64,000 bases of DNA from Vicinamibacterales bacterium. Its GTDB lineage: Bacteria > Acidobacteriota > Vicinamibacteria > Vicinamibacterales > CAVVIG01. Below the pieces are notes generated by a model. The model saw nothing but the letters and a program-made list of their open reading frames with translations. It was not told the origin of the DNA and did no database searches. Within the stretch, counting starts at the first letter, position 1. Every line of letters starts with the position of its first letter. Where the stretch lies: positions 7,382 to 71,381 of the forward strand of contig JBFXAT010000014.1 in NCBI GenBank assembly GCA_050183995.1, in the 5' to 3' direction. Below, piece after piece: positions 1 through 64,000 of this stretch. The position numbers were made by a program, and so were the translations under genes.

Positions 1-390
1 GACACCTCGATCCGTATCGTCACCACGCCCGGGCACACCGCCGGGACGCTGTCCTACCTGTTCGAGGCCAAGGACAACGGCCGGCCGCTGCGCTTCGTGT
101 ACGTGGGCGGCACCGCGATACCGTTCAACGAAAAGGCCGCGTGGTATGACGAGTACATCGCGTCGTCCAGGAAGCTGGCGAAGGCAGCCGCCGACTTCGG
201 CGCGACGGCGCTGATCTCGAATCACACCGAATTCGACAACGGCTACTACAAAGCCCACACGGCCGCGCACCGTCAGCCGGGGGAGTCGAATCCGTTCGAG
301 GTGGGCAAGGACACGGTCGCCCGGTACTTCACGCTGATCGATCAGTGCACGACCGCCGCCAAGCTTCGTGCCTCGTCAGCGGCGCGCTGA
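1..390 (+). CDS. Metallo-beta-lactamase fold hydrolase (subclass B3-like), 5'-truncated by the window
   Basis: Frame 1 is open from base 1: DTSIRIVTTPGHTAGTLSYLF...VYVGGTA...ALISNH, i.e. the TPGHTxG and late His motifs of B3-type MBLs. Confidence 0.75.
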   Translation, partial: DTSIRIVTTPGHTAGTLSYLFEAKDNGRPLRFVYVGGTAIPFNEKAAWYDEYIASSRKLAKAAADFGATALISNHTEFDNGYYKAHTAAHRQPGESNPFEVGKDTVARYFTLIDQCTTAAKLRASSAAR

Positions 391-630
391 AGGGACCGGC
401 ACGCCGGGCCTCCGCCGGCCCTCAGCCCGAGCCGCTTTCGGCGGGCCGAACACATGGGTAAAGAGGCCTCGACGATGGATCGGCCATCGACAATCGGGCG
501 CGGAAGGGCAGCCGGCGACGATCTGGTCGAGCCTGGCGTCCGCTGCCAGGTCACGACGGTACTGCGAGGAACTCTGCCACCACCTCGGCATCGGGCGCGT
601 CGGTCAAGAACCGGAGGGTTGATTAACACT

Positions 631-668
631 TGGGGTAGTGGGTCAGTTTGAAGCTGACCCGCTACCCA
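631..668. repeat. GTAG-type REP-like palindrome
   Basis: GGGTAGTGGGTCAG-tttgaag-CTGACCCGCTACCC inverted repeat in intergenic DNA, both arms carrying GTAG/CTAC. Confidence 0.55.
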
Positions 669-857
669 GCAGCTCGATCTCCGGCATCACACTCGCTCGA
701 GAGCCCGACGATTCTCGAGATCCGGCCAAGTCTTGGGAATCCCCAGGGGTGCCCCTGCCGCCCCGCGCGAATCGGTGCAGCCCTCGACCTGAGCTCCAAG
801 ACGTGCGGTTGCGGTCCTGAAGTTGTTCGGGACGACCGCCTTCGGGTGTGGCGTCTT

Positions 858-1886
858 TCACACGGCAAGGTCCTTCGCGATCGGATTGGCGGCTCGCCAG
901 GCGGCCGGCGTCAGGCCCGTCCAGCGACGAAAGGCACGATGAAAGTTGGAGGGTTCTCCGTAGCCGAGGAGGTACGACACCTCCGCAATCGGCACGCGGC
1001 GTTCGCGCAACAACCCCTCGGCGCGCTCACGTAAGAGCTCGTCGCGAATCTTTCGGAAAGACGTGCCTGATTCGCCGAGGCGGCGGTGCATCGTGCGAAC
1101 CGTCATCGCCAGGCGCTCCGCCACCGCCGCTTCCATGGCGGAGCCGATGAGGAAACCCTCCGCGATTTCTTCCCTCACGCGCTCAACCAGACTGGACTGC
1201 GGAGACATGCGCCCCACCAGCGCGGCGGCATACGCTTCGAACCTGGCTCCGAGTTCAGGCGTGCTCTCGACTAGCGGAAGGTTCAATACGTCCGAACGCA
1301 GTAGAAGTACGTCCTGCCTGGCGCCGAACCGTACCGGTCCTTCGAAGAAACGTTCGAACGGCTCGCGGTTCCGAGGTCCGGACCATTGAAACCGCGCTTC
1401 ATCGACGGCAATCCGTGCACGGGTCAGCTGTCGTCCCCACGTAATCCAGTGACCGAGAAGCGTGCAGACGACCTGTTCGCGCGGACCGTACGGTGACGGA
1501 TCCGGATGCGGGCACGTCATGGAGGCCTGCCGGCCGGCATCCTCCAGAACGAACTCGGTGTACCGATTGACGACGCGCATGTAGCGCTCGGCCCGCCGGA
1601 GCATGTCGCCGAACGTGTTGCTCGAGCGAAGCAGGAAGCCCCACAGCCCTGTGACCTCCACTGGAAGGGCCACGGCCATTTCTATTCCGAGCGTCTCCCG
1701 AGGGGTCTCGTAGATAGCTCGCGCTATAGCCAGATGCTCCTCTGCCGGAATCAGCTCCACCTGGCCGTGGCTACGGAGCGTCGGCGCAAGTCTGTCGAGA
1801 TCGAGCGCGATGCCAAGAGTTCGGGCAGCCTCGGCCAGCGCGAGAGCGGCACGGGCGTAGATGTAGTCACGACTTGGCTGCCCCAT
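858..1886 (-). CDS. AraC family transcriptional regulator (Arabinose_bd_2 + HTH)
   Basis: C-terminal LAMTVRTMHRRL...IAEVSYLLGYGEPSNFHRAFRRWTGLTP; start taken at MGQPSRD. Confidence 0.9.
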   Translation of the reverse strand: MGQPSRDYIYARAALALAEAARTLGIALDLDRLAPTLRSHGQVELIPAEEHLAIARAIYETPRETLGIEMAVALPVEVTGLWGFLLRSSNTFGDMLRRAERYMRVVNRYTEFVLEDAGRQASMTCPHPDPSPYGPREQVVCTLLGHWITWGRQLTRARIAVDEARFQWSGPRNREPFERFFEGPVRFGARQDVLLLRSDVLNLPLVESTPELGARFEAYAAALVGRMSPQSSLVERVREEIAEGFLIGSAMEAAVAERLAMTVRTMHRRLGESGTSFRKIRDELLRERAEGLLRERRVPIAEVSYLLGYGEPSNFHRAFRRWTGLTPAAWRAANPIAKDLAV

Positions 1887-2101
1887 CGCCGCCCTATTGT
1901 CAAAAAGTGATAGCCGATTGTCCAGAACGGCCACGGACCCGGCCATCGCCCGGCGCTACCTTTGTGCCCGTTGGGCGGTGGCACGGTCGAGAGCAGAGTG
2001 CAACCGAACGTCGTCGGGGCAGTGGCAACGCTCGAAGGTTTTCGCCCGCCGCTCGCGCGTAGCGCCGCTGCGCTGGGTTGCCGAACGTGGGAAGGTGGCT
2101 G

Positions 2102-3205
2102 ATGGCTCGGGGCATGACGCGTCGTGCGGTTCTTGGCGGACTGGCCGCGGCCGGCGGCGTCGGCATCGCGGGGACCTATCTGACGTCCTCTTCCGACGAG
2201 TATGACCGCTTGCTTGAAGATCAGATCCGACCTCTCGCGGACGATCCCGACACGGCCGAACTTGTCCGGTACGCGACCCTGGCTGCCAGCAGCCACAACA
2301 CGCAGCCTTGGCGCTTTCGTGCAGGCGCGCAGGGCATCGACATCCTGCCCGACCTTACCCGCCGCACACCTGCTGTTGATCCGGACGACCATCATCTCTA
2401 TGCCAGCATCGGTTGTGCGGCGGAGAATCTCAGCATTGCCGCCAAGGCCCGCGGTCGTTCAGGGGACGTCCAGTTTCTGGATCACGGGGACGCCGGCCGG
2501 GTGCGCGTCGCGCTCGGGGCGGCGCCGCACCAGGAGACGGCGCTCTTTCGCGCAATCCCCCAACGTCAATGCGCGCGCGCGGTCTATGACTCCGCCGCCG
2601 TTGGCCATGATGTGCTCGCGCGTCTCGACGCGGCGTCGCGCATCGGGGGCGTCGAGCCGGTCTTCGTCATGGATGTGCGGCGGCGCGATCAGATCCTCGA
2701 CCTGATCATCGCCGGCAACAGCGTACAGCTGGATGATCCCGCGTTCGTCCACGAGCTCAAGTCATGGCTCCGCTTCAACGAGCGCGCGGCGGCTGCCTCG
2801 CGCGACGGCCTGTTCGGCGCCGCGTCTGGAAATCCGCGGCTGCCGAACTGGATCGGCCCGATGATGTTCGACCTCTTCATCACCAAAGATGGTGAAAACG
2901 CCAGGGTGGCTGAGCAGGTACGCTCGTCATCTGGTCTCGTCGCCTTCATTGCCCCCAGCAACGACAGAGCCGGTTGGACGGCCGCCGGTCGAGCCTATCA
3001 ACGGTTTGCGCTCCAGGCGACGGTCGATGGACTGAAGCACGCCTTTGTCAATCAGGCGGTCGAGGTGCCGGATGCGCGGCGGGAACTTCGGTCCCTGCTC
3101 GGCACAGGCGAACGGCGGCCCAGTCTGCTCGTGCGCTTCGGCTTTGGTCCGGCGATGCCGCGATCCTTGCGGCGGAGTGTGCGGGATGTCCTCCTGACGT
3201 CCTGA
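2102..3205 (+). CDS. Acg-family FMN-binding nitroreductase-like protein with Tat-like signal
   Basis: MTRRAVLGG twin-Arg leader; ATLAASSHNTQPWRF and DPDDHHLYASIGCAAENL motifs. Confidence 0.85.
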   Translation: MARGMTRRAVLGGLAAAGGVGIAGTYLTSSSDEYDRLLEDQIRPLADDPDTAELVRYATLAASSHNTQPWRFRAGAQGIDILPDLTRRTPAVDPDDHHLYASIGCAAENLSIAAKARGRSGDVQFLDHGDAGRVRVALGAAPHQETALFRAIPQRQCARAVYDSAAVGHDVLARLDAASRIGGVEPVFVMDVRRRDQILDLIIAGNSVQLDDPAFVHELKSWLRFNERAAAASRDGLFGAASGNPRLPNWIGPMMFDLFITKDGENARVAEQVRSSSGLVAFIAPSNDRAGWTAAGRAYQRFALQATVDGLKHAFVNQAVEVPDARRELRSLLGTGERRPSLLVRFGFGPAMPRSLRRSVRDVLLTS

Positions 3206-3218
3206 GCGCGCGCGCACC

Positions 3219-3947
3219 ATGCTCCTCCCGTTGCTCGTCTGGTCCGTCCCGGTCATCGCGATTCTGGTTGGTGCCGCATTCGTCGTGCCTCCGGGCGTTC
3301 CAATTCTTCTGCGGCAGGTTGTGCTGTGCGTCATCGGCGTCGGAGGCATCATGCTCGCCGAGCGGCGTCTGTTCGGAAGTGGATGGAGGCAGATTATCGC
3401 TGCTCTCGGTTTCGTCGCGCCGCGCTCGCGAGCGGTAATGGTTGCGATGGTCGTCAGCCTGCCGATGTGGTCATTCCTGCCGATGTATTCGCGGTCCATC
3501 GACGCGCCCTCCTCACTCACTCCTGGTTGGCTGCCGATTCTTCTGGGAGTGATCCTCGTCAACGGCGTGGCCGAGGAAGTCATTCATCGGGCGTTCATCT
3601 TTGGACACGCACGGGAGACACGATCGTTCTGGGCTTCCGCAACGATCTCCGCCGTCGTCTTTGGGGTTCAGCACATCTACCTGTTGCTTACGATCGGCAT
3701 GCTCGCCGGGATGGCTTCAGTGGTGCTGGCACTTGCCTTGGCTTTTCCTCTGGCGTTTCTCTACGAACGCGGCGGCAACTCGCTCGGTGCACCAGCGATC
3801 CTGCACACGAGCTCGAACGCGCCGATGATGCTGTTCGTGGTCCCGGAGGCCGCTGGCGAAGTGCTCCTTCCACATATGGCGGTCGTGCTGGCCTCGATGT
3901 ATCTGAGTTTCGCGTTCTGGCCCTGGCTTCAGTCGGAGGGCGGGTGA
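3219..3947 (+). CDS. CPBP (CAAX/Abi) intramembrane glutamic endopeptidase
   Basis: EEVIHR, FGVQH and AILHTSSN motifs in a hydrophobic multi-TM protein. Confidence 0.85.
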   Translation: MLLPLLVWSVPVIAILVGAAFVVPPGVPILLRQVVLCVIGVGGIMLAERRLFGSGWRQIIAALGFVAPRSRAVMVAMVVSLPMWSFLPMYSRSIDAPSSLTPGWLPILLGVILVNGVAEEVIHRAFIFGHARETRSFWASATISAVVFGVQHIYLLLTIGMLAGMASVVLALALAFPLAFLYERGGNSLGAPAILHTSSNAPMMLFVVPEAAGEVLLPHMAVVLASMYLSFAFWPWLQSEGG

Positions 3948-5152
3948 CACACGTGCTGCCATCAACCACGGATGTCCTTATTGTCGGCGCGGGCCCGACC
4001 GGGCTGGCACTCGCGATCAGCCTGCAGCAAGCCGGCATCGAACACGTGCTGATCGACAAGCTGGCCGCCGGCCAGAACACGTCGCGAGCGGCGGTGATTC
4101 ACGCGCATACGCTCGACATGCTCGACGAGCTCGGGGTCTCGGCATCGTTGGCTGAGGAGGGGTTGAAGCTGACCACATTCACGATCCGAGACAGAGATCG
4201 CCGGTTGTTGCAGGTGCCATTTGATCGACTGCCGACCAGGCATCCGTACCTGCTCATGCTCCCGCAGGATGCGACGGAACGAATTCTGACGGATCGTCTG
4301 GTGGCGCTGGGCGGCAGGATCCACAGAGGCGTGACCGCGACGCGGTTGACTCGCGGCGCCGCCGCCGTCGAGGCGACGTGCGACTCGGAAGTTGGCGAGC
4401 AGAGGATCGCCGCCCACTATGTCGTCGGCGCGGACGGCATGCACAGCATCGTCCGCGCAACGATCGGCGCTGAGTTCACGGGCGCTACGTATGAAGAGTC
4501 GTTCGTCCTGGCAGACGTCGGGATGAATTGGTCGTACGGCCGTGACGAAGTGCAGCTGTTTTTCTCTCCAGCAGGGCTCGTCGTGATCGCACCGCTTCCA
4601 AACGGTGCGTTCCGGATCGTCGCAACGCTCGACGATGCACCTGAGCATCCGGTCGCTGCGGACATTCGAGCACTCGTCGACGCGCGTGGACCGGCGGGAG
4701 GCACAGCGGACGTGACTCATGTCGAGTGGAGCTCGCGCTTCCGCATACATCACCGCCTCGCGAGTTCATATCGAGATGGACGTCTGTTTCTTATCGGTGA
4801 CGCCGCGCACGTGCACAGCCCCGCTGGAGGTCAGGGGATGAATACAGGCCTCGTCGATGCTTGCGTGCTCGGGCGGCTGATCGCTCAGGCAGTCTCGGGG
4901 AAACAGTCTGGATCGGGGCTCGATCGCTACCAGGAACTGCGCCGACCCGCAGCCGAACAGGTGCTCGGGCTGGCGGGGCGACTCACGTCGCTCGCGACGA
5001 TGAAGAGTCCGGTGAAACGGTGTGTCCGAAACGCGGTCTTTTCGCTGCTCAACCACCTGTCGCCGGCGAAGCACACCGTGGCGATGAACCTGTCGGGGTT
5101 GAGCCGTCAGCGGTTTGCCGCAATCGCTGACGAACCGGATGGTCCAGGATGA
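3944..5152 (+). CDS. FAD-dependent monooxygenase (UbiH/PheA-like)
   Basis: VLIVGAGPTG, VGADG and GDAAHVHSPAGGQGMNTG motifs; GTG start overlaps the upstream TGA. Confidence 0.92.
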   Translation: MTHVLPSTTDVLIVGAGPTGLALAISLQQAGIEHVLIDKLAAGQNTSRAAVIHAHTLDMLDELGVSASLAEEGLKLTTFTIRDRDRRLLQVPFDRLPTRHPYLLMLPQDATERILTDRLVALGGRIHRGVTATRLTRGAAAVEATCDSEVGEQRIAAHYVVGADGMHSIVRATIGAEFTGATYEESFVLADVGMNWSYGRDEVQLFFSPAGLVVIAPLPNGAFRIVATLDDAPEHPVAADIRALVDARGPAGGTADVTHVEWSSRFRIHHRLASSYRDGRLFLIGDAAHVHSPAGGQGMNTGLVDACVLGRLIAQAVSGKQSGSGLDRYQELRRPAAEQVLGLAGRLTSLATMKSPVKRCVRNAVFSLLNHLSPAKHTVAMNLSGLSRQRFAAIADEPDGPG

Positions 5153-5225
5153 GGCGATACCTGTCGGCGAACGCTCACGCGACGCCGCGCGAGAACCCTG
5201 ACGCGCCACGAGCGTCGCCGCCGGC

Positions 5226-6305
5226 CTAGCCGTCGGCTGCGTCGACCTTGTCCTCCCCCAGCACATCTTCGACATACAACATCCGCACGATGACCAGGCT
5301 TGCCGCGACCAACGGCGAAGCGAGCAACAGCCCGTAGAGTCCGACTGACGCCCCGAGCAGCAATTGCGCCAGCAGCGTGATCGCGGGCGGGACGGAAACG
5401 GTCTGCTGGGTCACCAGGGGAGTCAGCAGATACCCGTCCGCTGATTGATAGGCCACGTACAGCACCGCCACGTACAGCGCCTGGGTCGGTCCCTGAGTCA
5501 GCGCGATCAACATTGCCGGCGCGGCAGCCAGGATCGGTCCGACGTTCGGAATGAAATTCAGCAGCCCTGAGAGGATTCCCAGGGTCAATGCGAAGGGAAC
5601 GCCAAGCAGCCACAGGCCCACGGTGGTGCTGACGGCGTTGAGCGCCATCAGCCCGATTCGCCCCAGGATCCACCAGCGAAGCGTCGAGCTCAGGCGCCGG
5701 AAGACGTCACGGATGCGCGCCCGCTGCTCGGACGGGATCAGACAAAGGCTCCCCTCGACGTAGACGCGAGGGCTGGCCGCCAGGTATATCGCCACGACCA
5801 GAACCGCCACGGCGTCGATCACCACGCCGGCGATCGTGGAGAACGTGTCGGTCAGGCGATGAAGGACGCTCGAACTGGTCAGCCATCCGCTCATCGACGG
5901 CGACCGCCATTCGATCGTCTGTACCACCCCGAACTGTGCTGCCCACCGGCGCAGCTCCTCGAGCCCTCGTGGAAGCGTATCCAGGAACTCGTTGGTCTGC
6001 GCCGAGACCCGCGCCGCCAAGAGCCAGGTGCTGAGTGCTGTCAAGGTGACGAGGACGGCGAGGACGAGTGTGAGCGCCAGCCCTTCCGACAGCGAAAGAC
6101 GCGCCCGAACAGCGTCAATGAGGCTGCGCAGCAGGATCGCCACCAGCACGCTGCCAAACGCGAGGAGGAAGACGTCAGGGAACGACCACACGAGCACGGC
6201 GAGAAGAATCGCAGCGCCCGCGACCGTGACGACGATGATGGTCTGCTTGGCGGTCCTGGCGGTTGCGCCCGGCGCCAGCCGGCCTGCCGCGTCCTGTGAT
6301 GTCAA
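5226..6305 (-). CDS. AI-2E family (PerM/TqsA) transporter
   Basis: Multi-TM with LNFIPNVGP, LLTPLV and GLYGLLLASPL motifs. Confidence 0.9.
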   Translation of the reverse strand: MTSQDAAGRLAPGATARTAKQTIIVVTVAGAAILLAVLVWSFPDVFLLAFGSVLVAILLRSLIDAVRARLSLSEGLALTLVLAVLVTLTALSTWLLAARVSAQTNEFLDTLPRGLEELRRWAAQFGVVQTIEWRSPSMSGWLTSSSVLHRLTDTFSTIAGVVIDAVAVLVVAIYLAASPRVYVEGSLCLIPSEQRARIRDVFRRLSSTLRWWILGRIGLMALNAVSTTVGLWLLGVPFALTLGILSGLLNFIPNVGPILAAAPAMLIALTQGPTQALYVAVLYVAYQSADGYLLTPLVTQQTVSVPPAITLLAQLLLGASVGLYGLLLASPLVAASLVIVRMLYVEDVLGEDKVDAADG

Positions 6306-6471
6306 TTCGCAACCTCAGTTCTGAACCTCACCGCATGAGGCTCTGCGTTCCGGGTCTGCTTCCCAAGCCACCACGGAAGTCCACCGCCGTGCGCCCTCCA
6401 GCAATGACGAGGCCTGCTCAGCACGACGCATCGCGTGTAGCTGTTCATGCCGGTGAGCACGCCGGGTCGGT

Positions 6472-7215
6472 CTACTGCACGATCGGATCCCTGCGGGAAG
6501 ATGAAGCGCGGCCATGGTTCGAATCAGGCCGAGGATGGAGGGCCGCCGAGCCACCCCGATCGCGAGGACAAGCTGGAGAGGCTTCGCGGAAGATCTCCGC
6601 ATCCAGCACGTACCGTTGGTACAGCGCCACATCGTCGTGGTAGACGTCTCTGATCCGTCGAACCGTCGCCTCCGCCAGGTCCTGTTGTTCGAGATGATGC
6701 GACGTGTATCCCTCGTCTACGGCCCGTGACGCTCGAGACCGGCGCCGGGGCAGGTCAGGCACCCTCACGATTCCGAGCGGCCCGAGAATGCGCGTGACGT
6801 CCCGTTGCAGGTGCTCGACGCATCCCCAGTCGTCGATCCGGACACCCTTGATGAAGCGCGCCTGTGGGTGAACGTGCCCATCCCAGGGACAGCGGGCCGC
6901 CTCGTCGAGAAACGCCTCGAAACGCTCCTGGCCCGCCGGTCGCTGGAGGAAGGCCGGCGCCGGCAGATAGCTCGGATTCCTGTCGGCCCTGTAGGACACC
7001 TCCTGGTAGGCCGAGAGCGCTCGCTCGACCGGGTCCCTCAGGAAGACGAACGTGAAGTAGTTGCGCCGGATGTCGGCCGGCAGATCCGCGTGCACGTGCA
7101 AGGTCGCGGCGCACGGCTCGTGCGCAAACCACTCACGAAGCGTGCTCGAAGCGTTCTTCGCCACCAGGATCCAGATGAAGCGATACCGATGGGATACGTA
7201 GCAGAGGGTTCGCAC
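6472..7215 (-). CDS. Sulfotransferase family 2 protein
   Basis: 5'-PSB-like AKNASSTLR and 3'-PB-like FLRDPVERALSAY; start uncertain. Confidence 0.75.
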   Translation of the reverse strand: MRTLCYVSHRYRFIWILVAKNASSTLREWFAHEPCAATLHVHADLPADIRRNYFTFVFLRDPVERALSAYQEVSYRADRNPSYLPAPAFLQRPAGQERFEAFLDEAARCPWDGHVHPQARFIKGVRIDDWGCVEHLQRDVTRILGPLGIVRVPDLPRRRSRASRAVDEGYTSHHLEQQDLAEATVRRIRDVYHDDVALYQRYVLDAEIFREASPACPRDRGGSAALHPRPDSNHGRASSSRRDPIVQ

Positions 7216-7497
7216 GACTGGTAGAAGTCCAGGTCCGTCACGCACATGGACCGCGCCATCTCTTCGAGGTCGTTGTTGGGCTGGGCCCCTGCCCAGTGAG
7301 CGCAAAGTACACAGCGTCCAAAGCACCCGTCAACGGAAAAACGGCCGCACCGCCCCTAGCTCTCCTGTCCCACCCTTCGCGCAAGGCGGCGGTCGGAGGG
7401 CCCGACTCTGGCCACGCCCTCCTGTTGTCGATGGTGTTCAACGCGAGTTTGAAGCCTGGTCTGTGATACCTTCAGCCCGCCGAAGGGAGGGCATGCC

Positions 7498-8421
7498 GTG
7501 CCACAACCACCAGAGCAACCGAAAGTGAAGATTCCAGCCGAAGCGGTCGAACTGTACACGCAGTACATCCACGGTGACATCAGTCGCCGGGCCTTCATGA
7601 ATGCGGTCAAGCGTTTCGCGGTCGCCGGACTGACCCCCGTGGCGATTGTCGAAGCGTTGATGCCGAACTACGCGCTGGGGCAGCAGATTCGCAAGGACGA
7701 TGAGCGGATCAAGGCGACCTACGAAACCATTCCGTCACCCGATGGCAACGGGTACATCAAGGGCTATTTCGTCCGGCCATTCAGCCAGGACACGCGCACC
7801 GAGACACCAACGAAGTTGCCCACCGTTCTGGTCATACACGAGAATCGGGGACTCAATCCGCACACAGAGGACGTCGCGCGGCGGTTCGCGCTCGAGAACT
7901 TCATGGCGTTTGCGCCGGACGCGCTGACGACCGTCGGCGGGTATCCGAGCGACGACTACAAGGGCGGCCAGTTGTTCGCCAAGATCGATCGCGCCAAGCT
8001 GACCCAGGACTTCGTCGCGAGCGCGCGCTGGTTGAAAGCCCATGCGCTCTCGAACGGCAAGGTCGCGGCCACCGGATTCTGCTTCGGCGGCGGCATGTGC
8101 AATACGCTGGCGACGCTGCTCGGCGCGGATCTGGCGGCAGCCGCTCCGTTCTACGGCGGTGCGCCTCCCGCGGCGGACGTCCCGAAGATCAAGGCTGCGA
8201 TCCTCGTGCACCATGGCGCGCTCGACAAGGCGTTGGTGGACGCGTATCCCGCCTACGAGGCGGCCCTGAAGCAGAACAACATCCCGCACGAGGGCCACAT
8301 CTATCCGGATTCCGTCCATGGCTTCTTCAATGACGCCACGCCCGAGCGCTACAACAAGGCGTCGGCGGAGGAGGCGTGGAACCGCACGATCGCGTGGTTC
8401 AACAAGTACACGCGCGCGTAG
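7498..8421 (+). CDS. Dienelactone hydrolase family protein (YghX-like)
   Basis: HENRGLNPH, GFCFGG nucleophile and HGFFND motifs; N-terminal YIHGDISRRAF. Confidence 0.92.
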   Translation: MPQPPEQPKVKIPAEAVELYTQYIHGDISRRAFMNAVKRFAVAGLTPVAIVEALMPNYALGQQIRKDDERIKATYETIPSPDGNGYIKGYFVRPFSQDTRTETPTKLPTVLVIHENRGLNPHTEDVARRFALENFMAFAPDALTTVGGYPSDDYKGGQLFAKIDRAKLTQDFVASARWLKAHALSNGKVAATGFCFGGGMCNTLATLLGADLAAAAPFYGGAPPAADVPKIKAAILVHHGALDKALVDAYPAYEAALKQNNIPHEGHIYPDSVHGFFNDATPERYNKASAEEAWNRTIAWFNKYTRA

Positions 8422-8444
8422 CCGCGCCACGAGTCCAAGGGCAT

Positions 8445-8469
8445 TCGGCCTTCTTCCGGGGAAGGCCGA
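8445..8469 (+). terminator. Hairpin after dienelactone hydrolase
   Basis: TCGGCCTTC-N7-GAAGGCCGA; no clear U-tract. Confidence 0.4.
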
Positions 8470-8517
8470 TGTCATTCGGGCCCCCGTTTCTCGAGCGCAG
8501 CCTGAGATGGTGCCCTG

Positions 8518-9138
8518 ATGCCGCCCGTCCACGTCGATCCAGCCAAGGTCAAGACATTCGAAAACGCCATTGCCTTCCATAGGTGGCTCAGCCTGCACCA
8601 CCACGAACAAGACGAGGTCTGGATCAGGATCTACAAAGTGGGCTCGGGCCTGACGTCCATCACACCGAAGGAGGCCATCGATGTGTGTCTCTGCTGGGGC
8701 TGGATCGACGGGGTGCGCAAGCGCTGTGACGACAAGAGTTTTCTGCAGCGTTACACGCACCGCCGCACGCGCAGCATCTGGAGCCGGATCAACGTCGACA
8801 ACGTCACCCGGCTGATCGCAGAGGGCCGGATGACCGAGCATGGGCTGGAGGAGGTGGAGGCAGCGAAAGCCGACGGACGCTGGGATCGCGCCTACGGAAG
8901 CGGCAAGAACATGGCGATCCCCGACGATCTCCAGGCGGCGATCGATGCGGCGCCGAAGGCCAAGCGGATGCTCTCGACGCTCAGCGCACAGAACCGGTTC
9001 GCGCTGGCCTTTCGCGTGCACAACACGAGAACGGCAGCCGGTCGGAAGAAGAAGATCGCGGTGTTCGTCGGAATGCTCGAGCGCGGTGAGACGATATACC
9101 CCCAGAAGGACAGCGCGTCGGCCAGTCGGCCGCGCTGA
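8518..9138 (+). CDS. YdeI/OmpD-associated family protein
   Basis: EAIDVCLCWGWIDG, SIWSRIN and PDDLQAA motifs. Confidence 0.9.
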   Translation: MPPVHVDPAKVKTFENAIAFHRWLSLHHHEQDEVWIRIYKVGSGLTSITPKEAIDVCLCWGWIDGVRKRCDDKSFLQRYTHRRTRSIWSRINVDNVTRLIAEGRMTEHGLEEVEAAKADGRWDRAYGSGKNMAIPDDLQAAIDAAPKAKRMLSTLSAQNRFALAFRVHNTRTAAGRKKKIAVFVGMLERGETIYPQKDSASASRPR

Positions 9139-9153
9139 GCCTCGTGCGCGACC

Positions 9154-9175
9154 CCACGCCGTGCGTACGGCGTGG
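9154..9175 (+). terminator. Hairpin after the YdeI-family gene
   Basis: CCACGCCGT-gcgt-ACGGCGTGG perfect 9-bp stem. Confidence 0.4.
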
Positions 9176-9248
9176 AGACAGGAGTGCGCCCGGTCGCGCC
9201 GATGAACGCGCATAGGCCGCGATCACTCATCTGAACGTGTAATATGCC

Positions 9249-9680
9249 GTGATGATCAACCGCGTTGCATCCCGACACCAACTGACGTGCGCCCTTCTCG
9301 TCGTTTTTGCGCTGCTGATGGCTCGAGGCGTCCACGCTCAGCCGCAGACACCCACGCAAGCCTTCAATGCCTATCGCCAGGCGCTCGCCGGAGCCACGGC
9401 CTACAGTGAGATCCTGCCGTTCATGGAATCGAAGGGCCGCTCGATGATCGAGTCGATGCCCGCGCCGAGCCAGGCCAAGATGTTCGAGCTGCTGAAGATG
9501 TTCGCGGGCACCTACAGCGACGTCGCCGTCGCGAAGGAAACCGTGACGGGCGATACGGCGATGCTGGAACTGAGCGGAAAGGACCCGAAGGGCCAGGCTG
9601 CCACGGGCTCGGTGCCGATGACGAAGGAAGCGTCGGGCTGGAAGGTCGGTACCGAGAAGTGGTCGTCCAAGCCGCGCTAG
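9249..9680 (+). CDS. Secreted hypothetical protein (NTF2/DUF4878-like shape)
   Basis: Signal peptide ending VHA-Q; C-terminal TGSVPMTKEASGWKV. Confidence 0.65.
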   Translation: MMINRVASRHQLTCALLVVFALLMARGVHAQPQTPTQAFNAYRQALAGATAYSEILPFMESKGRSMIESMPAPSQAKMFELLKMFAGTYSDVAVAKETVTGDTAMLELSGKDPKGQAATGSVPMTKEASGWKVGTEKWSSKPR

Positions 9681-10053
9681 ACGCCATCGAACGAAGCGGG
9701 CAGTTGGCGCTGCATCCGTCCTGACCCTCGGTCCCTCCGGCCCCGTTCGAGGCGGCCCGGACATCTCGCGCACGCTGCGGAACTCACGGCAGCCTGTCCC
9801 TGCCCTCGCGACCTCGCATGACCTCGGCCGATTGAGTCGGCGCTGACGAAGCCCGGCCTCCTGCCAGATCCTCTCCCCGCGTCAGTTTGTCGCGCGTCAT
9901 CTTGACGCGGCCTCGGCCCATCCCGCGCCACTACGCTGACTCTGCCGAGCGTGCACCGGTCGCGGTTCCTCATTCGAAACCCAGGGTGACACACGGGCGA
10001 ACTGTCGGTGCGGCCCACAGAGGACTGCCGGTGTCGCCCAAGAAGGATGCCTC

Positions 10054-12507
10054 ATGAATCTCAGGAGTGTGCCTGCGAGCCTCGCGGCTCTGGCATGTGT
10101 GGCGATGCTGGGCATCGCCCCGGCCGCGGCTGCACAGGAGCCGACCAGCATCAGTGGATCTGTCGTCGACCAATCCGGCGGCGCCGTCGTCGATGCGGCG
10201 GTGACGGTCGTCTCGATCGGCGGAACTGGACAATTCCGAACCACGACCGACAGCCGCGGAGCGTTCAGCGTGTCGAACCTCCCGCCGGGCCGCTACGTGG
10301 TCCGGGTGGAGCAGAAACTCTTCACCCCTGCACGCCTCGACGTCGACGTCGTCGACGGCGTCGTGGCGCCGCCCGTTCGCGTGGTGCTCGCCGTCAGCGG
10401 GCTCAGCGAAGTCGTGGACATCCAGGCTCCCGGCGGATTCGTCAGCCGTGCCGCGACCACCGCGACCAAGACCGACGTGCCGCTGTTCGACATCCCGGTG
10501 GCCGCGAGCATCGTCCCGCGGGCGATTCTCGATCAGCAGAAGACGGCCAGCCTGAAGGACGTTCTCCAGAACGTCAGCAGCGTACAGGCCGAGAACGGCG
10601 GCAGCGCCGGCAACCAGTTCATCATTCGCGGCTTCTCGAACGGCGGCGTCGTGCTGCGCGACTCCCTGAATGCGGTGACCGCCGCGGGGTATCGAACCGA
10701 CTTCGACGACTACAACATCGAACGGGTCGAAGTGCTCAAGGGGCCAGGGTCGGTGCTGTTCGGCCGGGCGCAGCCTGGCGGCACGATCAACCTCATCACA
10801 TCTTCCGCCCAAGCGGAGCCGTCCCTCTCGGTCGAGCAGCGGCTCGGATCGTTCGACCAGCGCCGCACCGTCGTGCATGCCACGGGGCCAATGACGAAGA
10901 ACAAGACGCTGCTGGTGCGCGTCGACGCGGTCTACGAAGACAGCCACTCGTTCCGCGACTATGTCATGCAGGGGCGGAAAGGGTTCAACCCGCGCGTGAC
11001 GTGGCGGCCCAGTGACGCCACCGTGCTGACGGCCAGCTATGAACGCGTTCGCATGGACTACCAGTTCGACCGCGGACAGGTGGCCATCGGCACGCGGCCG
11101 GCCGATCTGCCCATCGGTCGGGCGCTGTTCGGCGATCCAGCGAACGACACCGACTTCTTCAACCAGTCCTACTCGTCGACCGAGTTCCGCCGGCGCCTCG
11201 CCCGCGGGTGGACGATCCGTCACCGCTACCTGCGTTCGGTGCGTGACTCGACGGACGTGGAGCTCAACGCGATCAGTTCCACGACACCGCTCCTCGCCGA
11301 TGGGCGCACGCTGCCGCGTGGCCTCTTCTCGCAGGTGTCGGACACCGATCTGCACACGACGAATCTCGATCTCATGGGTGACTTCTTCACCGGGCGCGTT
11401 CGCCATCGAACGCTGGTCGGATACGACTTCCTCCGCGACTTCACGAACTACAGCGCCGCCGGCCTGTTCAACACTGCGGCGACGGTGAACCCGGCGCTCA
11501 ATCTGGACATCTTCGCTCCGGTCTATACCTTGACGACCGGGCTGTTCGCGCAGGCGCTGGACAATGCCTTGAACGGCGTCCACAACTACTCGGTGTTCTG
11601 GAACAAGAACTCCGGGGTGTACGTGCAGGACCAGCTGACACTGCCGCGGCGGATCCACGTCCTGCTCGGTGGACGCTACGACTGGGCCAACACCGCCAGG
11701 GGGAATGGGGCGTCGCTCGCGGCGGCCGCAGGTGTGTGGCAGAGCCAGAAGCGGCACGACGAGGCGTTCAGCCCTCGCGTCGGCGCGGTCTACCAGCCGG
11801 TCACGTGGCTCGGCGTGTACACCAGCTTCACGCGTTCCTTCGGTTCCAACAACGGCATCTCGGCGACCGGCGAGGTGTTCCCGCCGCAGCGTGGCGAGCA
11901 GGTCGAGGGGGGCGTCAAGACGGAATGGTTCGGCGGCACCCTGTCGGCGACGGTCGCAGCGTTTCACCTGAAGCAGACCAACCTGCTGATCGCCAATCTG
12001 GCGACGCCCGATCCGACGGACGTCGTCCTTGCCGGCGACCGGCGCAGCAAGGGGATCGAGCTCGATCTGCTCGGGAAGGTCTCCAGCCACCTGAGTGCGA
12101 CGGCCAGTTACGCCTACACGGGCCGCGCGTGGGTTGCCGGTGACAACCCGCCGTCACTTGGCGGCGTGGCCGGCAACCTGCTTCCGAACGTCCCACGTCA
12201 TCGCGGGACGTTCTGGCTCTCGTACGGCGCCAAGACGAAAACGTCGGAGCCAATGCAGTTCGGACTGGGTGTGCTCTTCTCCGGCAAACGGTTCGGCGAT
12301 ATCCAGAACTCGTTCGAACTGCCCGGCTACGTTCGACTCGACGGATCGGCGGGCTACACCTTCAAGGCCGGTCGATCGCGGCTGACCGTGCAGCTCAATG
12401 CACGCAACCTGTTCAACACGAAGTACTACGAATACGCGAGCAACAGGACGAGCATCATCCCCGGCACGCCGAGGGCCGTGCTGTTGTCGACGGCGGTCGC
12501 GTTCTGA
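10054..12507 (+). CDS. TonB-dependent siderophore-type receptor
   Basis: Signal peptide, carboxypeptidase-regulatory-like domain, plug (ATKTDVPL...IERVEVLKGPGSVLFG), NLFNTKYY and terminal Phe. Confidence 0.95.
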   Translation: MNLRSVPASLAALACVAMLGIAPAAAAQEPTSISGSVVDQSGGAVVDAAVTVVSIGGTGQFRTTTDSRGAFSVSNLPPGRYVVRVEQKLFTPARLDVDVVDGVVAPPVRVVLAVSGLSEVVDIQAPGGFVSRAATTATKTDVPLFDIPVAASIVPRAILDQQKTASLKDVLQNVSSVQAENGGSAGNQFIIRGFSNGGVVLRDSLNAVTAAGYRTDFDDYNIERVEVLKGPGSVLFGRAQPGGTINLITSSAQAEPSLSVEQRLGSFDQRRTVVHATGPMTKNKTLLVRVDAVYEDSHSFRDYVMQGRKGFNPRVTWRPSDATVLTASYERVRMDYQFDRGQVAIGTRPADLPIGRALFGDPANDTDFFNQSYSSTEFRRRLARGWTIRHRYLRSVRDSTDVELNAISSTTPLLADGRTLPRGLFSQVSDTDLHTTNLDLMGDFFTGRVRHRTLVGYDFLRDFTNYSAAGLFNTAATVNPALNLDIFAPVYTLTTGLFAQALDNALNGVHNYSVFWNKNSGVYVQDQLTLPRRIHVLLGGRYDWANTARGNGASLAAAAGVWQSQKRHDEAFSPRVGAVYQPVTWLGVYTSFTRSFGSNNGISATGEVFPPQRGEQVEGGVKTEWFGGTLSATVAAFHLKQTNLLIANLATPDPTDVVLAGDRRSKGIELDLLGKVSSHLSATASYAYTGRAWVAGDNPPSLGGVAGNLLPNVPRHRGTFWLSYGAKTKTSEPMQFGLGVLFSGKRFGDIQNSFELPGYVRLDGSAGYTFKAGRSRLTVQLNARNLFNTKYYEYASNRTSIIPGTPRAVLLSTAVAF

Positions 12508-12542
12508 CGGCGCCTTCCGCGCAGCGCGCAACGCACCACGTC

Positions 12543-13820
12543 ATGCGAAACACCCTCGTCCTTCTGCACCGCTACGCGGGCCTCGCGATGACCGCGTTCC
12601 TGGTCATCGTCGGCCTCACGGGCAGCATCCTGGCGTTCTCGACCTCGCTGGAGCGGCTGATCGCTCCTGAGCTGTTTGCGCGTGCGAACGGCGGTACGCC
12701 GCTCGATGCGGCGGCCCTCATCGAGCGCGGGCAGGCGCTCGATCCCCGGCTGCGCGTCGTGGGGGTGTCGGTCAAGGACGGCGACCGCGCGCTGCTGCAT
12801 TTCATCCCGCGCGTCGATCCGGCAACCGGCAAGCGGTATCAGCTCGATTTCAACCAGCTCTTCATCGATCCGTTCACCGGGCGTGAGCTGGCCCGGCGCC
12901 GGCTCGGCGACCTGTCGCAGGGACGAATCAACTGGATGCCGTTCGTCCTCGACCTGCACATGAACCTGGTGCTGCCGAGGCCCATCGGCGGGCCACTGCT
13001 GGGGTGGATTGCGCTGCTCTGGACGCTGGATTGCTTCGTCGCGCTCTACCTCACATGGCCACGACGGCACTCGCCGTCCACGCGTGGAACCGGTGCGAGC
13101 TGGCTCGCACGGTGGGTGTCGTTCTGGTGGGTGAAGTGGGACCGCTCGACGTTCCGCCTGAACTTCGATCTCCATCGCGCCAGCGGCTTGTGGACCTGGC
13201 TGCTGATGCTGATGTTCGCGTGGTCGAGCGTGTACCTGAATCTGCACCGCGTCTACGCGCCGGTCACCAGGGCATTCCTCGACTATCCCGCGAACAACAA
13301 CAACATGGGAGGGGGACCGCCACGGCTCGCCGAGCCACTGGATGCTCCCGCGTTGGACTGGTCCCAGGCACAGGAGCATGCCACCGCGGAGCTGACCAAG
13401 GTGGGCTTGAACGTCAGACGTGTCGAGTCTCTGTCCTACAGCCCCGCACAAGGCGTCTACACGTTCCGCGTGGCGACGAACCTGGACATCCAGACGGTTG
13501 GCGGCCGGACCTTCGTCATGGTGGACGGCAACACCGGGTCGCTCGCCCAGCTGCGACTGCCCTCCGGACAGCACAGCGGCCTGACCTTCACCAACTGGAT
13601 CTACGCCCTGCACATGGCCAACGTCTTTGGCCTGCCGTATCGCATCCTGGTCTTCGTCTCCGGTCTCGTGCTCACGCTGTTGTCGGTGACGGGGGTGTAC
13701 ATCTGGTTGAAGAAGCGCTCGTTCAGGAAGCATGCCTCGACTCTGGCGGCGCGCAGCCGCGCCGAGATCGACACGGGCGCACCGGCCTCGGTGGCTCCGT
13801 GCTCCGACGGAGGGCGTTGA
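12543..13820 (+). CDS. PepSY-associated TM-helix protein (FoxB/PiuB-like iron reductase family)
   Basis: LHRYAGL...GLTGSILAF, DLHRASG and WIYALH motifs; directly follows the receptor. Confidence 0.9.
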   Translation: MRNTLVLLHRYAGLAMTAFLVIVGLTGSILAFSTSLERLIAPELFARANGGTPLDAAALIERGQALDPRLRVVGVSVKDGDRALLHFIPRVDPATGKRYQLDFNQLFIDPFTGRELARRRLGDLSQGRINWMPFVLDLHMNLVLPRPIGGPLLGWIALLWTLDCFVALYLTWPRRHSPSTRGTGASWLARWVSFWWVKWDRSTFRLNFDLHRASGLWTWLLMLMFAWSSVYLNLHRVYAPVTRAFLDYPANNNNMGGGPPRLAEPLDAPALDWSQAQEHATAELTKVGLNVRRVESLSYSPAQGVYTFRVATNLDIQTVGGRTFVMVDGNTGSLAQLRLPSGQHSGLTFTNWIYALHMANVFGLPYRILVFVSGLVLTLLSVTGVYIWLKKRSFRKHASTLAARSRAEIDTGAPASVAPCSDGGR

Positions 13821-13824
13821 CGCC

Positions 13825-14296
13825 ATGTCCGCACGAGCGCGCCGTTACGCGCTCCTCTGGCATCGCTTTGCTGGACTCTTCATGGCCGTGTTCCTCGCCG
13901 TCGCCGGACTGACCGGCAGCATCCTGGCCTTTCGCCAGGAGATCGATCGCATGGTCGCTCCGCAGCTTTACGCGACACCGCGCCCGGGTGTTCGCAGCTT
14001 GCCGTTGCACCGCGCCCGCGGGCTGTGGCTCTGGCCGATGCTCTTCGTTTTCGCGTGGTCGAGTGTCATGTTCACACCGGCGAGCCGCTGTTGTTGCTCG
14101 TCGGCCGGGGACAGCACACAAGCAACACCATCGAGACATGGCTCGCCGCGCTCCACACGACGAGAGGGCTGGGCCGCTGGTATCAGATCGTCGTGGCCGC
14201 CTTCGGTCTCGTGACGGCCATGTTCTCGGTGACAGGGGTTTACGTGTGGTGGAAGAAGCGGAAGATCCGGCGGCGCCGGACGCTCCAGTCGCGACA

Positions 14297-14312
<16 letters not shown>
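13825..14312 (+). pseudogene. Internally deleted, frameshifted second PepSY-TM gene
   Basis: WHRFAGL...GLTGSILAF joins directly to LHRARGLWLW; the C-terminal WLAALH...VTGVYVWWKKR is in another frame. Confidence 0.8.
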
Positions 14313-14827
<515 letters not shown>

Positions 14828-14962
14828 ACGACCTCCTTTCCTCACGCAGCATATCCGCCTTCACCACGAGCGAGGCCGTGGACTCTCGGTGCTGCGGTGG
14901 AGTGGCGGGATTTGACAGCGCCTCCGGACGTCCTGGCCGCACGATCGCTACCGTTGGGCTGA

Positions 14963-17695
14963 TCACTCGCACGGCACGAACCCCGGTGGCGCGTCCCGCC
15001 AGTCGACCAGAATCACGACCATGCCCCTCCATGCCTGCCGGGGTTCGAAACACCCGCGCTCCGGAAACGTCCGCCGCAGCCGCGCCAGTTCGACGTCGAC
15101 GATCTGCATGGCCAGAATCGGACGCGTGTCCTTCTTCGGCGGGCGCTCCAACACGTCCTGCAGGCGGATCCGCCGCAGCTCCGATCCACCACCCGAATGA
15201 AAGTAGTACTGGTGAACGCGACCTGGTGATGACATCCAGCAATAGGGCCGGCACGTGTCCGACGCCGCCACGAGCGATGCCATGGCCCTCCAGTCCTGCC
15301 GTGGCGCCCATCGCTCTTCCATCATCCGCGTGGCGTGTACGCCGGCATCCCACGTCCACGCGCCGACGAGCACGACGATGAGCGCAGCCTGCCAGAACGC
15401 GGTGCGGGCACGCCACGCCGCGGCAACCAGGTCGCCGTAGAGCAGCGCGACCGCAGGGAGGAGCACGATGTAGTTGCGCGGCACCGATACGGGCGTATGC
15501 AGGTCGAGCAGCATCGCCAGCGCGATGGCGGCAACGATCCGTGCCGTCAACGCGTTGATCCGGGAACGGCTCGTTTCGTCCGCGACGATCCAGGCCCAGA
15601 CAGCGGCACCGGCCAGCACGACGCCCCACAGCCATCGGACGTGCGATGCGAGAAACATGAAGGAATCGCTGACCGGTCCGTCTGACAACCCGAACAGCGC
15701 CGCGGCAGCGATCGCGGCGGTCTCGAGCGGCCCGTTCACCTGGATCCAGAACGCCCCGCCAAGACTGTCGGCCAGACCGCCGGACACCAGTGCGCCCAGC
15801 GGCCAGGCACACATGAGCATGCCGGCGATCGCCGCGCGGCCGATCCGGCGGCGGTCGATGCCGGCCCGCAGCAGGTCTCCCACCATGAGCACGGCACCGT
15901 AGAGCAGACCGAAATAGTGCACCAGCGCCAGCACGATGAGCACGCCGTACCACAGCGGGTCGGTGACGGTCTCGCGCGTATCGGCCCGTCTCCGGTCGAG
16001 CACGGTTGCGATCGTCGAGATCAACAGGAGAAGGGCGTACGGCCGCACCTCCTGCGCGTAGTAGCTGAAGAGCCAGCAGCTGACGAAGAAGATCGATCCG
16101 GCAACAGCCGCAGCGGGAGCGAGGCGCCGGCCGGCCCTGACGAAGATCCCGAACGCTCCGAACGCACAGAGGAGACTGAAGAGCCGCAGGGCAGGTTCAG
16201 AGATGCCGGCTTCACGCGCCCAAAGGGCGAGGACGGTGAGGTAGAGAGGTGGATTCGTGGCCTCGCCAGCGACGGCACGCGCCACACTCGCCCACGTCTC
16301 GCTCACGACGGTCGCCGAGTACAGCTCGTCGAACCAAAGCGAGTACGGCGCCCAGCTGTTCCAGGCGGCCAAGACGAGAAACGGGGCGCAACACACGACG
16401 ACGGCCCAGCACCACGCAAGATGCACGCTGCTGTCGGCCCACGAGCGGGCCAGCGGATCACGCCGCATCGGGCCGTCGGCGTGCCGCTCGACGGCCGATT
16501 CCCCCGCGGCTCCGCCCTTGCGTCCGACGTCTTCGCTGCCGCGCCCGCGGACGCGCCGGCTCACCACTCGGCTGAGCACCATGAACGGCTTTTCGATGAC
16601 GACGTACAGGAGAGTGGACACCAGGACGACAGGCGGCACGAGCAGCACACATTGAATGAAGAGGTCCATCGAGAGCGGCACCGCCCGCGAGGACAGCGTC
16701 ATCGTCCACGGCGCCAGCAGTTCGATGATCAGGAAGTGATAGAGATAGATCGTGTAGCACATGCCGCCGATCACGACGATCCAGCGGTTGGTGATGCACG
16801 CGTGCCCCACACGTCCAATTGCGAGGCCGGCGTACAGCGCGACGATCAGCAGCGGCGTCAGGTAGTAGTAGTCGTAGCGCCTGGTCAGAATCAGAAAGAT
16901 CGCCGCGCCGGACGCGCCTGACAGCGCGTCGCCCCACCAGGCTCGAGGGAGCTCGGCGGCTCGTGTGTCGTACACGTCCGCCAGGAGAAGGCCGGCCAGG
17001 AAGAAGTGCAGGTAGTTGAGCAGGCTCATCGCGAGCCGCGGATGCGTCTCGTCGCGGATGAAGTGCAGCGCCATCCAGGCCAGGCCCACGGTCGCACCCG
17101 AGATCAGCGCCCGTCTCCAGAACCGCGACGGGATCGCGAGCAGCAGCGCGAGCAGCGGCATCACCAGATAGAACTGGACCTCCACTTCGAGCGACCAGGC
17201 CACACCATTGACCCAGCTCGCCTGCCCGAAGATCCACCCGTGCAGATAGGCGAGGCTCGCCCACAGGTGCGGCACGAATGTCCGCCACCCGGGATTGGTC
17301 AGCACGATCGCGCCGAACGCGACGATCATGCTGACGACGTAGGGCGCCTCCAGGCGGACGACACGCCGCAGGTAATACGCCGCGAGGTTCGGCCGCGGCG
17401 CTCCTGTCCGAAAGGCGCGCGCGAACGGCAGCGCGAGAATGAAGCCGCTGAGGACGAAGAACAGCGGCACGCCGAAGTGGCCGGCGTAGCCGACGGCGAC
17501 CGCCTTCGATCTCGGGAAGACGTCCCACCATTGGGCGGGCAGGGCCACCTCGCCGAGCCGCTTCGTCGTGCGCAGGTACGACGCCGTGATGTGGTGGAGG
17601 ACGATGGCGCCGATCGCCAGCGTCCGGAGTCCATCGACCTCGGGAATGAACTCGCCCGTGCTCGTCGTACGCAGGAGTCGCTGGCGCAGGCTCAT
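14963..17695 (-). CDS. Fusion of OafA-type acyltransferase-3 and GT-C (ArnT/PMT-like) glycosyltransferase
   Basis: N-half IPEVDGLR, GVPLFFVLSGF, WSLEVEVQFY; C-half LWFDE, NPPLY, YAQEVRPYAL; one continuous 910-aa ORF. Confidence 0.8.
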   Translation of the reverse strand: MSLRQRLLRTTSTGEFIPEVDGLRTLAIGAIVLHHITASYLRTTKRLGEVALPAQWWDVFPRSKAVAVGYAGHFGVPLFFVLSGFILALPFARAFRTGAPRPNLAAYYLRRVVRLEAPYVVSMIVAFGAIVLTNPGWRTFVPHLWASLAYLHGWIFGQASWVNGVAWSLEVEVQFYLVMPLLALLLAIPSRFWRRALISGATVGLAWMALHFIRDETHPRLAMSLLNYLHFFLAGLLLADVYDTRAAELPRAWWGDALSGASGAAIFLILTRRYDYYYLTPLLIVALYAGLAIGRVGHACITNRWIVVIGGMCYTIYLYHFLIIELLAPWTMTLSSRAVPLSMDLFIQCVLLVPPVVLVSTLLYVVIEKPFMVLSRVVSRRVRGRGSEDVGRKGGAAGESAVERHADGPMRRDPLARSWADSSVHLAWCWAVVVCCAPFLVLAAWNSWAPYSLWFDELYSATVVSETWASVARAVAGEATNPPLYLTVLALWAREAGISEPALRLFSLLCAFGAFGIFVRAGRRLAPAAAVAGSIFFVSCWLFSYYAQEVRPYALLLLISTIATVLDRRRADTRETVTDPLWYGVLIVLALVHYFGLLYGAVLMVGDLLRAGIDRRRIGRAAIAGMLMCAWPLGALVSGGLADSLGGAFWIQVNGPLETAAIAAAALFGLSDGPVSDSFMFLASHVRWLWGVVLAGAAVWAWIVADETSRSRINALTARIVAAIALAMLLDLHTPVSVPRNYIVLLPAVALLYGDLVAAAWRARTAFWQAALIVVLVGAWTWDAGVHATRMMEERWAPRQDWRAMASLVAASDTCRPYCWMSSPGRVHQYYFHSGGGSELRRIRLQDVLERPPKKDTRPILAMQIVDVELARLRRTFPERGCFEPRQAWRGMVVILVDWRDAPPGFVPCE

Positions 17696-17743
17696 CCTCG
17701 TTCCGCGCTCGTTCGGCGTGCCCGTTGCCAGTGACCGGACGCG

Positions 17744-19114
17744 TCAGGCCCTCGGCGGGACCGACGGCAGACCGGCGAGCGCCATCGCGAGCTCCGCTTC
17801 GTCGTAGCTGCGGTCCTCGAGCTTGCCTGCGAAGTAGTCCTGGTAGGCCGTCATGTCGAAGTGGCCGTGTCCACAGAGGTTGAAGAGGATCGCCTTCGAG
17901 ATGCCCTCCTCCCGGCACTTCACCGCCTCGTCGATCGCGCCTTTCACCGCGTGGTTCGCTTCGGGCGCTGGCACGATCCCTTCGGACCGCGCGAACAGCA
18001 CACCGGCTTCGAAGCATTGCGTCTGCAGAGCCGCCCGGGCTTCGATGAGGCCGAGCTCCTTCACGTGCGACACGAGCGGCGCCATGCCGTGGTACCGGAG
18101 TCCGCCGGCGTGAAACCCCGGAGGGACGAACGAGGATCCGAGCGTGTGCATCTTCGCGAGCGGAGTCATCTTGCCGGTGTCGCCGAAGTCATACGCGTAC
18201 ACGCCGCGAGTCAGGCTCGGGCACGCCGCCGGCTCGACCGCGACGACGCGCACGCGACGCCCTCCTCGCAGCGACTGGCCGATGAACGGGAAGGCGATGC
18301 CGGCGAAGTTCGATCCGCCGCCGGTGCAGCCGACGACGATGTCGGGGTAGTCGCCGGCCATGTCGAGCTGCTCGATCGCCTCCTGGCCGATGATCGTCTG
18401 GTGCAGGAGCACGTGGTTCAGCACCGACCCGAGGGCATATTTCGTGTCGTCGTGCGTAGCCGCGACTTCAACGGCCTCCGAGATCGCGATGCCGAGACTG
18501 CCCGGGCTGTCGGGCATGTGCGCGAGCACGGAGCGCCCGTAGTTGGTCTCCATCGAAGGGCTGGGAATGCACTTCGCGCCGAAGGTCTCCATGAACAGAC
18601 GGCGGTAGGGCTTCTGGTTGTAGGACACCCGCACCATGAACACCTGGATGTCGATCCCGAACAGCGCGCCGGCGAACGAGAGCGACGAGCCCCATTGCCC
18701 GGCGCCGGTCTCGGTCGTGATCTTCCGGACGCCCGCTTCCTTGTTGTAGAAGGCCTGTGCGACGGCGGTGTTCGGCTTGTGGCTGCCCGCCGGACTGACG
18801 CCTTCGTACTTGTAATAGATGCGGGCCGGCGTCTGGAGCGCCTGCTCGAGCCGCCGGGCGCGGAACAGCGGCGTCGGCCGCCACTGGCGGTACACGTCGC
18901 GGACGGGCTCCGGAATCGGGATCTCGCGCTCGGTCGAGACCTCCTGCTGGATCAGCGACATCGGGAAGAGCGGCGCCAAATCGTCCGGTCCCACCGGCTT
19001 CATCGTCCCCGGATGGAGCACGGGCGGCGGCGGAGCCGGCAGGTCGGCCGCGATGTTGTACCAGACCTTCGGGATGCGAGATTCGTCGAGCAGATACTTG
19101 ATCGTGTCGCTCAT
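17744..19114 (-). CDS. trpB: Tryptophan synthase beta chain 2 (TrpB2), stand-alone
   Basis: [14 protein letters not shown] lysine, [15 protein letters not shown] and NLCGHGHFD motifs. Confidence 0.93.
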
Positions 19115-19377
19115 GGCTTCCTCGAGATGATCGAATGCCGAGTGGGGAAGTCGTCCTTGGGGAGGGTCTCGTGCCCCGCCCGGGCTCGCTGACTGTACGA
19201 CGGCGCGCGGCGGCGGACAACAGCCCCTCGGTCCGCCCGCGGCGGTGATTGGGCTTGCAGTCCGCTTCCTGTCGTGCGATTCTGCGCCGCTACGGCCGAG
19301 GTTGGGAATCAGGGCCGCTGTCGGTCGAAATGTTCGCGGCGCGATCTCGTACGTCGGCATCGCGCACGGAGGCACTC

Positions 19378-19800
19378 GTGGCGGATGAAGAGGTCATTTG
19401 GGAGGGACGGCCGTCGCAGTGGACGAACTTCTGGGCGTTCGCCGCTGGCATCCTGCTGTGCTGGCTCGTCGTCCCCCTCGTCTACGCCATCGTCGCCTAT
19501 CTGAGGACGCGGGCCAGGGGCTACACGCTGACGTCGCAGCGGCTGTTTCTCAGTGAGGGCGTCCTGACCAGGCGGACTGACGAGCTCGAGCTGTTTCGCG
19601 TGAGGGACACGGTCGTCGTGGAACCGTTCCTCATGCGCCTGATTGGGTTGGGCAACGTGATCATCAACACGAACGACGTCACGACGCCGACCATCGTCAT
19701 CCAGGCGGTTGCCAAGCCGCGTCAGGTGAGAGAGTTCGTTCGCAACACGGTCGAGAGCCGCCGCAAGGACCGGCGGGTCGGCGTAATGGAAGTGAGCTGA
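19378..19800 (+). CDS. Bacterial PH-domain (bPH_2/YdbS-like) membrane protein
   Basis: IWEGRPS, one hydrophobic segment, YTLTSQRL...[17 protein letters not shown]. Confidence 0.8.
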
Positions 19801-19840
19801 TCCGCTCGCCAGGACGGACGCGCCCGCCTTCGGGCGACGC

Positions 19841-20761
19841 CTACTGCTCGACCAGGTCCACGCGCCGGTTCTTGGCCTTGCCGTCTTCCGTGCGGTTGGA
19901 GGCGACCGGTGCGAGGGGGCCGGCGCCGTGCGCGCTGAGGCGGCCGGCCTCGACGCCATACGTGCCGGCGAGCTCCTTCACGACCGCCGCGGCACGGTCG
20001 GACGACAGCTTCATGTTCATGTCGAACGCGCCGGTGGAGTCCGTGTGTCCCACCACCATGACGCGCAGATTCGGCCTCGTCTTCAGCAGTCCGGCGACCT
20101 CGTCGAGCGCCGCCTTCGACTCCGGCTTCAGATCCGCTTTCCCGGTGTCGAAGAAGATGTTGTAGACGCTGATGTGGCCATCGCGGTCGAGCCCCGCGGC
20201 CAGTTCGGCAGCCGAAGCGGTGACCAGACCGCCCTCCATGGACTTCGCTTCGATGACGTGGACCGCCGTGCCCGCCGTGTTCACGGCAAGAGCGACCGTC
20301 ACCGTCTGATCGTCCACGCGGCCGCGCACGACGAGCTGTCTGATGTCGCCCGTCCGTCCAGACGCCCAGAGTCCGTTGAACCGCTGCCAGTTCATGGCCC
20401 GGCCGCAGGCGTCCGCCGCACAGCTCCAGAGCGTCTCGAACCCGGAACCGCGCAGGGCTTGCTCGTAGTTGCGATAGATCTCGAGCGCGGAGCGGCCGGC
20501 CGGATTCGCGTACGAAATCTTCGTGACGCGCCCTTCCAGCTGCTGCACGTTGGCCGGTGCGTTGTTCTCGACGCCGAGCGCCAGCTTGTACTCGTCGAAG
20601 TCGACCTGGGAATACGACTGGATGCGTGAACCCGGGTAGCGAGACAGCACCTGGTGATCGGAGCTCCCGCGCGCGTCCGGCCGCGCTGGCTGCGCCGAGA
20701 GCGGCGATGTCATCAGAGCCATCAGTGTGATCACGCCCGGCAGTGTGCACGTTCGTAGCAT
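19841..20761 (-). CDS. OmpA-family peptidoglycan-binding protein with DUF4892-like N-terminus
   Basis: Signal peptide, DHQVLSRYPGS, IFFDTGKA, GHTDSTG...LSSDRA, NRRVDL. Confidence 0.9.
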   Translation of the reverse strand: MLRTCTLPGVITLMALMTSPLSAQPARPDARGSSDHQVLSRYPGSRIQSYSQVDFDEYKLALGVENNAPANVQQLEGRVTKISYANPAGRSALEIYRNYEQALRGSGFETLWSCAADACGRAMNWQRFNGLWASGRTGDIRQLVVRGRVDDQTVTVALAVNTAGTAVHVIEAKSMEGGLVTASAAELAAGLDRDGHISVYNIFFDTGKADLKPESKAALDEVAGLLKTRPNLRVMVVGHTDSTGAFDMNMKLSSDRAAAVVKELAGTYGVEAGRLSAHGAGPLAPVASNRTEDGKAKNRRVDLVEQ

Positions 20762-21023
20762 CGGTCCCAGTTCCCTTCTGCGCCACGGGCCGGATAGGCC
20801 TGGGCGCGGATGGCTGCCGTCCAGGCGGCGACGATCGGCGATGAGTCGTGGACGAAAGCGTGTGACGCTGTGTGTCTTGAGATCAGCGGTGTGTTTTGTG
20901 ATCAAAGTATAGGGCAGTTCGACCCCGCGTCCCGCCCGCCGGTGTCGAGACAGGCATCTCTCTATCGATCGGTGTAGGCCGCGGTGCCTCGCGAGCCGTT
21001 CGCGCGGTGGATGAAGGATCCGT

Positions 21024-22811
21024 TCAACGCGCAGCCGGGGTCGTCGGGAGCGGGCCCGCGTCGCGCGCGCCGAGGCGGCGCTTCTTCAGCAGGTGCGTGC
21101 CCAGCACCAGGTACTCCAGCCCGGACACGTCCATCGTGTGCAGCGCATCTTCCGGCGTCAGCACGTTCGGTTCTCCATGGACGTTGAAGGAGGTGTTCAG
21201 CACGCCGCCAATCCCCGTCAGCTCGCGAAAGCGCGAGATGACCCGGTGGTAGTCCGGACTCCACTCCCGGCACACGACCTGCGGCCGCATCGTCCGATCG
21301 TAGGGGTGCATCGCGGCGGGCAGGTCGTGCGTCGCGTCGGATGTCGCGTCGAACGCCATCGACATGTACGGCGCGTCGATCCCGCTCGGATTCCGGAGAT
21401 ACCGGGCGGCGTCTTCGCTGAGGATCGAAGGCGCGAACGGCATCCAGAAGTCGCGGCCTTTGATGGCGGTGTTCAACGTACGGACGATGGCCGCGTGGCC
21501 GGGGTGCGCGAGGATCGATCGATGGCCCAGCGCCCGCGCGCCCCACTCGCTGCGTCCCGCGCAGCGCGCAACGATGTCGCCGCGGGCCAGGAGAGCGGCC
21601 GTCTCCGCATGGACGTCCGCCGGCTCGCTGATCTCGTACGACGCGCCGAGGTCACGCTCCCGTATCAGCCGGTCCACGTCGGCGCGCGAACAGTCTGGTC
21701 CGAGATACAGGGAGCGCAGCGGCGTGGGCTCGAACGCGACGCCTCGTTCGTCGCAGAGGTGTCGATATCCGTACAGGCACGAGCCGATCGCGTTGGATTC
21801 GTCGCCGCAGCTCGGCATGACGAAGAGGTGCTCCACCTCCGGCAGCTCGGCGAGCACCTTGTTGATCTTCACGTTCATGAAGACGCCGCCGGACACCGCG
21901 ATGCGGCGGATGCCGGTCCTGCCGATGGCCAGCCGGACCCAGTCGGTGACCAGTGTCTCAGAGAGACGCTGAACCGCGCCCGCCACCGCATCGAAGCGGG
22001 CGTGGCGGAGCTCCCTGGCGAAGAAGCGGTCGGCGAAGTGCATGTGGAAGCGCGACCGGAACCGCAGCGTGTCGTCGACACCGAGCACCCCCCGCAGCGT
22101 CTCGTAGACAGGGTCGACGTCCTCCTGTCTGGCGTACGGCGCGAGCCCCATGACCTTGAACTCGTGCTCGAGCGGCTTCATGCCCAGGTGCAGCGTGGCC
22201 AGTCCGTAGAGATATCCGAGAGATGCGGATCGATCCGTCCGCGCGAGCACGCGCAGCGTCTGCCCATCGAAGACGTTCACAGACGCGCACACGCGGTCGC
22301 CTTCGCCGTCCAGGGTGAAGACCAGCGTCTCGCCCCGCGGCAGGTTGAAACAGGGCGCGAGCGCGTGGGCAAGATGATGGTGAATGACGTGAACCCTGGC
22401 GGGCTCGACACCGAGCATTCCGGCGACGTGCGGCCCCAGGCGCGCGGCGTTCCGGGTCATCCCGTGCCGGTCGACCGGACGCCTCAGGTCGAGATAGGCG
22501 CCGAACAGGCGCGGGAAGCGGTAGCCGCACTCCGCGGCGAGCCGCCGCCAGAGAGATGGATGCCGGTACCGTTCCAGGAACCAGTCGCCGAAGCGTGGTG
22601 TCCCGGCGAGGTTGTTGTCCATGACGACCGCATCCAGATCGGCTGTCGACGCTCCGTGTTCGCGCAGCACCGACTGGATGGATCGCAGAGGCAGGCCCGC
22701 GTGATTCTTGATGCGGGAGAACCGCTCTTCGCTGACGCAGCCGACGACCCGGCCGTCTTCGGCCAGGCAGGCTGTCGCGCAGTGCCCGGCGTTGATGCCG
22801 AGGATGAGCAT
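21024..22811 (-). CDS. Carbamoyltransferase (NodU/CmcH/TobZ family)
   Basis: SEERFSRIK, HHHLAHA, KVMGLAPY, GGVFMN, GARALGHRSIL, PFAP and LNTSFN motifs. Confidence 0.95.
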   Translation of the reverse strand: MLILGINAGHCATACLAEDGRVVGCVSEERFSRIKNHAGLPLRSIQSVLREHGASTADLDAVVMDNNLAGTPRFGDWFLERYRHPSLWRRLAAECGYRFPRLFGAYLDLRRPVDRHGMTRNAARLGPHVAGMLGVEPARVHVIHHHLAHALAPCFNLPRGETLVFTLDGEGDRVCASVNVFDGQTLRVLARTDRSASLGYLYGLATLHLGMKPLEHEFKVMGLAPYARQEDVDPVYETLRGVLGVDDTLRFRSRFHMHFADRFFARELRHARFDAVAGAVQRLSETLVTDWVRLAIGRTGIRRIAVSGGVFMNVKINKVLAELPEVEHLFVMPSCGDESNAIGSCLYGYRHLCDERGVAFEPTPLRSLYLGPDCSRADVDRLIRERDLGASYEISEPADVHAETAALLARGDIVARCAGRSEWGARALGHRSILAHPGHAAIVRTLNTAIKGRDFWMPFAPSILSEDAARYLRNPSGIDAPYMSMAFDATSDATHDLPAAMHPYDRTMRPQVVCREWSPDYHRVISRFRELTGIGGVLNTSFNVHGEPNVLTPEDALHTMDVSGLEYLVLGTHLLKKRRLGARDAGPLPTTPAAR

Positions 22812-22815
22812 CGCC

Positions 22816-24483
22816 CTAGTGGAGGAGTCCCTCGGTCTCCGGGATCGCGATCCGCAGCCGCTGTTGCGGGATGGGGACGAGGTCCGGCACGCGCATCGCC
22901 GGCTCCTGGTCGAGATCCAGGTACAGCTTTCGCCGAAGCAGTCGCTCCGGCACGTGCGCCAGACGCCAGAGCGGATACTTGATGCCGTCGCCGAAGCGTT
23001 GTCGCCCCATGCCGTAGTAATAGAGCGGAATGCCCAGGTTGAACGACCACTGCGTCCGGATGTCGTTTCGGAAGAAGTCGAGGTTGTACCGCCAGCAGGT
23101 GAAGAAGAACTCCCACTGCAGATCGGACATCGTGACCAGGCGCTTGCCTTCCGCGCTCTCGAGCCGCGTGTCTTCCAGCGGTGCGAACAGCGTCGGCACC
23201 ACTGACCATTTTGCGCCCTTGAGGGCGTGCAGCAGGTCCAGCGACCGCTTCGTGTCGTCGTCGGTCTCGCCCGGCAGACCGAGGATCCAGGTGCAGAAGG
23301 GAAACCAGTTGCTCTTGTTGAGGATCTCCATCCCGCGCAGCACGACGTCCGGCCATTGCTCCGGCCTGAACGGGTAGGCCTTGCCCTTCATGTGTTCGGC
23401 GAACAGCCTCGGCGACCCCGTTTCGATGCCGATGAAGAGCGTCTGGTAGCGCTTGTCCGGGTGCGTCGACGCGCGGTGCTGATGCACGCTTCGCCCCACG
23501 GCAATCGGCGCGAGCTCCTCGGCCATGGTCGGCTTCACGAGCACCGGCGCCATGGTGCCATGCGTGAGGGAGACGTACCGGACGCCCGGCACCGCCGCGA
23601 CGGCCTCGAAGAGACGCTTGAGCGCAGGCACGTTGGTGTCGAACAGAGGACCCTGTTCGTACAGGAACAGATCCTCGGTCACGAACAGGATCGTATCGGC
23701 GCCCTCGGCGACCTGCGTACGCACGTTCTCGACGATGTGCTCGAGCGGAAAGCTCTTGCCGCGTCGCAGGGCGATCGAGCAGAAGCGGCAGCCGCGGCCG
23801 CAGCCCCGCGTGATCTCGACCGCGCCGAAGGTCGAACGGTGATGGATGCGCGGAATGCGATCGAGGCGCGGGCTCCCGCACTCGACCCGCCGAGGCAGCG
23901 ATTCGCCCCGGAGCGCGGCGTCGAAGAGGTCGCCGACAACGTCCTCGGCCTCGCCGTGCACGATGGTGTCGATGCCCCACTCATCCTGCAGGCCCATCTT
24001 CTCGATCTGCCAGGCGCCCGGTCCACCGACGATGATCTTCATGTGCGGGCGGCGGGCGCGGAGCCGCGGATGCAGGATCAGACGCTTGAACTCCGCCGCG
24101 TTGATCGGTTCGGCGGCCGAACCCGCCAGGTGCGAGTAGACGTCCGCGGCGAAGGTGATGCCCAGCGGGTTGTGCGCGTGAATCCCGACGACGCGCGTGT
24201 CGTCGCCGACGAAGCGATCGAGCTGGTCCGGGTAGCAGACGGCGATATCCGACGCGGCAATCCGCTGCAGGAGGAGCGATTCCACGACGCGCAGGCCGTG
24301 CGGCACGTACGACGCCTGGCCGTCGGCGGCCACGTCGACCTGCGTCGACCAGTCCACGCCGAGCAGGCGCGCGTACTTCGCCGGCAGCGTCGCCAGCAGC
24401 ATCTGGCGCCACGTGCTCCGCAGGTACTCGCACGACTCCGACGCGCTCGCTGCGAGGACCACCCGCCGCGGGGACGCGCTCAT
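22816..24483 (-). CDS. B12-binding radical SAM protein, similar to the archaeal Grs (GDGT ring synthase) family
   Basis: CGRGCRFC (CxxxCxxC), KIIVGGPGAWQ, GEAE, GIETGS and GLPGET motifs. Confidence 0.85.
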   Translation of the reverse strand: MSASPRRVVLAASASESCEYLRSTWRQMLLATLPAKYARLLGVDWSTQVDVAADGQASYVPHGLRVVESLLLQRIAASDIAVCYPDQLDRFVGDDTRVVGIHAHNPLGITFAADVYSHLAGSAAEPINAAEFKRLILHPRLRARRPHMKIIVGGPGAWQIEKMGLQDEWGIDTIVHGEAEDVVGDLFDAALRGESLPRRVECGSPRLDRIPRIHHRSTFGAVEITRGCGRGCRFCSIALRRGKSFPLEHIVENVRTQVAEGADTILFVTEDLFLYEQGPLFDTNVPALKRLFEAVAAVPGVRYVSLTHGTMAPVLVKPTMAEELAPIAVGRSVHQHRASTHPDKRYQTLFIGIETGSPRLFAEHMKGKAYPFRPEQWPDVVLRGMEILNKSNWFPFCTWILGLPGETDDDTKRSLDLLHALKGAKWSVVPTLFAPLEDTRLESAEGKRLVTMSDLQWEFFFTCWRYNLDFFRNDIRTQWSFNLGIPLYYYGMGRQRFGDGIKYPLWRLAHVPERLLRRKLYLDLDQEPAMRVPDLVPIPQQRLRIAIPETEGLLH

Positions 24484-24484
24484 C

Positions 24485-25912
24485 TCATGCCTCCGCCGCG
24501 GGCCGAGCGCGCACCGGCGCCGCCGGAGCGGTCGGCGTCAGGCTCGGTTTGAGACGTCCCGCGTAGAGCGTCAGCATCCACGACAGGTGCGTGCCGACCA
24601 GCACCATCAGGAACATCAGCTTCGACAGGCCGAGGACCGCGAAGGCCGTGATGAAATAGGGGAACGCGCCGCGCGACACGAGAAAGGTGCAGTAGCGTGT
24701 GAACAGGTGCACCGGGTTCGACGCGTGCGCGCTGGTCGTGCGTTGGAACGCCACGTAGTATTCGCCATCCGGCTCGCGCCGTGCGTAGTCGCGCTTGTTG
24801 TACGCCACGGCGGCGAAGCTGAGCACCACGCCCACGAGGCCGGCGAGCGCCAGCTGCAGCCAGACAGGTGATCCGCTCGCCCGATAGAACCCCACGCCGT
24901 ATCCGCTCACGACTGCCAGATAGAACGCGTAGTCGCATGCCATCTCGAGCCAGTGGCCGAGCTCGGTCGCCTCGAACTTCGCCCTCGCGAGCTCTCCGTC
25001 CACGCCGTCGAGCATGCTCGCAAACCATGTGAGGAACCCCCCCGCGACGAACGACAGATACGATCCGCCCGCCATCACCGCGCCGGCGATGCCGCTGCAC
25101 ACCAGGGTGAACAACGTGACCTGATTGGGCGTGACCGACGTAGGAAGCAGGAGCCGGCTGATGCGGAGAGACACGCGCCGATTCGTCCGCGCATACATGC
25201 CGTCGGTCGGCTTGATCGTGCTGAGGAGGACCTTCCACGTTGCTTCGCGGGCGTCCGCGGTGCTGCGCACGCGATGCCACGCGTAGCGTCCGACATCGAG
25301 CAGCACTGCTGCTCCCGCGTCCGATCCCCCGTCGCCGGCTGTCGCACAGCGCTGCAGGGTGATGCCGATGGGCGTCAGCGTCTCCCGCCCCAACGCATCG
25401 AACGCCTTTGACGCCTCTGACGCCTCCGACGATTCGACCGTTCGGCCGTCCTGGCCGCCTGGCGCGCCGACGATGAACGGCGATTTCGCCGACGCCGGGT
25501 AGTTGTCGGCGAAACGATCGACGACGATCACGGTGCGATCGCGCGCGCCGAAAAGCTGAATCGCCTGCCGGAGAGCGCGGGGATCGATGATGAGACCCGC
25601 GGGCAGCGTCAGAGTGTCCGACGCGTCTTCCGCGTCTTCCGCGTCCACCCGTGTCGCGGCCGTCACCCGGGCACCCCGGACCTCCGCTCGAGGCAGCCGC
25701 GCGAGTGCGCGTCGGAGCACGTCCAGGTCCGCCGCCTCACCTGTGACGTCGATCGCGTCGATCCCCGCGTCGCGCAGACACCGCAGCTGACGCGACAGGA
25801 GCGGCAGCCCGGCGATGGAAACGTCCGAGAGCAGCCGGCCCTCATCCGCGAGAAGCGATGCGTCGACGAGAAGACGGCCTCTGAGGCCGCGTTCCGCAGG
25901 AGGCAGGCTCAC
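24485..25912 (-). CDS. CDP-alcohol phosphatidyltransferase with degenerate N-terminal nucleotidyltransferase-like domain
   Basis: VTPNQVT and LDGVDGELAR...GHWLEMACD signature; N-terminal IAGLPLLSRQL. Confidence 0.85.
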   Translation of the reverse strand: MSLPPAERGLRGRLLVDASLLADEGRLLSDVSIAGLPLLSRQLRCLRDAGIDAIDVTGEAADLDVLRRALARLPRAEVRGARVTAATRVDAEDAEDASDTLTLPAGLIIDPRALRQAIQLFGARDRTVIVVDRFADNYPASAKSPFIVGAPGGQDGRTVESSEASEASKAFDALGRETLTPIGITLQRCATAGDGGSDAGAAVLLDVGRYAWHRVRSTADAREATWKVLLSTIKPTDGMYARTNRRVSLRISRLLLPTSVTPNQVTLFTLVCSGIAGAVMAGGSYLSFVAGGFLTWFASMLDGVDGELARAKFEATELGHWLEMACDYAFYLAVVSGYGVGFYRASGSPVWLQLALAGLVGVVLSFAAVAYNKRDYARREPDGEYYVAFQRTTSAHASNPVHLFTRYCTFLVSRGAFPYFITAFAVLGLSKLMFLMVLVGTHLSWMLTLYAGRLKPSLTPTAPAAPVRARPAAEA

Positions 25913-26025
25913 GCCCGAATAGGGAAGCGGATCTGCCGTAGCGAGAGTGGACTCGGAAATGCGCCTGACGTTAGCGCACCGTTTTTGCTGGTGTCAAGGC
26001 GCGTCCAGCCAGTACAAGCTCACTG

Positions 26026-27060
26026 ATGGGTTACGCCCGCCGGGTGCGCCTGAAACGTGCGTTCGCACCGTTCGTGCCGTGGACCGGCTGGCCCGCGGCG
26101 CAGCGATGGCTGACGCGGTCGCGCGTGCTCATCCTCACCTACCACGGCGTGGCCCGAGGTTCGGCCGACAGCTACGTCACTCGTCAGTCCGTCGATGCGG
26201 CGGCGTTCGACGCTCAACTTCGCTGGCTCTCGCACCACTATCGGTTCCTGCGGCTGACCGACGTCGTTGGCTCGCTGCAGCGGCGGAGTCCGCTGCCGGA
26301 GCGCGGGGTCGTGATTACCTTCGACGATGGCCTTCGCAACGTCTTGCAGACGGCGCTCCCGATCTTGCGCAGGCGCGGAGCGCCAGCCACCGTCTTCGTC
26401 TGCGCGGACTATGTCGGAGGCGGTCTGCTCTGGACGGACGAAGTCGCCCTTCTCGTTCTGAAAACCCCCGTCGACATGCTCGCGTCGCCATTTGGCGACG
26501 CGCGTCCGTATCCGCTCCGCACCGTCTCCGCTCGAGAGCGGGCCGCTCGCGCCATCACCACGCGGCTGAAGCGGGTGGGCCCGGCCGCTCGCGCAGAGCT
26601 GCTGCGGCGGCTCCGTGTGTCGTGCGAGGCGCCAGCCGGCGACTCCGGTGGCGTCGCGCGGCACTGGGCTGAGCCAGGCTGCCACGATCTGCTTGCGTGG
26701 GATGACGTGCGCCAGCTCGCCGACGCCGGCATCGAGATCGGCTCTCACGGATGCAGCCACACCGTGCTCACCGCGCTCACAGACGACGAGGCGCGCGACG
26801 AGATCGTCCGCTCGAAGCTGGCAATCGAACGCGAGCTCGATCGTCCGTGCGAGCTCTTCAGCTATCCAAACGGCGGCCGGCTCGACTTCAGCTCGACGCA
26901 TGGACAGATGCTGATCGATGCCGGATACCAGGGCGCTGCTACCCAGATCGCCGGGTTCAACGGACCGTCCTCACGGCTGACGGAACTGCGTCGTGTCAAC
27001 GTCGCTCGCGTGTCCGGGCTGGGGTACGTGCAGGCTGCGATCGCCAGGGCTGGGTGGTAG
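26026..27060 (+). CDS. Polysaccharide deacetylase (NodB/IcaB-like)
   Basis: ILTYHGV, ITFDDG, EIGSHGCSH and FSYPNG motifs. Confidence 0.92.
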   Translation: MGYARRVRLKRAFAPFVPWTGWPAAQRWLTRSRVLILTYHGVARGSADSYVTRQSVDAAAFDAQLRWLSHHYRFLRLTDVVGSLQRRSPLPERGVVITFDDGLRNVLQTALPILRRRGAPATVFVCADYVGGGLLWTDEVALLVLKTPVDMLASPFGDARPYPLRTVSARERAARAITTRLKRVGPAARAELLRRLRVSCEAPAGDSGGVARHWAEPGCHDLLAWDDVRQLADAGIEIGSHGCSHTVLTALTDDEARDEIVRSKLAIERELDRPCELFSYPNGGRLDFSSTHGQMLIDAGYQGAATQIAGFNGPSSRLTELRRVNVARVSGLGYVQAAIARAGW

Positions 27061-28209
27061 ACCGCTGAAGCGCGCGGTCAGCCGCCGCCACGTCCCCGCC
27101 GCCCGCGCGACGGTGTGCGACGGGAACCGGTTCGACCCGACGATGACGGTCCGAATCTCCCTGCGGCCGGTCCAGAGCGGCGTGAGCATGTTGCCGGGCT
27201 TTCCGCACGAATCGGCCCACGCCACGTCTTCTCGATCGTGCAGCAGCCTGAGGGTGTGCAGCGCAAGCAGCACGCCAGGCGAGTAGCGTGCGAGCGTTTC
27301 GTCGTACGCGATCTTGAACGCGAACGCTCCCCCTCCGGAGACGAACTGGCAGCTCATCGCAACAGGGCGTCCGTCGAGTGTCAGCCGGGACATGATCAGC
27401 TGGCCGTTGGCGTGCGCCCCGCGCCCCATCGCCTCGAAGAAGCCGTCATGTCCGCGCGAAAGCATGGCGCTGCCGCGCCGGCCCTTCCACCCGGCGCGTT
27501 CGAGCGTGAGAAACGCCCGAAGCCACGGCTCCGCATCGTCGTTCGCCGCGAGATCGCTGAACGCCACCGAGCCACGATCGCGCAGCCGGTTCAACTGGCG
27601 CCGATATTCCTTCCGGCGCCGCGCGGCAATGGCGTCGGCCATGTAGCGGTCTGCGGTGCGGGCCGGCTGGAGAAACGCGCGCCGATAGCTGTCCGTCGTC
27701 ACCACCAGGTGGCCCACGCGCGCGGCCGAGGCGGTCAGCGCCTCCATGACGGGACCGCCGCCGTGCATGTCACCAAGCTCCAGCAGCCCGCGGCGGAAGG
27801 GCCCTCGCGCGTGCCAGGTGCACAAGGCGTCGAGACAGATGCCCGCGCAGGACGCCCGGATCAGCGGAGTAGCCAGGAAGGCATACCGGTGGCGCCACAG
27901 CGAGAGGACTGGAATTGGCGCGCCGCGATAATATCGCCTCAGTTCGAACGGAAAGAGGGCGCCGAGGGCGCGGCGCCCGGAGCGCCGTTCGGCGACCTCG
28001 ACGGTCACGAGCCGAAAGCGGTGGCGGTGTCCCAGATGCGCAAGGGCGGGAAGCAGGAAGAACGGCTCCCAGAAGGCATTGGGCTCGAGGCTCTCACGAG
28101 CGAGGTCGGTCCAGTCGTCGAGCCGGTGCTCCAGCTCCGAGACGTCTCGGAGCACGTGGACCTGAGGGTCGTCGAATTCTTCGTGCCGGCTTCCGTCTCT
28201 TCCGTGCAT
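26971..28209 (-). CDS. CelD/BcsL-type GNAT acetyltransferase
   Basis: RRKEYRRQLNRL, LERAGWKG and KIAYDETLARYSPG motifs. Confidence 0.85.
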   Translation of the reverse strand: MHGRDGSRHEEFDDPQVHVLRDVSELEHRLDDWTDLARESLEPNAFWEPFFLLPALAHLGHRHRFRLVTVEVAERRSGRRALGALFPFELRRYYRGAPIPVLSLWRHRYAFLATPLIRASCAGICLDALCTWHARGPFRRGLLELGDMHGGGPVMEALTASAARVGHLVVTTDSYRRAFLQPARTADRYMADAIAARRRKEYRRQLNRLRDRGSVAFSDLAANDDAEPWLRAFLTLERAGWKGRRGSAMLSRGHDGFFEAMGRGAHANGQLIMSRLTLDGRPVAMSCQFVSGGGAFAFKIAYDETLARYSPGVLLALHTLRLLHDREDVAWADSCGKPGNMLTPLWTGRREIRTVIVGSNRFPSHTVARAAGTWRRLTARFSGLPPSPGDRSLHVPQPGHASDVDTTQFRQP

Positions 28210-28270
28210 GACCTTCAACTCGACGTGCGCCGCAACTGCGGTCTCTCGACCCATGCGGCGCTGGCCGACG

Positions 28271-29488
28271 ATGTTACCTGCTGATACGCCCGAAACGCCG
28301 GCCGGTCTCCAGGCGGCAGCGGCTTCCGCGGCATCCGCCCGAACGTCCACGACCCCGGACGAGGATCTGCGTCGCGAGGTCATTTCGTCGGTCGGAGGAT
28401 TTCGCGCGCTCCGGTCCGACTGGACCGATCTTCTGGCGGCCGGAGGTGCCGCAAGTCCGTTCCTGACCTGGGAGTGGCTGTTCGCGTGGTGGCTGCACTA
28501 CGGGGAGCGCCGCCCGGGACGAGAGCTCGCGATCGTCACCCTTCGGGACCGCCAACGTCTCGCCGGCGTGCTGCCCGCGTACGTGAAGACGTCCGCCAGG
28601 ATCGTTCGGACCCTGCGTCTCCTGGGGTCTCCGCACGAATCGAGCGACGACATGGACGTGCCGCAACGCGATCCGGCCAGCGACGAGGTGCTGCCGCTGC
28701 TCGTGGCCCACGCGCGGGAGTCGCTGTCGTTCGACCGCATCTGCATCGGCGACGTGGCGGCTGACGCGGCCGTCGTCGATCGGATGCGCGCCCTCGCGCG
28801 ACGGCAGGGGTGGTCGCTGGCGGTCCAGTGCACGCATGTGTGCCCGTATCTTCCGGTAGCCGGTTCGTGGGACGACTACCTCGCGTCGAGGAGCCGCGGC
28901 TTCCGGCAGGCGCTTCGACGGCGAACGCGGCGGTTCATGGAGCGGTCCGGCGCCCGTTTCGACTGGGTGGAGCTCGCATCCGAGCTGCCGTCCGCGTTGG
29001 ACGACGTCTTTGCGCTGCACGCGAGGCGGTTCGCGGGCAGGCGCGCTCGGACGCGCTTCGTCGCGACGCGCCGCGGCGCGTTTCATCGAGAAGTGAGCCG
29101 AATCATGTTCGACGCCGGTGCGCTGCGGCTGTTCAGGCTGCGCGTCGACGGCCGCACGGTCGCGACGCTCTACTGCTTCGAGCATGGTTCGCGGTTGCAC
29201 TATTACCAGGGAGGCATCGACCCGGACTGGGACCGCGAGAGCGTCGGCACGGTCCTGATGGGCCAGGTCGTGAAGTACGCGTTCGATCGAAAGCTCTCGA
29301 CGTTCGAGTTCCTGCGCGGTGTCGAGCGCTACAAGTTCAAGTGGACCGATCGCGCGCGCCAGCTGGTGCGGGTGGATCTCGGCCTCTCGCGCCGCGGCCG
29401 GCTGCTGGTCGGTCTGGCCGGCGCCTATGGATCGATCCAGAAGGTCGCGCCGAAGCCGCGCTGGGCGGGATTGAACAACCCGCCATAG
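28271..29488 (+). CDS. CelD/BcsL-type GNAT acetyltransferase
   Basis: SPFLTWEWLFAWW, WDDYLASRS, YYQGG and EFLRGVERYKFKW motifs. Confidence 0.88.
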   Translation: MLPADTPETPAGLQAAAASAASARTSTTPDEDLRREVISSVGGFRALRSDWTDLLAAGGAASPFLTWEWLFAWWLHYGERRPGRELAIVTLRDRQRLAGVLPAYVKTSARIVRTLRLLGSPHESSDDMDVPQRDPASDEVLPLLVAHARESLSFDRICIGDVAADAAVVDRMRALARRQGWSLAVQCTHVCPYLPVAGSWDDYLASRSRGFRQALRRRTRRFMERSGARFDWVELASELPSALDDVFALHARRFAGRRARTRFVATRRGAFHREVSRIMFDAGALRLFRLRVDGRTVATLYCFEHGSRLHYYQGGIDPDWDRESVGTVLMGQVVKYAFDRKLSTFEFLRGVERYKFKWTDRARQLVRVDLGLSRRGRLLVGLAGAYGSIQKVAPKPRWAGLNNPP

Positions 29489-32400
29489 GTCGAGGCGTCG
29501 ACGTTGGTCTGCACGTCGCGGTAGTTGCCTCTGTTCAGGGCGTTGAAGATCCGGAGGCCCACGCGCATCCGGTGTCCGCGGATTCGCATACCACGCTGAA
29601 TCGCGACATCAAGCGACGCCATCACGGGGAAGCGTCCGGCCCGGTTGCGCGAACCGACCAGATCCTGCTCCTCGTCGACGGCCGAGAACGGAAATCCATT
29701 CCGGATCTCGAACACGGGAAGCACGTCCCACTTCGCCCCGATACCGATGGTGCCCCACGCCAGAAGCCGATTCGGCACGTCGATGCTCGAGAGCGTGAAC
29801 TCGTTCGGCAGCACGATCGGCGCGCGTGCGTTGCCGAAGAAGAGGTCGAAGGCGTTGGCATCAGCCATCGCGCGCGAGCGGACGTATGAGACGGTCAGGT
29901 CGTGCCGCTGATCGTGAAGGTAGCGAAGAGTCACCTCCTGTTCCCAGTAGCGGGCGCGCCCGGTGCTGTCCAGCCTCAGCGCGGACCCCTGCGCCCCGGT
30001 CGTCTGCTGGACGATGTAGTCGTGTGAGGTCGTGCGGCGGAGATGGTTCACTCTCAGCACCAACCACGGGCGGATCTGGCGGTCGAAGCCCGCGTTCCAG
30101 ACGACGCTGCTCGGCATCCGCAGCGCGTCCCGCTCGTGCGCGAACGTGGTGGCACCTGGCAGGGGCGTGACCCCGTCCGGGCCGAACCGCTCGATCGTTC
30201 GAGGCTCGTACGACGTGAAGGCGCCGACGTTGAGGGGCGTGCGCTGATAGAAGACACCCGCGCCGCCACGCAAGACCGTCCGCCCCGTCCCGCCCGGCGT
30301 GTAAGCCAGCCCCGCGCGGGGCGACCATCCGATGCGTGTGGTGACGCCGTCGCGATCGGCGCGAAGACCCAGTTCGAGGGTCAGCGTCTTCGACGTCCGC
30401 CACCGGTCCTGTGCGAACAGGGCGAGGTCCTTCCCGCTGACGTCCTGACGCGACGCCGGCCCGAAGCCGATGCGCCGCGCGAGCGTACCGTCGCCGCGCC
30501 GAATCTCGATCGCCCGGCTCGTGCTCCGGCCCGTGTAACCGCTCCACATGAAGTCGACGCCAGCCTTGAACAGGTGCCCTCGGCCGTTGTTCCTCTCGAC
30601 GGCCCGCGTGAACGTCGTGCGGCCCTGGACGCTGTCGGTGTTCCGAGCCTGGTCGTTGAAGAAATGTCCGCGGGTCCCCTCCGGTGTCAGCACCATCGGA
30701 GCGTTGCCGCCGGCGGCAATCGAGGCGTCGTACTTCTTCACGTTCACCATCGATTCGACCGCGGCGTCCGTTCCGCGCGCCCACCTGTGCACGAGCCCGG
30801 CGTTGAAGCCCCTCTGGCGCACGGTCGTGGTGACTTCGTATGGATGGAAGGCGTCGAGGCCCGCGTGCTCCAGCGTACGCGGGAAGATCGCCAGCGCCGC
30901 CGTTGCCTGGTGATGGCCGATCGTCGCGGTGTCCAGCCTCGTGTAGGAGTCGAGGCTTCGGAGGCCGATGGTTGGATCTCCGTCAAGGCCCGTGAGGGGC
31001 GTATTGATGAAGCGATAGTGCGCGCTCTGCGCCAGGAAGAGGCGGTCCGCAACGAGCGGACCGGCAGCGACGACTCGCGGCGTGAACGATCGCAGGTTCA
31101 CCCCCCAGAGCCCGTCCCTGCGCAACGCCACGCGCGGGATGAAGCTGTTCGGCGTCACCTGCCACCGGCTCCCGCCGCTGCGCGTGACGATCTCGGTGAC
31201 GCCAGACGTGAACCGTCCGTATTCGGCGGCGAAAGGATCGGCCAGCACCTGGACGGATTCGACCGCGCCGCTCGGCAGCGCGAACGCGAAGTCGCCCGTG
31301 GATGGATCGGTGACCGATGCCCCGCTGACCTGATAGTCCCCCTGCGTCGGCTGGCCGCCCTTCATCTGGATCCGGCCATCCGCCCCTCGGACCACGCCGG
31401 GGAGCAGCGGCAGCAGGGCGCGCACGTCATCGGCGACAGGAAGCCGCTCGGTCAGACGTCCCGACACCGCTTGCGCGGGACTGGCGTTGTCGGCCGGAAC
31501 GGCGGGGCTCGCCACGATCACCTGCTCGGTCAGCGCGAGCGTGAGCGCCACCGGCGTCACTCCGCCTGCTTCGACGTCGACGGCCACGCTCTCCACGCGT
31601 CCGGTCTCGGTCGCCTGCGCCCGGATCGCGTATCTCCCCGGAGGAACCTCTCGAAAGATGAAGGCTCCGTCGTCGTCGGTCACTGTGGTTGCAATCACCC
31701 GCGTGGGCTCGGCAACGAGCTCGACGACGAGGTTTGGCAGCCGGGTCGCCGGCGCGTCCGCGTCGTCGGAGGCATCGGCGCGACGGGGACTGCCGCTGGC
31801 CGAAACGCCGGCGCTCACGGTGCCCTCGATGGTTCCCGTGAGAGCCGCACGCGTCTGTGCCGCCGCGGTCTCCGGCAGGAGCAGCCCGGCCGCGACGAAG
31901 AGCACGATCGACGACCGCGGTGACGCGCGGAACAGATTCGCGACCGCGCTCGGGAACGTCGCCAGGTCTCGCCAGAGCGACGCGCTTCCGGGCTCGACGA
32001 TGAAGACGCCCTGCCGCATGATCGAGAAGTTGAACCATGCGGAGACGGCAGACACCGCAAAGGACACCAGCAGGCTCAGCGCCAGTTCCGCCGTGCCCGA
32101 CAGCCAGTGCACCAGGAAGCTGAGCCCCTGATTGAGTCCAGGCACCAGGATCATGACCGTCAGCGCGCCCAACCAGGCCGGCTCCACGAGCCTGAACCAC
32201 TGCGTGAGCGACGCGAAGGCGCCGGTGACGATCGCGCGATAAGCCATTTCGGTCAGCATCGCGGCCACCGCGGCGTCCAACCCGGCGACGATGTTGACGG
32301 TGAAGAAGATCAACCCGCGGAAGACGCAACTGAGCAGCGACGACTTCCAGTTCCAGCGCTCGAGGACGATCTCGACCGGATGCGCGAGCAGGTATCGTCC

Positions 32401-32490
32401 GGCTGCCACGAGTGAGCGTCGATCCGGAGGCGTTGAGGGAGCGTGCATGCTCGACAGATCGTGGGCTGCGTCAGGGCAGCTGTGGCACAC
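29425..32490 (-). CDS. TonB-dependent receptor fused to an N-terminal multi-TM domain
   Basis: About 190-aa hydrophobic N-part (WNWKSSLLS...), then signal-like IVLFVAAGLLLPETAAAQ, carboxypeptidase-regulatory domain, plug (LPGVV, AEYGRFTSGV) and barrel; start may be 32448. Confidence 0.8.
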   Translation of the reverse strand: MCHSCPDAAHDLSSMHAPSTPPDRRSLVAAGRYLLAHPVEIVLERWNWKSSLLSCVFRGLIFFTVNIVAGLDAAVAAMLTEMAYRAIVTGAFASLTQWFRLVEPAWLGALTVMILVPGLNQGLSFLVHWLSGTAELALSLLVSFAVSAVSAWFNFSIMRQGVFIVEPGSASLWRDLATFPSAVANLFRASPRSSIVLFVAAGLLLPETAAAQTRAALTGTIEGTVSAGVSASGSPRRADASDDADAPATRLPNLVVELVAEPTRVIATTVTDDDGAFIFREVPPGRYAIRAQATETGRVESVAVDVEAGGVTPVALTLALTEQVIVASPAVPADNASPAQAVSGRLTERLPVADDVRALLPLLPGVVRGADGRIQMKGGQPTQGDYQVSGASVTDPSTGDFAFALPSGAVESVQVLADPFAAEYGRFTSGVTEIVTRSGGSRWQVTPNSFIPRVALRRDGLWGVNLRSFTPRVVAAGPLVADRLFLAQSAHYRFINTPLTGLDGDPTIGLRSLDSYTRLDTATIGHHQATAALAIFPRTLEHAGLDAFHPYEVTTTVRQRGFNAGLVHRWARGTDAAVESMVNVKKYDASIAAGGNAPMVLTPEGTRGHFFNDQARNTDSVQGRTTFTRAVERNNGRGHLFKAGVDFMWSGYTGRSTSRAIEIRRGDGTLARRIGFGPASRQDVSGKDLALFAQDRWRTSKTLTLELGLRADRDGVTTRIGWSPRAGLAYTPGGTGRTVLRGGAGVFYQRTPLNVGAFTSYEPRTIERFGPDGVTPLPGATTFAHERDALRMPSSVVWNAGFDRQIRPWLVLRVNHLRRTTSHDYIVQQTTGAQGSALRLDSTGRARYWEQEVTLRYLHDQRHDLTVSYVRSRAMADANAFDLFFGNARAPIVLPNEFTLSSIDVPNRLLAWGTIGIGAKWDVLPVFEIRNGFPFSAVDEEQDLVGSRNRAGRFPVMASLDVAIQRGMRIRGHRMRVGLRIFNALNRGNYRDVQTNVDASTYGGLFNPAQRGFGATFWIDP

Positions 32491-34036
32491 GTCCCCTGAT
32501 GGTCTTGATCAACATCCGATCGTCGGCGTCCAGGCGGACGACCTTCCACATGCCGATGTATCCCGCCACGAAGATGACTGCTGACGCCAACGCGCCGATC
32601 GAGCCCGGCCATGCCTGGTGCACCACGATGCCAGGGACGAGCGCGAAGGCCATGGCGACGGCCGGGCGCCTGAGCGCCGGCACCGGCCACCACCAGTGCT
32701 CCAGCATCCGGATCTGGACGACGGTCATCACCGCGCGGACCACGGCCGCCATGAGCGCGGCGGCGGCGGCGCCCATCGGACCATGCCGCGGAATCAGCAC
32801 GAGGGATGCGCCGGCCTGCATCGAGACAGCGACCACGCCATTCAACAGGTTGAGTCCCGGCCGGCTGACAATCAAGCGGCTGTCGAGCGCGACGAGGATC
32901 CCGCGGGTGCCGGCCGCCAGGGCCAGCACTCCCAGCCACGAGCTGCCGGCCTCGAAGCCCGGTCCATACAGCGACAGAATCGCGCCGGCCCCGAGCATCA
33001 TGACGCAGACGGCCGGACCGATGAGCGCAAGCAGCCAGCGGCCCACCTGACCCGACTGCTGCCGGGCGCCGGCTTCGCCGGCCTGGCTCCGGGATCGGGC
33101 CGCGGCCGGGGTCAGCGCGAGATCGAAGACCTGGCGGAACTTCCTGAGTGTGGCCGCGACCTCCCACACCGCGCAATAGACGCCGAGTGCCGCAACCGTA
33201 ACGCCCGCGCTCCGGCCGACGAACACGCCCAGCAGCAGGACGTCGGCACGCATCGCCAGCACGTCGACGAAGTGAAAGGCGGCGATCGGCAGCGAGAACC
33301 GCGCCAGACCGTCGCCCGCCGTCGAGCGTCCAGGCGGGCCCGACGCGCGCTCCCGCTCGATCAGGCGCGAGGTCATGCGCCACGCGATCACGCCTCCGGT
33401 AATCGTTCCCAGCGTCAACGCCACCGCGGGGCTGAGCGGCCCAACGCCCAGCGCATAACCGGCCAACAGCCCGGCGACCATCACGGCCGTTCCGACGGTG
33501 CCCTGTGCGTACAGGTCGTGATGCACGACCTGAAGTCCACGCGCGACCTGGGCGCTCACGCGCCCCACCGCGAGCGCTGGCAAGGAGAGCGCCATGACGA
33601 TGAAGAGCGCCTCCAGGCCACCGGCACCGGGCAGTTGCCGCAGTTGTCCCGTCATGGCGGCCACGATCAGGCCTGCCGCGAGCAGGCTGCTCGCCGCTGC
33701 GGAGACGGCGAGCGCGAAGCGAAAGATGCGCCGCACGGCGCGCCCGTCGTGTTGGCCGTGCGCCTGGGCCGAACGGATCATGGCGCCGGAATCGAGCCCG
33801 AGCACGCCGATCTGACCCAGCAGGTCGATCCAGGTTGCCGCGAGAACGAAGGCGCCGAGCGCCGGGCCGCCGAACAGCCGTGCGGTCAGGACGCCGAACA
33901 GCGCACGTGCGCTCATCGCGGCGACGGTGAGCCCGTTCGCGCCGATGGCACGGACCAGCGCGATCTGCTCGGCGACGCTGTTCCGCGCAGGCGCCTGCGA
34001 CCGTCCGTCGCTCTCCCGATCGGCAGTGCCGTCCAT
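32471..34036 (-). CDS. Oligosaccharide flippase (Wzx/MOP superfamily)
   Basis: Many TM helices, ARLFGGPALG and LIPRHGPMGAAAA motifs. Confidence 0.8.
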   Translation of the reverse strand: MDGTADRESDGRSQAPARNSVAEQIALVRAIGANGLTVAAMSARALFGVLTARLFGGPALGAFVLAATWIDLLGQIGVLGLDSGAMIRSAQAHGQHDGRAVRRIFRFALAVSAAASSLLAAGLIVAAMTGQLRQLPGAGGLEALFIVMALSLPALAVGRVSAQVARGLQVVHHDLYAQGTVGTAVMVAGLLAGYALGVGPLSPAVALTLGTITGGVIAWRMTSRLIERERASGPPGRSTAGDGLARFSLPIAAFHFVDVLAMRADVLLLGVFVGRSAGVTVAALGVYCAVWEVAATLRKFRQVFDLALTPAAARSRSQAGEAGARQQSGQVGRWLLALIGPAVCVMMLGAGAILSLYGPGFEAGSSWLGVLALAAGTRGILVALDSRLIVSRPGLNLLNGVVAVSMQAGASLVLIPRHGPMGAAAAALMAAVVRAVMTVVQIRMLEHWWWPVPALRRPAVAMAFALVPGIVVHQAWPGSIGALASAVIFVAGYIGMWKVVRLDADDRMLIKTIRGRVPQLP

Positions 34037-34037
34037 C

Positions 34038-35270
34038 TCAGGTTGCGGCGGGCGCGGCGGTCGAGCCGCAGATGCCGTGCAGGATCTGTGCGACGCGCGC
34101 TGCCGTCCGCCGCGAATCGAAGCGCTCCGCGGCATCGTTCCTCGCCGCCGCTCCCATCGCGCGCCGGCGGTCGGCGCTGGATCCGAGGTCCACGAGCGCG
34201 TCTGCCAGCGCCGCGGGCGAGTTGGGCGTGACGAGTCTGCCGGTCACGCCGTCGCGCACGATCTCGGGAATGCCGCCGATGCGAGAGGCCACGACCGGCG
34301 TGCCCACGGCGAGCGCTTCGATCGCGGTTCGCGGACAGCTGTCGCGGCATACCGAAGGGACGACGACGAGGTCGCAGGCGGCGAGATACGACTCGACCGG
34401 CTCGACATAGCCTGACAGGTGGACGCGTGCCGCCAGCCCCATGGCTGCGGCCTGCGCACGAAGCCGGTCGATCTGGTCGGCGGCGGCGTAGCGCGCGCTC
34501 TCGCCCATGACGACCAGATGCAGCGCCGGCAGTTGACGCGCGGCGATCGCGAAGGCCGACATCAGCACGCCGATCCCCTTGTGCGCGGCGAGCCGACCGG
34601 CAAAGCCGACGACGACCGCAGTGGCGTCGGGGTCAGCGCCAATGCCGAGATCCCCGCGCGGCACCGGACTCATCGTCGCCGCATTGGCTGCGGACAGATC
34701 GACGCCGTTGAGAACGACGTGCACCGGAGAGCGCGATCCGCGGTATGCCCACGCAGCCGACTCGGACACGGCGATGATCGCGCGGACTCCGCCGAGACGG
34801 GCAAGCGTGCGCCCACCCCACCGCGTCCGCGCTGCTGAATGGTCGTTGCGGACGTGCCAGACGATCGGCGGTTCCGGGGAAACCATGCCCGCGCCGGCCG
34901 CGAGATAGCTGCTCCACGTGCCGTGGGCGTAGATGACCGAGGCGCCGACCCGCATGGCGATCTCGCGCAGCCGGACCACCGCTCGCGGTGCCTGGCCGAC
35001 GTTCCGGAGCAGCGCGCCCACGCCGCGGTCGTCCGGGGCGTGCCCTCTGAGTCCCGTTTCGATCAGCTCGGGCACGATGTCGTAGGAAAGGCCGGACGCA
35101 TCCAGACGCCGGCCGAGCCGGCCCTCCCGATGCAGCACGAGGTGCGGCCTGACGCCCCAGTGCCGCACGTCCCTGGCGAGCAGATATACCGAGCGCGCCA
35201 TGCCGCCGTCGTCTTCTGAAGCGACGACGAAGAGCGCGACGAGTTGCGTGGTCGAGCTGCCGGCCGTCAT
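34038..35270 (-). CDS. GT4 glycosyltransferase
   Basis: NGVD, GRLAAHKG and EALAVGTPVVASRIGGIPE motifs. Confidence 0.92.
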   Translation of the reverse strand: MTAGSSTTQLVALFVVASEDDGGMARSVYLLARDVRHWGVRPHLVLHREGRLGRRLDASGLSYDIVPELIETGLRGHAPDDRGVGALLRNVGQAPRAVVRLREIAMRVGASVIYAHGTWSSYLAAGAGMVSPEPPIVWHVRNDHSAARTRWGGRTLARLGGVRAIIAVSESAAWAYRGSRSPVHVVLNGVDLSAANAATMSPVPRGDLGIGADPDATAVVVGFAGRLAAHKGIGVLMSAFAIAARQLPALHLVVMGESARYAAADQIDRLRAQAAAMGLAARVHLSGYVEPVESYLAACDLVVVPSVCRDSCPRTAIEALAVGTPVVASRIGGIPEIVRDGVTGRLVTPNSPAALADALVDLGSSADRRRAMGAAARNDAAERFDSRRTAARVAQILHGICGSTAAPAAT

Positions 35271-35419
35271 TCACGCTATAGGCTAGTCGAGTCTCGGGGC
35301 CAGTCGAGCCTTGTCAGCGCCCGCGGGCTCGGTATGATGCCGCGAGACGTGTCGAGACGCCCGAATGCGAGGTGGCCCATCGTCCTGTCGTGGAGGCCGA
35401 GCGGCGCGCCGGTCGTGAG

Positions 35420-36682
35420 ATGAGCATCAAGACGTTTCACCTGACCAACGCGTATCACGATACGTCGGGCGGCGTCCGCACGTTCTACCAGAATCTGCTC
35501 GCCGCTGCCGAGCGGCGGCGGCAGCCCCTGCGGCTCCTGGTGCCGGGCTCGCGCACCGAGGTCGAAGACGTGGGGAGTTTCGGACGCATCTACCGCCTGC
35601 GCGCCCCGCGGATGCCGTTCTTCGACAGCCGGTATCGCGTCATTCTGCCGCACCGGTTCCTCTTCTCGTCGCGGGGAGCGATCTGGACGATCCTGAGGCG
35701 GGAGCAGCCTGACCTGATCGAGATCGCCGACAGGTATTCGCTCTGTTACATCTCCTCGCTGCTCCGAAGCGGACTGGTGCTGCTCGGCTCGGACGGGCAG
35801 TGGAGGCCGACGCTCGCTGGATCTGGCTGCGAACGCGTGGACGACAACGTGGCCGCGTTCCTGGGTCTCGGCGGTCTGGGGCAGCGCTTGTCCGCCCTCT
35901 ACATGCGGAGAATTCACGGCCGGCAGTTCGACTACTTTCTCGCCAACTCCGAGTACACCGCGGCCGAAGTTCGCAGTGCGCTGCCCGAACGTCATCAGCG
36001 TCGCGTTCACGTGCAGCCGCGCGGCGTCGACACGGACATGTTCACGCCATCGAAGGCGGGGAGCCACCGGAGTGCGCTGCACCGGCGGATCGGCGCGCCT
36101 GACGATGCGGTGCTCCTGCTCTATGTCGGGCGCCTGTCGCCCGAGAAGAACGTGCGGATGCTTCCAGCACTGCTGCGCGAGCTGCGGCGGCACTCGCCGC
36201 GATACCACCTCGTGCTGGCGGGGGAGGGGCCCCTCCGCCGCGAGCTCGAGGCGCTCGCCGGATCCGACTGTGGTCGGTACGTGCATTTCCTCGGACACGT
36301 TCGGGACCGCGAAGCGCTCGCGACCTTGTACGCGAGCTGCGACGTCTTCACGCACCCGAATCCGCGCGAGCCCTTCGGCATTGCGCCGCTCGAGGCCTGT
36401 GCCTCGGGGGCGGCCATCGTGGCGCCGCGGGCCGGCGGCATCCTGACGTTCCTCGACGATTCGAACGCATGGTTGACGCAGGCCGCGCCGGAGGCCTTCG
36501 CCGCCGCGATTGCGGAGCTCGAGTCGAACCCAGACGAGCGCTTCCGCCGCCAGCAGGCTGCGCGCCACACGGCACTCGCCTACAGGTGGGACGAGGTCAC
36601 CGATCGGTGGCTCGATCTCTACGAGCAGCTGCATCTCGAGCGTCTGGAGAAGCACCGGCGATCGATGGCCGCGTCCGTCTAG
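35420..36682 (+). CDS. GT4 glycosyltransferase (mannosyltransferase-like)
   Basis: SGGVRTFY, RGVD, GRLSPEKN and EPFGIAPLEA motifs. Confidence 0.9.
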   Translation: MSIKTFHLTNAYHDTSGGVRTFYQNLLAAAERRRQPLRLLVPGSRTEVEDVGSFGRIYRLRAPRMPFFDSRYRVILPHRFLFSSRGAIWTILRREQPDLIEIADRYSLCYISSLLRSGLVLLGSDGQWRPTLAGSGCERVDDNVAAFLGLGGLGQRLSALYMRRIHGRQFDYFLANSEYTAAEVRSALPERHQRRVHVQPRGVDTDMFTPSKAGSHRSALHRRIGAPDDAVLLLYVGRLSPEKNVRMLPALLRELRRHSPRYHLVLAGEGPLRRELEALAGSDCGRYVHFLGHVRDREALATLYASCDVFTHPNPREPFGIAPLEACASGAAIVAPRAGGILTFLDDSNAWLTQAAPEAFAAAIAELESNPDERFRRQQAARHTALAYRWDEVTDRWLDLYEQLHLERLEKHRRSMAASV

Positions 36683-37880
36683 AGCTCAGGCACGCCGCGT
36701 AGTTCTGGTACAGCGTGTCGAAGACGCGGTCCCACGACGCGTCTTCGGCGCGGCGGCGCGCCGAGAGGCGCATCACCGGGAGATTGGTCTCCGGGGCCAT
36801 CGCCTTCAGTACGCACTCGACGAAATGCCGATCGTCACGCGCGACGAAGCCGTCGACTCCGTCGGCGACGAGGAACCTGGGTCCGCCTTCGTTTGTGACG
36901 ATCGCGGGCACGCCAGAGGCGTGGGCCTCCTGCACCACGTTGCCGAACGTGTCGGAGTGGGAGGGGAAGACGAACAGATCGAGGTTCGCGTACGCCGACG
37001 CCAGCGCCAATCCTTCGAGGAGGCCCGGGAACTCGGCGTGTTGCATATGCGCCTCCAGCCACGGCCGCTCGGCGCCCTGGCCGACGATGACGAACGTGAA
37101 TCGCCGGTGCCCGGCATCCAGCAGCGCGCGCTCCACGGTCCGCAGCAGGCGTACGTTCTTCTCGGCGGAGAGCCGTCCGACAAATCCGATCCGGAACGTG
37201 CCATCGTCAGTCCGGGTGCGCCGGTGAGGGGAGAAGAGCTCGGTGTCCACGCCTCGGCCCATGATCCGTGTCGGCTTTCTGGTGCGCGCCGCGAGGAGCG
37301 AGGCGAGCTCCTCGTTCGGCGCGAGCACGAGGCGTGCAGTCCGGTAGAACGCGGCGAGCCCCGCCAGCGACGCGTCTTGAAGGCGCCGGCAGAGAGGTTG
37401 CCGTACACGCTCCGGCACTCGCGAGAGCACGCTCGCGAGGCGCAGACTGCCGAACTCGTGGATGTTCGTGTGCCACGAGGCCACCCTCGCGATGCCGAAT
37501 CGCTTCGCCGCGATGGCTCCCAGCACTCCACAGTGGCTCGGCGCCGTGTAGTGGACGACGTCTGGCCTGAACTCGGCCAGCTGGTCGCGGACGAGCCGGT
37601 AGTGGCGGAGGAACAGGGGATCGAAATACAGTCCGACGTCGAGCGGGATCGACAGCCGGCTGCATGCGAGCTGTGACAGCGCCGCGGTGCCGTCGACGAG
37701 GCGGCGCGTGTCGGGCCCGGCATGGAAGGTGACGATCGGGTAGCCTCTGCGCCGGGCGTACTCGTGCAGCTGCCGGCACGTGAGCGCGAGTCCGTTGACT
37801 TCCAGAAAGCTGTCGGCGAAGAGGGCGACCCTGGGCACGCCCTCGATCGCGCGCGCGGAGTGCGGCTGGCCGGCGCTCAC
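36597..37880 (-). CDS. GT4 glycosyltransferase (MgtA/PimB-like glycolipid synthase)
   Basis: ALFADSFLEVNG, GRGVD, GRLSAEKN and DTFGNVVQEA motifs; start estimated. Confidence 0.88.
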   Translation of the reverse strand: MSAGQPHSARAIEGVPRVALFADSFLEVNGLALTCRQLHEYARRRGYPIVTFHAGPDTRRLVDGTAALSQLACSRLSIPLDVGLYFDPLFLRHYRLVRDQLAEFRPDVVHYTAPSHCGVLGAIAAKRFGIARVASWHTNIHEFGSLRLASVLSRVPERVRQPLCRRLQDASLAGLAAFYRTARLVLAPNEELASLLAARTRKPTRIMGRGVDTELFSPHRRTRTDDGTFRIGFVGRLSAEKNVRLLRTVERALLDAGHRRFTFVIVGQGAERPWLEAHMQHAEFPGLLEGLALASAYANLDLFVFPSHSDTFGNVVQEAHASGVPAIVTNEGGPRFLVADGVDGFVARDDRHFVECVLKAMAPETNLPVMRLSARRRAEDASWDRVFDTLYQNYAACLSSRRTRPSIAGASPDARDAAARRDRATDR

Positions 37881-37933
37881 GGGCTGACTATAATGGAACT
37901 CCCGCACGGCCTTGCGCAGTGCGCGCAACCAGC

Positions 37934-39055
37934 ATGAACGGTGGAATCGTTTACAAGGTCCCCGGGCGTCCGCTGGCCCAGCGCTTTCGCACTGGCGTCT
38001 CGCTGCACGGGCATACGCTGCACTCCCGCGAGCGCATCTGGTTCCTCCAGGCGCTGTCGAAGCGCTCCGTCGCGCTTCGGTGGCTGATCCACAGCCACTA
38101 CCGCTCCCGATCCGACAGCGTGACGCTGGCGGAGGAGTTCTCCCGCATCTGGTGGACGCCGCCGCTGTCACCGTTCCAGGCCGCCGAGGTCGAGACGGCA
38201 CAGATCGAGCGGGAGCTCGAGATGAAGGCGCTGGTCTCGCTGACGGACCACGACGACATCGAGGGCCCGTTGGAGGTGCAGCGGACTCTTCCCGAGTTCC
38301 CCATCTCGATCGAGTGGAGCGTGCGGCACGAATCGACGACGCTGCACCTCGGCGTCCACAACCTGCCGCCGGCATCCGCCCGACCGCTGGCGGAGCGGAT
38401 GATCGCGTGCGGGCAGGAGCCCGGCGCGGCCGGCGTCGACGAGCTGCTTCAGGAACTGGCCGAGCAGCCTGGGGTGCTCGTCGTGCTCAATCATCCCTTC
38501 TGGGACCTTCCCGGGATCGGCGCGGAGAATCACGAGCGCTGCGTGACGCGGTTCATCACCCGGCATGGGCAACGCGTGCATGCCCTGGAGATCAACGGCA
38601 TTCGGCCGTACCAGGAGAACCGATCCGTGCTGGCGCTCAGCCGCGCAACGGGGCTGCCGATCGTCTCCGGCGGCGACCGCCACGGCGTCGAGCCGAGCGC
38701 CGTGCTGAACGTGACCGACGCGTCGACGTTCGCGGAGTTCGCAGAAGAAGTCCGCGACCGCCACAGCCAGCTCGTCGTCATGCCGCAGTACGGTGAACCG
38801 CACATGCGCCGCGTTCTCCAGACGATGAGTCAGTGCCTCGCGCAGTACCCGGAGCATCCGCTCGGGTGGGTGCAGTGGAGCGACCGGTTCTTTCGCCTGC
38901 GGCAGAACGGTATGCCCAGGAGCTTCACCGAGATGTTCGATCGCAAGGGGCAGCCGCTGGCGATGCGGCTCTTCGTGGCCGGCGTGAAGGTGAGCCATCG
39001 CGCCGCCGGCCTGGGATCCACGCCGGGACGCAGAAGAGCGACGGAGCTCCTGTAA
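37934..39055 (+). CDS. PHP-domain metal-dependent phosphoesterase-like protein
   Basis: SLHGHT, LTDHD, EWS, LNHP and SGGDRH motifs. Confidence 0.75.
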   Translation: MNGGIVYKVPGRPLAQRFRTGVSLHGHTLHSRERIWFLQALSKRSVALRWLIHSHYRSRSDSVTLAEEFSRIWWTPPLSPFQAAEVETAQIERELEMKALVSLTDHDDIEGPLEVQRTLPEFPISIEWSVRHESTTLHLGVHNLPPASARPLAERMIACGQEPGAAGVDELLQELAEQPGVLVVLNHPFWDLPGIGAENHERCVTRFITRHGQRVHALEINGIRPYQENRSVLALSRATGLPIVSGGDRHGVEPSAVLNVTDASTFAEFAEEVRDRHSQLVVMPQYGEPHMRRVLQTMSQCLAQYPEHPLGWVQWSDRFFRLRQNGMPRSFTEMFDRKGQPLAMRLFVAGVKVSHRAAGLGSTPGRRRATELL

Positions 39056-39059
39056 CCGC

Positions 39060-39093
39060 GCGAAGGGGCCCTCGACGCCGAGAGCCCCTTCGC
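39060..39093. terminator. Bidirectional hairpin between convergent genes
   Basis: GCGAAGGGGC...GCCCCTTCGC 10-bp stem between stops at 39055 and 39099. Confidence 0.6.
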
Positions 39094-39098
39094 CGTGC

Positions 39099-41570
39099 TC
39101 AGCGGGCTGCCGTCGGGGCAGAACCTGCTGCTGTTCCGGATCCCGCCAGCGGTGGAAATTGTGGCGGCGAGACGCGGCGGCGTGACGCGTTCTGGTACGC
39201 CGACGCGGCCTTGAGAATCACGTCCTCCTTGCCAGGCTCGGCGCGGAAGACGAGTGAGAACGGAAGCCCGGGATCGGGTACGGGCGTGGCCACGGTGTTG
39301 TCGACGCCCACGTACGACTTCTTGTCCGGCGCGAGAGCGAACTTGGCGTCGTAGACCTCCTTGACGTAGCCGGCGGGGATCAGGACCTCGGTGAGGCCGG
39401 CATTCGGTCCGTAGGCGGATTCATTGCCCACCGTGCCGGGCTGATTGGCGCCGCCAATCTTCGCGGGCGGCAGGGGCGTGTGCAGCCGAACGAGCAGGTC
39501 GAGGTGGTTCTCGTAGATCACCAGCATGTCGACGCGGCGCAGCAGCTCGCGGAGCATGATGCGCTCGTTGATTCCCTGGCGTCCCGTCAACGGGTTGCGG
39601 ATGTCGGTGATGTCTTCCCAGTTCTTGAACGCCGCCCGCTGGTCGTCTCCCCAGAACTTCGATCGCGCGTTGAGAGCCGGGAAGTCGACGGTCGTCTCCG
39701 TGAAGCCGAGCTTCTTCCAGTCGGCGGCGCGGCGGGTCATGTACTGCACCATGTGATAGCGGAACGCGTTCGATTCCTGCTGCTGCTGCACCGTGCGGAT
39801 GTTGAAGTTCGATGGCGGCTTCACCGTGCCGTCGGCGAGCGCGACGAGATAGTCGATCGCCTCCATGGTGCCGGTGCCGAACTTCTTTCCCGGCTCGAAC
39901 TCGGTCGGCTTGATCGCCGCCGCCACGTCGGGGAAGAGCGGCGTGCCGGCGCGATCGACCCTGAACAGGATGTCTGGCATGAACACGGGCACCAGCTTCG
40001 CCAGCGCGGTCGTGAACGGTGTCGTCATATCCTCGACGTCCGGGTCGTTCTTGAAGAGCGGATCGACCGACTCGACCAGCGTCGCGCCCAGCTTGTGGCC
40101 GAGGATGGTCTTGATCTCCGCGGCTGCCGCCTGGACGATCGGCTCGGTCGCCTTGATGCCGGGGTTCGACACCATCGACTCGCGGACGATGCCGATGCGC
40201 ATCCCGCGCAGCGACCCCGGCGTGCCGGGCATGCCCGCGGTATCGGCGTAGGGGTGATTCAGCACCGACGAACGCGGTACGGTGCTGAAGGGTTCGCGCG
40301 GGTCGTAGTAGTAGCCGGTCTTCGTGTCGCGCAGGGCGTCGAGCACCTTGGCCGAGTCGAGCACGTTGCGGCAGTGAATGCCCGTCCGGTCGTTGTAGAT
40401 GTCGGATCCGATCGCGCCGCCGTCGAACCCGATCATCTTGTTGTGCGGCAGGATGAGGGCGACCGAGTTGTGGTTCGCCGGTCCGCGGCAGGACGCGCGC
40501 GTCTCCTCGCACAGGCTGCACATGACGAGGTTGGCGCTGACGCCGACGGCGGAACCCGAGCTCGATCCGAGCGAGCCGGCTCGGGTCGTGTCGTACACGT
40601 TCGACGGGTTGCCGCCCCAGGTGCTGCGCTGGTATCCGAGGTTGGAGTGGAGCACCTTGGTCGGTTCGTGGCGGCCGCCTGGATTCCCTGCGCGGCCGTT
40701 GTATTCGGTGAGCACCGCCTTGGCGTAGATGATGGCGCCCTTCATCCGCAGCTGCTCGACGAGCTGATGGTCGCGCGCCGGGAAGTCGATGTCGTAGCGC
40801 GCGTCGGCGCCGCCCGTGGACCGCATGTCCTTCGTGTCGAACGGATCCTTGAACGAGAACGGCACGCAGTACATCGGCATCGCGGCCAGATCGGGCGCCC
40901 GTCCGTACTGCGCGTCGAGCTCGGCCGCGCGTTCGATCGCGTCAGGCTGCTTGCGGAACTCCTGGCACACCGCCGGGGCGTTCGCGGGAAGCGCGCCGGC
41001 GCTCGGGGCCTTGTCGAAGTCGCCCTTGCAGGTCACCGAGCGTTCGCCGCGAATGTTGATCGTCGCGAGCGCGTTCGCCTGGCCGGCGTCCGGCAGGCCC
41101 ACGATCATGCCGTACTGCTGCTGTACGGTCGGATCCGACGCCGTCGCCTCCATGCGGCCGAACTCGAGCGGCGGACCGGCGTACTGATCGAGATTCGGCA
41201 GGATCGTCGACGCCTTCACGGTCTGCGTCGGGAACTTGAGGGGTGAACCCCCGCGAACCGTGCCGTACGCCTGCGGGACGGGTGTGCCGTCGGCGGTCAA
41301 CAGCACGCTCGGAACCCCGTTGTACGCCTTGGCGCGCGCGACGTACTGCTGGACGATGGCCGTGCAGGTCGTCTGCCCCTGGCGAATCGCATTCTGCAGC
41401 TCGTCGATCGTCGCCTCCTCGACGTGGAAGGGTGGCGCCTGCGCGTGCACCTGCGGCATCAGTCCCGGACCAGCCTGCGTGGCCAGCCCGGCGAGCACGG
41501 CGGCGCCTCCCGCGAGCGAAATGCCGAATGCCGTCAGCATGCGGCGTGTCGTGCCTCTTGTCATGGTCAT
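39099..41570 (-). CDS. Secreted amidase-signature family enzyme
   Basis: TTRRML...VHA-Q signal, FKDPFD (Lys), GSSSGSAVGV and EETRASCRGPA (Ser) motifs. Confidence 0.85.
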   Translation of the reverse strand: MTMTRGTTRRMLTAFGISLAGGAAVLAGLATQAGPGLMPQVHAQAPPFHVEEATIDELQNAIRQGQTTCTAIVQQYVARAKAYNGVPSVLLTADGTPVPQAYGTVRGGSPLKFPTQTVKASTILPNLDQYAGPPLEFGRMEATASDPTVQQQYGMIVGLPDAGQANALATINIRGERSVTCKGDFDKAPSAGALPANAPAVCQEFRKQPDAIERAAELDAQYGRAPDLAAMPMYCVPFSFKDPFDTKDMRSTGGADARYDIDFPARDHQLVEQLRMKGAIIYAKAVLTEYNGRAGNPGGRHEPTKVLHSNLGYQRSTWGGNPSNVYDTTRAGSLGSSSGSAVGVSANLVMCSLCEETRASCRGPANHNSVALILPHNKMIGFDGGAIGSDIYNDRTGIHCRNVLDSAKVLDALRDTKTGYYYDPREPFSTVPRSSVLNHPYADTAGMPGTPGSLRGMRIGIVRESMVSNPGIKATEPIVQAAAAEIKTILGHKLGATLVESVDPLFKNDPDVEDMTTPFTTALAKLVPVFMPDILFRVDRAGTPLFPDVAAAIKPTEFEPGKKFGTGTMEAIDYLVALADGTVKPPSNFNIRTVQQQQESNAFRYHMVQYMTRRAADWKKLGFTETTVDFPALNARSKFWGDDQRAAFKNWEDITDIRNPLTGRQGINERIMLRELLRRVDMLVIYENHLDLLVRLHTPLPPAKIGGANQPGTVGNESAYGPNAGLTEVLIPAGYVKEVYDAKFALAPDKKSYVGVDNTVATPVPDPGLPFSLVFRAEPGKEDVILKAASAYQNASRRRVSPPQFPPLAGSGTAAGSAPTAAR

Positions 41571-41579
41571 CTGATCTCC

Positions 41580-44483
41580 TTAGAAGGTGGCGCGGAACCC
41601 GAACTGCACGATGCGCGGCTGATACGCGATGTTCAGGTTCTCGGCCGGCAGCCCGAACCGGGCGTTGGTCTCGACGAGCGTGAACGAACCGAGGTTCCTG
41701 TGGTTCAACAGGTTGAAGACTTCGACCATGCCGTCGATGCGCAGCGACTTGCCAAGCGCGAAGCGCTTCTGCACGCGCATGTCGACGCGATGAAGGGACG
41801 GCATGTCGAAGCTGTTGCGCGGGATGAGCGAGCCGTCCGCGCGGAAGCGGCTGGTGTTCGCGCTGGTGCTGCCGGTGGCGAGGAAGTCGACGCCGGAGCC
41901 CGGCGTGGCCCAGCCGTTGTCGCCGAACAGATAGAGGCCGCTCAGCTGGAAGCCGTACGGCATTTCCCAGATGCCGTTGAGCGTGACCCGGTGCCGCTGA
42001 TCCGGAGACAGGTACCACTCCTCTTTCAAGCCGGGGTCGAGCGTCACCGGCACGTCGCACGTCGGCGCGCCGCTGGCCGTCAGCGTGATTGCGTACTGGC
42101 AGCCCTGCTTGATGGGCGCGTTCTGGAGATTCCACTGGCCGGACAACGTGTAGGTCGCCGACGCCTGCCAGTGGTTGCCCATCCGTCTGGTGAGCGCCGT
42201 CTGCAGCCCGTGGTAGTTGGACTGGCCGATGGACTGACGCGTGGCGACCGAGCCCCAGTTCGGATACGGACGCTTGGAGACGTCCGTGAACTTGTACGGC
42301 AGGCCGGTTGCCGGGTTGTACGACACGTTCTCGTCGAAGGTGACGAGCATCGCGCGGTTGCCGGTGAACACGTAGTCGGCTTCGAACGACATCCGATCCC
42401 CGATCTGGTGCTCGAAGCCCACCGACCTCTGCCAGCTGTAGGGGATTTCGTTGTAGTTGTTGGCCATCGTGTTGACGCTGCGGCGCAGGCAGTTGGCGCT
42501 CGAATCGACCGTGCACAGCGTGGCGGCGACCTGGTCGAACGTCGGGATGGGTCCGTTGAAGGGGTTGGCGGCGAAGTCAGCCCGGCCGTCGTTCAGCACC
42601 TGCGGATGCAGGGCATTGACGCTGAGCGCCGTCCAGTACGCGAGCCACGATCCGGGGTCCGCGTAGAACTTGCCGGCGCCGCCTCGAATGACGGTCTTGT
42701 CCGTGAGCGCATAGGTGAAGCCGAGACGCGGCGCGAAGTTGTCCTTGTCGTTCTTCCGGCCCGACGTGAGGAACGGTTCGAGGCCGTACTTCTCGCCGAA
42801 CGCGCCGCCGATGAAGTCGTAGCGCATGCCGAGGTTGAGCGTCATCGGGCCCATGCGCCAGTCGTCCTGAACCCACCCCGACGCCAGCTTCAACGGCGCC
42901 TGCGCCTGCATCTGGCCGACGCCGAGCGTGTACGACCGGACCAGTGGCGAGATCGCGGCCAGGTTCCAGGTGCTGATGTCGTTCCAGACGGGGAAGAGCG
43001 ACTCGATGTTCGACGGGATTGGACCTCCCTGGACGTCGTAGATGCCCATGCAGCGGTTGCAGAGGAAGACCGGATTGCGCTGGTACCCCGCCTCGCCGCC
43101 GAACTTCAGGTCATGACGGCCGCGCGCGACGAACGACGTCTGGAAGTTGTCGCGCACGTTGAACGTCTGCTGGCGTTCGTCCTCGTGCGAGTTGGTGTGC
43201 GCCTGACCGATCGTGTAGCCGCGGAACTGCAGGATGGGCGTCCCGTAGGTGAGGCCCGGGTAGGGATGGTCCGGCCACGGAATCACCGAGTCCTGAATCC
43301 ACCAGTAGGCGGCGTAGCCGACGCGAAGCTCGTTGATCGAGGTCGCGCTGAGCACGTGCGTCAGCACGCCGCTCAGGTCGGTGCTGTAGCGATTGGTTTG
43401 AATGGCCGACGACGGGTGACGCACGCTGCCGCCGGTGTAGCGCTGGTCGAACGGCATGTCCACGTGCGACTTGTTGCCGCGCACCGTCATGCGGGTGTTC
43501 GGCGTGAACTGCACGTCGCCACGTCCACCCCCCTTCTTCTCCGTCCGGGTGCCCTGGTGGTCGATGTTGAACGAGGGGAACTGGCTCGAGTGCGTGAAGG
43601 TCTGCGGCTCGCGCTCGAACTCGAAGTTGCCGAAGAAGTGGGCGCGGTTCTTGATGATCGGCCCGCCGAGCGTCCAGGCCAGCTGCTGGTTGTTGTAGGG
43701 CAGCACGCGGTTCTGGATGAAGTCCTTCGCGATGAAGGAGTCGTCGCGGAAGTAGCCCGAGAACGTCCCGGCCAGATGGTTGGTGCCGGACTTGGTGATG
43801 GCGTTCACCATCGTGCCGCTCGACCCGCCCATCGTGGCGTCGAAGCGGTTGGCGATGAACTCGAGCTCCGCGATCGCATCACGGCTGTACTTCGGCTGCC
43901 CGAAGCCGGCCGTCTGGTTCTGCGTGACGCGCAGGCCGTCGACGTTGAGCTGAAAGCTGCCGAGCCCGCCAAGTTCGTCGGTCGACGCGTTGCTGCGCGA
44001 GCCCTTCGCGAGCAGCGTCATGTCGACGAAGTTGCGGCCGTTCAGCGGCAGCTCCGACATCTGGCTGCGATCGATGTTGCTGCCGATGCTCGAGGACGCC
44101 GTGTTGATGAGCGGCGCCTCGCCGGTCACGGTGATCGATTCCTCGATCGTGTCCGGCTTCATCTCGATGGTGATCGTCACCGCCTGGCCGACCAGCAGGT
44201 CGGCCGATCGCACGACGGTCGCGAACGCAGGCAGCTCGAACGCGACCTCGAACGCGCCGGTCCGCACCGGCATGCGGAACGCTCCGACGTTGTCGGTGAA
44301 CGCGACGAAGACGTTGCCGGTGTCGTTGTGAGTGGCCGTGACCGTGACGCCAGGCAGCACGCCGCCGCTGGTGTCCTTGACGACGCCAGTGATCGTGGCT
44401 TCCTGCGCGTAGGCGCTGGCCGACGGCCAGAGCAACGCGCACAGGAGGACGATCAGCCATCGCGCGCGAGCATTCCCCATCAT
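41580..44483 (-). CDS. TonB-dependent receptor (Oar-like, carboxypeptidase-regulatory domain)
   Basis: Signal, GGVLPGVTVT, LPLNGRNF, TKSGTN and terminal QFGFRATF; AAGGAG RBS. Confidence 0.93.
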   Translation of the reverse strand: MMGNARARWLIVLLCALLWPSASAYAQEATITGVVKDTSGGVLPGVTVTATHNDTGNVFVAFTDNVGAFRMPVRTGAFEVAFELPAFATVVRSADLLVGQAVTITIEMKPDTIEESITVTGEAPLINTASSSIGSNIDRSQMSELPLNGRNFVDMTLLAKGSRSNASTDELGGLGSFQLNVDGLRVTQNQTAGFGQPKYSRDAIAELEFIANRFDATMGGSSGTMVNAITKSGTNHLAGTFSGYFRDDSFIAKDFIQNRVLPYNNQQLAWTLGGPIIKNRAHFFGNFEFEREPQTFTHSSQFPSFNIDHQGTRTEKKGGGRGDVQFTPNTRMTVRGNKSHVDMPFDQRYTGGSVRHPSSAIQTNRYSTDLSGVLTHVLSATSINELRVGYAAYWWIQDSVIPWPDHPYPGLTYGTPILQFRGYTIGQAHTNSHEDERQQTFNVRDNFQTSFVARGRHDLKFGGEAGYQRNPVFLCNRCMGIYDVQGGPIPSNIESLFPVWNDISTWNLAAISPLVRSYTLGVGQMQAQAPLKLASGWVQDDWRMGPMTLNLGMRYDFIGGAFGEKYGLEPFLTSGRKNDKDNFAPRLGFTYALTDKTVIRGGAGKFYADPGSWLAYWTALSVNALHPQVLNDGRADFAANPFNGPIPTFDQVAATLCTVDSSANCLRRSVNTMANNYNEIPYSWQRSVGFEHQIGDRMSFEADYVFTGNRAMLVTFDENVSYNPATGLPYKFTDVSKRPYPNWGSVATRQSIGQSNYHGLQTALTRRMGNHWQASATYTLSGQWNLQNAPIKQGCQYAITLTASGAPTCDVPVTLDPGLKEEWYLSPDQRHRVTLNGIWEMPYGFQLSGLYLFGDNGWATPGSGVDFLATGSTSANTSRFRADGSLIPRNSFDMPSLHRVDMRVQKRFALGKSLRIDGMVEVFNLLNHRNLGSFTLVETNARFGLPAENLNIAYQPRIVQFGFRATF

Positions 44484-44604
44484 GTGAACTCCTTTGTTGC
44501 GAGCACACGCCTCCCGATCGCGCGCACCACGTGCGCGGCGGATGGCGAGGCCCGACTACGGTTTGTGCGGAAGAGAGCGTTCCCGGGAGACGATCACGCT
44601 GAAG

Positions 44605-44620
44605 TGCAACTGGTGTGCCG
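44605..44620 (-). promoter_or_regulatory. Putative sigma54 (-24/-12) promoter of the receptor-amidase operon
   Basis: Minus strand CGGCAC-ACCAG-TTGCA; palindrome TTTCCTAGGAAA at 44639-44650 just upstream. Confidence 0.55.
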
Positions 44621-44884
44621 CGGGAGCAGCACGGAGTGTTTCCTAGGAAAAACAGCGAGATCCGACGAGAGGGGCGTCGTGCGAATGCGACGGGACGCGA
44701 GACGACGGACACACGTGTCGATGTCCGGCGGGAGCGACGCGCACAGTTGTCGTATCGGCGCATCGCCGCGTGTGCACGCGATCGATCGCGCTGCCGCATG
44801 CGGTGAGCGAACCGCGCGCTCCACTCATTCTGACGGGCGGTTCGTCCACATGGCCGGGAACCGTGTTCGACACGACTTGTATCC

Positions 44885-45457
44885 GTGACATCGTTCGGGC
44901 ACGATTTCGTCGTGAAGGAAAAAGAACGGACGCAGCTCCTCGACGTGCTGAAGCGACGCTTCGAGGCACACGCGCACCGGCACGAAGGCGTCGCGTGGGC
45001 CGACGTGCAGGCCAGGCTCGAGGGCAACCCGAAGGCGCTGGCGTCGCTCTTCGCGATGGAATCCACCGGCGGCGAGCCGGACGTGATCGGCGCAGCGTCC
45101 GCGTCGGGCCGCCTCACGTTCTGCGATTGCTCGCCCGAGAGCCCGGCGGGCCGACGGAGCCTCTGCTACGACCGCGCGGCGCTCGACGCGCGGAAGGAGC
45201 ACAAGCCGAAGAGCAGTGCCGTCGAGATGGCCGCGTCGATGGGTATCGCCCTGCTGACCGAGGAGCACTATCGATCGCTGCAGGAGCTGGGTGAGTTCGA
45301 CACGAAGACGTCCAGCTGGATCGAGACGCCGCCGGAGGTGCGCGCGCTCGGGGGATCGCTCTTCTGCGATCGGCGCTTCGGCAGGGTCTTCGTCTATCAC
45401 AACGGCGCGCAGTCGTACTACGCGGCACGAGGGTTCCGCGGGTCGCTCACGGTCTGA
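44885..45457 (+). CDS. DUF4256 domain protein
   Basis: MESTGGEPDV, GRRSLCYD and YHNGAQSYYAARGFRG motifs. Confidence 0.88.
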   Translation: MTSFGHDFVVKEKERTQLLDVLKRRFEAHAHRHEGVAWADVQARLEGNPKALASLFAMESTGGEPDVIGAASASGRLTFCDCSPESPAGRRSLCYDRAALDARKEHKPKSSAVEMAASMGIALLTEEHYRSLQELGEFDTKTSSWIETPPEVRALGGSLFCDRRFGRVFVYHNGAQSYYAARGFRGSLTV

Positions 45458-45552
45458 CCCGACTCACTCGGCGTCGGTGACAGGCCTGCGGTCGAGCTCT
45501 GCGAGCGTGAGCCCCGTTCGCATTTCGCGGCAATCGGCATATATTCACGGGG

Positions 45553-46422
45553 ATGCCCACCGCGGAAATCGATGGCTCCGGCCGCGATGTGCCGACCACC
45601 GTCATCCTGCCCCGCCGCGGCTGGTTCGACTGGCGCCTGCATCAACTCTGGACTTACCGGGACCTCGTCGCGCTCCTCATGTGGCGCGATTTCGTCTCGG
45701 AGTACAAGCAGACGCTGCTGGGCCCCGCGTGGCATCTCATCCGTCCGCTCGTCACCGCCGTCGTGTTCACCGCCGTGTTCAGCACGGTGGCGAAGCTGCC
45801 GACCGACGGCGTGCCGCCGTTCCTCTTCTACATGTGCGGCACGGTCGCCTGGACCTATTTCGCCAGCTGCGTCTTCGACATCAGCAAGACATTCGTGGCG
45901 AACTTCAATCTGATCGGCAAGGTGTACTTTCCCCGCCTGTCGATTCCGGTCTCGCTCATCGGCTCGAACCTGGTGGCGTTCGGGATCCAGCTCGCGATCT
46001 TCGTCGTGATCCTCGCGGCGTACATCGCATCGGGGAACCCCGTCCGCCCGTCCTGGTGGCTGATCGCCGTGCCGGGGCTCGTGCTCATGCTCGCATGCTA
46101 TGCCTTCGCCATCGGGATCATCCTGTCGGCGACCACCGCGCAGTACCGCGACTTGCTGTCGCTGGTCGTCTTCGGCTTGCAGTGGCTGATGTATCTCACC
46201 CCGGTGATCTATCCGGTCTCGGCCATTCCACAGCGGTTCCGGTGGCTCGCCGCCATCAACCCGCTGACGCCGATCTTCGAGGCCTTCCGGCGGGGGCTCC
46301 TCGGTGCCGGCAGCGTCAGCGCCGCCGGGCTCGCCGCGAGCGCCGCCGTGCTCGCGCTGCTCCTCGCCGCGGGGCTCGTCGCTTTCACACGCGTCGAGCA
46401 GAACGTCATCGACACGGTGTGA
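45553..46422 (+). CDS. wzm: ABC-2 polysaccharide exporter permease
   Basis: RDFVSEYKQTLLGPAW, KVYFPR, YRD, YLTPVIYP and NPL motifs. Confidence 0.92.
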   Translation: MPTAEIDGSGRDVPTTVILPRRGWFDWRLHQLWTYRDLVALLMWRDFVSEYKQTLLGPAWHLIRPLVTAVVFTAVFSTVAKLPTDGVPPFLFYMCGTVAWTYFASCVFDISKTFVANFNLIGKVYFPRLSIPVSLIGSNLVAFGIQLAIFVVILAAYIASGNPVRPSWWLIAVPGLVLMLACYAFAIGIILSATTAQYRDLLSLVVFGLQWLMYLTPVIYPVSAIPQRFRWLAAINPLTPIFEAFRRGLLGAGSVSAAGLAASAAVLALLLAAGLVAFTRVEQNVIDTV

Positions 46423-46424
46423 GC

Positions 46425-47711
46425 ATGCCGGTCGTCGTCTCCGTCGAACATGTCGGCAAGCAATACCGGCTCGGAACGGTCGGCGCGCAGAGCCTCCACG
46501 ATGCCGTCCGGCGCTGGTGGGCGCGAGAGCGGGGGAAGCCGGATCCGCTCGCGCCGATCGGCGACCGCCGTCCGCGCCGGACCGACGCCGGGTTCTGGGC
46601 GCTGGACGATGTCAGTCTGGAGGTGGAGCAGGGCGACGTCTTGGGCATCGTCGGCCGCAACGGATCGGGCAAGAGCACGTTGCTCAAGATCCTGTCGCAG
46701 GTGACCGCGCCGACGACCGGCCGGATCGTGATCCGAGGCCGGGTGGCGAGTCTTCTCGAAGTCGGCACCGGATTTCACCCGGATCTCACGGGCCGGGAGA
46801 ACGTCTTCCTCGGCGGAGCCATGATGGGCATGACGAAGGCGGAGATCCGGCGCAATCTCGACAGGATCGTCGCCTTCTCGGAGTGCGAGGCGTTCATCGA
46901 CACGCCGGTGAAGCGCTATTCGTCCGGCATGTACGTCCGCCTCGCGTTCGCCGTTGCCGCACACGTCGAGCCCGACATCCTGATCGTCGACGAAGTCCTC
47001 GCCGTCGGCGACGCGCCGTTCCAGCGGCGATGTCTCGCGCGCATGCGTGAGGCGTCGAGGGAAGGCAGAACGGTCGTCTTCGTGTCGCACAATCTGCCCA
47101 TCGTGCAGAGCCTGTGCACCCGCGCGGTGATGCTGGCCCATGGCCGTGTCGCCGCGATCGGTTCGGCGATCTCGGTGGTCAATGCTTACCTGTCGACGCA
47201 ATCGGGCGACGCGCTGCAGCTCGGACGTCCGGTCGACCTGTCGGCCGCGCCACGGTGGGGTGGCAGCGGCGACGCCCGCTTCGTGGAGGTGACGCCGTAC
47301 GATCCGGAGCGCCCGCACGCGGTCGGCGCGTTCCAGGGAGGAAACATCGGCTTCCGCCTGCGCATCGAAGGCGATCTCGCGGCGGCGCGCGCGGTCGCGG
47401 TTCAGATCGCCGACATGGACGACCGCCGTCTCGTGTACGCGAACAGCCTGGAGATCGGGCATCCCCTCGAGCTCGAGGCACCCGCCGTCGTGGAGCTGGA
47501 GCTCGTCGATCTCGCCTTGCGTCCGGGACGCTACAAGGTTGGGTACTGGCTCGGCGCCGCCGACGGGCGCGGGCTCGATCACGTGACCGACGCCACGATG
47601 CTCGACGTACTCGGGCACGCCGGCGTGCCGTGGACGTCGGCGCACGACGGCGGGGTCTTTCACTGCGACTTTCGCGTGCGCACCGGCCGGACCACACCCG
47701 CGCTCTCATGA
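46425..47711 (+). CDS. wzt: ABC polysaccharide exporter ATPase with Wzt C-terminal domain
   Basis: GRNGSGKST, YSSGMYVRLAFA and DEVLAVGD motifs plus a C-terminal beta-rich extension. Confidence 0.92.
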   Translation: MPVVVSVEHVGKQYRLGTVGAQSLHDAVRRWWARERGKPDPLAPIGDRRPRRTDAGFWALDDVSLEVEQGDVLGIVGRNGSGKSTLLKILSQVTAPTTGRIVIRGRVASLLEVGTGFHPDLTGRENVFLGGAMMGMTKAEIRRNLDRIVAFSECEAFIDTPVKRYSSGMYVRLAFAVAAHVEPDILIVDEVLAVGDAPFQRRCLARMREASREGRTVVFVSHNLPIVQSLCTRAVMLAHGRVAAIGSAISVVNAYLSTQSGDALQLGRPVDLSAAPRWGGSGDARFVEVTPYDPERPHAVGAFQGGNIGFRLRIEGDLAAARAVAVQIADMDDRRLVYANSLEIGHPLELEAPAVVELELVDLALRPGRYKVGYWLGAADGRGLDHVTDATMLDVLGHAGVPWTSAHDGGVFHCDFRVRTGRTTPALS

Positions 47712-47784
47712 CGTCCTTCGCCGCAGGCGGCACGGCTGACCACCACATGGCGCGAATCCGCACGTCGCCGGAGGCGCGCTGACG

Positions 47785-49608
47785 ATGTGCGGGATCGCGG
47801 GTCAGGTCGTCGGGGACGGCAGTGCGGTTGACGGCGATCTCGTGCGCCGCATGACCCGGGCGCTCGCGCACCGCGGGCCGGATGGCGAGTCGGTTCGCCT
47901 CGGACCGCAGCATGGGCTCGGACACCGGCGGCTCAGCCTCATCGACCTCGAAGGCGGCGGCCAGCCGCAGGCCAACGAAGACGGCACCGTCTGGGTCGTC
48001 TCCAACAGCGAGATCTACAACTACGTCGAGCTCCGCCGCGCTCTCGTTGCGCGCGGCCACCGGTTCGCCACCTCCAGCGACACGGAGGTGATCGTGCACC
48101 TGTACGAGGACCTGCAGGAGCGCTGCGTCGATCCGCTCGTCGGGATGTTCGCCTTCGCCGTGTGGGACATGCGGAGACGCGTCCTGCTGCTGGCGCGCGA
48201 CCGGTTCGGCGTCAAGCCGCTGTACTACAGCGTCCGCGGCTCCGAACTGCTCTTCGCCTCTGAGATGCGCGCGCTGCTCGAGAGCCCGACGCTCCGGCGC
48301 GATCTCGACTACGGCGCGCTGCACCAGTACTTCCTCCACCTCACCGTCCCGGAGCCGGCGAGCATCCTCGCCGACGTGCGCAAGCTTCCGGCGGGGCACG
48401 TGCTCGTCTGGCGGAACGGTCACGCGGATGAGCGCGCCTATTGGGACGTGACCGCGCCGACGCCGGAAGGCGACGCGCTCGATCACGCGCTCGATGACGC
48501 GTTCTACGACGCGCTCGATGAAGCCGGCGCGATCGAGCGGCTCGACGCGGCGCTCGCCGAGAGCGTGGACCTGAGTCTGCGCAGCGACGTGCCGGTCGGA
48601 CTGTTCCTGAGCGGAGGCGTGGATTCCAGCCTCCTCGCGTGGATGGCGAGCCGGAACGCGACGGCGCCGCTGCAGACCTTTTCGGCCGCGTTCGAGGATC
48701 ACCAGTCGGACGAACGGGCCTTCAGCCGGATGGTGGCGCGGGCGTGCGGCACCACGCATCACGAAGTCGAGATCACGCTGCGCGACGCGGTGGACATCCT
48801 TCCGGCGTTGTGTGGGGCGCTCGACGAGCCGTTCGCCGACTCGTCGGCTATTCCGACGTACCTCCTCGCCAGGGCGGCGCGCCGGCAGGTGAAAGCGGTC
48901 CTGACCGGCGAAGGGGCCGACGAGCTCTTTGGCGGCAGCCCGTGGCACGTCGGCGGCGCGCGCAGCGCCGATCCGTATGGCCTGCTGAATCCGCCCGCCA
49001 AGACGATCTTCACACCAGACGATTTGAAGGCGGTCTATTCGGACGATCTGTGGGACGCGGTGAGCCGTTGCGAGGCTCCCATGCCGCCCGGGCTCGACGC
49101 AAAGCTCGCCCGTTGCCCGGGCCGCTTCGAGCAGGGCCTCTGCGCCGACCTGCACGTGTACCTGCCCTCGGACCTGCTGATGAAGACCGATCGCATGACC
49201 ATGCTCGCATCGCTCGAGGCGCGGGTCCCGTTTCTCAACCATCCGTTCGCCGAGCTCGCGTGGCGGCTGCCGTCCCGGTTCAAAGTGAAGGACAGCGTCC
49301 GCAAGTACATACTGAAGAAGCTCGGCGCCGGCCGGCTCCCGGAGCCTGTTCTCAGCCGCCCGAAGCAGGGCTTCAGCATTCCCATGGATCTCTGGCTGTG
49401 GAGGCCGGGCGCCTTCCGCGACATGGTGCTCGACACGCTGGGCGACGCGCGCACGCGCGCGCGCGGACAGTTCGACATGACGGTCGTGGACACGATGGTG
49501 CGAGAGCACGATCGCATCGAGCGCTTTCACGGCTACCGGCTCTGGACGCTCTTCGCCTTCGAAACATGGCAGCGCACGTTCGTCGACGCGCCGGTGACGG
49601 CATCATGA
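47785..49608 (+). CDS. asnB: Asparagine synthase-like amidotransferase (glutamine-hydrolysing)
   Basis: N-terminal MCGIAG, HRGPD, SGGVDSS, GEGADELFGG and EARVPFL motifs. Confidence 0.93.
   Translation: MCGIAGQVVGDGSAVDGDLVRRMTRALAHRGPDGESVRLGPQHGLGHRRLSLIDLEGGGQPQANEDGTVWVVSNSEIYNYVELRRALVARGHRFATSSDTEVIVHLYEDLQERCVDPLVGMFAFAVWDMRRRVLLLARDRFGVKPLYYSVRGSELLFASEMRALLESPTLRRDLDYGALHQYFLHLTVPEPASILADVRKLPAGHVLVWRNGHADERAYWDVTAPTPEGDALDHALDDAFYDALDEAGAIERLDAALAESVDLSLRSDVPVGLFLSGGVDSSLLAWMASRNATAPLQTFSAAFEDHQSDERAFSRMVARACGTTHHEVEITLRDAVDILPALCGALDEPFADSSAIPTYLLARAARRQVKAVLTGEGADELFGGSPWHVGGARSADPYGLLNPPAKTIFTPDDLKAVYSDDLWDAVSRCEAPMPPGLDAKLARCPGRFEQGLCADLHVYLPSDLLMKTDRMTMLASLEARVPFLNHPFAELAWRLPSRFKVKDSVRKYILKKLGAGRLPEPVLSRPKQGFSIPMDLWLWRPGAFRDMVLDTLGDARTRARGQFDMTVVDTMVREHDRIERFHGYRLWTLFAFETWQRTFVDAPVTAS
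48472..48519 (+). repeat. In-frame 12-bp tandem repeat (4 imperfect copies) in asnB
   Basis: GACGCGCTCGAT CACGCGCTCGAT GACGCGTTCTAC GACGCGCTCGAT, encoding DALD-HALD-DAFY-DALD. Confidence 0.8.
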
Positions 49609-50360
49609 GCCTGGACGCGCGCGGCACTCCAGTGGTCAGCGTCATCATGCCGGCGCACAATGCCGGGCGTTACCTCCGCGACGCCGTCGAGAGCGTGCTC
49701 GCTCAGCGATTCGACGCGTTCGAGCTCCTCGTGACCGACGATGGATCGACCGACGACACCGGCTCGATCGTCGAGGAGTACGCGCGGCGCTCGACGGTCC
49801 GCGTCTTCCACAACAGCCGCAATCTCGGCGCGGCAGCGACGCGCAACCGGATGCTCGCCGATGCACGCGGGCGCTACGTCACGCCGGTCGATGCCGACGA
49901 TCTCCTGCTTCCCGGCAACCTGACGCGCCTCAGCACCTTTCTCGACGCGCATCCCGATGTCGGCGTGGTCTACGCCGACGTGCTGTCGCTCAGCGTCGCC
50001 ACCGACGACGAGCTGCTCGAGCCGCCTATCGTCTGCGGCGCCGACTGCGCGAAGACCTGGGATCTGCTCGAGAACGTCGTCAATCACGGGGGATCGATGA
50101 GCCGCAGGGACGTGCTCCTCGACGCCGGCGGATACGACGAAGACGTGTATTCGGTGGACGATTGGAGCCTCTGGCTGAAGGTGACCGAACGGACCCGCAT
50201 TCAGTACCTGCCTGGAGAGATCTATTACCTGTGGCGGCGCCACCCCGAGTCGATGACGCGCCGGGAGCCACGCTACCAGGAGAACGTCCGGCGCATCGTC
50301 ACCGCCGCCGCCACGCGCAGGGGCTTTTCGGCGCCGCCCCCCGTGGAGCCTCCCGCCTGA
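49605..50360 (+). CDS. GT2 glycosyltransferase
   Basis: VSVIMPAHN, DDGSTD and DADD motifs; ATGA overlap with asnB. Confidence 0.92.
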   Translation: MSLDARGTPVVSVIMPAHNAGRYLRDAVESVLAQRFDAFELLVTDDGSTDDTGSIVEEYARRSTVRVFHNSRNLGAAATRNRMLADARGRYVTPVDADDLLLPGNLTRLSTFLDAHPDVGVVYADVLSLSVATDDELLEPPIVCGADCAKTWDLLENVVNHGGSMSRRDVLLDAGGYDEDVYSVDDWSLWLKVTERTRIQYLPGEIYYLWRRHPESMTRREPRYQENVRRIVTAAATRRGFSAPPPVEPPA

Positions 50361-50379
50361 GGGCTCGCGCACGACAGCC

Positions 50380-51597
50380 ATGCGTCCGGCACTGAGCCTC
50401 TGTCTCGTCGTGAAGAACGAAGCGCTCCTGCTTCCGCACGCGCTCGAGGGGATGCGCGAGATCGCCGACGAGTGCATCGTGATCGACACCGGTTCCACCG
50501 ATGCCACCCGGGAGATCGCGCGGGCAGCCGGAGCCAAGGTGTTCGACTACGCCTGGGACGGCAATCTCGGCAGGGCGCGGAACGCGTATATCGAGCGGGC
50601 CGCCGGGTCGTGGATCCTCGTGCTGGACGGCGACGAGACGATCGCCGAGCGCGACCGTCCGAAGATTCGGGCGCTGATCGAATCGCGTGACGCGGGCGCG
50701 TACTCTCTCACGGTCCACGACTACAGCCGCGGCTTCGATCTGCTCCGCAACTGGCATCCCAATATCGGCGAATATCCGGACGAAGAGCGCCGATCCGGCT
50801 GTCCCGGCCGGGCGGAGTTCGACGTGGTCCGCCTGTTCCGGAACGCGCCGGGCGTCCGCTACGACGAAGGGGCGTCGACGCACACGAACCCGATCCGTTC
50901 GCTGCAGCGCCTCGGCTGGGCGATCCTCCCGTCGGGCGTAGTCGTTCATCACTTCCAGTGGCTCAAGGGAGGCGACCGCTTCATCGCGGGCAAACAGCTC
51001 GAGCGGCTCGACGCCGAGCGCCGCCAGGCGGATGCCGCCCCCGATGACTGCCGCGCGAACGTCAACGTGGGCCGCACGCTCTTCTCGCTGGGGCTCGACG
51101 AGGAAGCGCTCGCATACCTGACGCGAGCCGTGGCCGCCGATCCCGCGTCCGCGGAAGCCCGTTTCGCGCGCGGGCTGCTGCTCTCGCAGACCGATCGTCC
51201 CGACGCGGCGGCTGCCGATCTGCGCGAAGCGGTGGCGTTGAAGCCGGACTACGCGGACGCGTGGGCGGTGCTCGGAATCAGCTGCCACGCGATGGAGCAG
51301 TCGAGCGAGGCCGTGACGGCGCTCCGTCGCGCGCTCGAACATCACCCTGCCCATCCGGTCGCACACAATAGTCTGGGAGTGGTGCACCTCGACGCCGGCC
51401 GGCTGCAGGAAGCCGAGGTCCACTTCACGCGCGCGTTGGAGATTCTCCCTGCGCACGCGATGGCCGGCTGGAATCTCGCCTCGCTCTACGAGCAGCTCGG
51501 CGACGTCGAGCGCGCGCGCGGTGTCTGCCGGACCGCGCTCATGCACTGCCCGGACGATGAGCTGTTGAAACAGAAGCTGGCCGACCTGTCGGGATGA
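50380..51597 (+). CDS. GT2 glycosyltransferase with C-terminal TPR repeats
   Basis: LSLCLVVKNE, DTGSTD and WILVLDGDE, followed by TPRs (P..A.A...LG). Confidence 0.88.
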   Translation: MRPALSLCLVVKNEALLLPHALEGMREIADECIVIDTGSTDATREIARAAGAKVFDYAWDGNLGRARNAYIERAAGSWILVLDGDETIAERDRPKIRALIESRDAGAYSLTVHDYSRGFDLLRNWHPNIGEYPDEERRSGCPGRAEFDVVRLFRNAPGVRYDEGASTHTNPIRSLQRLGWAILPSGVVVHHFQWLKGGDRFIAGKQLERLDAERRQADAAPDDCRANVNVGRTLFSLGLDEEALAYLTRAVAADPASAEARFARGLLLSQTDRPDAAAADLREAVALKPDYADAWAVLGISCHAMEQSSEAVTALRRALEHHPAHPVAHNSLGVVHLDAGRLQEAEVHFTRALEILPAHAMAGWNLASLYEQLGDVERARGVCRTALMHCPDDELLKQKLADLSG

Positions 51598-51607
51598 CCA
51601 CTTCCTT

Positions 51608-51668
51608 CCGGGTGAGCGTGTCACCCGGATGAGCCTGTCATCCGGGTGACCCTGTCACTCCGGATGAC
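51608..51668. repeat. About 17-bp palindromic tandem repeat (3.5 copies) between convergent genes
   Basis: CCGGGTGAGCGTGTCA-C-CCGGATGAGCCTGTCA-T-CCGGGTGACCCTGTCA-CT-CCGGATGAC. Confidence 0.75.
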
Positions 51669-52432
51669 TGCGCGCCTTCAGCCGGCGATTCTCGGCGCCC
51701 GGCTGTTTCGAGCACGGTGCGAAGCCACGGAACGGCCGCTCGCATCGAATCGATGAGACGCGCGGTGTCTCCGTGCGCCGCGTCTTCCACGACCACGAGC
51801 TCGGCGGCGACGCCGCGCAGCCGGAGCAGCGCGACGGCCGCACGCGTCGGGGCCAACGGCACGATCGTGTCCGCGCGGCTGTGGACCGCGAAGACCGGCG
51901 CCGATCCCCAGGCTTCGACGATCGCCGCGTCCGGCGAGCCCGCGGCGACCGCCGCGGCGCAAAACATCTCGGGATGCCTGGCCACGAGCCCCCACGCGGC
52001 CGTGGCGCCGTCGCTCAGTCCAGCGGCGACGATCGCGTGCGGTGCGACGTCGCAGGTCCGTCGTATGACGTCCACGAGCTCCAGCACCGCGCTTTCGCTC
52101 GAGGGCTCGAACCAGTCGATGCCGGGGCAGTCCGGTGCGACGAGGATGGCGTCGAGGTCCGACAACGCCGGCGCGAAGAACCGGCGGAGATGAACGCCGC
52201 CGTGTCCGCGAGGCACACGTCCGCTGCCCCATCCCGGATGCAGGCAGAGAATCAGCAACTGTCCGGCAACCGGATCGACGCGCGTCGGCGTCTCGATCGC
52301 ATATCGCACCAGCTGGCCGCTGCTCGTTCGGAACGTCCGCGCCCTTGGATCCAGCCGCGGCGCGATGGACCCGACCAGTCGGACGGCCAGCCGAACGCAC
52401 AGACTGTTCAGGCGCACGCAGCGATTGCGCAT
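51638..52432 (-). CDS. Alpha/beta hydrolase (esterase or predicted peptidase)
   Basis: GLSDGA nucleophile elbow, HSRADTIVP (Asp) and AAHG (His). Confidence 0.7.
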   Translation of the reverse strand: MRNRCVRLNSLCVRLAVRLVGSIAPRLDPRARTFRTSSGQLVRYAIETPTRVDPVAGQLLILCLHPGWGSGRVPRGHGGVHLRRFFAPALSDLDAILVAPDCPGIDWFEPSSESAVLELVDVIRRTCDVAPHAIVAAGLSDGATAAWGLVARHPEMFCAAAVAAGSPDAAIVEAWGSAPVFAVHSRADTIVPLAPTRAAVALLRLRGVAAELVVVEDAAHGDTARLIDSMRAAVPWLRTVLETAGRRESPAEGAQSSGVTGSPG

Positions 52433-52491
52433 CACGGTGACGAGACGCGCGACGCCTCGCGTTGCGGGACTGCTCCTGCGGTGCGGCCTCG

Positions 52492-53613
52492 TCACGCGGC
52501 GTCGATGACCGCCTGATAGAGACGTTCGTATCGGGCGGCACACATCTGGATAGTGAACGCGTCTTCCACGCGCCGTCGTGCGGCCGCCCCGAGCGCGGCG
52601 GCCACGGCTGGCGATTCGAGCAGTCGAGCGATACGGTTGGCCAGATCGCTCGGCGACAGGGGCGGCACCAGGAACCCGGTTTCGCCGTCGATCACCAGCT
52701 CGGGGTTGCCGCCAGAGTCGGACGCGACGACCGGCTTGCCGAGGGCCATGGCCTCGAGGATGGCGTTGCTCGCGCCTTCGTTCACCGACGGCAGGACGAA
52801 CACGTCCACACCACGAAGGGTCTCCAGGCGGCCGTGGTCCAGATGGGTGAACCGCACGATGTCGGACAACTGGAGCGCGCCGACGAGTGTCCGAAGGGAC
52901 CGCGCATACTCGCGTGACTCGTCGGACGGATAACATCCGCCGAACACGTCGAAGCGTACGCCGGGAACGCGGCGGCGAACGATCTGCGCGGCACGGATGA
53001 AGTCCTCGTGCCGCTTCTGCGGAACCAGGTGCGCGACCATGGCGACTCGCGGCGGCTCCGGAGCACGGCTCGTCTCCGCATCGGCCGCGAGACCAGAGGC
53101 GCGGGAGAACTCGTCGAGGTCGAGCCCGTTGTGAATGACGTCCACGCCATGGCCGACGAGATCGAACTGGCGGGCGAGGAACCTGGAGCCGCACACGATC
53201 TTCCTAGACAGCATCGTCGCGAGAGAGAGAAACGTCTGCTGCTCGCGGCGCGTCTGCCGTTCGTGCACGACCGCGACATGCCCGCCGAATCTCCAGATGT
53301 GGGGCAGTCCTGCCTGGCCGGCCGCCAACCCGAGGACCGGCGCGAAATAGGAGGACTGCACCAGATCCACCTGAAGGCTCTCCAGCGCGGCGGCGAGCCC
53401 GCGCGCGTCGTCGGCTGCGTACGGGACGACGGCGGCCTGCACGCCGCGGGCCCGGAAGAGGGCATGTGTCGGCCCTTCTTCGGCCGACACGACGATCGGC
53501 TCGAATCGCGCCGGGTCGAGAACGGGGAGCAGACTCGCGAGGAAGCGCTCCGTGCCGCCGACGATGCGTGGGTTGATTTCGATGGCGATGCGCGCGCGGC
53601 CGTCGCGGCTCAC
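52492..53613 (-). CDS. GT4 glycosyltransferase
   Basis: GGTER, IHNGLD and EGASNAILEAMALGKPVV motifs; GTGA overlap with the kinase stop. Confidence 0.9.
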   Translation of the reverse strand: MSRDGRARIAIEINPRIVGGTERFLASLLPVLDPARFEPIVVSAEEGPTHALFRARGVQAAVVPYAADDARGLAAALESLQVDLVQSSYFAPVLGLAAGQAGLPHIWRFGGHVAVVHERQTRREQQTFLSLATMLSRKIVCGSRFLARQFDLVGHGVDVIHNGLDLDEFSRASGLAADAETSRAPEPPRVAMVAHLVPQKRHEDFIRAAQIVRRRVPGVRFDVFGGCYPSDESREYARSLRTLVGALQLSDIVRFTHLDHGRLETLRGVDVFVLPSVNEGASNAILEAMALGKPVVASDSGGNPELVIDGETGFLVPPLSPSDLANRIARLLESPAVAAALGAAARRRVEDAFTIQMCAARYERLYQAVIDAA

Positions 53614-54620
53614 TGCAGGTACGCCTCGATCTGTCGGGGAAGTGACGCGGCGTCGCGGCCGAGCCGGACGTCGAAACATTTCACCGTGCGTGCGAGCTCG
53701 ACGTAGGTATCGAGCCGGCGCTGCGCCGACGGCCCGTCGGTCACGAGCGTCGGGTACTCCTTGGGGCGGTGGGACAGGAATCGGCGCACCGCCTCGGCTG
53801 ACGGGAGCCGTTCGAGGCGGGTCTGTCCCTCATCACAAACGGTGGGAAAGAGGACGACGCGTGCGAGCGGCGCGGTGGCGGCTGGAGCGGCGCAGGTGGC
53901 TGGAGCAGCGTAGAGGCGTGACACCGGCACGGATCGCTTCAGGCCGTGACCACGCTGCACCAGCGGCGCCGACTTGAGGTGATCGAGGCGCGGGAACATG
54001 GCCAGCGTGTTGTCGGTGACGTGGATGTCGCCATCGACGCCGAGCGCGGCGATGCCGTCGGCCCGGTGCTCCAGAAAGATCTCGTCGTCGGCGACGAACG
54101 CAAATCCCGACTCGAGGAAGCGCAGGGTCGTCGTGGACTTGCCGCTCCCGGAGGGGCCGGCGAGCAGCACGGCGGCGCCGTCGAGCGACACGGCACCGCT
54201 ATGCCAGTGCACCAGACCGAGGCGCGCCAGCGTCATGAGCAGCAGCGGCTCGAACATGTAGTAATAGACGTCGTCGACCGTTTGATCGCACGCTTCGATG
54301 TGCACGTGCCACGGCCGCCGATGGAAGTATCCGGTGATGAGCCGTCGATCGTCGGCGATGACGAGCACGCGATCGTTGCTGAAGAACTGCCATTCGCGGA
54401 GCCGGCTGCCGGAGCGTTCGTGCAGGTGGAAGACGAGGTCGGGATCGAGCGGCCGCTCGCCGGGACCGGCTGTTGCGTCTCCGGGACCTGCTGCGAGAGG
54501 CGCGACGCGCACGAAGCGTTGCCAGCGCGCTTCGATGAACGCACCCAGCTGCTCGGCGCGGGGATCGCAAACGACGCTCACGTGCCTGGCGAAGAGGTCG
54601 TACTGCGTTGACTTCAACAC
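53610..54620 (-). CDS. HPr-kinase-related P-loop kinase (type found in lasso/PqqD clusters)
   Basis: HSGAV...LLAGPSGSGKSTT...FVADDE: His, Walker A and DD signature. Confidence 0.8.
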   Translation of the reverse strand: MLKSTQYDLFARHVSVVCDPRAEQLGAFIEARWQRFVRVAPLAAGPGDATAGPGERPLDPDLVFHLHERSGSRLREWQFFSNDRVLVIADDRRLITGYFHRRPWHVHIEACDQTVDDVYYYMFEPLLLMTLARLGLVHWHSGAVSLDGAAVLLAGPSGSGKSTTTLRFLESGFAFVADDEIFLEHRADGIAALGVDGDIHVTDNTLAMFPRLDHLKSAPLVQRGHGLKRSVPVSRLYAAPATCAAPAATAPLARVVLFPTVCDEGQTRLERLPSAEAVRRFLSHRPKEYPTLVTDGPSAQRRLDTYVELARTVKCFDVRLGRDAASLPRQIEAYLQ

Positions 54621-54704
54621 CCTCCGATCTTAAACTCGCTGCACATTTCACGACCGCGTCGTCGCGACACGGTCGGAGCCGCTGCCCTTTTTCGGACCTC
54701 GTGG

Positions 54705-55013
54705 ATGAGCGACATTCAGCCGGCCGCCGCAGCTCTCGGCGGAACCGCCCGTCTTCTTCGAAAACCGAATGTGCCGTGGAAGGAGCTCGATGGCGTTGCC
54801 ATCGTCCTCGTGCTCGGGAGCGGCGACTACTTCGAGCTCGACGAGCTGGGGCTGGCCATCTGGAAGATGCTGGATGGCACTCGCAGCCTGGCGGACTGTG
54901 CGGCAGAGCTGTCGTCAACCTATGACGCCGCTGCCGGCGTGCTGCGGGCGGACGTCGAGGAGTTCGCCGGGACGCTGCTCGATCTCCAACTGGTCGAGGT
55001 CGTTTCCGAGTAG
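54705..55013 (+). CDS. PqqD-family RiPP recognition element (lasso B1-like)
   Basis: ELDGVAIVL...YFELDELGLAIWKMLDG...YD...DVEEF...L PqqD pattern. Confidence 0.9.
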   Translation: MSDIQPAAAALGGTARLLRKPNVPWKELDGVAIVLVLGSGDYFELDELGLAIWKMLDGTRSLADCAAELSSTYDAAAGVLRADVEEFAGTLLDLQLVEVVSE

Positions 55014-55046
55014 CTGCGTGCGAGCGCACGCGCAGGATCACTGGTC

Positions 55047-55319
55047 ATGTCTGGAACATCCGCGCGAGAGACGACGGGAGCCGCGTCGACGGCGATGAGC
55101 GCAGGCCCTGAATCCCACGAGATCCCGCCGCCCGTGCCGGCAGCGTCGACTGAGCCTGGTCCGCCCGCGGTGTCGGCGTCCGAGTCCCAGGCGCAGCCGG
55201 CGCCGGAGCCGGAGCCGGCGACGGCTGGGCCAACCGGGTCGCCGGACGGGCTGAAGCGTTACAGCAAGCCCACGATCTCGCGCCACGGCAACCTGCGGAT
55301 GATGACGCAGCTCGAATAG
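55047..55319 (+). CDS. Putative RiPP-like precursor with lasso leader motif at the C-terminus
   Basis: Ends KRYSKPTISRHGNLRMMTQLE*, matching YxxPx(L/I)xxxGxxxxxT; starts 33 bp after the RRE gene on the same strand. Confidence 0.75.
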   Translation: MSGTSARETTGAASTAMSAGPESHEIPPPVPAASTEPGPPAVSASESQAQPAPEPEPATAGPTGSPDGLKRYSKPTISRHGNLRMMTQLE

Positions 55320-55337
55320 GCCCGTTCGGCGCGCGGC

Positions 55338-56480
55338 TCACGCCGTGTCGCCTTGACCATCCGGTGCAGAGGGCACGCCCGCGTCCGCGGGCGTGCGATG
55401 TCTCAACCTCGCCATGACGTATGTCGGCAGGTCCAGGCTGGAGGCCAGCAGGTACCGGTCCCTCAGGAAACGTGTGAATCCCACGGGCGACATGCGGCGC
55501 TGCCGGGCGCGTGCCCATCGGACGTACGCCATCCAGATCTGTGCCGCCTCCTGCAGGAGCGGCCGCTCGTTGCTGGAGATGGTCTGCCGGTCGAAGTTCA
55601 CGCGTTCGGCGCGCGCGATCGGGGTCGCGTCGAGCCGGCGCAGGGTCTCGTCGGAGATGGCCGCGCCGAATCGATCGCGGAGGTAGCGCAGCGCCGTGGC
55701 GGCGAACAGCGAAAGGCGGCAGCGCTCTGCCTGTTCGATCACGCGGTTCCAGTCGAGATCGGGACGGCGGTTCACGAGCTGCACCGCGTCCGCGATCCAC
55801 CGGAGGGCCGGCGTCGGGCTCCAGATCAAGCCGTGGACGCACGTGTGCAGGAGCTGGTCGGCCGGACACAGTACTGAAACGGACGTCTCGAACAGCGCGG
55901 CCCGTTCGGCGGCCTGCCAGAACGGATCGTCGATCGCCGGTCCGCTGTGATGGCCGAAGACGTTCCAGTGCAGATCGAGGTCGAAGCCGCTGTCGTGCGT
56001 GAACTGCTGTGCGTGCGGCTGGACGCCGACCGGAGTCCAGCCGCGTGAGGAGAGCCGATCGACGGCTCGAGGCGCCATCGCGTACGGGACGAGCAGGTCG
56101 GCGTCCGCCATGGGTCTGAGGCCCGGATCGCCGCCGTGCGCGACGAGCAGCGCCGCACCTTTCAGGAGCATCACGGACATGCCGGCGTCCTGGAGCGCCG
56201 CGACCGCCTGTTGCAGGTGATGGAGACGGAGCTGGTTGGCCTGCCACGTGTGGATGTATTCCGCGCGCAGCCGGTCGAGGAGCGGCTGCTCCAGCCGCAG
56301 ATCCGCGCGGCGTTGATACAGCAGCGGCAGGAGGCGCTTCGAACCGGCGTCGAGGCAATCGAGATCGGCGCCGGCCGACCATGCGCGCCACGCTGCCCGG
56401 GCGCGCGCGGCGTCGAGGAGGATCGCCTCGAGCAGCTGTTCCTGTTGCGTCGTCGTGCGCGCGATGCTGGTGTGGCTCAC
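55338..56480 (-). CDS. Nucleotidyltransferase family protein (NTP_transf_5-like)
   Basis: LLKGAAL, RPMADADLLV, DLDLHW, LLHTCVH and RWIAD motifs; start estimated. Confidence 0.85.
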   Translation of the reverse strand: MSHTSIARTTTQQEQLLEAILLDAARARAAWRAWSAGADLDCLDAGSKRLLPLLYQRRADLRLEQPLLDRLRAEYIHTWQANQLRLHHLQQAVAALQDAGMSVMLLKGAALLVAHGGDPGLRPMADADLLVPYAMAPRAVDRLSSRGWTPVGVQPHAQQFTHDSGFDLDLHWNVFGHHSGPAIDDPFWQAAERAALFETSVSVLCPADQLLHTCVHGLIWSPTPALRWIADAVQLVNRRPDLDWNRVIEQAERCRLSLFAATALRYLRDRFGAAISDETLRRLDATPIARAERVNFDRQTISSNERPLLQEAAQIWMAYVRWARARQRRMSPVGFTRFLRDRYLLASSLDLPTYVMARLRHRTPADAGVPSAPDGQGDTA

Positions 56481-56494
56481 GGTGGGGGTGTCCG

Positions 56495-56583
56495 AGCGAG
56501 CGACGAAACGGGACGAGCGAACGAACAAACGAACGAACGAACGAAGGGACGACCGACCGACCGACTGACCGACCGAGCAAACG
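56495..56583. repeat. Degenerate tetranucleotide simple repeats (CGAA)n/(CCGA)n
   Basis: gagcgaacgaacaaacgaacgaacgaacgaagggacgaccgaccgaccgactgaccgaccgagc, just upstream of the nucleotidyltransferase. Confidence 0.8.
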
Positions 56584-56868
56584 CCCGACGGTGCCGCCGC
56601 CGCATGTCGTTCGAGCGGGCGTTCTGCGGCAATTATGGACGAAGGCGCCGCGGACTGCGCGAGGGACCGGGCCGGCGATTGCTGCACGCGGGATTGGGGA
56701 GCGTGTGGGCGCTGCCGTTCGCGCGGCCCTTTGCGGGCGGGGGAGCGGCTGTCCTGGCGGGCGGCGGCGTAGCCGGCTACGCCGATCTGTCCAACCCCGA
56801 CATGGTCGCCGAGACCCGTTACCCCATCTCCATCCGGAAGACCGCGAGCTGGCTCTCCAGATCGACCT

Positions 56869-56993
56869 GTCCAACTTCGCGATCTCGCTGTCGCGTGAGG
56901 GTCCGCTTCTCATCGCGCGAGCAGAGCCTGCGGCGGACTCAACGGCGGTGGTATCGTGAGGCCGCGCAGCGCGGCTCAGCGCCGACGTTGACC
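56869..56993 (+). mobile_element. Degenerate attC-like site 1
   Basis: L' GCTCAGC, 6-bp spacer, R' GTTGACC 11 bp before the next ATG; possible R'' GTCCAAC at 56869. Confidence 0.5.
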
Positions 56994-57004
56994 GATTGAG
57001 GCAC

Positions 57005-57781
57005 ATGTCCACAGGCAACTACTTCGGACCTGGGGTGGACGCCGGGCGGTACGCGAAAGCAAGGCCGTCCGTCCACAGCTCCGCTATCGAGAGGTTCCGT
57101 CTAGCGGCTCGAATAGCAGTGCCGTTCGCTCGCGCGTTGGACGTCGGGTGTGGTACCGGACACTCAACTGTTGCGCTGGCGTCCATCGCTGACTCAGTCG
57201 TGGGCGTCGACCCGTCCACGGAGATGCTGTCCCACGCCGTCGCCCACTCGAAGGTCCGGTACCAACGGGCTAGCGCTGAGAGCCTGCCATTTCCAGACGG
57301 TGGGTTCGATCTCATCACCGCGGCGTTGGCATTTCACTGGTTTGACGCGAGCGCGTTCCTCGCTGAATCGCGCCGGGTCTTGCGGTCTCCTGGGTGGCTG
57401 CTTATCTATACCAGCGGGTTCACCGGTGAAGTGTTGGAGGAACCCGCCTTCAGTGCATGGTTTCGCGGGGAGTTCCTGACTCGCTATCCGACACCGGCGC
57501 GTAAGTCGACGGTGCTCAACCCTTCGCTTGCCGAAGGCAATGGCTTGGCCTGGGTAGGCGAGGAATCGTTTTCGAACGATGTCGAAATGACCATCGACAC
57601 GTTTGTGGACTACGAGCTCTCGACGACCAACATCATCGCCGCGGCCGAACGAAGCCATCTCGAACTCCGGCAGGCCGAGGCGTGGATGCGGGAGTCGCTC
57701 GTGTCACTGCTAACGCCGAGGCACAAGGGCACTTTTCGTTTTGTTGGCAAAGCCGTCTTCTTGAAAAAGCAGGCCGGCTAA
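57005..57781 (+). CDS. Class I SAM-dependent methyltransferase (cassette-like)
   Basis: YAKARP, LDVGCGTG and AFHWFD motifs; visibly more AT-rich codons; stop lies inside GGCTAAC. Confidence 0.9.
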   Translation: MSTGNYFGPGVDAGRYAKARPSVHSSAIERFRLAARIAVPFARALDVGCGTGHSTVALASIADSVVGVDPSTEMLSHAVAHSKVRYQRASAESLPFPDGGFDLITAALAFHWFDASAFLAESRRVLRSPGWLLIYTSGFTGEVLEEPAFSAWFRGEFLTRYPTPARKSTVLNPSLAEGNGLAWVGEESFSNDVEMTIDTFVDYELSTTNIIAAAERSHLELRQAEAWMRESLVSLLTPRHKGTFRFVGKAVFLKKQAG

Positions 57782-57899
57782 CAACCGCATCTGGACTTCT
57801 CCGTCAAGTAGAAGGGCTGATTGTTCGACGAGCCGCCCTCCATCATCTCGCCGAGGCGCGGCTGATTTCGCGCGCTGGGGTGAGGAAGTCACGATGCGG
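57776..57899 (+). mobile_element. Truncated attC-like site 2
   Basis: R''-like GGCTAAC, then CCGCATCtgGACTTC ... GAAGTCacGATGCGG inverted repeat; R' GTT missing. Confidence 0.5.
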
Positions 57900-58149
57900 A
57901 TGGCCGCACTTGTTTCCCCGTAGATCACGTGACACGGAAATCGGGTGACGGCTCGACGTCGGAGACCAAGTTCAGGCGGGACCGTGGGCGCAAGCGACCG
58001 GCCCGGGGCAACTCACAAATCAGATCGATCGTGGCGTCGACGGCATCGAAGAACTCGATGCCCAGGTCTTCGCGACGCTTCTCGTACCATCTGCCGGCCC
58101 GTCGGTACTCGGCGTCGGCTTCGTCCTCGAACTGGACGCGGGGGCTCAA
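57885..58149 (-). pseudogene. RelE/ParE-type toxin remnant
   Basis: RVQFEDEADAEYRRAGRWYEKRREDLGIEFFDAVD, then a frameshift to RRRAVTRFPCHVIYGE...IRIV; C-terminus lost. Confidence 0.75.
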
Positions 58150-58249
58150 CGTCGGCGCAGGTCTGCTTCGGCGCGTTGGCGAACGGTTTCCCACGGAATC
58201 CAGGAAGGGCCAGTGCCTCTCGCAAGAGATCTTGCACACGCGCAGACAT
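58146..58249 (-). pseudogene. Addiction-module antitoxin remnant
   Basis: MSARVQDLLREALALP joined out of frame to IPWETVRQRAEADLRRR*; central part deleted. Confidence 0.7.
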
Positions 58250-58276
58250 GCGTTCATTCTAAATCCCGCGGAGGCA

Positions 58277-58346
58277 GCCCATCATCGCGCTGGAGTGGAT
58301 GTGCGACGGTGCTCGAGCGCGTCGCCGCTCAGCGCGCACACTAGAC
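58277..58346 (+). mobile_element. Degenerate attC-like site 3
   Basis: GCCCATC-5bp-GCTGGAGT...GCTCAGC-6bp-ACTAGAC with an extrahelical G and inner GCGACG/CGTCGC stem. Confidence 0.6.
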
Positions 58347-58367
58347 ACCCCCGCTCATAGAGGAACC

Positions 58368-58997
58368 GTGTATATCCCGACACCCTTCCTGGTTGAGGAC
58401 CGCAAGGTCATCGTGGCCTTCATGCAGCAGTTCGACTTCGCCGCCGTCGTGTCGCATTCCGACGCCGCCGGGTTCGTAGCGTCCCATGTGCCGGTTCTGA
58501 TTCGCGAGGTTGGCTCGGAGCTCCGTATCGTCGGGCATGTGGCTCGCGGCAACTCGCACTGGAAATTGATGGAGAGCCAGGCAGAGTCGATGGTCATCTT
58601 TCAAGGTCCTCATGCCTACGTGTCGCCAACCTGGTACGCGGTGTCGCCGGCGGTTCCGACGTGGAACTACGCGGTCGTGCACGCCTATGGCGCAGCCCGG
58701 GTACGGGAAGACAAAGCGTTCGTCGCCGGAGTTGTCGAGGACCTGACACGGCGCTACGAGGACCAGCGTGAACACCCCTGGTCGACCCAGGCGGTGCCCG
58801 GCGAGTCATACGAGAAGCTCCTCAACGCCATCGTGGGGTTCGAGATCTCGGTCTCCCGGTGTGAAGCCAAGTTCAAGTTGGGCCAGAATCGGTCAGCTGA
58901 AGACCGCGCCGGAGCGATGGCTGCCCTCGAACGCGAGTCCTCCCCGGGGGCGCTGGAACTCGCGAAGTTGATGAGATCGCACGGACAAGGTGTCTAA
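58368..58997 (+). CDS. paiB: FMN-binding PaiB-family protein
   Basis: MYIP..F, GHVARGN, GPHAYVSPTWY, VPTWNY and KLGQN motifs; stop inside GTCTAAC. Confidence 0.9.
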   Translation: MYIPTPFLVEDRKVIVAFMQQFDFAAVVSHSDAAGFVASHVPVLIREVGSELRIVGHVARGNSHWKLMESQAESMVIFQGPHAYVSPTWYAVSPAVPTWNYAVVHAYGAARVREDKAFVAGVVEDLTRRYEDQREHPWSTQAVPGESYEKLLNAIVGFEISVSRCEAKFKLGQNRSAEDRAGAMAALERESSPGALELAKLMRSHGQGV

Positions 58998-59011
58998 CAT
59001 GGGAGGATTCG

Positions 59012-59614
59012 ATGACGACAGCACCGAAGAACAGGCTCACGGGCACGACGTGGATCAAAGCGACGCTGGCCGGCGCCGCGCTCGCACTGATGACGCCGTT
59101 GTCGGTCTACGCGCAGGCGACCTATGACTATCGCGTGCTGGCCACGTCGAAGACATCCACCCTCGAGAAAGAGATGAACGAGGCGGCGGAAGCTGGGTTC
59201 CGATTTTCGTTCGTCATGGGCGGTGAGACGGCAGTGGGCGGAAACGAAGGCGTGGCCGTGATGACGAAGACGGGTCAATCCGGCCGGTACGCCTACAAGC
59301 TCCTCGCGACGTCGAAGACGTCGACGATGCAGAAGGAGCTGCAGGAGGCGTCAGACGGAGGCTTCGAGTATCGCGACCAGACGGTGTTCAAGTCCACCTT
59401 CGGCGGCCAGGAGGTCGTCTGCATCCTAGAGCGCGACAAAGACGCGCCGGACCGCAAGTACGACTACAAGCTTCTGGCGACGACCAAGACCTCCACGCTC
59501 GAGAAGGAGCTCCGGGAAGCCGGGGAGGCCGGGTATGAAGTCATGGGCATGACGGTGTCGAAGACCGCGCTGGGCGGCAAGGAACTGGTCGCCATCACGC
59601 GCAAGGCCAAATGA
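59012..59614 (+). CDS. Secreted protein with three YxYx(L/V)LATxKTST repeats
   Basis: Signal ending VYA-Q; repeats YRVLATSKTSTLEKEM, YKLLATSKTSTMQKEL and YKLLATTKTSTLEKEL. Confidence 0.75.
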   Translation: MTTAPKNRLTGTTWIKATLAGAALALMTPLSVYAQATYDYRVLATSKTSTLEKEMNEAAEAGFRFSFVMGGETAVGGNEGVAVMTKTGQSGRYAYKLLATSKTSTMQKELQEASDGGFEYRDQTVFKSTFGGQEVVCILERDKDAPDRKYDYKLLATTKTSTLEKELREAGEAGYEVMGMTVSKTALGGKELVAITRKAK

Positions 59615-59659
59615 GGCGTCCGCTCGCGCATCGTCCAGGGTGAGAGTGAACGAATCGAC

Positions 59660-60070
59660 ATGTCACGCTTTCTCAGGTTCAACGGCGCGGTGACGCACGA
59701 GCCGGCGATCGACGCGTGGTTCGACCGTCGACGGCCGGACCTCGCCGCAATCGCGCGAGCGTGGTTCGACGAGATGCGCCGGTGCGGCCCGGACGTGACG
59801 GAGCTGCTGCACGACGGGCACCCCACGGCATGCGTCGAAGACGCCGGGTTCGGCTACGTGAACGTCTTCACCTCCCACGTGAACATCGGGTTCTTTCACG
59901 GCGCGACCCTGGACGATCCCGCGCACATCCTGGAAGGCACCGGCCGGTTCATGCGGCACGTCAAGGCCAGCCCTGAATCGTTGCCCGACCGTGCGGCGCT
60001 GCAGGCCATCGTCGACGCGGCCTACAAAGACATCAAGGCGAAGCTGCGCATAGAGCGCACGCACAGATAG
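59660..60070 (+). CDS. DUF1801 domain protein
   Basis: HVNIGFFHGATLDDPAHILEGTGRFMRHVK motif. Confidence 0.85.
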   Translation: MSRFLRFNGAVTHEPAIDAWFDRRRPDLAAIARAWFDEMRRCGPDVTELLHDGHPTACVEDAGFGYVNVFTSHVNIGFFHGATLDDPAHILEGTGRFMRHVKASPESLPDRAALQAIVDAAYKDIKAKLRIERTHR

Positions 60071-60127
60071 GCGCTACGCGAGGTCCGCCCAGCTGCCCGT
60101 GTGGTCGGGTCGATCGGCGGGCCGCGG

Positions 60128-61978
60128 CTACTTCGGTCCGATCGCGGCGCGAGACTCGAGCTCGTCCCACCGCGTATACGCGGCGAGCAGCAGCGTCTCC
60201 AGCTCCTCGAGCCTGGAGAGGGCCTCGTGTATGTCGGTGGCGGTGCGTTTGTAGAAATCCGCGGACGCCACGGTGCTCTGCAGGTGCCGCTGCTCGCGTT
60301 CGAGCGCCTCAATCCGCGCCGGCAGATCCGCGAGCTCCCGCTGCTCCTTGTAGGACGGCTTGCGCGGCGTCTTCGCTTTCGATGCGTCGTCCAGTGCCTT
60401 GTCTGTCTCGACCCTGCCGCGCACATCGCGCGACGCACCGCCGACCGCGGCCGTGTCCCCGCTCCGGCGCGCCGACGCGGCCGCCTGCCGGACCTGCCGC
60501 AGCCAGTCCTCGTACCCGCCGACGTATTCCTGAATGTGCCCGGCGCCTTCGAACACGAGGGTGCTCGTCACCACGTGATCGATGAACGTGCGGTCGTGGC
60601 TGACCAGCAGGAGCGTGCCCTGCCAGGCCGCGAGCCGCGCCTCGAGAATCTCCAGCGTCTCGATATCGAGATCGTTGGTCGGCTCGTCCATCACGAGCAC
60701 GTTGAACGGGCGGGCGAAGAGCCGCGCCAGCAGCAGCCGATTGCGTTCGCCGCCCGAGAGCGCTCGCACGGGCGACAGTGCCCGCTCAGGCGGGAAGAGA
60801 AAGTCCCGCAGGTACCCGTGCACGTGCTGCGTCCGGTCGTTGATCGTCACCGTGTCGCGGCCGTCGGCCACGGTCTCCCAGACGGTGCGATCCGGGTCGA
60901 GCTGCTCGCGCTGCTGATCGTAGTAGGCGATCTGGACGTTCGCGCCCTGCCGCACCTCACCTGTGTCCGGCGAGAGCTCGCCGAGCAGCAGCTTGAGCAG
61001 CGTGGTCTTGCCCGAGCCGTTCGGCCCGATCAGGCCGATGCGGTCGCCCCGCATGATCCGCACCGAAAAGCGGCTGACCACCGGCACGTCAGCGAACGCC
61101 TTCGAGATCCCCTCCGCTTCGAACACCATCTGGCCGCTGCGCGCACCAATCGCGGCGTCCAAACGGACCGAGCCGACCTGCGATCGCCGGCTCGCGCGCT
61201 CCTCCCGCATGGCGAGCAACGCGCGGACGCGCCCCTCGTTTCTCGTCCGCCGCGCCTTGATGCCCTGGCGCAGCCAGGCCTCTTCTTCGGCGAGGCGCTT
61301 GTCGAACTTGGCGTGATGCGCCTCCTCGACCGCGAGCGCTTCCTCCTTGCGCCGGAGGAACGTCGCGTAGTCGCCCGGCCACGACGTCAGCCGGCCGCGG
61401 TCGAGCTCGACGATCCGCGTGGCGACCGCCTCGAGAAACGCGCGGTCGTGCGTGACGAACAGCACGGCGCCCGGATAGTCGGCCAGAAAGCCTTCGAGCC
61501 AGCGGATCGACTCGATGTCGAGGTGATTGGTCGGCTCGTCCAGCAGGAGCAGGTCGGGCTCGGTCACGAGCGCCCGCGCCAGCAGCACGCGGCGGCGCCA
61601 GCCGCCCGAGAGGGTGCCCATGCGCGCGTCCGCCGGCACCTGAAGCCTGGACAGCACCATCTCGACGCGGTGATCGACCTGCCATTTCTCGTCGCCCCGA
61701 TCTCCGAGCGGTTCGGCAACGACGTCGAAGGTGAGCCGGTCTTCGGCGAACAACGCATCCTGCGCCAGCCGGCCGATGCGCAGCCCGGGCTGGTGCCACA
61801 CCTCGCCTTCCTGCGGCGCGACGTCCCCGCCGGCGATGCTCAGCAAGGTCGACTTGCCCGTCCCGTTGCGGCCGATCACGCAGACGCGCTCGCGTGGCTC
61901 GATGCGGAGCTGGGCCTGGTGCAGGAGGGGCAGATGGCCGTAGGCCATCGAGAGGTTGTCGAGCGAGACGAGCGGCAT
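60128..61978 (-). CDS. uup: ABC-F ATPase (Uup-like)
   Basis: Two ABC domains (GRNGTGKST/LSGGW/DEPTNHLD; GPNGSGKTT/LSGGE/DEPTNDLD), KARRTRN and a C-terminal coiled coil. Confidence 0.88.
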   Translation of the reverse strand: MPLVSLDNLSMAYGHLPLLHQAQLRIEPRERVCVIGRNGTGKSTLLSIAGGDVAPQEGEVWHQPGLRIGRLAQDALFAEDRLTFDVVAEPLGDRGDEKWQVDHRVEMVLSRLQVPADARMGTLSGGWRRRVLLARALVTEPDLLLLDEPTNHLDIESIRWLEGFLADYPGAVLFVTHDRAFLEAVATRIVELDRGRLTSWPGDYATFLRRKEEALAVEEAHHAKFDKRLAEEEAWLRQGIKARRTRNEGRVRALLAMREERASRRSQVGSVRLDAAIGARSGQMVFEAEGISKAFADVPVVSRFSVRIMRGDRIGLIGPNGSGKTTLLKLLLGELSPDTGEVRQGANVQIAYYDQQREQLDPDRTVWETVADGRDTVTINDRTQHVHGYLRDFLFPPERALSPVRALSGGERNRLLLARLFARPFNVLVMDEPTNDLDIETLEILEARLAAWQGTLLLVSHDRTFIDHVVTSTLVFEGAGHIQEYVGGYEDWLRQVRQAAASARRSGDTAAVGGASRDVRGRVETDKALDDASKAKTPRKPSYKEQRELADLPARIEALEREQRHLQSTVASADFYKRTATDIHEALSRLEELETLLLAAYTRWDELESRAAIGPK

Positions 61979-62088
61979 CTTCGAGGATCGTACCACCCGC
62001 CGCGGAGCGTGCGGCAACTCCCCGCCGGAGCGTCGCCCGTGTGCGGGCGATAATTGGGGCGTGCACCGCGGCGCGAAAGGATCCGTGA

Positions 62089-62883
62089 GTGGCTGATCGC
62101 CGCTGGCAGTTCGCCGTGTTCGCGTCGCGGTGGCGCAACCGGATGCACTACGCGCGTCGGGCGCCGTCGGTCTACGCGAACTGGTGGGCGCTTCCTCTGC
62201 CGATGCTCGGCGTCAGCGTCGTCCTTCGGCTGCGCAACGGGCTGCAGTACTTCGTCCGCGCCGGAACGACGGATCTGGCCGTGGTCAACGAGACCTCCCT
62301 CGCCGATCACTACCTGCCGGCGGGCTTCGCCAGCCTGCCCGAGCAGGCGGTCATCCTCGACGTCGGCGCGAACATCGGCGATTTCGCCATGAAGATGGCC
62401 CGCGCGTACCCTCGCGGTCGCATCGTCGCCGTCGAACCGGTGGCCGACCACTGCCGCATGATCGAGGTGCAGAAGCTGCTGAATCGAGCGGACAACGTGA
62501 CCACCGTGCGCATGGCGCTCGGCGGGGAGAACGGTGTCGTCGACATCCACGTGGACGGTGGACACTCGAGCGCGCTGTGGGGGAGCGGTCCTGCCGAGGT
62601 GGTGCCGCAGGCCACGCTCGGCCGGCTGATGGAGGATCTGGAGATCGACACCGTGTCCCTCCTGAAGATGGACTGTGAAGGGGCGGAGTGGGACATCATC
62701 CCGGCCGCGGAGGACGTCCTCCATCGCGTGGAGCGGATCGCCATGGAGTTCCACTGTGCCGGCGCCTGGACGCCGGAGCGGCTCGCGACCTGGCTCCGCG
62801 AGCGGGGCTTCGACGTACACCACACGTCGGGATCGTGGAACGGGCTGCTGTGGGCCATCCGGCCGCAGACACAGTCCCGTTGA
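62089..62883 (+). CDS. FkbM-family methyltransferase
   Basis: ILDVGANIG, AVEP and LLKMDCEGAE motifs. Confidence 0.9.
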   Translation: MADRRWQFAVFASRWRNRMHYARRAPSVYANWWALPLPMLGVSVVLRLRNGLQYFVRAGTTDLAVVNETSLADHYLPAGFASLPEQAVILDVGANIGDFAMKMARAYPRGRIVAVEPVADHCRMIEVQKLLNRADNVTTVRMALGGENGVVDIHVDGGHSSALWGSGPAEVVPQATLGRLMEDLEIDTVSLLKMDCEGAEWDIIPAAEDVLHRVERIAMEFHCAGAWTPERLATWLRERGFDVHHTSGSWNGLLWAIRPQTQSR

Positions 62884-62947
62884 CTCGCCGGCAGCGGACC
62901 GCCAGAATGCGACTGCCGCAGCGGAACGGCTCACTCGAGGAGGCAGC

Positions 62948-63349
62948 GTGGCAAACGTCGGGACGGTGCAGCGGATCTACGAGTGTTTTGGCCGGGGTGA
63001 TGTTGCGGGCGTGCTCGATCAGCTCGCCGACGACGTCGAGTGGGAGTACGGCGTCAACTCGACCGACGTGCCGTGGCTCCAGCCGCGGCGGGGCCGAGCG
63101 GACGTGGCCAACTTCTTTCAGGCCCTCGGCGCGCTCGAATTCCACAGGTTCCAGCCGACCGCATTTCTCGAAGCGGACACGATCGTTGTCGCCCTGGTGG
63201 ACCTGGAAGCGACCGTCCGGGCCACAGGCCGCCGTCTGCTCGAGGAAGACGAAGTTCACATCTGGCACTTCGACCCCGCCGGCAAGGTCCGCAAGTTCCG
63301 GCACCGGGCCGATACCCATCAGCATTGGGCCGCGCTGACGGGCCGCTAG
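62948..63349 (+). CDS. NTF2/SnoaL-like protein
   Basis: VQRIYECFGRGDV...LADDVEW...HIWHF; GGAGG RBS. Confidence 0.85.
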   Translation: MANVGTVQRIYECFGRGDVAGVLDQLADDVEWEYGVNSTDVPWLQPRRGRADVANFFQALGALEFHRFQPTAFLEADTIVVALVDLEATVRATGRRLLEEDEVHIWHFDPAGKVRKFRHRADTHQHWAALTGR

Positions 63350-63377
63350 CCCCGGTGACCTTCCTCGTGGTTTCGGC

Positions 63378-63430
63378 GCCGCACGCGCACGGCGACCGCG
63401 TCAAGCCGCACGCGCACGGCGACCGCGTCA
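63378..63430. repeat. 27-bp-period perfect tandem duplication
   Basis: GCCGCACGCGCACGGCGACCGCGTCA present twice (63378-63403, 63405-63430). Confidence 0.85.
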
Positions 63431-63667
63431 GCCTGTGAAGGCCTCGTCGCCCGCCTGATGCATCAGTGCGTGGATCTCCGACTCCACCCACGCGCAGGCC
63501 CGCTCCGTTTTGTGCCAGTCGCCGCAGTGCCGGCGTGCGACGAGGTGTCCATCGAGCGTCGCGCTGACGTCCCACCCTCCACCTGCCGCCGCGCGGACGT
63601 CCATGTGAACTGTGTGCGCCTGCCCGTCATCGCCGGCCAGGAGCACGTCTCTTGTTTGAAGCTGCAC
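63428..63667 (-). CDS. Small hypothetical protein (HCGDWH motif)
   Basis: GGAGG RBS before GTG, globular composition, upstream sigma54-like promoter. Confidence 0.6.
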   Translation of the reverse strand: MQLQTRDVLLAGDDGQAHTVHMDVRAAAGGGWDVSATLDGHLVARRHCGDWHKTERACAWVESEIHALMHQAGDEAFTG

Positions 63668-63695
63668 GGTGCCTCCGGTTTACCAACCGGAGCAG

Positions 63696-63710
63696 GCAGC
63701 ATCCGTGCCA
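63696..63710 (-). promoter_or_regulatory. Putative sigma54 promoter
   Basis: Minus strand TGGCAC-GGATG-CTGC, about 30 bp before the start codon. Confidence 0.55.
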
Positions 63711-64000
63711 CGCAAGTCCGGTCCGAAAGGGGAGCATTTCGATCGGATGAACACGGAATACTTCGCATTCGCCGAAAAAGATCTCGCGCGGCCCTGGGCG
63801 GCCGCGGATTGCCCGCGCACAGACAGCCGATGTTTCGGGGCGTTCCGCGCGCCACATACCGGGCTCGAGCGGCATCGACCTTGCCACTGACCGACGCAGA
63901 AGGCAGCGACACGGCAGCGATACGGCTGCACCAAGGGTCCCGTGGCACACCAATCGACAGCGGATGTCATTCAGGAACTGGAGAGCGTCCGCAACGGCGT

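What the first reader, a model, noticed from the sequence alone, without database searches (positions are those of the whole stretch)
45553..56480. RiPP-like RRE/kinase/nucleotidyltransferase module joined to a Wzm-Wzt glycan locus: candidate peptide-scaffolded glycoconjugate pathway
Seen: contiguous wzm, wzt, asnB, GT2 and GT2-TPR (+); then hydrolase, GT4 and HPr-like kinase (-, kinase and GT4 coupled by a GTGA overlap); then divergent PqqD/RRE, a 90-aa peptide with a lasso-leader motif, and an NTP_transf_5 protein. Established: RRE + HPr-like kinase + NTP_transf_5 accompany phosphorylated or glycosylated lasso peptides (paeninodin, pseudomycoidin), and those clusters need a transglutaminase-like B2 protease and a cyclisable core. 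Here there is no B2 in the window, no lasso core, AsnB keeps its N-terminal Cys glutaminase domain, and the exporter is a polysaccharide-type ABC-2 rather than a peptide exporter. Inference: lasso-like recognition machinery may be repurposed so that an RRE-bound peptide is phosphorylated or nucleotidylated and then glycan-extended and exported, or acts as a carrier or regulator of surface-glycan synthesis.
Basis: partly seen in the sequence, partly recalled or inferred. Interest (0 to 1): 0.9.

Follow-up and report, generated by a model that had tools for sequence, protein, structure and literature searches.

The report
Coreless lasso-like peptide glycan cassette
An Acidobacteriota genome carries a conserved 11-gene cassette in which peptide-recognition machinery borrowed from lasso-peptide pathways, with a peptide that is almost all recognition motif and has no lasso core, is hard-wired to sugar-adding enzymes and a polysaccharide-type exporter.

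Summary
Window 45553-56480 encodes wzm, wzt, AsnB (catalytic Cys kept), GT2, GT2-TPR, an esterase-type hydrolase, GT4, an HprK-like kinase, a PqqD/RRE, a 90-aa peptide and an NTP_transf_5 protein. One correction: the NTP_transf_5 gene lies on the minus strand.

The peptide ends YSKPTISRHGNLRMMTQLE*, a lasso/LPP-type leader motif with three residues after the conserved Thr.

It is not a decayed lasso cluster.
- The same 11 genes, reordered and between unrelated flanks, recur in another Acidobacteriota family (G027). That genome has no B2 hit at all.
- Part of the set recurs on a metagenome contig.
- All three peptides end in the identical RHGNLRMMTQLE* at the same stop.

The closest known system is the LPP family (Bacillota, Nat Commun 2026): RRE, HprK-like kinase and NTP-transferase without cyclase. 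This cassette differs in five ways. It has no SpI peptidase, its motif sits at the C-terminus, its exporter is ABC-2, its glycosyltransferases are conserved with it, and it is in another phylum.

Paralogous modules in the same genome fuse the RRE to a leader-like tail, and those fused forms belong to large undescribed families.

All the chemistry is inferred. Verdict: new variant of a known kind.

The parts
45553..46422 (+). wzm-like ABC-2 permease (289 aa)
   Evidence: PF01061 4.5e-22. Best NCBIfam names are Wzm/RfbD and KpsM, below cut-off. The G027 counterpart is only 29% identical.
46425..47711 (+). wzt-like ABC ATPase with a ~170-aa C-terminal extension (428 aa)
   Evidence: ABC_tran 4.1e-21; Wzt_C 18.6 bits, below the 30.4 cut-off. 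TagH/Wzt names in NCBIfam. 45% identical to the G027 copy.
47785..49608 (+). AsnB-type glutamine-dependent amidotransferase (607 aa), N-terminal Cys kept
   Evidence: Starts MCGIAG. TIGR01536 469 bits, above its 267 cut-off. The lasso cyclase model scores 215 bits, below its 525 cut-off.
49605..50360 (+). GT2 glycosyltransferase (251 aa)
   Evidence: PF00535 3.3e-31. 64% identical in G027.
50380..51597 (+). GT2-TPR glycosyltransferase (405 aa), GmaR/SunS-like GT domain
   Evidence: Pfam GT2 plus TPR. Residues 1-105 match PDB 22ao GmaR at 6.3e-23 and SunS 7msp at 6.3e-07.
51638..52441 (-). carboxylesterase-type alpha/beta hydrolase (about 267 aa; start 52441 GTG or 52432 ATG)
   Evidence: Weak Peptidase_S9/DLH/Esterase hits. 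PDB LC-Est1C 6e-09 and feruloyl esterase. Atlas clusters are carboxylesterase/DLH. Conserved in G027 and L064.
52492..53613 (-). GT4 glycosyltransferase (373 aa from GTG 53613)
   Evidence: PF00534 4.1e-32. GTGA overlap with the kinase stop. 51-60% identical in G027 and L064.
53610..54620 (-). HprK-like P-loop kinase (336 aa)
   Evidence: Hpr_kinase_C 30.1 bits; HprK_rel_B and HprK_rel_A hits, all below cut-off. Walker A is invariant in the alignment with G027.
54608..54636 (+). sigma-70-like promoter match upstream of the RRE gene
   Evidence: TTGACT-17-TAAACT. One match found against 0.1 expected in shuffles. This is a consensus match only.
54705..55013 (+). discrete PqqD-type RRE (102 aa)
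   Evidence: PF05402 9.3e-15. Lasso PqqD chaperone models hit below cut-off. 52% identical to the L064 copy.
55047..55319 (+). 90-aa peptide: variable Pro/Ala/Ser/Thr/Glu-rich N-terminal part plus a conserved C-terminal leader-like motif
   Evidence: Local GC3 0.87-0.88. Orthologues in G027 and L064. Weak lasso_cyano leader hit, E 0.0097.
55260..55319 (+). motif YSKPTISRHGNLRMMTQLE plus stop
   Evidence: The last 12 residues and the stop position are identical in 3 of 3 loci. The stop codons differ (TAG, TGA, TAG) and the downstream DNA is unrelated.
55338..56480 (-). NTP_transf_5 nucleotidyltransferase-fold protein (380 aa from GTG 56480; alternative starts at 56528 and 56687)
   Evidence: PF14907 4.9e-46. 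G108, D126, D128 and D169 are invariant in 5 of 5 aligned homologues. The model has a generic Pol-beta NTase fold.

Best explanation
This is a discrete, horizontally mobile 11-gene cassette of Acidobacteriota.

What it contains:
- A recognition pair derived from lasso/LPP pathways: a PqqD-type RRE and a peptide whose only conserved part is a C-terminal YxxPxIxxHGxLxxxTQLE-COOH motif.
- The HprK-like kinase and the NTP_transf_5 enzyme that define phosphorylated lasso peptides and the linear polyphosphorylated peptides (LPPs).
- Three glycosyltransferases fixed to that set, one with a GmaR/SunS-like (protein- or peptide-glycosylating) GT2 domain plus TPR repeats.
- An AsnB amidotransferase, a carboxylesterase and a Wzm/Wzt-type ABC-2 exporter.

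Most likely mechanism:
1. The RRE docks the peptide through YxxPxI.
2. This presents the invariant C-terminal dozen residues, or the Ser/Thr-rich N-terminal part, to the kinase and the NTP_transf_5 enzyme. They install a phosphate or a phospho-linked group.
3. The glycosyltransferases add sugars.
4. The ABC-2 pump exports a linear phospho-glycosylated peptide.

Shown: gene content, the conservation and boundaries of the cassette, conservation of the coreless peptide, and absence of B2 and cyclase.
Inferred: RRE-peptide binding (weak model support only), every chemical step, and what is exported.
For: Gene identities:
- Established.

The cassette is a unit:
- All 11 genes recur in G027, which belongs to another family of the same order (record title 'uncultured Acidobacteriota').
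- The order there differs (asnB-GT2-GT2TPR-wzm-wzt-NT-hyd-GT4-kin-RRE-pep), and none of the window's other called genes has an orthologue-level match in the G027 locus.
- wzm (29%) and NT (26-34%) are far more diverged than the rest (45-64%). These functions were kept even where the gene differs.
- Metagenome contig L064 holds GT2TPR-hyd-GT4-kin-(PhyH)-RRE-pep-NT.
- An orthologue-level kinase match was found in 1 of 40 relatives and in 0 of 11 genomes of the same genus, so the distribution is patchy.

The peptide:
- In 3 of 3 loci it ends RHGNLRMMTQLE* at the same stop.
- The first 16 motif positions match true lasso precursors of this genome and order.
- The spacing matches the LPP motif Y1-P4-V6-H9-I12-T16-S19 (PMC13381572, section 6).

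No lasso machinery:
- The genome's single B2 lies on contig C4, inside a real lasso cluster.
- G027 has 0 B2 hits.
- AsnB scores as asparagine synthase, not as a lasso cyclase.

RRE-peptide complex:
- Verdict 'weak support': score 0.51, best of 3 controls 0.02.
- The mark was reached by 58 of 80 solved complexes and 2 of 110 mismatched pairs. At 0.60 or under it was reached by only 7 of those 80 and by both mismatches that passed.
- The runs agree in at least 94% of contacts, and the partner's pLDDT is at least 56.
- Lasso B1-leader complexes are solved, so this pass may come from memory.

Peptide-type glycosyltransferase:
- The GT2 domain matches GmaR at 6.3e-23 and SunS at 6.3e-07.

Recurrence in the same genome:
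- Further kinase + NT modules have GTs and/or wzm next to them: C23, C8, C60 and C73.

Recurrence elsewhere:
- Contexts in G515, G032, G452, G456 and G467.
- In 81 genomes of the order, 32 of 92 NTP_transf_5 hits have a PqqD but no B2 within 15 kb, and 29 have both.

Precedent:
- LppK phosphorylates its RRE-bound peptide, and LPP clusters lie inside capsule loci (PMC13381572, sections 6, 7, 12).
- L064 adds a PhyH dioxygenase. I recall this enzyme type as a common peptide-tailoring one.
Against: - No experiment and no RNA data bear on this locus.
- The three residues after the conserved Thr (QLE) hold no Ser. LppK did not accept Thr or Tyr at its site (PMC13381572, section 7), so the C-terminus may not be a kinase substrate.
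- The N-terminal part resembles the disordered linkers of the fused RRE-tail proteins, so it may be a vestigial linker and not a core.
- Natural RRE-tail fusions fit an adaptor role at least as well as a substrate role.
- There is no leader peptidase in the cassette. The hydrolase looks like an esterase.
- Only 3 instances of this exact type are known, and one of them (L064) was found with a pattern that demanded the C-terminus.
- G027 carries frameshifts in asnB, RRE and NT. These are either long-read errors or decay.
- Outside this genome, wzm/wzt lie near B2-less modules in only 3 of 25 loci.
Confidence: 0.45

Rival explanations
1. Adaptor or regulator. The peptide is not modified. Bound to the RRE, it forms a constitutive subunit that activates or targets the kinase and the NTP_transf_5 enzyme toward a glycan made by the GTs. 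An example would be a terminal phosphate or phospho-linked cap that the C-terminal domain of Wzt reads before export. I recall this logic from WbdD/Wzt in E. coli O9a.
For: - In paralogous modules the leader-like motif is covalently fused to the RRE (C8, C23). Such fusions form large families.
- The type I fusion folds with the tail packed on the RRE: mean pLDDT 93.2, with a strand at residues 112-117.
- The distance from Tyr to the C-terminus is fixed: exactly 20 residues in 45 of the best 150 representatives.
- There is no Ser after the Thr in the window's peptide.
- Wzt has a C-terminal extension.
- The TPR part of GT2-TPR resembles TPR proteins such as PEX5 at 1e-13. I recall that these bind C-terminal peptides.
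Against: - In the only characterised relative the kinase acts on the peptide itself (PMC13381572, section 7).
- Type I fusions travel with an SpI-like peptidase in 3 of 3 contexts seen (C8, G515, G452). That implies cleavage of the tail, which is what happens to a substrate.
- The Wzt_C match is below cut-off.
Confidence: 0.25
2. Scaffold or mini-core pathway. The chemistry happens on the last few residues (T-Q-L-E-COOH). A small modified fragment is then released, by the esterase or another hydrolase, glycosylated and exported. From recall, mycofactocin, PQQ and the pearlins are likewise built on the C-terminus of an RRE-bound peptide.
For: - The C-terminus and the stop position are invariant.
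- A terminal Glu is shared with type I tails, where 43 of 45 end in E.
- E90 sits where the LPP phospho-Ser sits, at position 19 of the motif (PMC13381572, section 6).
- An AsnB-type, carboxylate-activating enzyme is in the cassette.
- Type I tails are paired with an SpI-like peptidase.
Against: - I know of no precedent for HprK-like kinases or NTP_transf_5 acting on a carboxylate.
- AsnB paralogues are common in this genome (at least 7 loci) and are typical of glycan loci.
- AsnB was not seen in the annotated parts of the C8 and C23 modules.
Confidence: 0.12
3. Mere neighbours. An LPP-like peptide module happens to sit inside an ordinary ABC-transporter-dependent surface-glycan locus, with no shared product.
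For: - LPP and paeninodin clusters of Bacilli are also embedded in capsule loci without a proven link (PMC13381572, sections 6, 12).
- The cassette's glycan genes are of common types.
- wzm/wzt are near only 3 of 25 B2-less modules elsewhere.
Against: - The same 11 genes move together into unrelated flanks, with an internal rearrangement.
- The kinase and GT4 genes overlap by GTGA.
- None of the 11 genes has a recognisable polyprenyl-phosphate initiating transferase, Wzx/Wzy or outer-membrane export domain.
- GTs recur next to 9 of 25 such modules elsewhere and next to at least 4 paralogous modules here.
Confidence: 0.1
4. Decayed lasso cluster. A nonsense mutation truncated the core, and B2 and the cyclase were lost.
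For: The motif is a perfect lasso leader up to T-Q. The genome also has a real lasso cluster with kinase and NT on C4.
Against: - The truncated form is identical in three organisms whose RRE and kinase are only about 50% identical. The stop codons differ and the downstream DNA is unrelated.
- The catalytic motifs of the kinase and the NT are kept.
- G027 has no B2 anywhere.
Confidence: 0.03

Closest known systems
Linear polyphosphorylated peptides (LPP; Popov et al., Nat Commun 2026, PMC13381572; sections 6, 7, 12 and search passages read)
   Same: [quoted passage not shown]
- A Tyr-type YxxP leader motif with the same spacing: Y1, P4, aliphatic 6, H9, aliphatic 12, T16.
- Clusters embedded among polysaccharide genes, with a patchy, HGT-like distribution.
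   Different: - LPPs are described as restricted to Bacillota.
- They have an SpI-like leader peptidase and an MsbA-like exporter.
- Their motif is N-terminal, followed by a long variable core whose Ser3 is polyphosphorylated.
- Here there is no SpI and the exporter is ABC-2.
- Here the motif is at the extreme C-terminus with only Q-L-E after the Thr, and there is no Ser at that place.
- Here the GTs, AsnB and esterase are part of the conserved unit.
Phosphorylated or phosphoglycosylated lasso peptides (paeninodin, pseudomycoidin; review PMC8498205, passages read)
   Same: - The RRE, HprK-like kinase and NTP_transf_5 set, and the leader motif.
- In pseudomycoidin the NTase puts one or two hexoses on the phosphate.
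   Different: No B2, no cyclase, no cyclisable core and no C-terminal Ser.
NCBIfam 'HPr-rel-A system' (TIGR04352 HprK-related kinase A with TIGR04353 PqqD family chaperone) and HprK-related kinase B (TIGR04355)
   Same: A curated but uncharacterised pairing of a PqqD-type chaperone with an HprK-related kinase outside lasso pathways.
   Different: The window's kinase scores 30-40 bits against cut-offs of 200, and the RRE does not reach these models. It is not a member.
ABC-transporter-dependent glycan export (Wzm/Wzt, TagGH, KpsMT)
   Same: An ABC-2 permease plus an ATPase with a C-terminal extension, next to cytoplasmic GTs.
   Different: All hits are below the equivalog cut-offs. Wzt_C is below cut-off. 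There is no initiating transferase and no outer-membrane component in the cassette.
RRE-dependent pathways that work on a very short C-terminal core (mycofactocin, PQQ) and follower-type recognition (triculamin, bioRxiv 10.64898/2026.07.03.736388, abstract read)
   Same: The recognition sequence and the chemistry sit at the C-terminal end of a small peptide bound by a PqqD-type domain. From recall, mycofactocin is later glycosylated by a GT2.
   Different: There is no radical-SAM enzyme here, and the enzyme set is different. The resemblance to mycofactocin and PQQ is recalled, not tested.

Membership tests
Lasso peptide gene cluster | Precursor with a YxxPxLx3Gx5T leader motif | tested here: met
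   YSKPTISRHGNLRMMT at residues 72-87. Weak lasso_cyano leader hits, E 0.01-0.03, in 3 of 3 orthologues.
Lasso peptide gene cluster | Cyclisable core (about 14 or more residues, with Asp/Glu at position 7-9) after the leader | tested here: not met
   Only Q-L-E follows the Thr. The stop is conserved in 3 of 3 loci, and the NT gene ends 18 nt downstream on the other strand.
Lasso peptide gene cluster | B2 transglutaminase-like leader peptidase (PF13471) | tested here: not met
   The own genome has 1 hit, on contig C4. G027 has 0 hits at 91% completeness. No B2 hit was found in the L064 contig or the G027 locus with the queries used; Pfam was run on only some genes of those loci.
Lasso peptide gene cluster | Lasso cyclase (AsnB homologue without a working glutaminase) | tested here: not met
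   AsnB starts MCGIAG, has GATase_7 at 3.7e-44, and passes TIGR01536 (469 bits, above 267). The lasso cyclase model scores 215 bits, below 525.
LPP family (PMC13381572) | Discrete RRE, HprK-like kinase and NTP-transferase together, without a cyclase | tested here: met
   Conserved in G027 and L064.
LPP family (PMC13381572) | SpI-like (archaeal-type signal peptidase I) leader peptidase | tested here: not met
   tblastn with the genome's own SpI-like protein (C8) found nothing in the window, L064 or the G027 locus. No peptidase_S26 hit appears among the cassette's genes. It IS present in the paralogous C8 module (TIGR02228 1.6e-10).
LPP family (PMC13381572) | MsbA-like exporter | tested here: not met
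   The exporter is an ABC-2 permease plus a separate ATPase.
LPP family (PMC13381572) | Precursor with an N-terminal leader motif, a long C-terminal core and a phosphorylated Ser three residues after the cleavage-site Thr | tested here: not met
   The motif is C-terminal. Position 19 is Glu and is the last residue.
LPP family (PMC13381572) | Polyphosphorylation of the peptide by the kinase | not testable with these tools
   Needs expression and mass spectrometry.
Wzm/Wzt ABC-transporter-dependent glycan pathway | ABC-2 permease plus ATPase of the Wzm/Wzt/TagGH/KpsMT type | tested here: met
   PF01061 and PF00005. The best NCBIfam names are of this type but below the equivalog cut-offs.
Wzm/Wzt ABC-transporter-dependent glycan pathway | Wzt C-terminal carbohydrate-binding domain | tested here: inconclusive
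   PF14524 18.6 bits against a cut-off of 30.4, over residues 280-398.
Wzm/Wzt ABC-transporter-dependent glycan pathway | Lipid-carrier initiation enzyme in the locus | tested here: not met
   None of the 11 genes has such a domain. This enzyme can be encoded elsewhere, so the point does not exclude membership.
Protein/peptide glycosyltransferases of the GmaR/SunS type | GT2 catalytic domain of that subfamily joined to a helical-repeat domain | tested here: met
   GmaR 6.3e-23 and SunS 6.3e-07 for residues 1-105, plus TPR repeats. The acceptor was not tested. That GmaR glycosylates flagellin is recalled.

The most novel reading that the evidence does not exclude
The phosphorylated peptide (or, in the fused paralogues, the RRE's own tail) is a protein primer for glycan assembly. 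It would be a soluble stand-in for undecaprenyl phosphate. The kinase would make the phosphate, the NTP_transf_5 enzyme would add the first phospho-linked sugar, the GTs would extend the chain, and the Wzm/Wzt pump would export the peptide-anchored glycan. This would explain why a self-contained mobile cassette carries no lipid-carrier initiating enzyme.
Probability: 0.12. Interest if true: 0.9.

Novelty: new variant of a known kind. Interest (0 to 1): 0.65.

Why it matters
The LPP paper left two questions open: what the NTP-transferase does, and why these clusters sit in polysaccharide loci. This cassette bears on both.

- It is a compact, transferable unit in which the RRE/kinase/NTase set is fixed to three GTs, one of them of a protein-glycosylating type, and to a glycan-type exporter. 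The peptide is reduced to little more than the recognition motif.
- That makes the proposed link between RiPP-style recognition and glycan chemistry directly testable with 11 genes.
- It also extends the LPP-like logic to another phylum.
- Large families of PqqD proteins carry their own leader-like tail. My searches of the paper library found no description of them.

Tried and rejected
Searches for more copies of the peptide:
- The protein database returned only the window's own 74-aa form among 11 candidates. The peptide is rarely called as a gene, so protein databases say little about its range.
- A 2-row peptide profile searched over 401 genomes of the phylum gave only low-complexity noise. 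203 genomes 'matched' at E<=1, and none was convincing apart from G000. One candidate, in G230, was read and set aside as unconvincing.
- The search for related loci with the kinase alignment used two strict patterns. It found only G027 and one unrelated weak hit, so it is not exhaustive.
- The metagenome pattern scan demanded GNLRMMTQLE plus a stop. The C-terminus of L064 is therefore ascertained, not independent.

Other tests that settled nothing:
- A stop-codon readthrough fusion of RRE and peptide was considered. The two ORFs are in frame in 2 of 3 loci, but with different stop codons (TAG, TGA), and they are out of frame in G027. No case can be made.
- RRE affiliation by BLASTP: the window's RRE is about 30-38% identical to fused type I, fused type II and plain PqqD proteins alike. 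No tree was built.
- The NTP_transf_5 model gave only generic nucleotidyltransferase neighbours: MenT1, LnuA, ANT(2''), CCA-adding enzymes, and FKRP at E about 0.01. This does not discriminate between mechanisms.
- There was no PDB sequence match for the NT and only weak HprK matches for the kinase.

Limits of the census:
- Among the 25 'PqqD but no B2' loci fetched, 4 hold a cyclase-like gene and 2 hold true lasso precursors. The figure of 32 of 92 therefore overstates the non-lasso modules.
- tblastn with this genome's proteins is an insensitive annotator, so 'kin 16, GT 9, wzm/wzt 3, SpI 1 of 25' are lower bounds.
- One fragment row (the second piece of a split hit in G450) was left out of the count.

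Expression: no RNA holder is listed.

Tools and material I could not use:
Genomic contexts of the database proteins P0003-P0275 could not be seen.
- Supplementary data of PMC13381572 (BGC lists, domain co-occurrence) were not available. They may hold non-Bacillota or ABC-2-linked members.

Full report
**What is there.** The window is G000:C14:7382-71381, about 67% G+C. A codon-position GC plot and translations resolve the region into 11 genes, which Pfam and NCBIfam identify.

| Gene | Coordinates, strand | Main evidence |
|---|---|---|
| wzm (ABC-2 permease) | 45553-46422 + | ABC2_membrane |
| wzt (ABC ATPase) | 46425-47711 + | about 170-aa C-terminal extension; Wzt_C only 18.6 bits, cut-off 30.4 |
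| AsnB-type amidotransferase | 47785-49608 + | starts MCGIAG; passes the asparagine synthase model and fails the lasso cyclase model |
| GT2 | 49605-50360 + | Glycos_transf_2 |
| GT2-TPR | 50380-51597 + | GT2 plus TPR repeats |
| alpha/beta hydrolase | 51638-52441 - | carboxylesterase-like |
| GT4 | 52492-53613 - | Glycos_transf_1 |
| HprK-like P-loop kinase | 53610-54620 - | stop overlaps the GT4 start as GTGA |
| PqqD-type RRE | 54705-55013 + | PF05402 |
| 90-aa peptide ORF | 55047-55319 + | coding-like GC3 |
| NTP_transf_5 | 55338-56480 - | minus strand, convergent with the peptide |

A sigma-70-like match lies in the divergent kinase/RRE spacer.

**The peptide.** It ends YSKPTISRHGNLRMMTQLE*.
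- Up to T-Q this is the lasso leader motif. It aligns position by position with a real lasso precursor of the same genome (C4...YRTPKLRSYGDIRVLTQKGSSRAGSID...). It also aligns with five precursors found beside 30 PqqD loci of the same order.
- It matches the spacing of the LPP leader motif YxxPxVLxHQxIxFETxxS (PMC13381572, section 6). In that comparison the terminal Glu falls where LPP has its phosphorylated Ser.
- A whole-genome regex gave 5 hits. Only the two hits next to PqqD genes lie in small ORFs.

**Is it a decayed lasso cluster? No.**
- A search of 40 related genomes with the kinase found one orthologue, in G027. That genome is in a different family of the same order, and its record is titled an uncultured Acidobacteriota MAG.
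- The G027 locus holds all 11 genes in a different order.
- The G027 peptide ends ...AYRKPSITRHGNLRMMTQLE*.
- A pattern scan of metagenome contigs found a third locus, L064: GT2TPR-hyd-GT4-kin-PhyH-RRE-pep-NT. Its peptide ends ...YAKPTIARHGNLRMMTQLE*. That C-terminus was demanded by the pattern, so it is not independent evidence.
- In all three loci the last 12 residues and the stop position are identical, while the stop codons and the downstream DNA differ. The RRE and the kinase are only about 50% identical.
- The N-terminal 38-71 residues are variable and rich in Pro, Ala, Ser, Thr and Glu.
- G027 (91% complete) has no Transglut_core3 hit anywhere. The window's genome has one, inside a complete lasso cluster on contig C4.
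- G027 shows frameshifts in asnB, RRE and NT. I take these as likely long-read errors but cannot prove it.

**The wider family in this genome.** The genome has 12 NTP_transf_5 hits, 11 of them over the family cut-off, 7 PqqD hits and many kinase paralogues. Besides the lasso cluster on C4 there are these modules:

| Contig | Genes seen |
|---|---|
| C23 | NT, GT2, a double GT2, PqqD fused to a tail, kinase-like, GT2-GT2-TPR, wzm, GT2 |
| C8 | NT, PqqD fused to a tail, SpI-like peptidase, kinase, GT4, CAP59-like GT |
| C60 | MFS, NT, kinase-like, GT1, wzm, wzt |
| C73 | PqqD, P-loop kinase-like, NT, VanZ, wzm |
| C7, C11, C27 | smaller sets |

Kinase + NT therefore sits within 10 kb of wzm at four loci of this genome.

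**RREs that carry their own leader.**
- The C8 protein ends ...YLAPALQAYGDLDTLILSGE*. Its four database relatives (48-99% identical) all end YG[DN]LDTLILSGE*.
- A profile of these was searched against 1.84 billion representatives. It gave 6089 hits at E<=0.001 and 172 at E<=1e-10.
- Of the best 150, 48 have a [YFW]xxP motif 24 or fewer residues from the end, 75 have it 25-45 residues from the end, 14 have it further away, and 13 have none.
- 45 have exactly 20 residues from the aromatic residue to the end, and 34 of those end in LSGE. I call these type I.
- The C23 protein belongs to a second family of 131 clusters. Its tail is [YF]xxPx[LVF]ERYxDMQELLLLDPIHEVxxxGWP, and members occur in MAGs named Acidobacteriota, Pyrinomonadaceae and Caldilineales. 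I call these type II.
- The type I protein folds with mean pLDDT 93.2. The tail has high confidence, forms a strand at residues 112-117, and has a flexible last six residues.
- Its nearest solved structures are the lasso B1 proteins TbiB1 and 6jx3, which were solved with their leaders.
- The first 12 motif positions of the window's peptide fit the type I consensus, and its N-terminal part resembles the fusions' linkers. I read the window's peptide as a detached 'linker plus tail'.
- Contexts elsewhere agree. G515 and G452 have NT, RRE-tail I, SpI, kinase and GT4. G032, G456 and G467 have RRE-tail II with kinase, GT2s and NT, and G467 also has wzm/wzt.

**How common are B2-less modules?** In 81 genomes of the order, 92 NTP_transf_5 hits (E<=1e-15) split as follows within 15 kb:
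- 29 with both PqqD and B2;
- 32 with PqqD only (26 of these outside G000, in 21 genomes);
- 3 with B2 only;
- 28 with neither.

I fetched 24 of the 26 'PqqD only' loci and added G032:C31 to make 25.
- tblastn with this genome's proteins found a kinase in 16, a GT in 9, wzm/wzt in 3, a cyclase-like gene in 4 and SpI in 1.
- Two of the loci hold true lasso precursors, three hold type II tails, and none holds a C14-type coreless peptide.

B2-less RRE/NT modules are therefore common. The GT link is frequent, the ABC-2 link is occasional, and the exact cassette of the window is rare (three instances).

**What is known.**
- Paeninodin-type kinases phosphorylate the C-terminal Ser of lasso precursors. 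The pseudomycoidin NTase adds one or two hexoses to that phosphate (review PMC8498205, passages).
- In May 2026 Popov et al. (PMC13381572; sections 6, 7 and 12 read) described LPPs. [quoted passage not shown]
- LPP precursors have an N-terminal YxxP motif, are cleaved after T-1, and are polyphosphorylated on Ser3.
- The LPP NTP-transferase was inactive in the heterologous host, 'perhaps needing a partner outside the core cluster'.
- The clusters are embedded in capsule loci, are said to be restricted to Bacillota, and their role is unknown.
- The window's cassette shares the RRE/kinase/NTase core and the motif. It fails four LPP features: SpI, MsbA, the N-terminal position of the motif, and the Ser site.
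- The C8 module is closer to LPP because it has the SpI-like gene.

**Mechanism.** Gene content, conservation and the absence of lasso enzymes are shown. The rest is inferred.
- RRE-peptide binding has weak model support: score 0.51 against a best control of 0.02. The tool's own calibration warns that passes at or below 0.60 are more often wrong than right unless the guess was likely beforehand, and that solved look-alikes may drive the score.
- The GT2 domain of GT2-TPR is closest to GmaR (6.3e-23) and SunS (6.3e-07). From recall, both glycosylate proteins or peptides. This favours a peptide acceptor.
- The kinase and the NT keep their catalytic motifs.

My best reading, at about 0.45, is a linear LPP-like peptide that is phospho-modified, glycosylated and exported by the ABC-2 pump.

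Three observations keep an adaptor role alive (0.25): the lack of a Ser after the Thr, the natural RRE-tail fusions, and the fixed distance to a terminal Glu. They also keep a mini-core or scaffold role alive (0.12). Chance adjacency (0.10) and decay (0.03) are poorly supported.

**Novelty.** This is a new variant of a known kind. It is an LPP-like, lasso-derived module in a new phylum, with a C-terminal 'coreless' motif, a conserved GT/AsnB/esterase/ABC-2 complement, and sister families in which the RRE carries its own leader. Six full-text searches found no paper describing these features. The supplements of the LPP paper could not be read.

Noticed in passing
G000:C4:19600-32500 (locus L072): A complete lasso cluster in the same genome. 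It holds NTP_transf_5, RRE, a precursor (...YRTPKLRSYGDIRVLTQKGSSRAGSIDSSGKADKTNG), an HprK-like kinase, a cyclase-like AsnB homologue and the genome's only B2. The coreless cassette therefore coexists with a real phosphorylated-lasso-type pathway that uses a near-identical leader motif. This raises the cross-talk question studied for LPP and paeninodin.
   Followed up: partly
G000:C8:2475-7501 (locus L065): An LPP-like module whose PqqD protein carries its own tail, YLAPALQAYGDLDTLILSGE*. It is followed by an SpI-like peptidase, a kinase, a GT4 and a CAP59-like GT. The same order occurs in G515 and G452. 45 of the best 150 profile hits worldwide have exactly this 20-residue tail.
   Followed up: partly
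G000:C23:35600-50000 (locus L067): A PqqD protein with a conserved 35-45-aa tail, [YF]xxPx[LVF]ERYxDMQELLLLDPIHEVxxxGWP. The family has 131 clusters, all annotated only as 'PqqD family protein'. Here it sits next to a kinase-like gene, a GT2-GT2-TPR and wzm.
   Followed up: partly
window 55011-55049; L064:4301-4345: The RRE and peptide ORFs are in the same frame, separated by one stop codon and 11-13 sense codons, in the window (TAG) and in L064 (TGA). They are not in frame in G027. This fits an origin by splitting of an RRE-tail fusion. It is not evidence of readthrough.
   Followed up: partly
L064:3074-3871 (-): The metagenome version of the cassette has an extra PhyH-type Fe/2OG dioxygenase gene (1.3e-22) between the kinase and the RRE.
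   Followed up: no
L030 (G027:C3:285000-304999): asnB, RRE and NTP_transf_5 of the orthologous cassette each align in two frames, so each has a frameshift. This is either an indel-prone assembly or early decay of that copy.
   Followed up: no
whole genome G000: 12 NTP_transf_5 hits (11 over the family cut-off) against 1 B2 hit in a 4.39-Mb genome. There are also at least 7 AsnB paralogues at 34-40% identity and 9 further wzm-like paralogues besides the window's own.
   Followed up: partly
window 32471-36682: A second set of glycan genes (two GT4 genes facing each other) about 10 kb upstream of the cassette. It is separated from the cassette by an amidase-domain protein, a TonB-type outer-membrane barrel and DUF4256.
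   Followed up: no
L141, L142 (G463:C55, G443:C22): In another genus a lasso-like set (kinase, cyclase-like gene, RRE, NT) lies beside GT2-TPR-like, GT2, AsnB (4e-50 to 4e-55) and GT4 genes. This is a possible intermediate between lasso clusters and the window's cassette. No precursor was found with my regex.
   Followed up: partly
window 56480-56996: About 500 nt without a convincing gene between the NT start and the next gene. It contains a short TCGT-type repeat run just upstream of the alternative TTG start at 56528.
   Followed up: no
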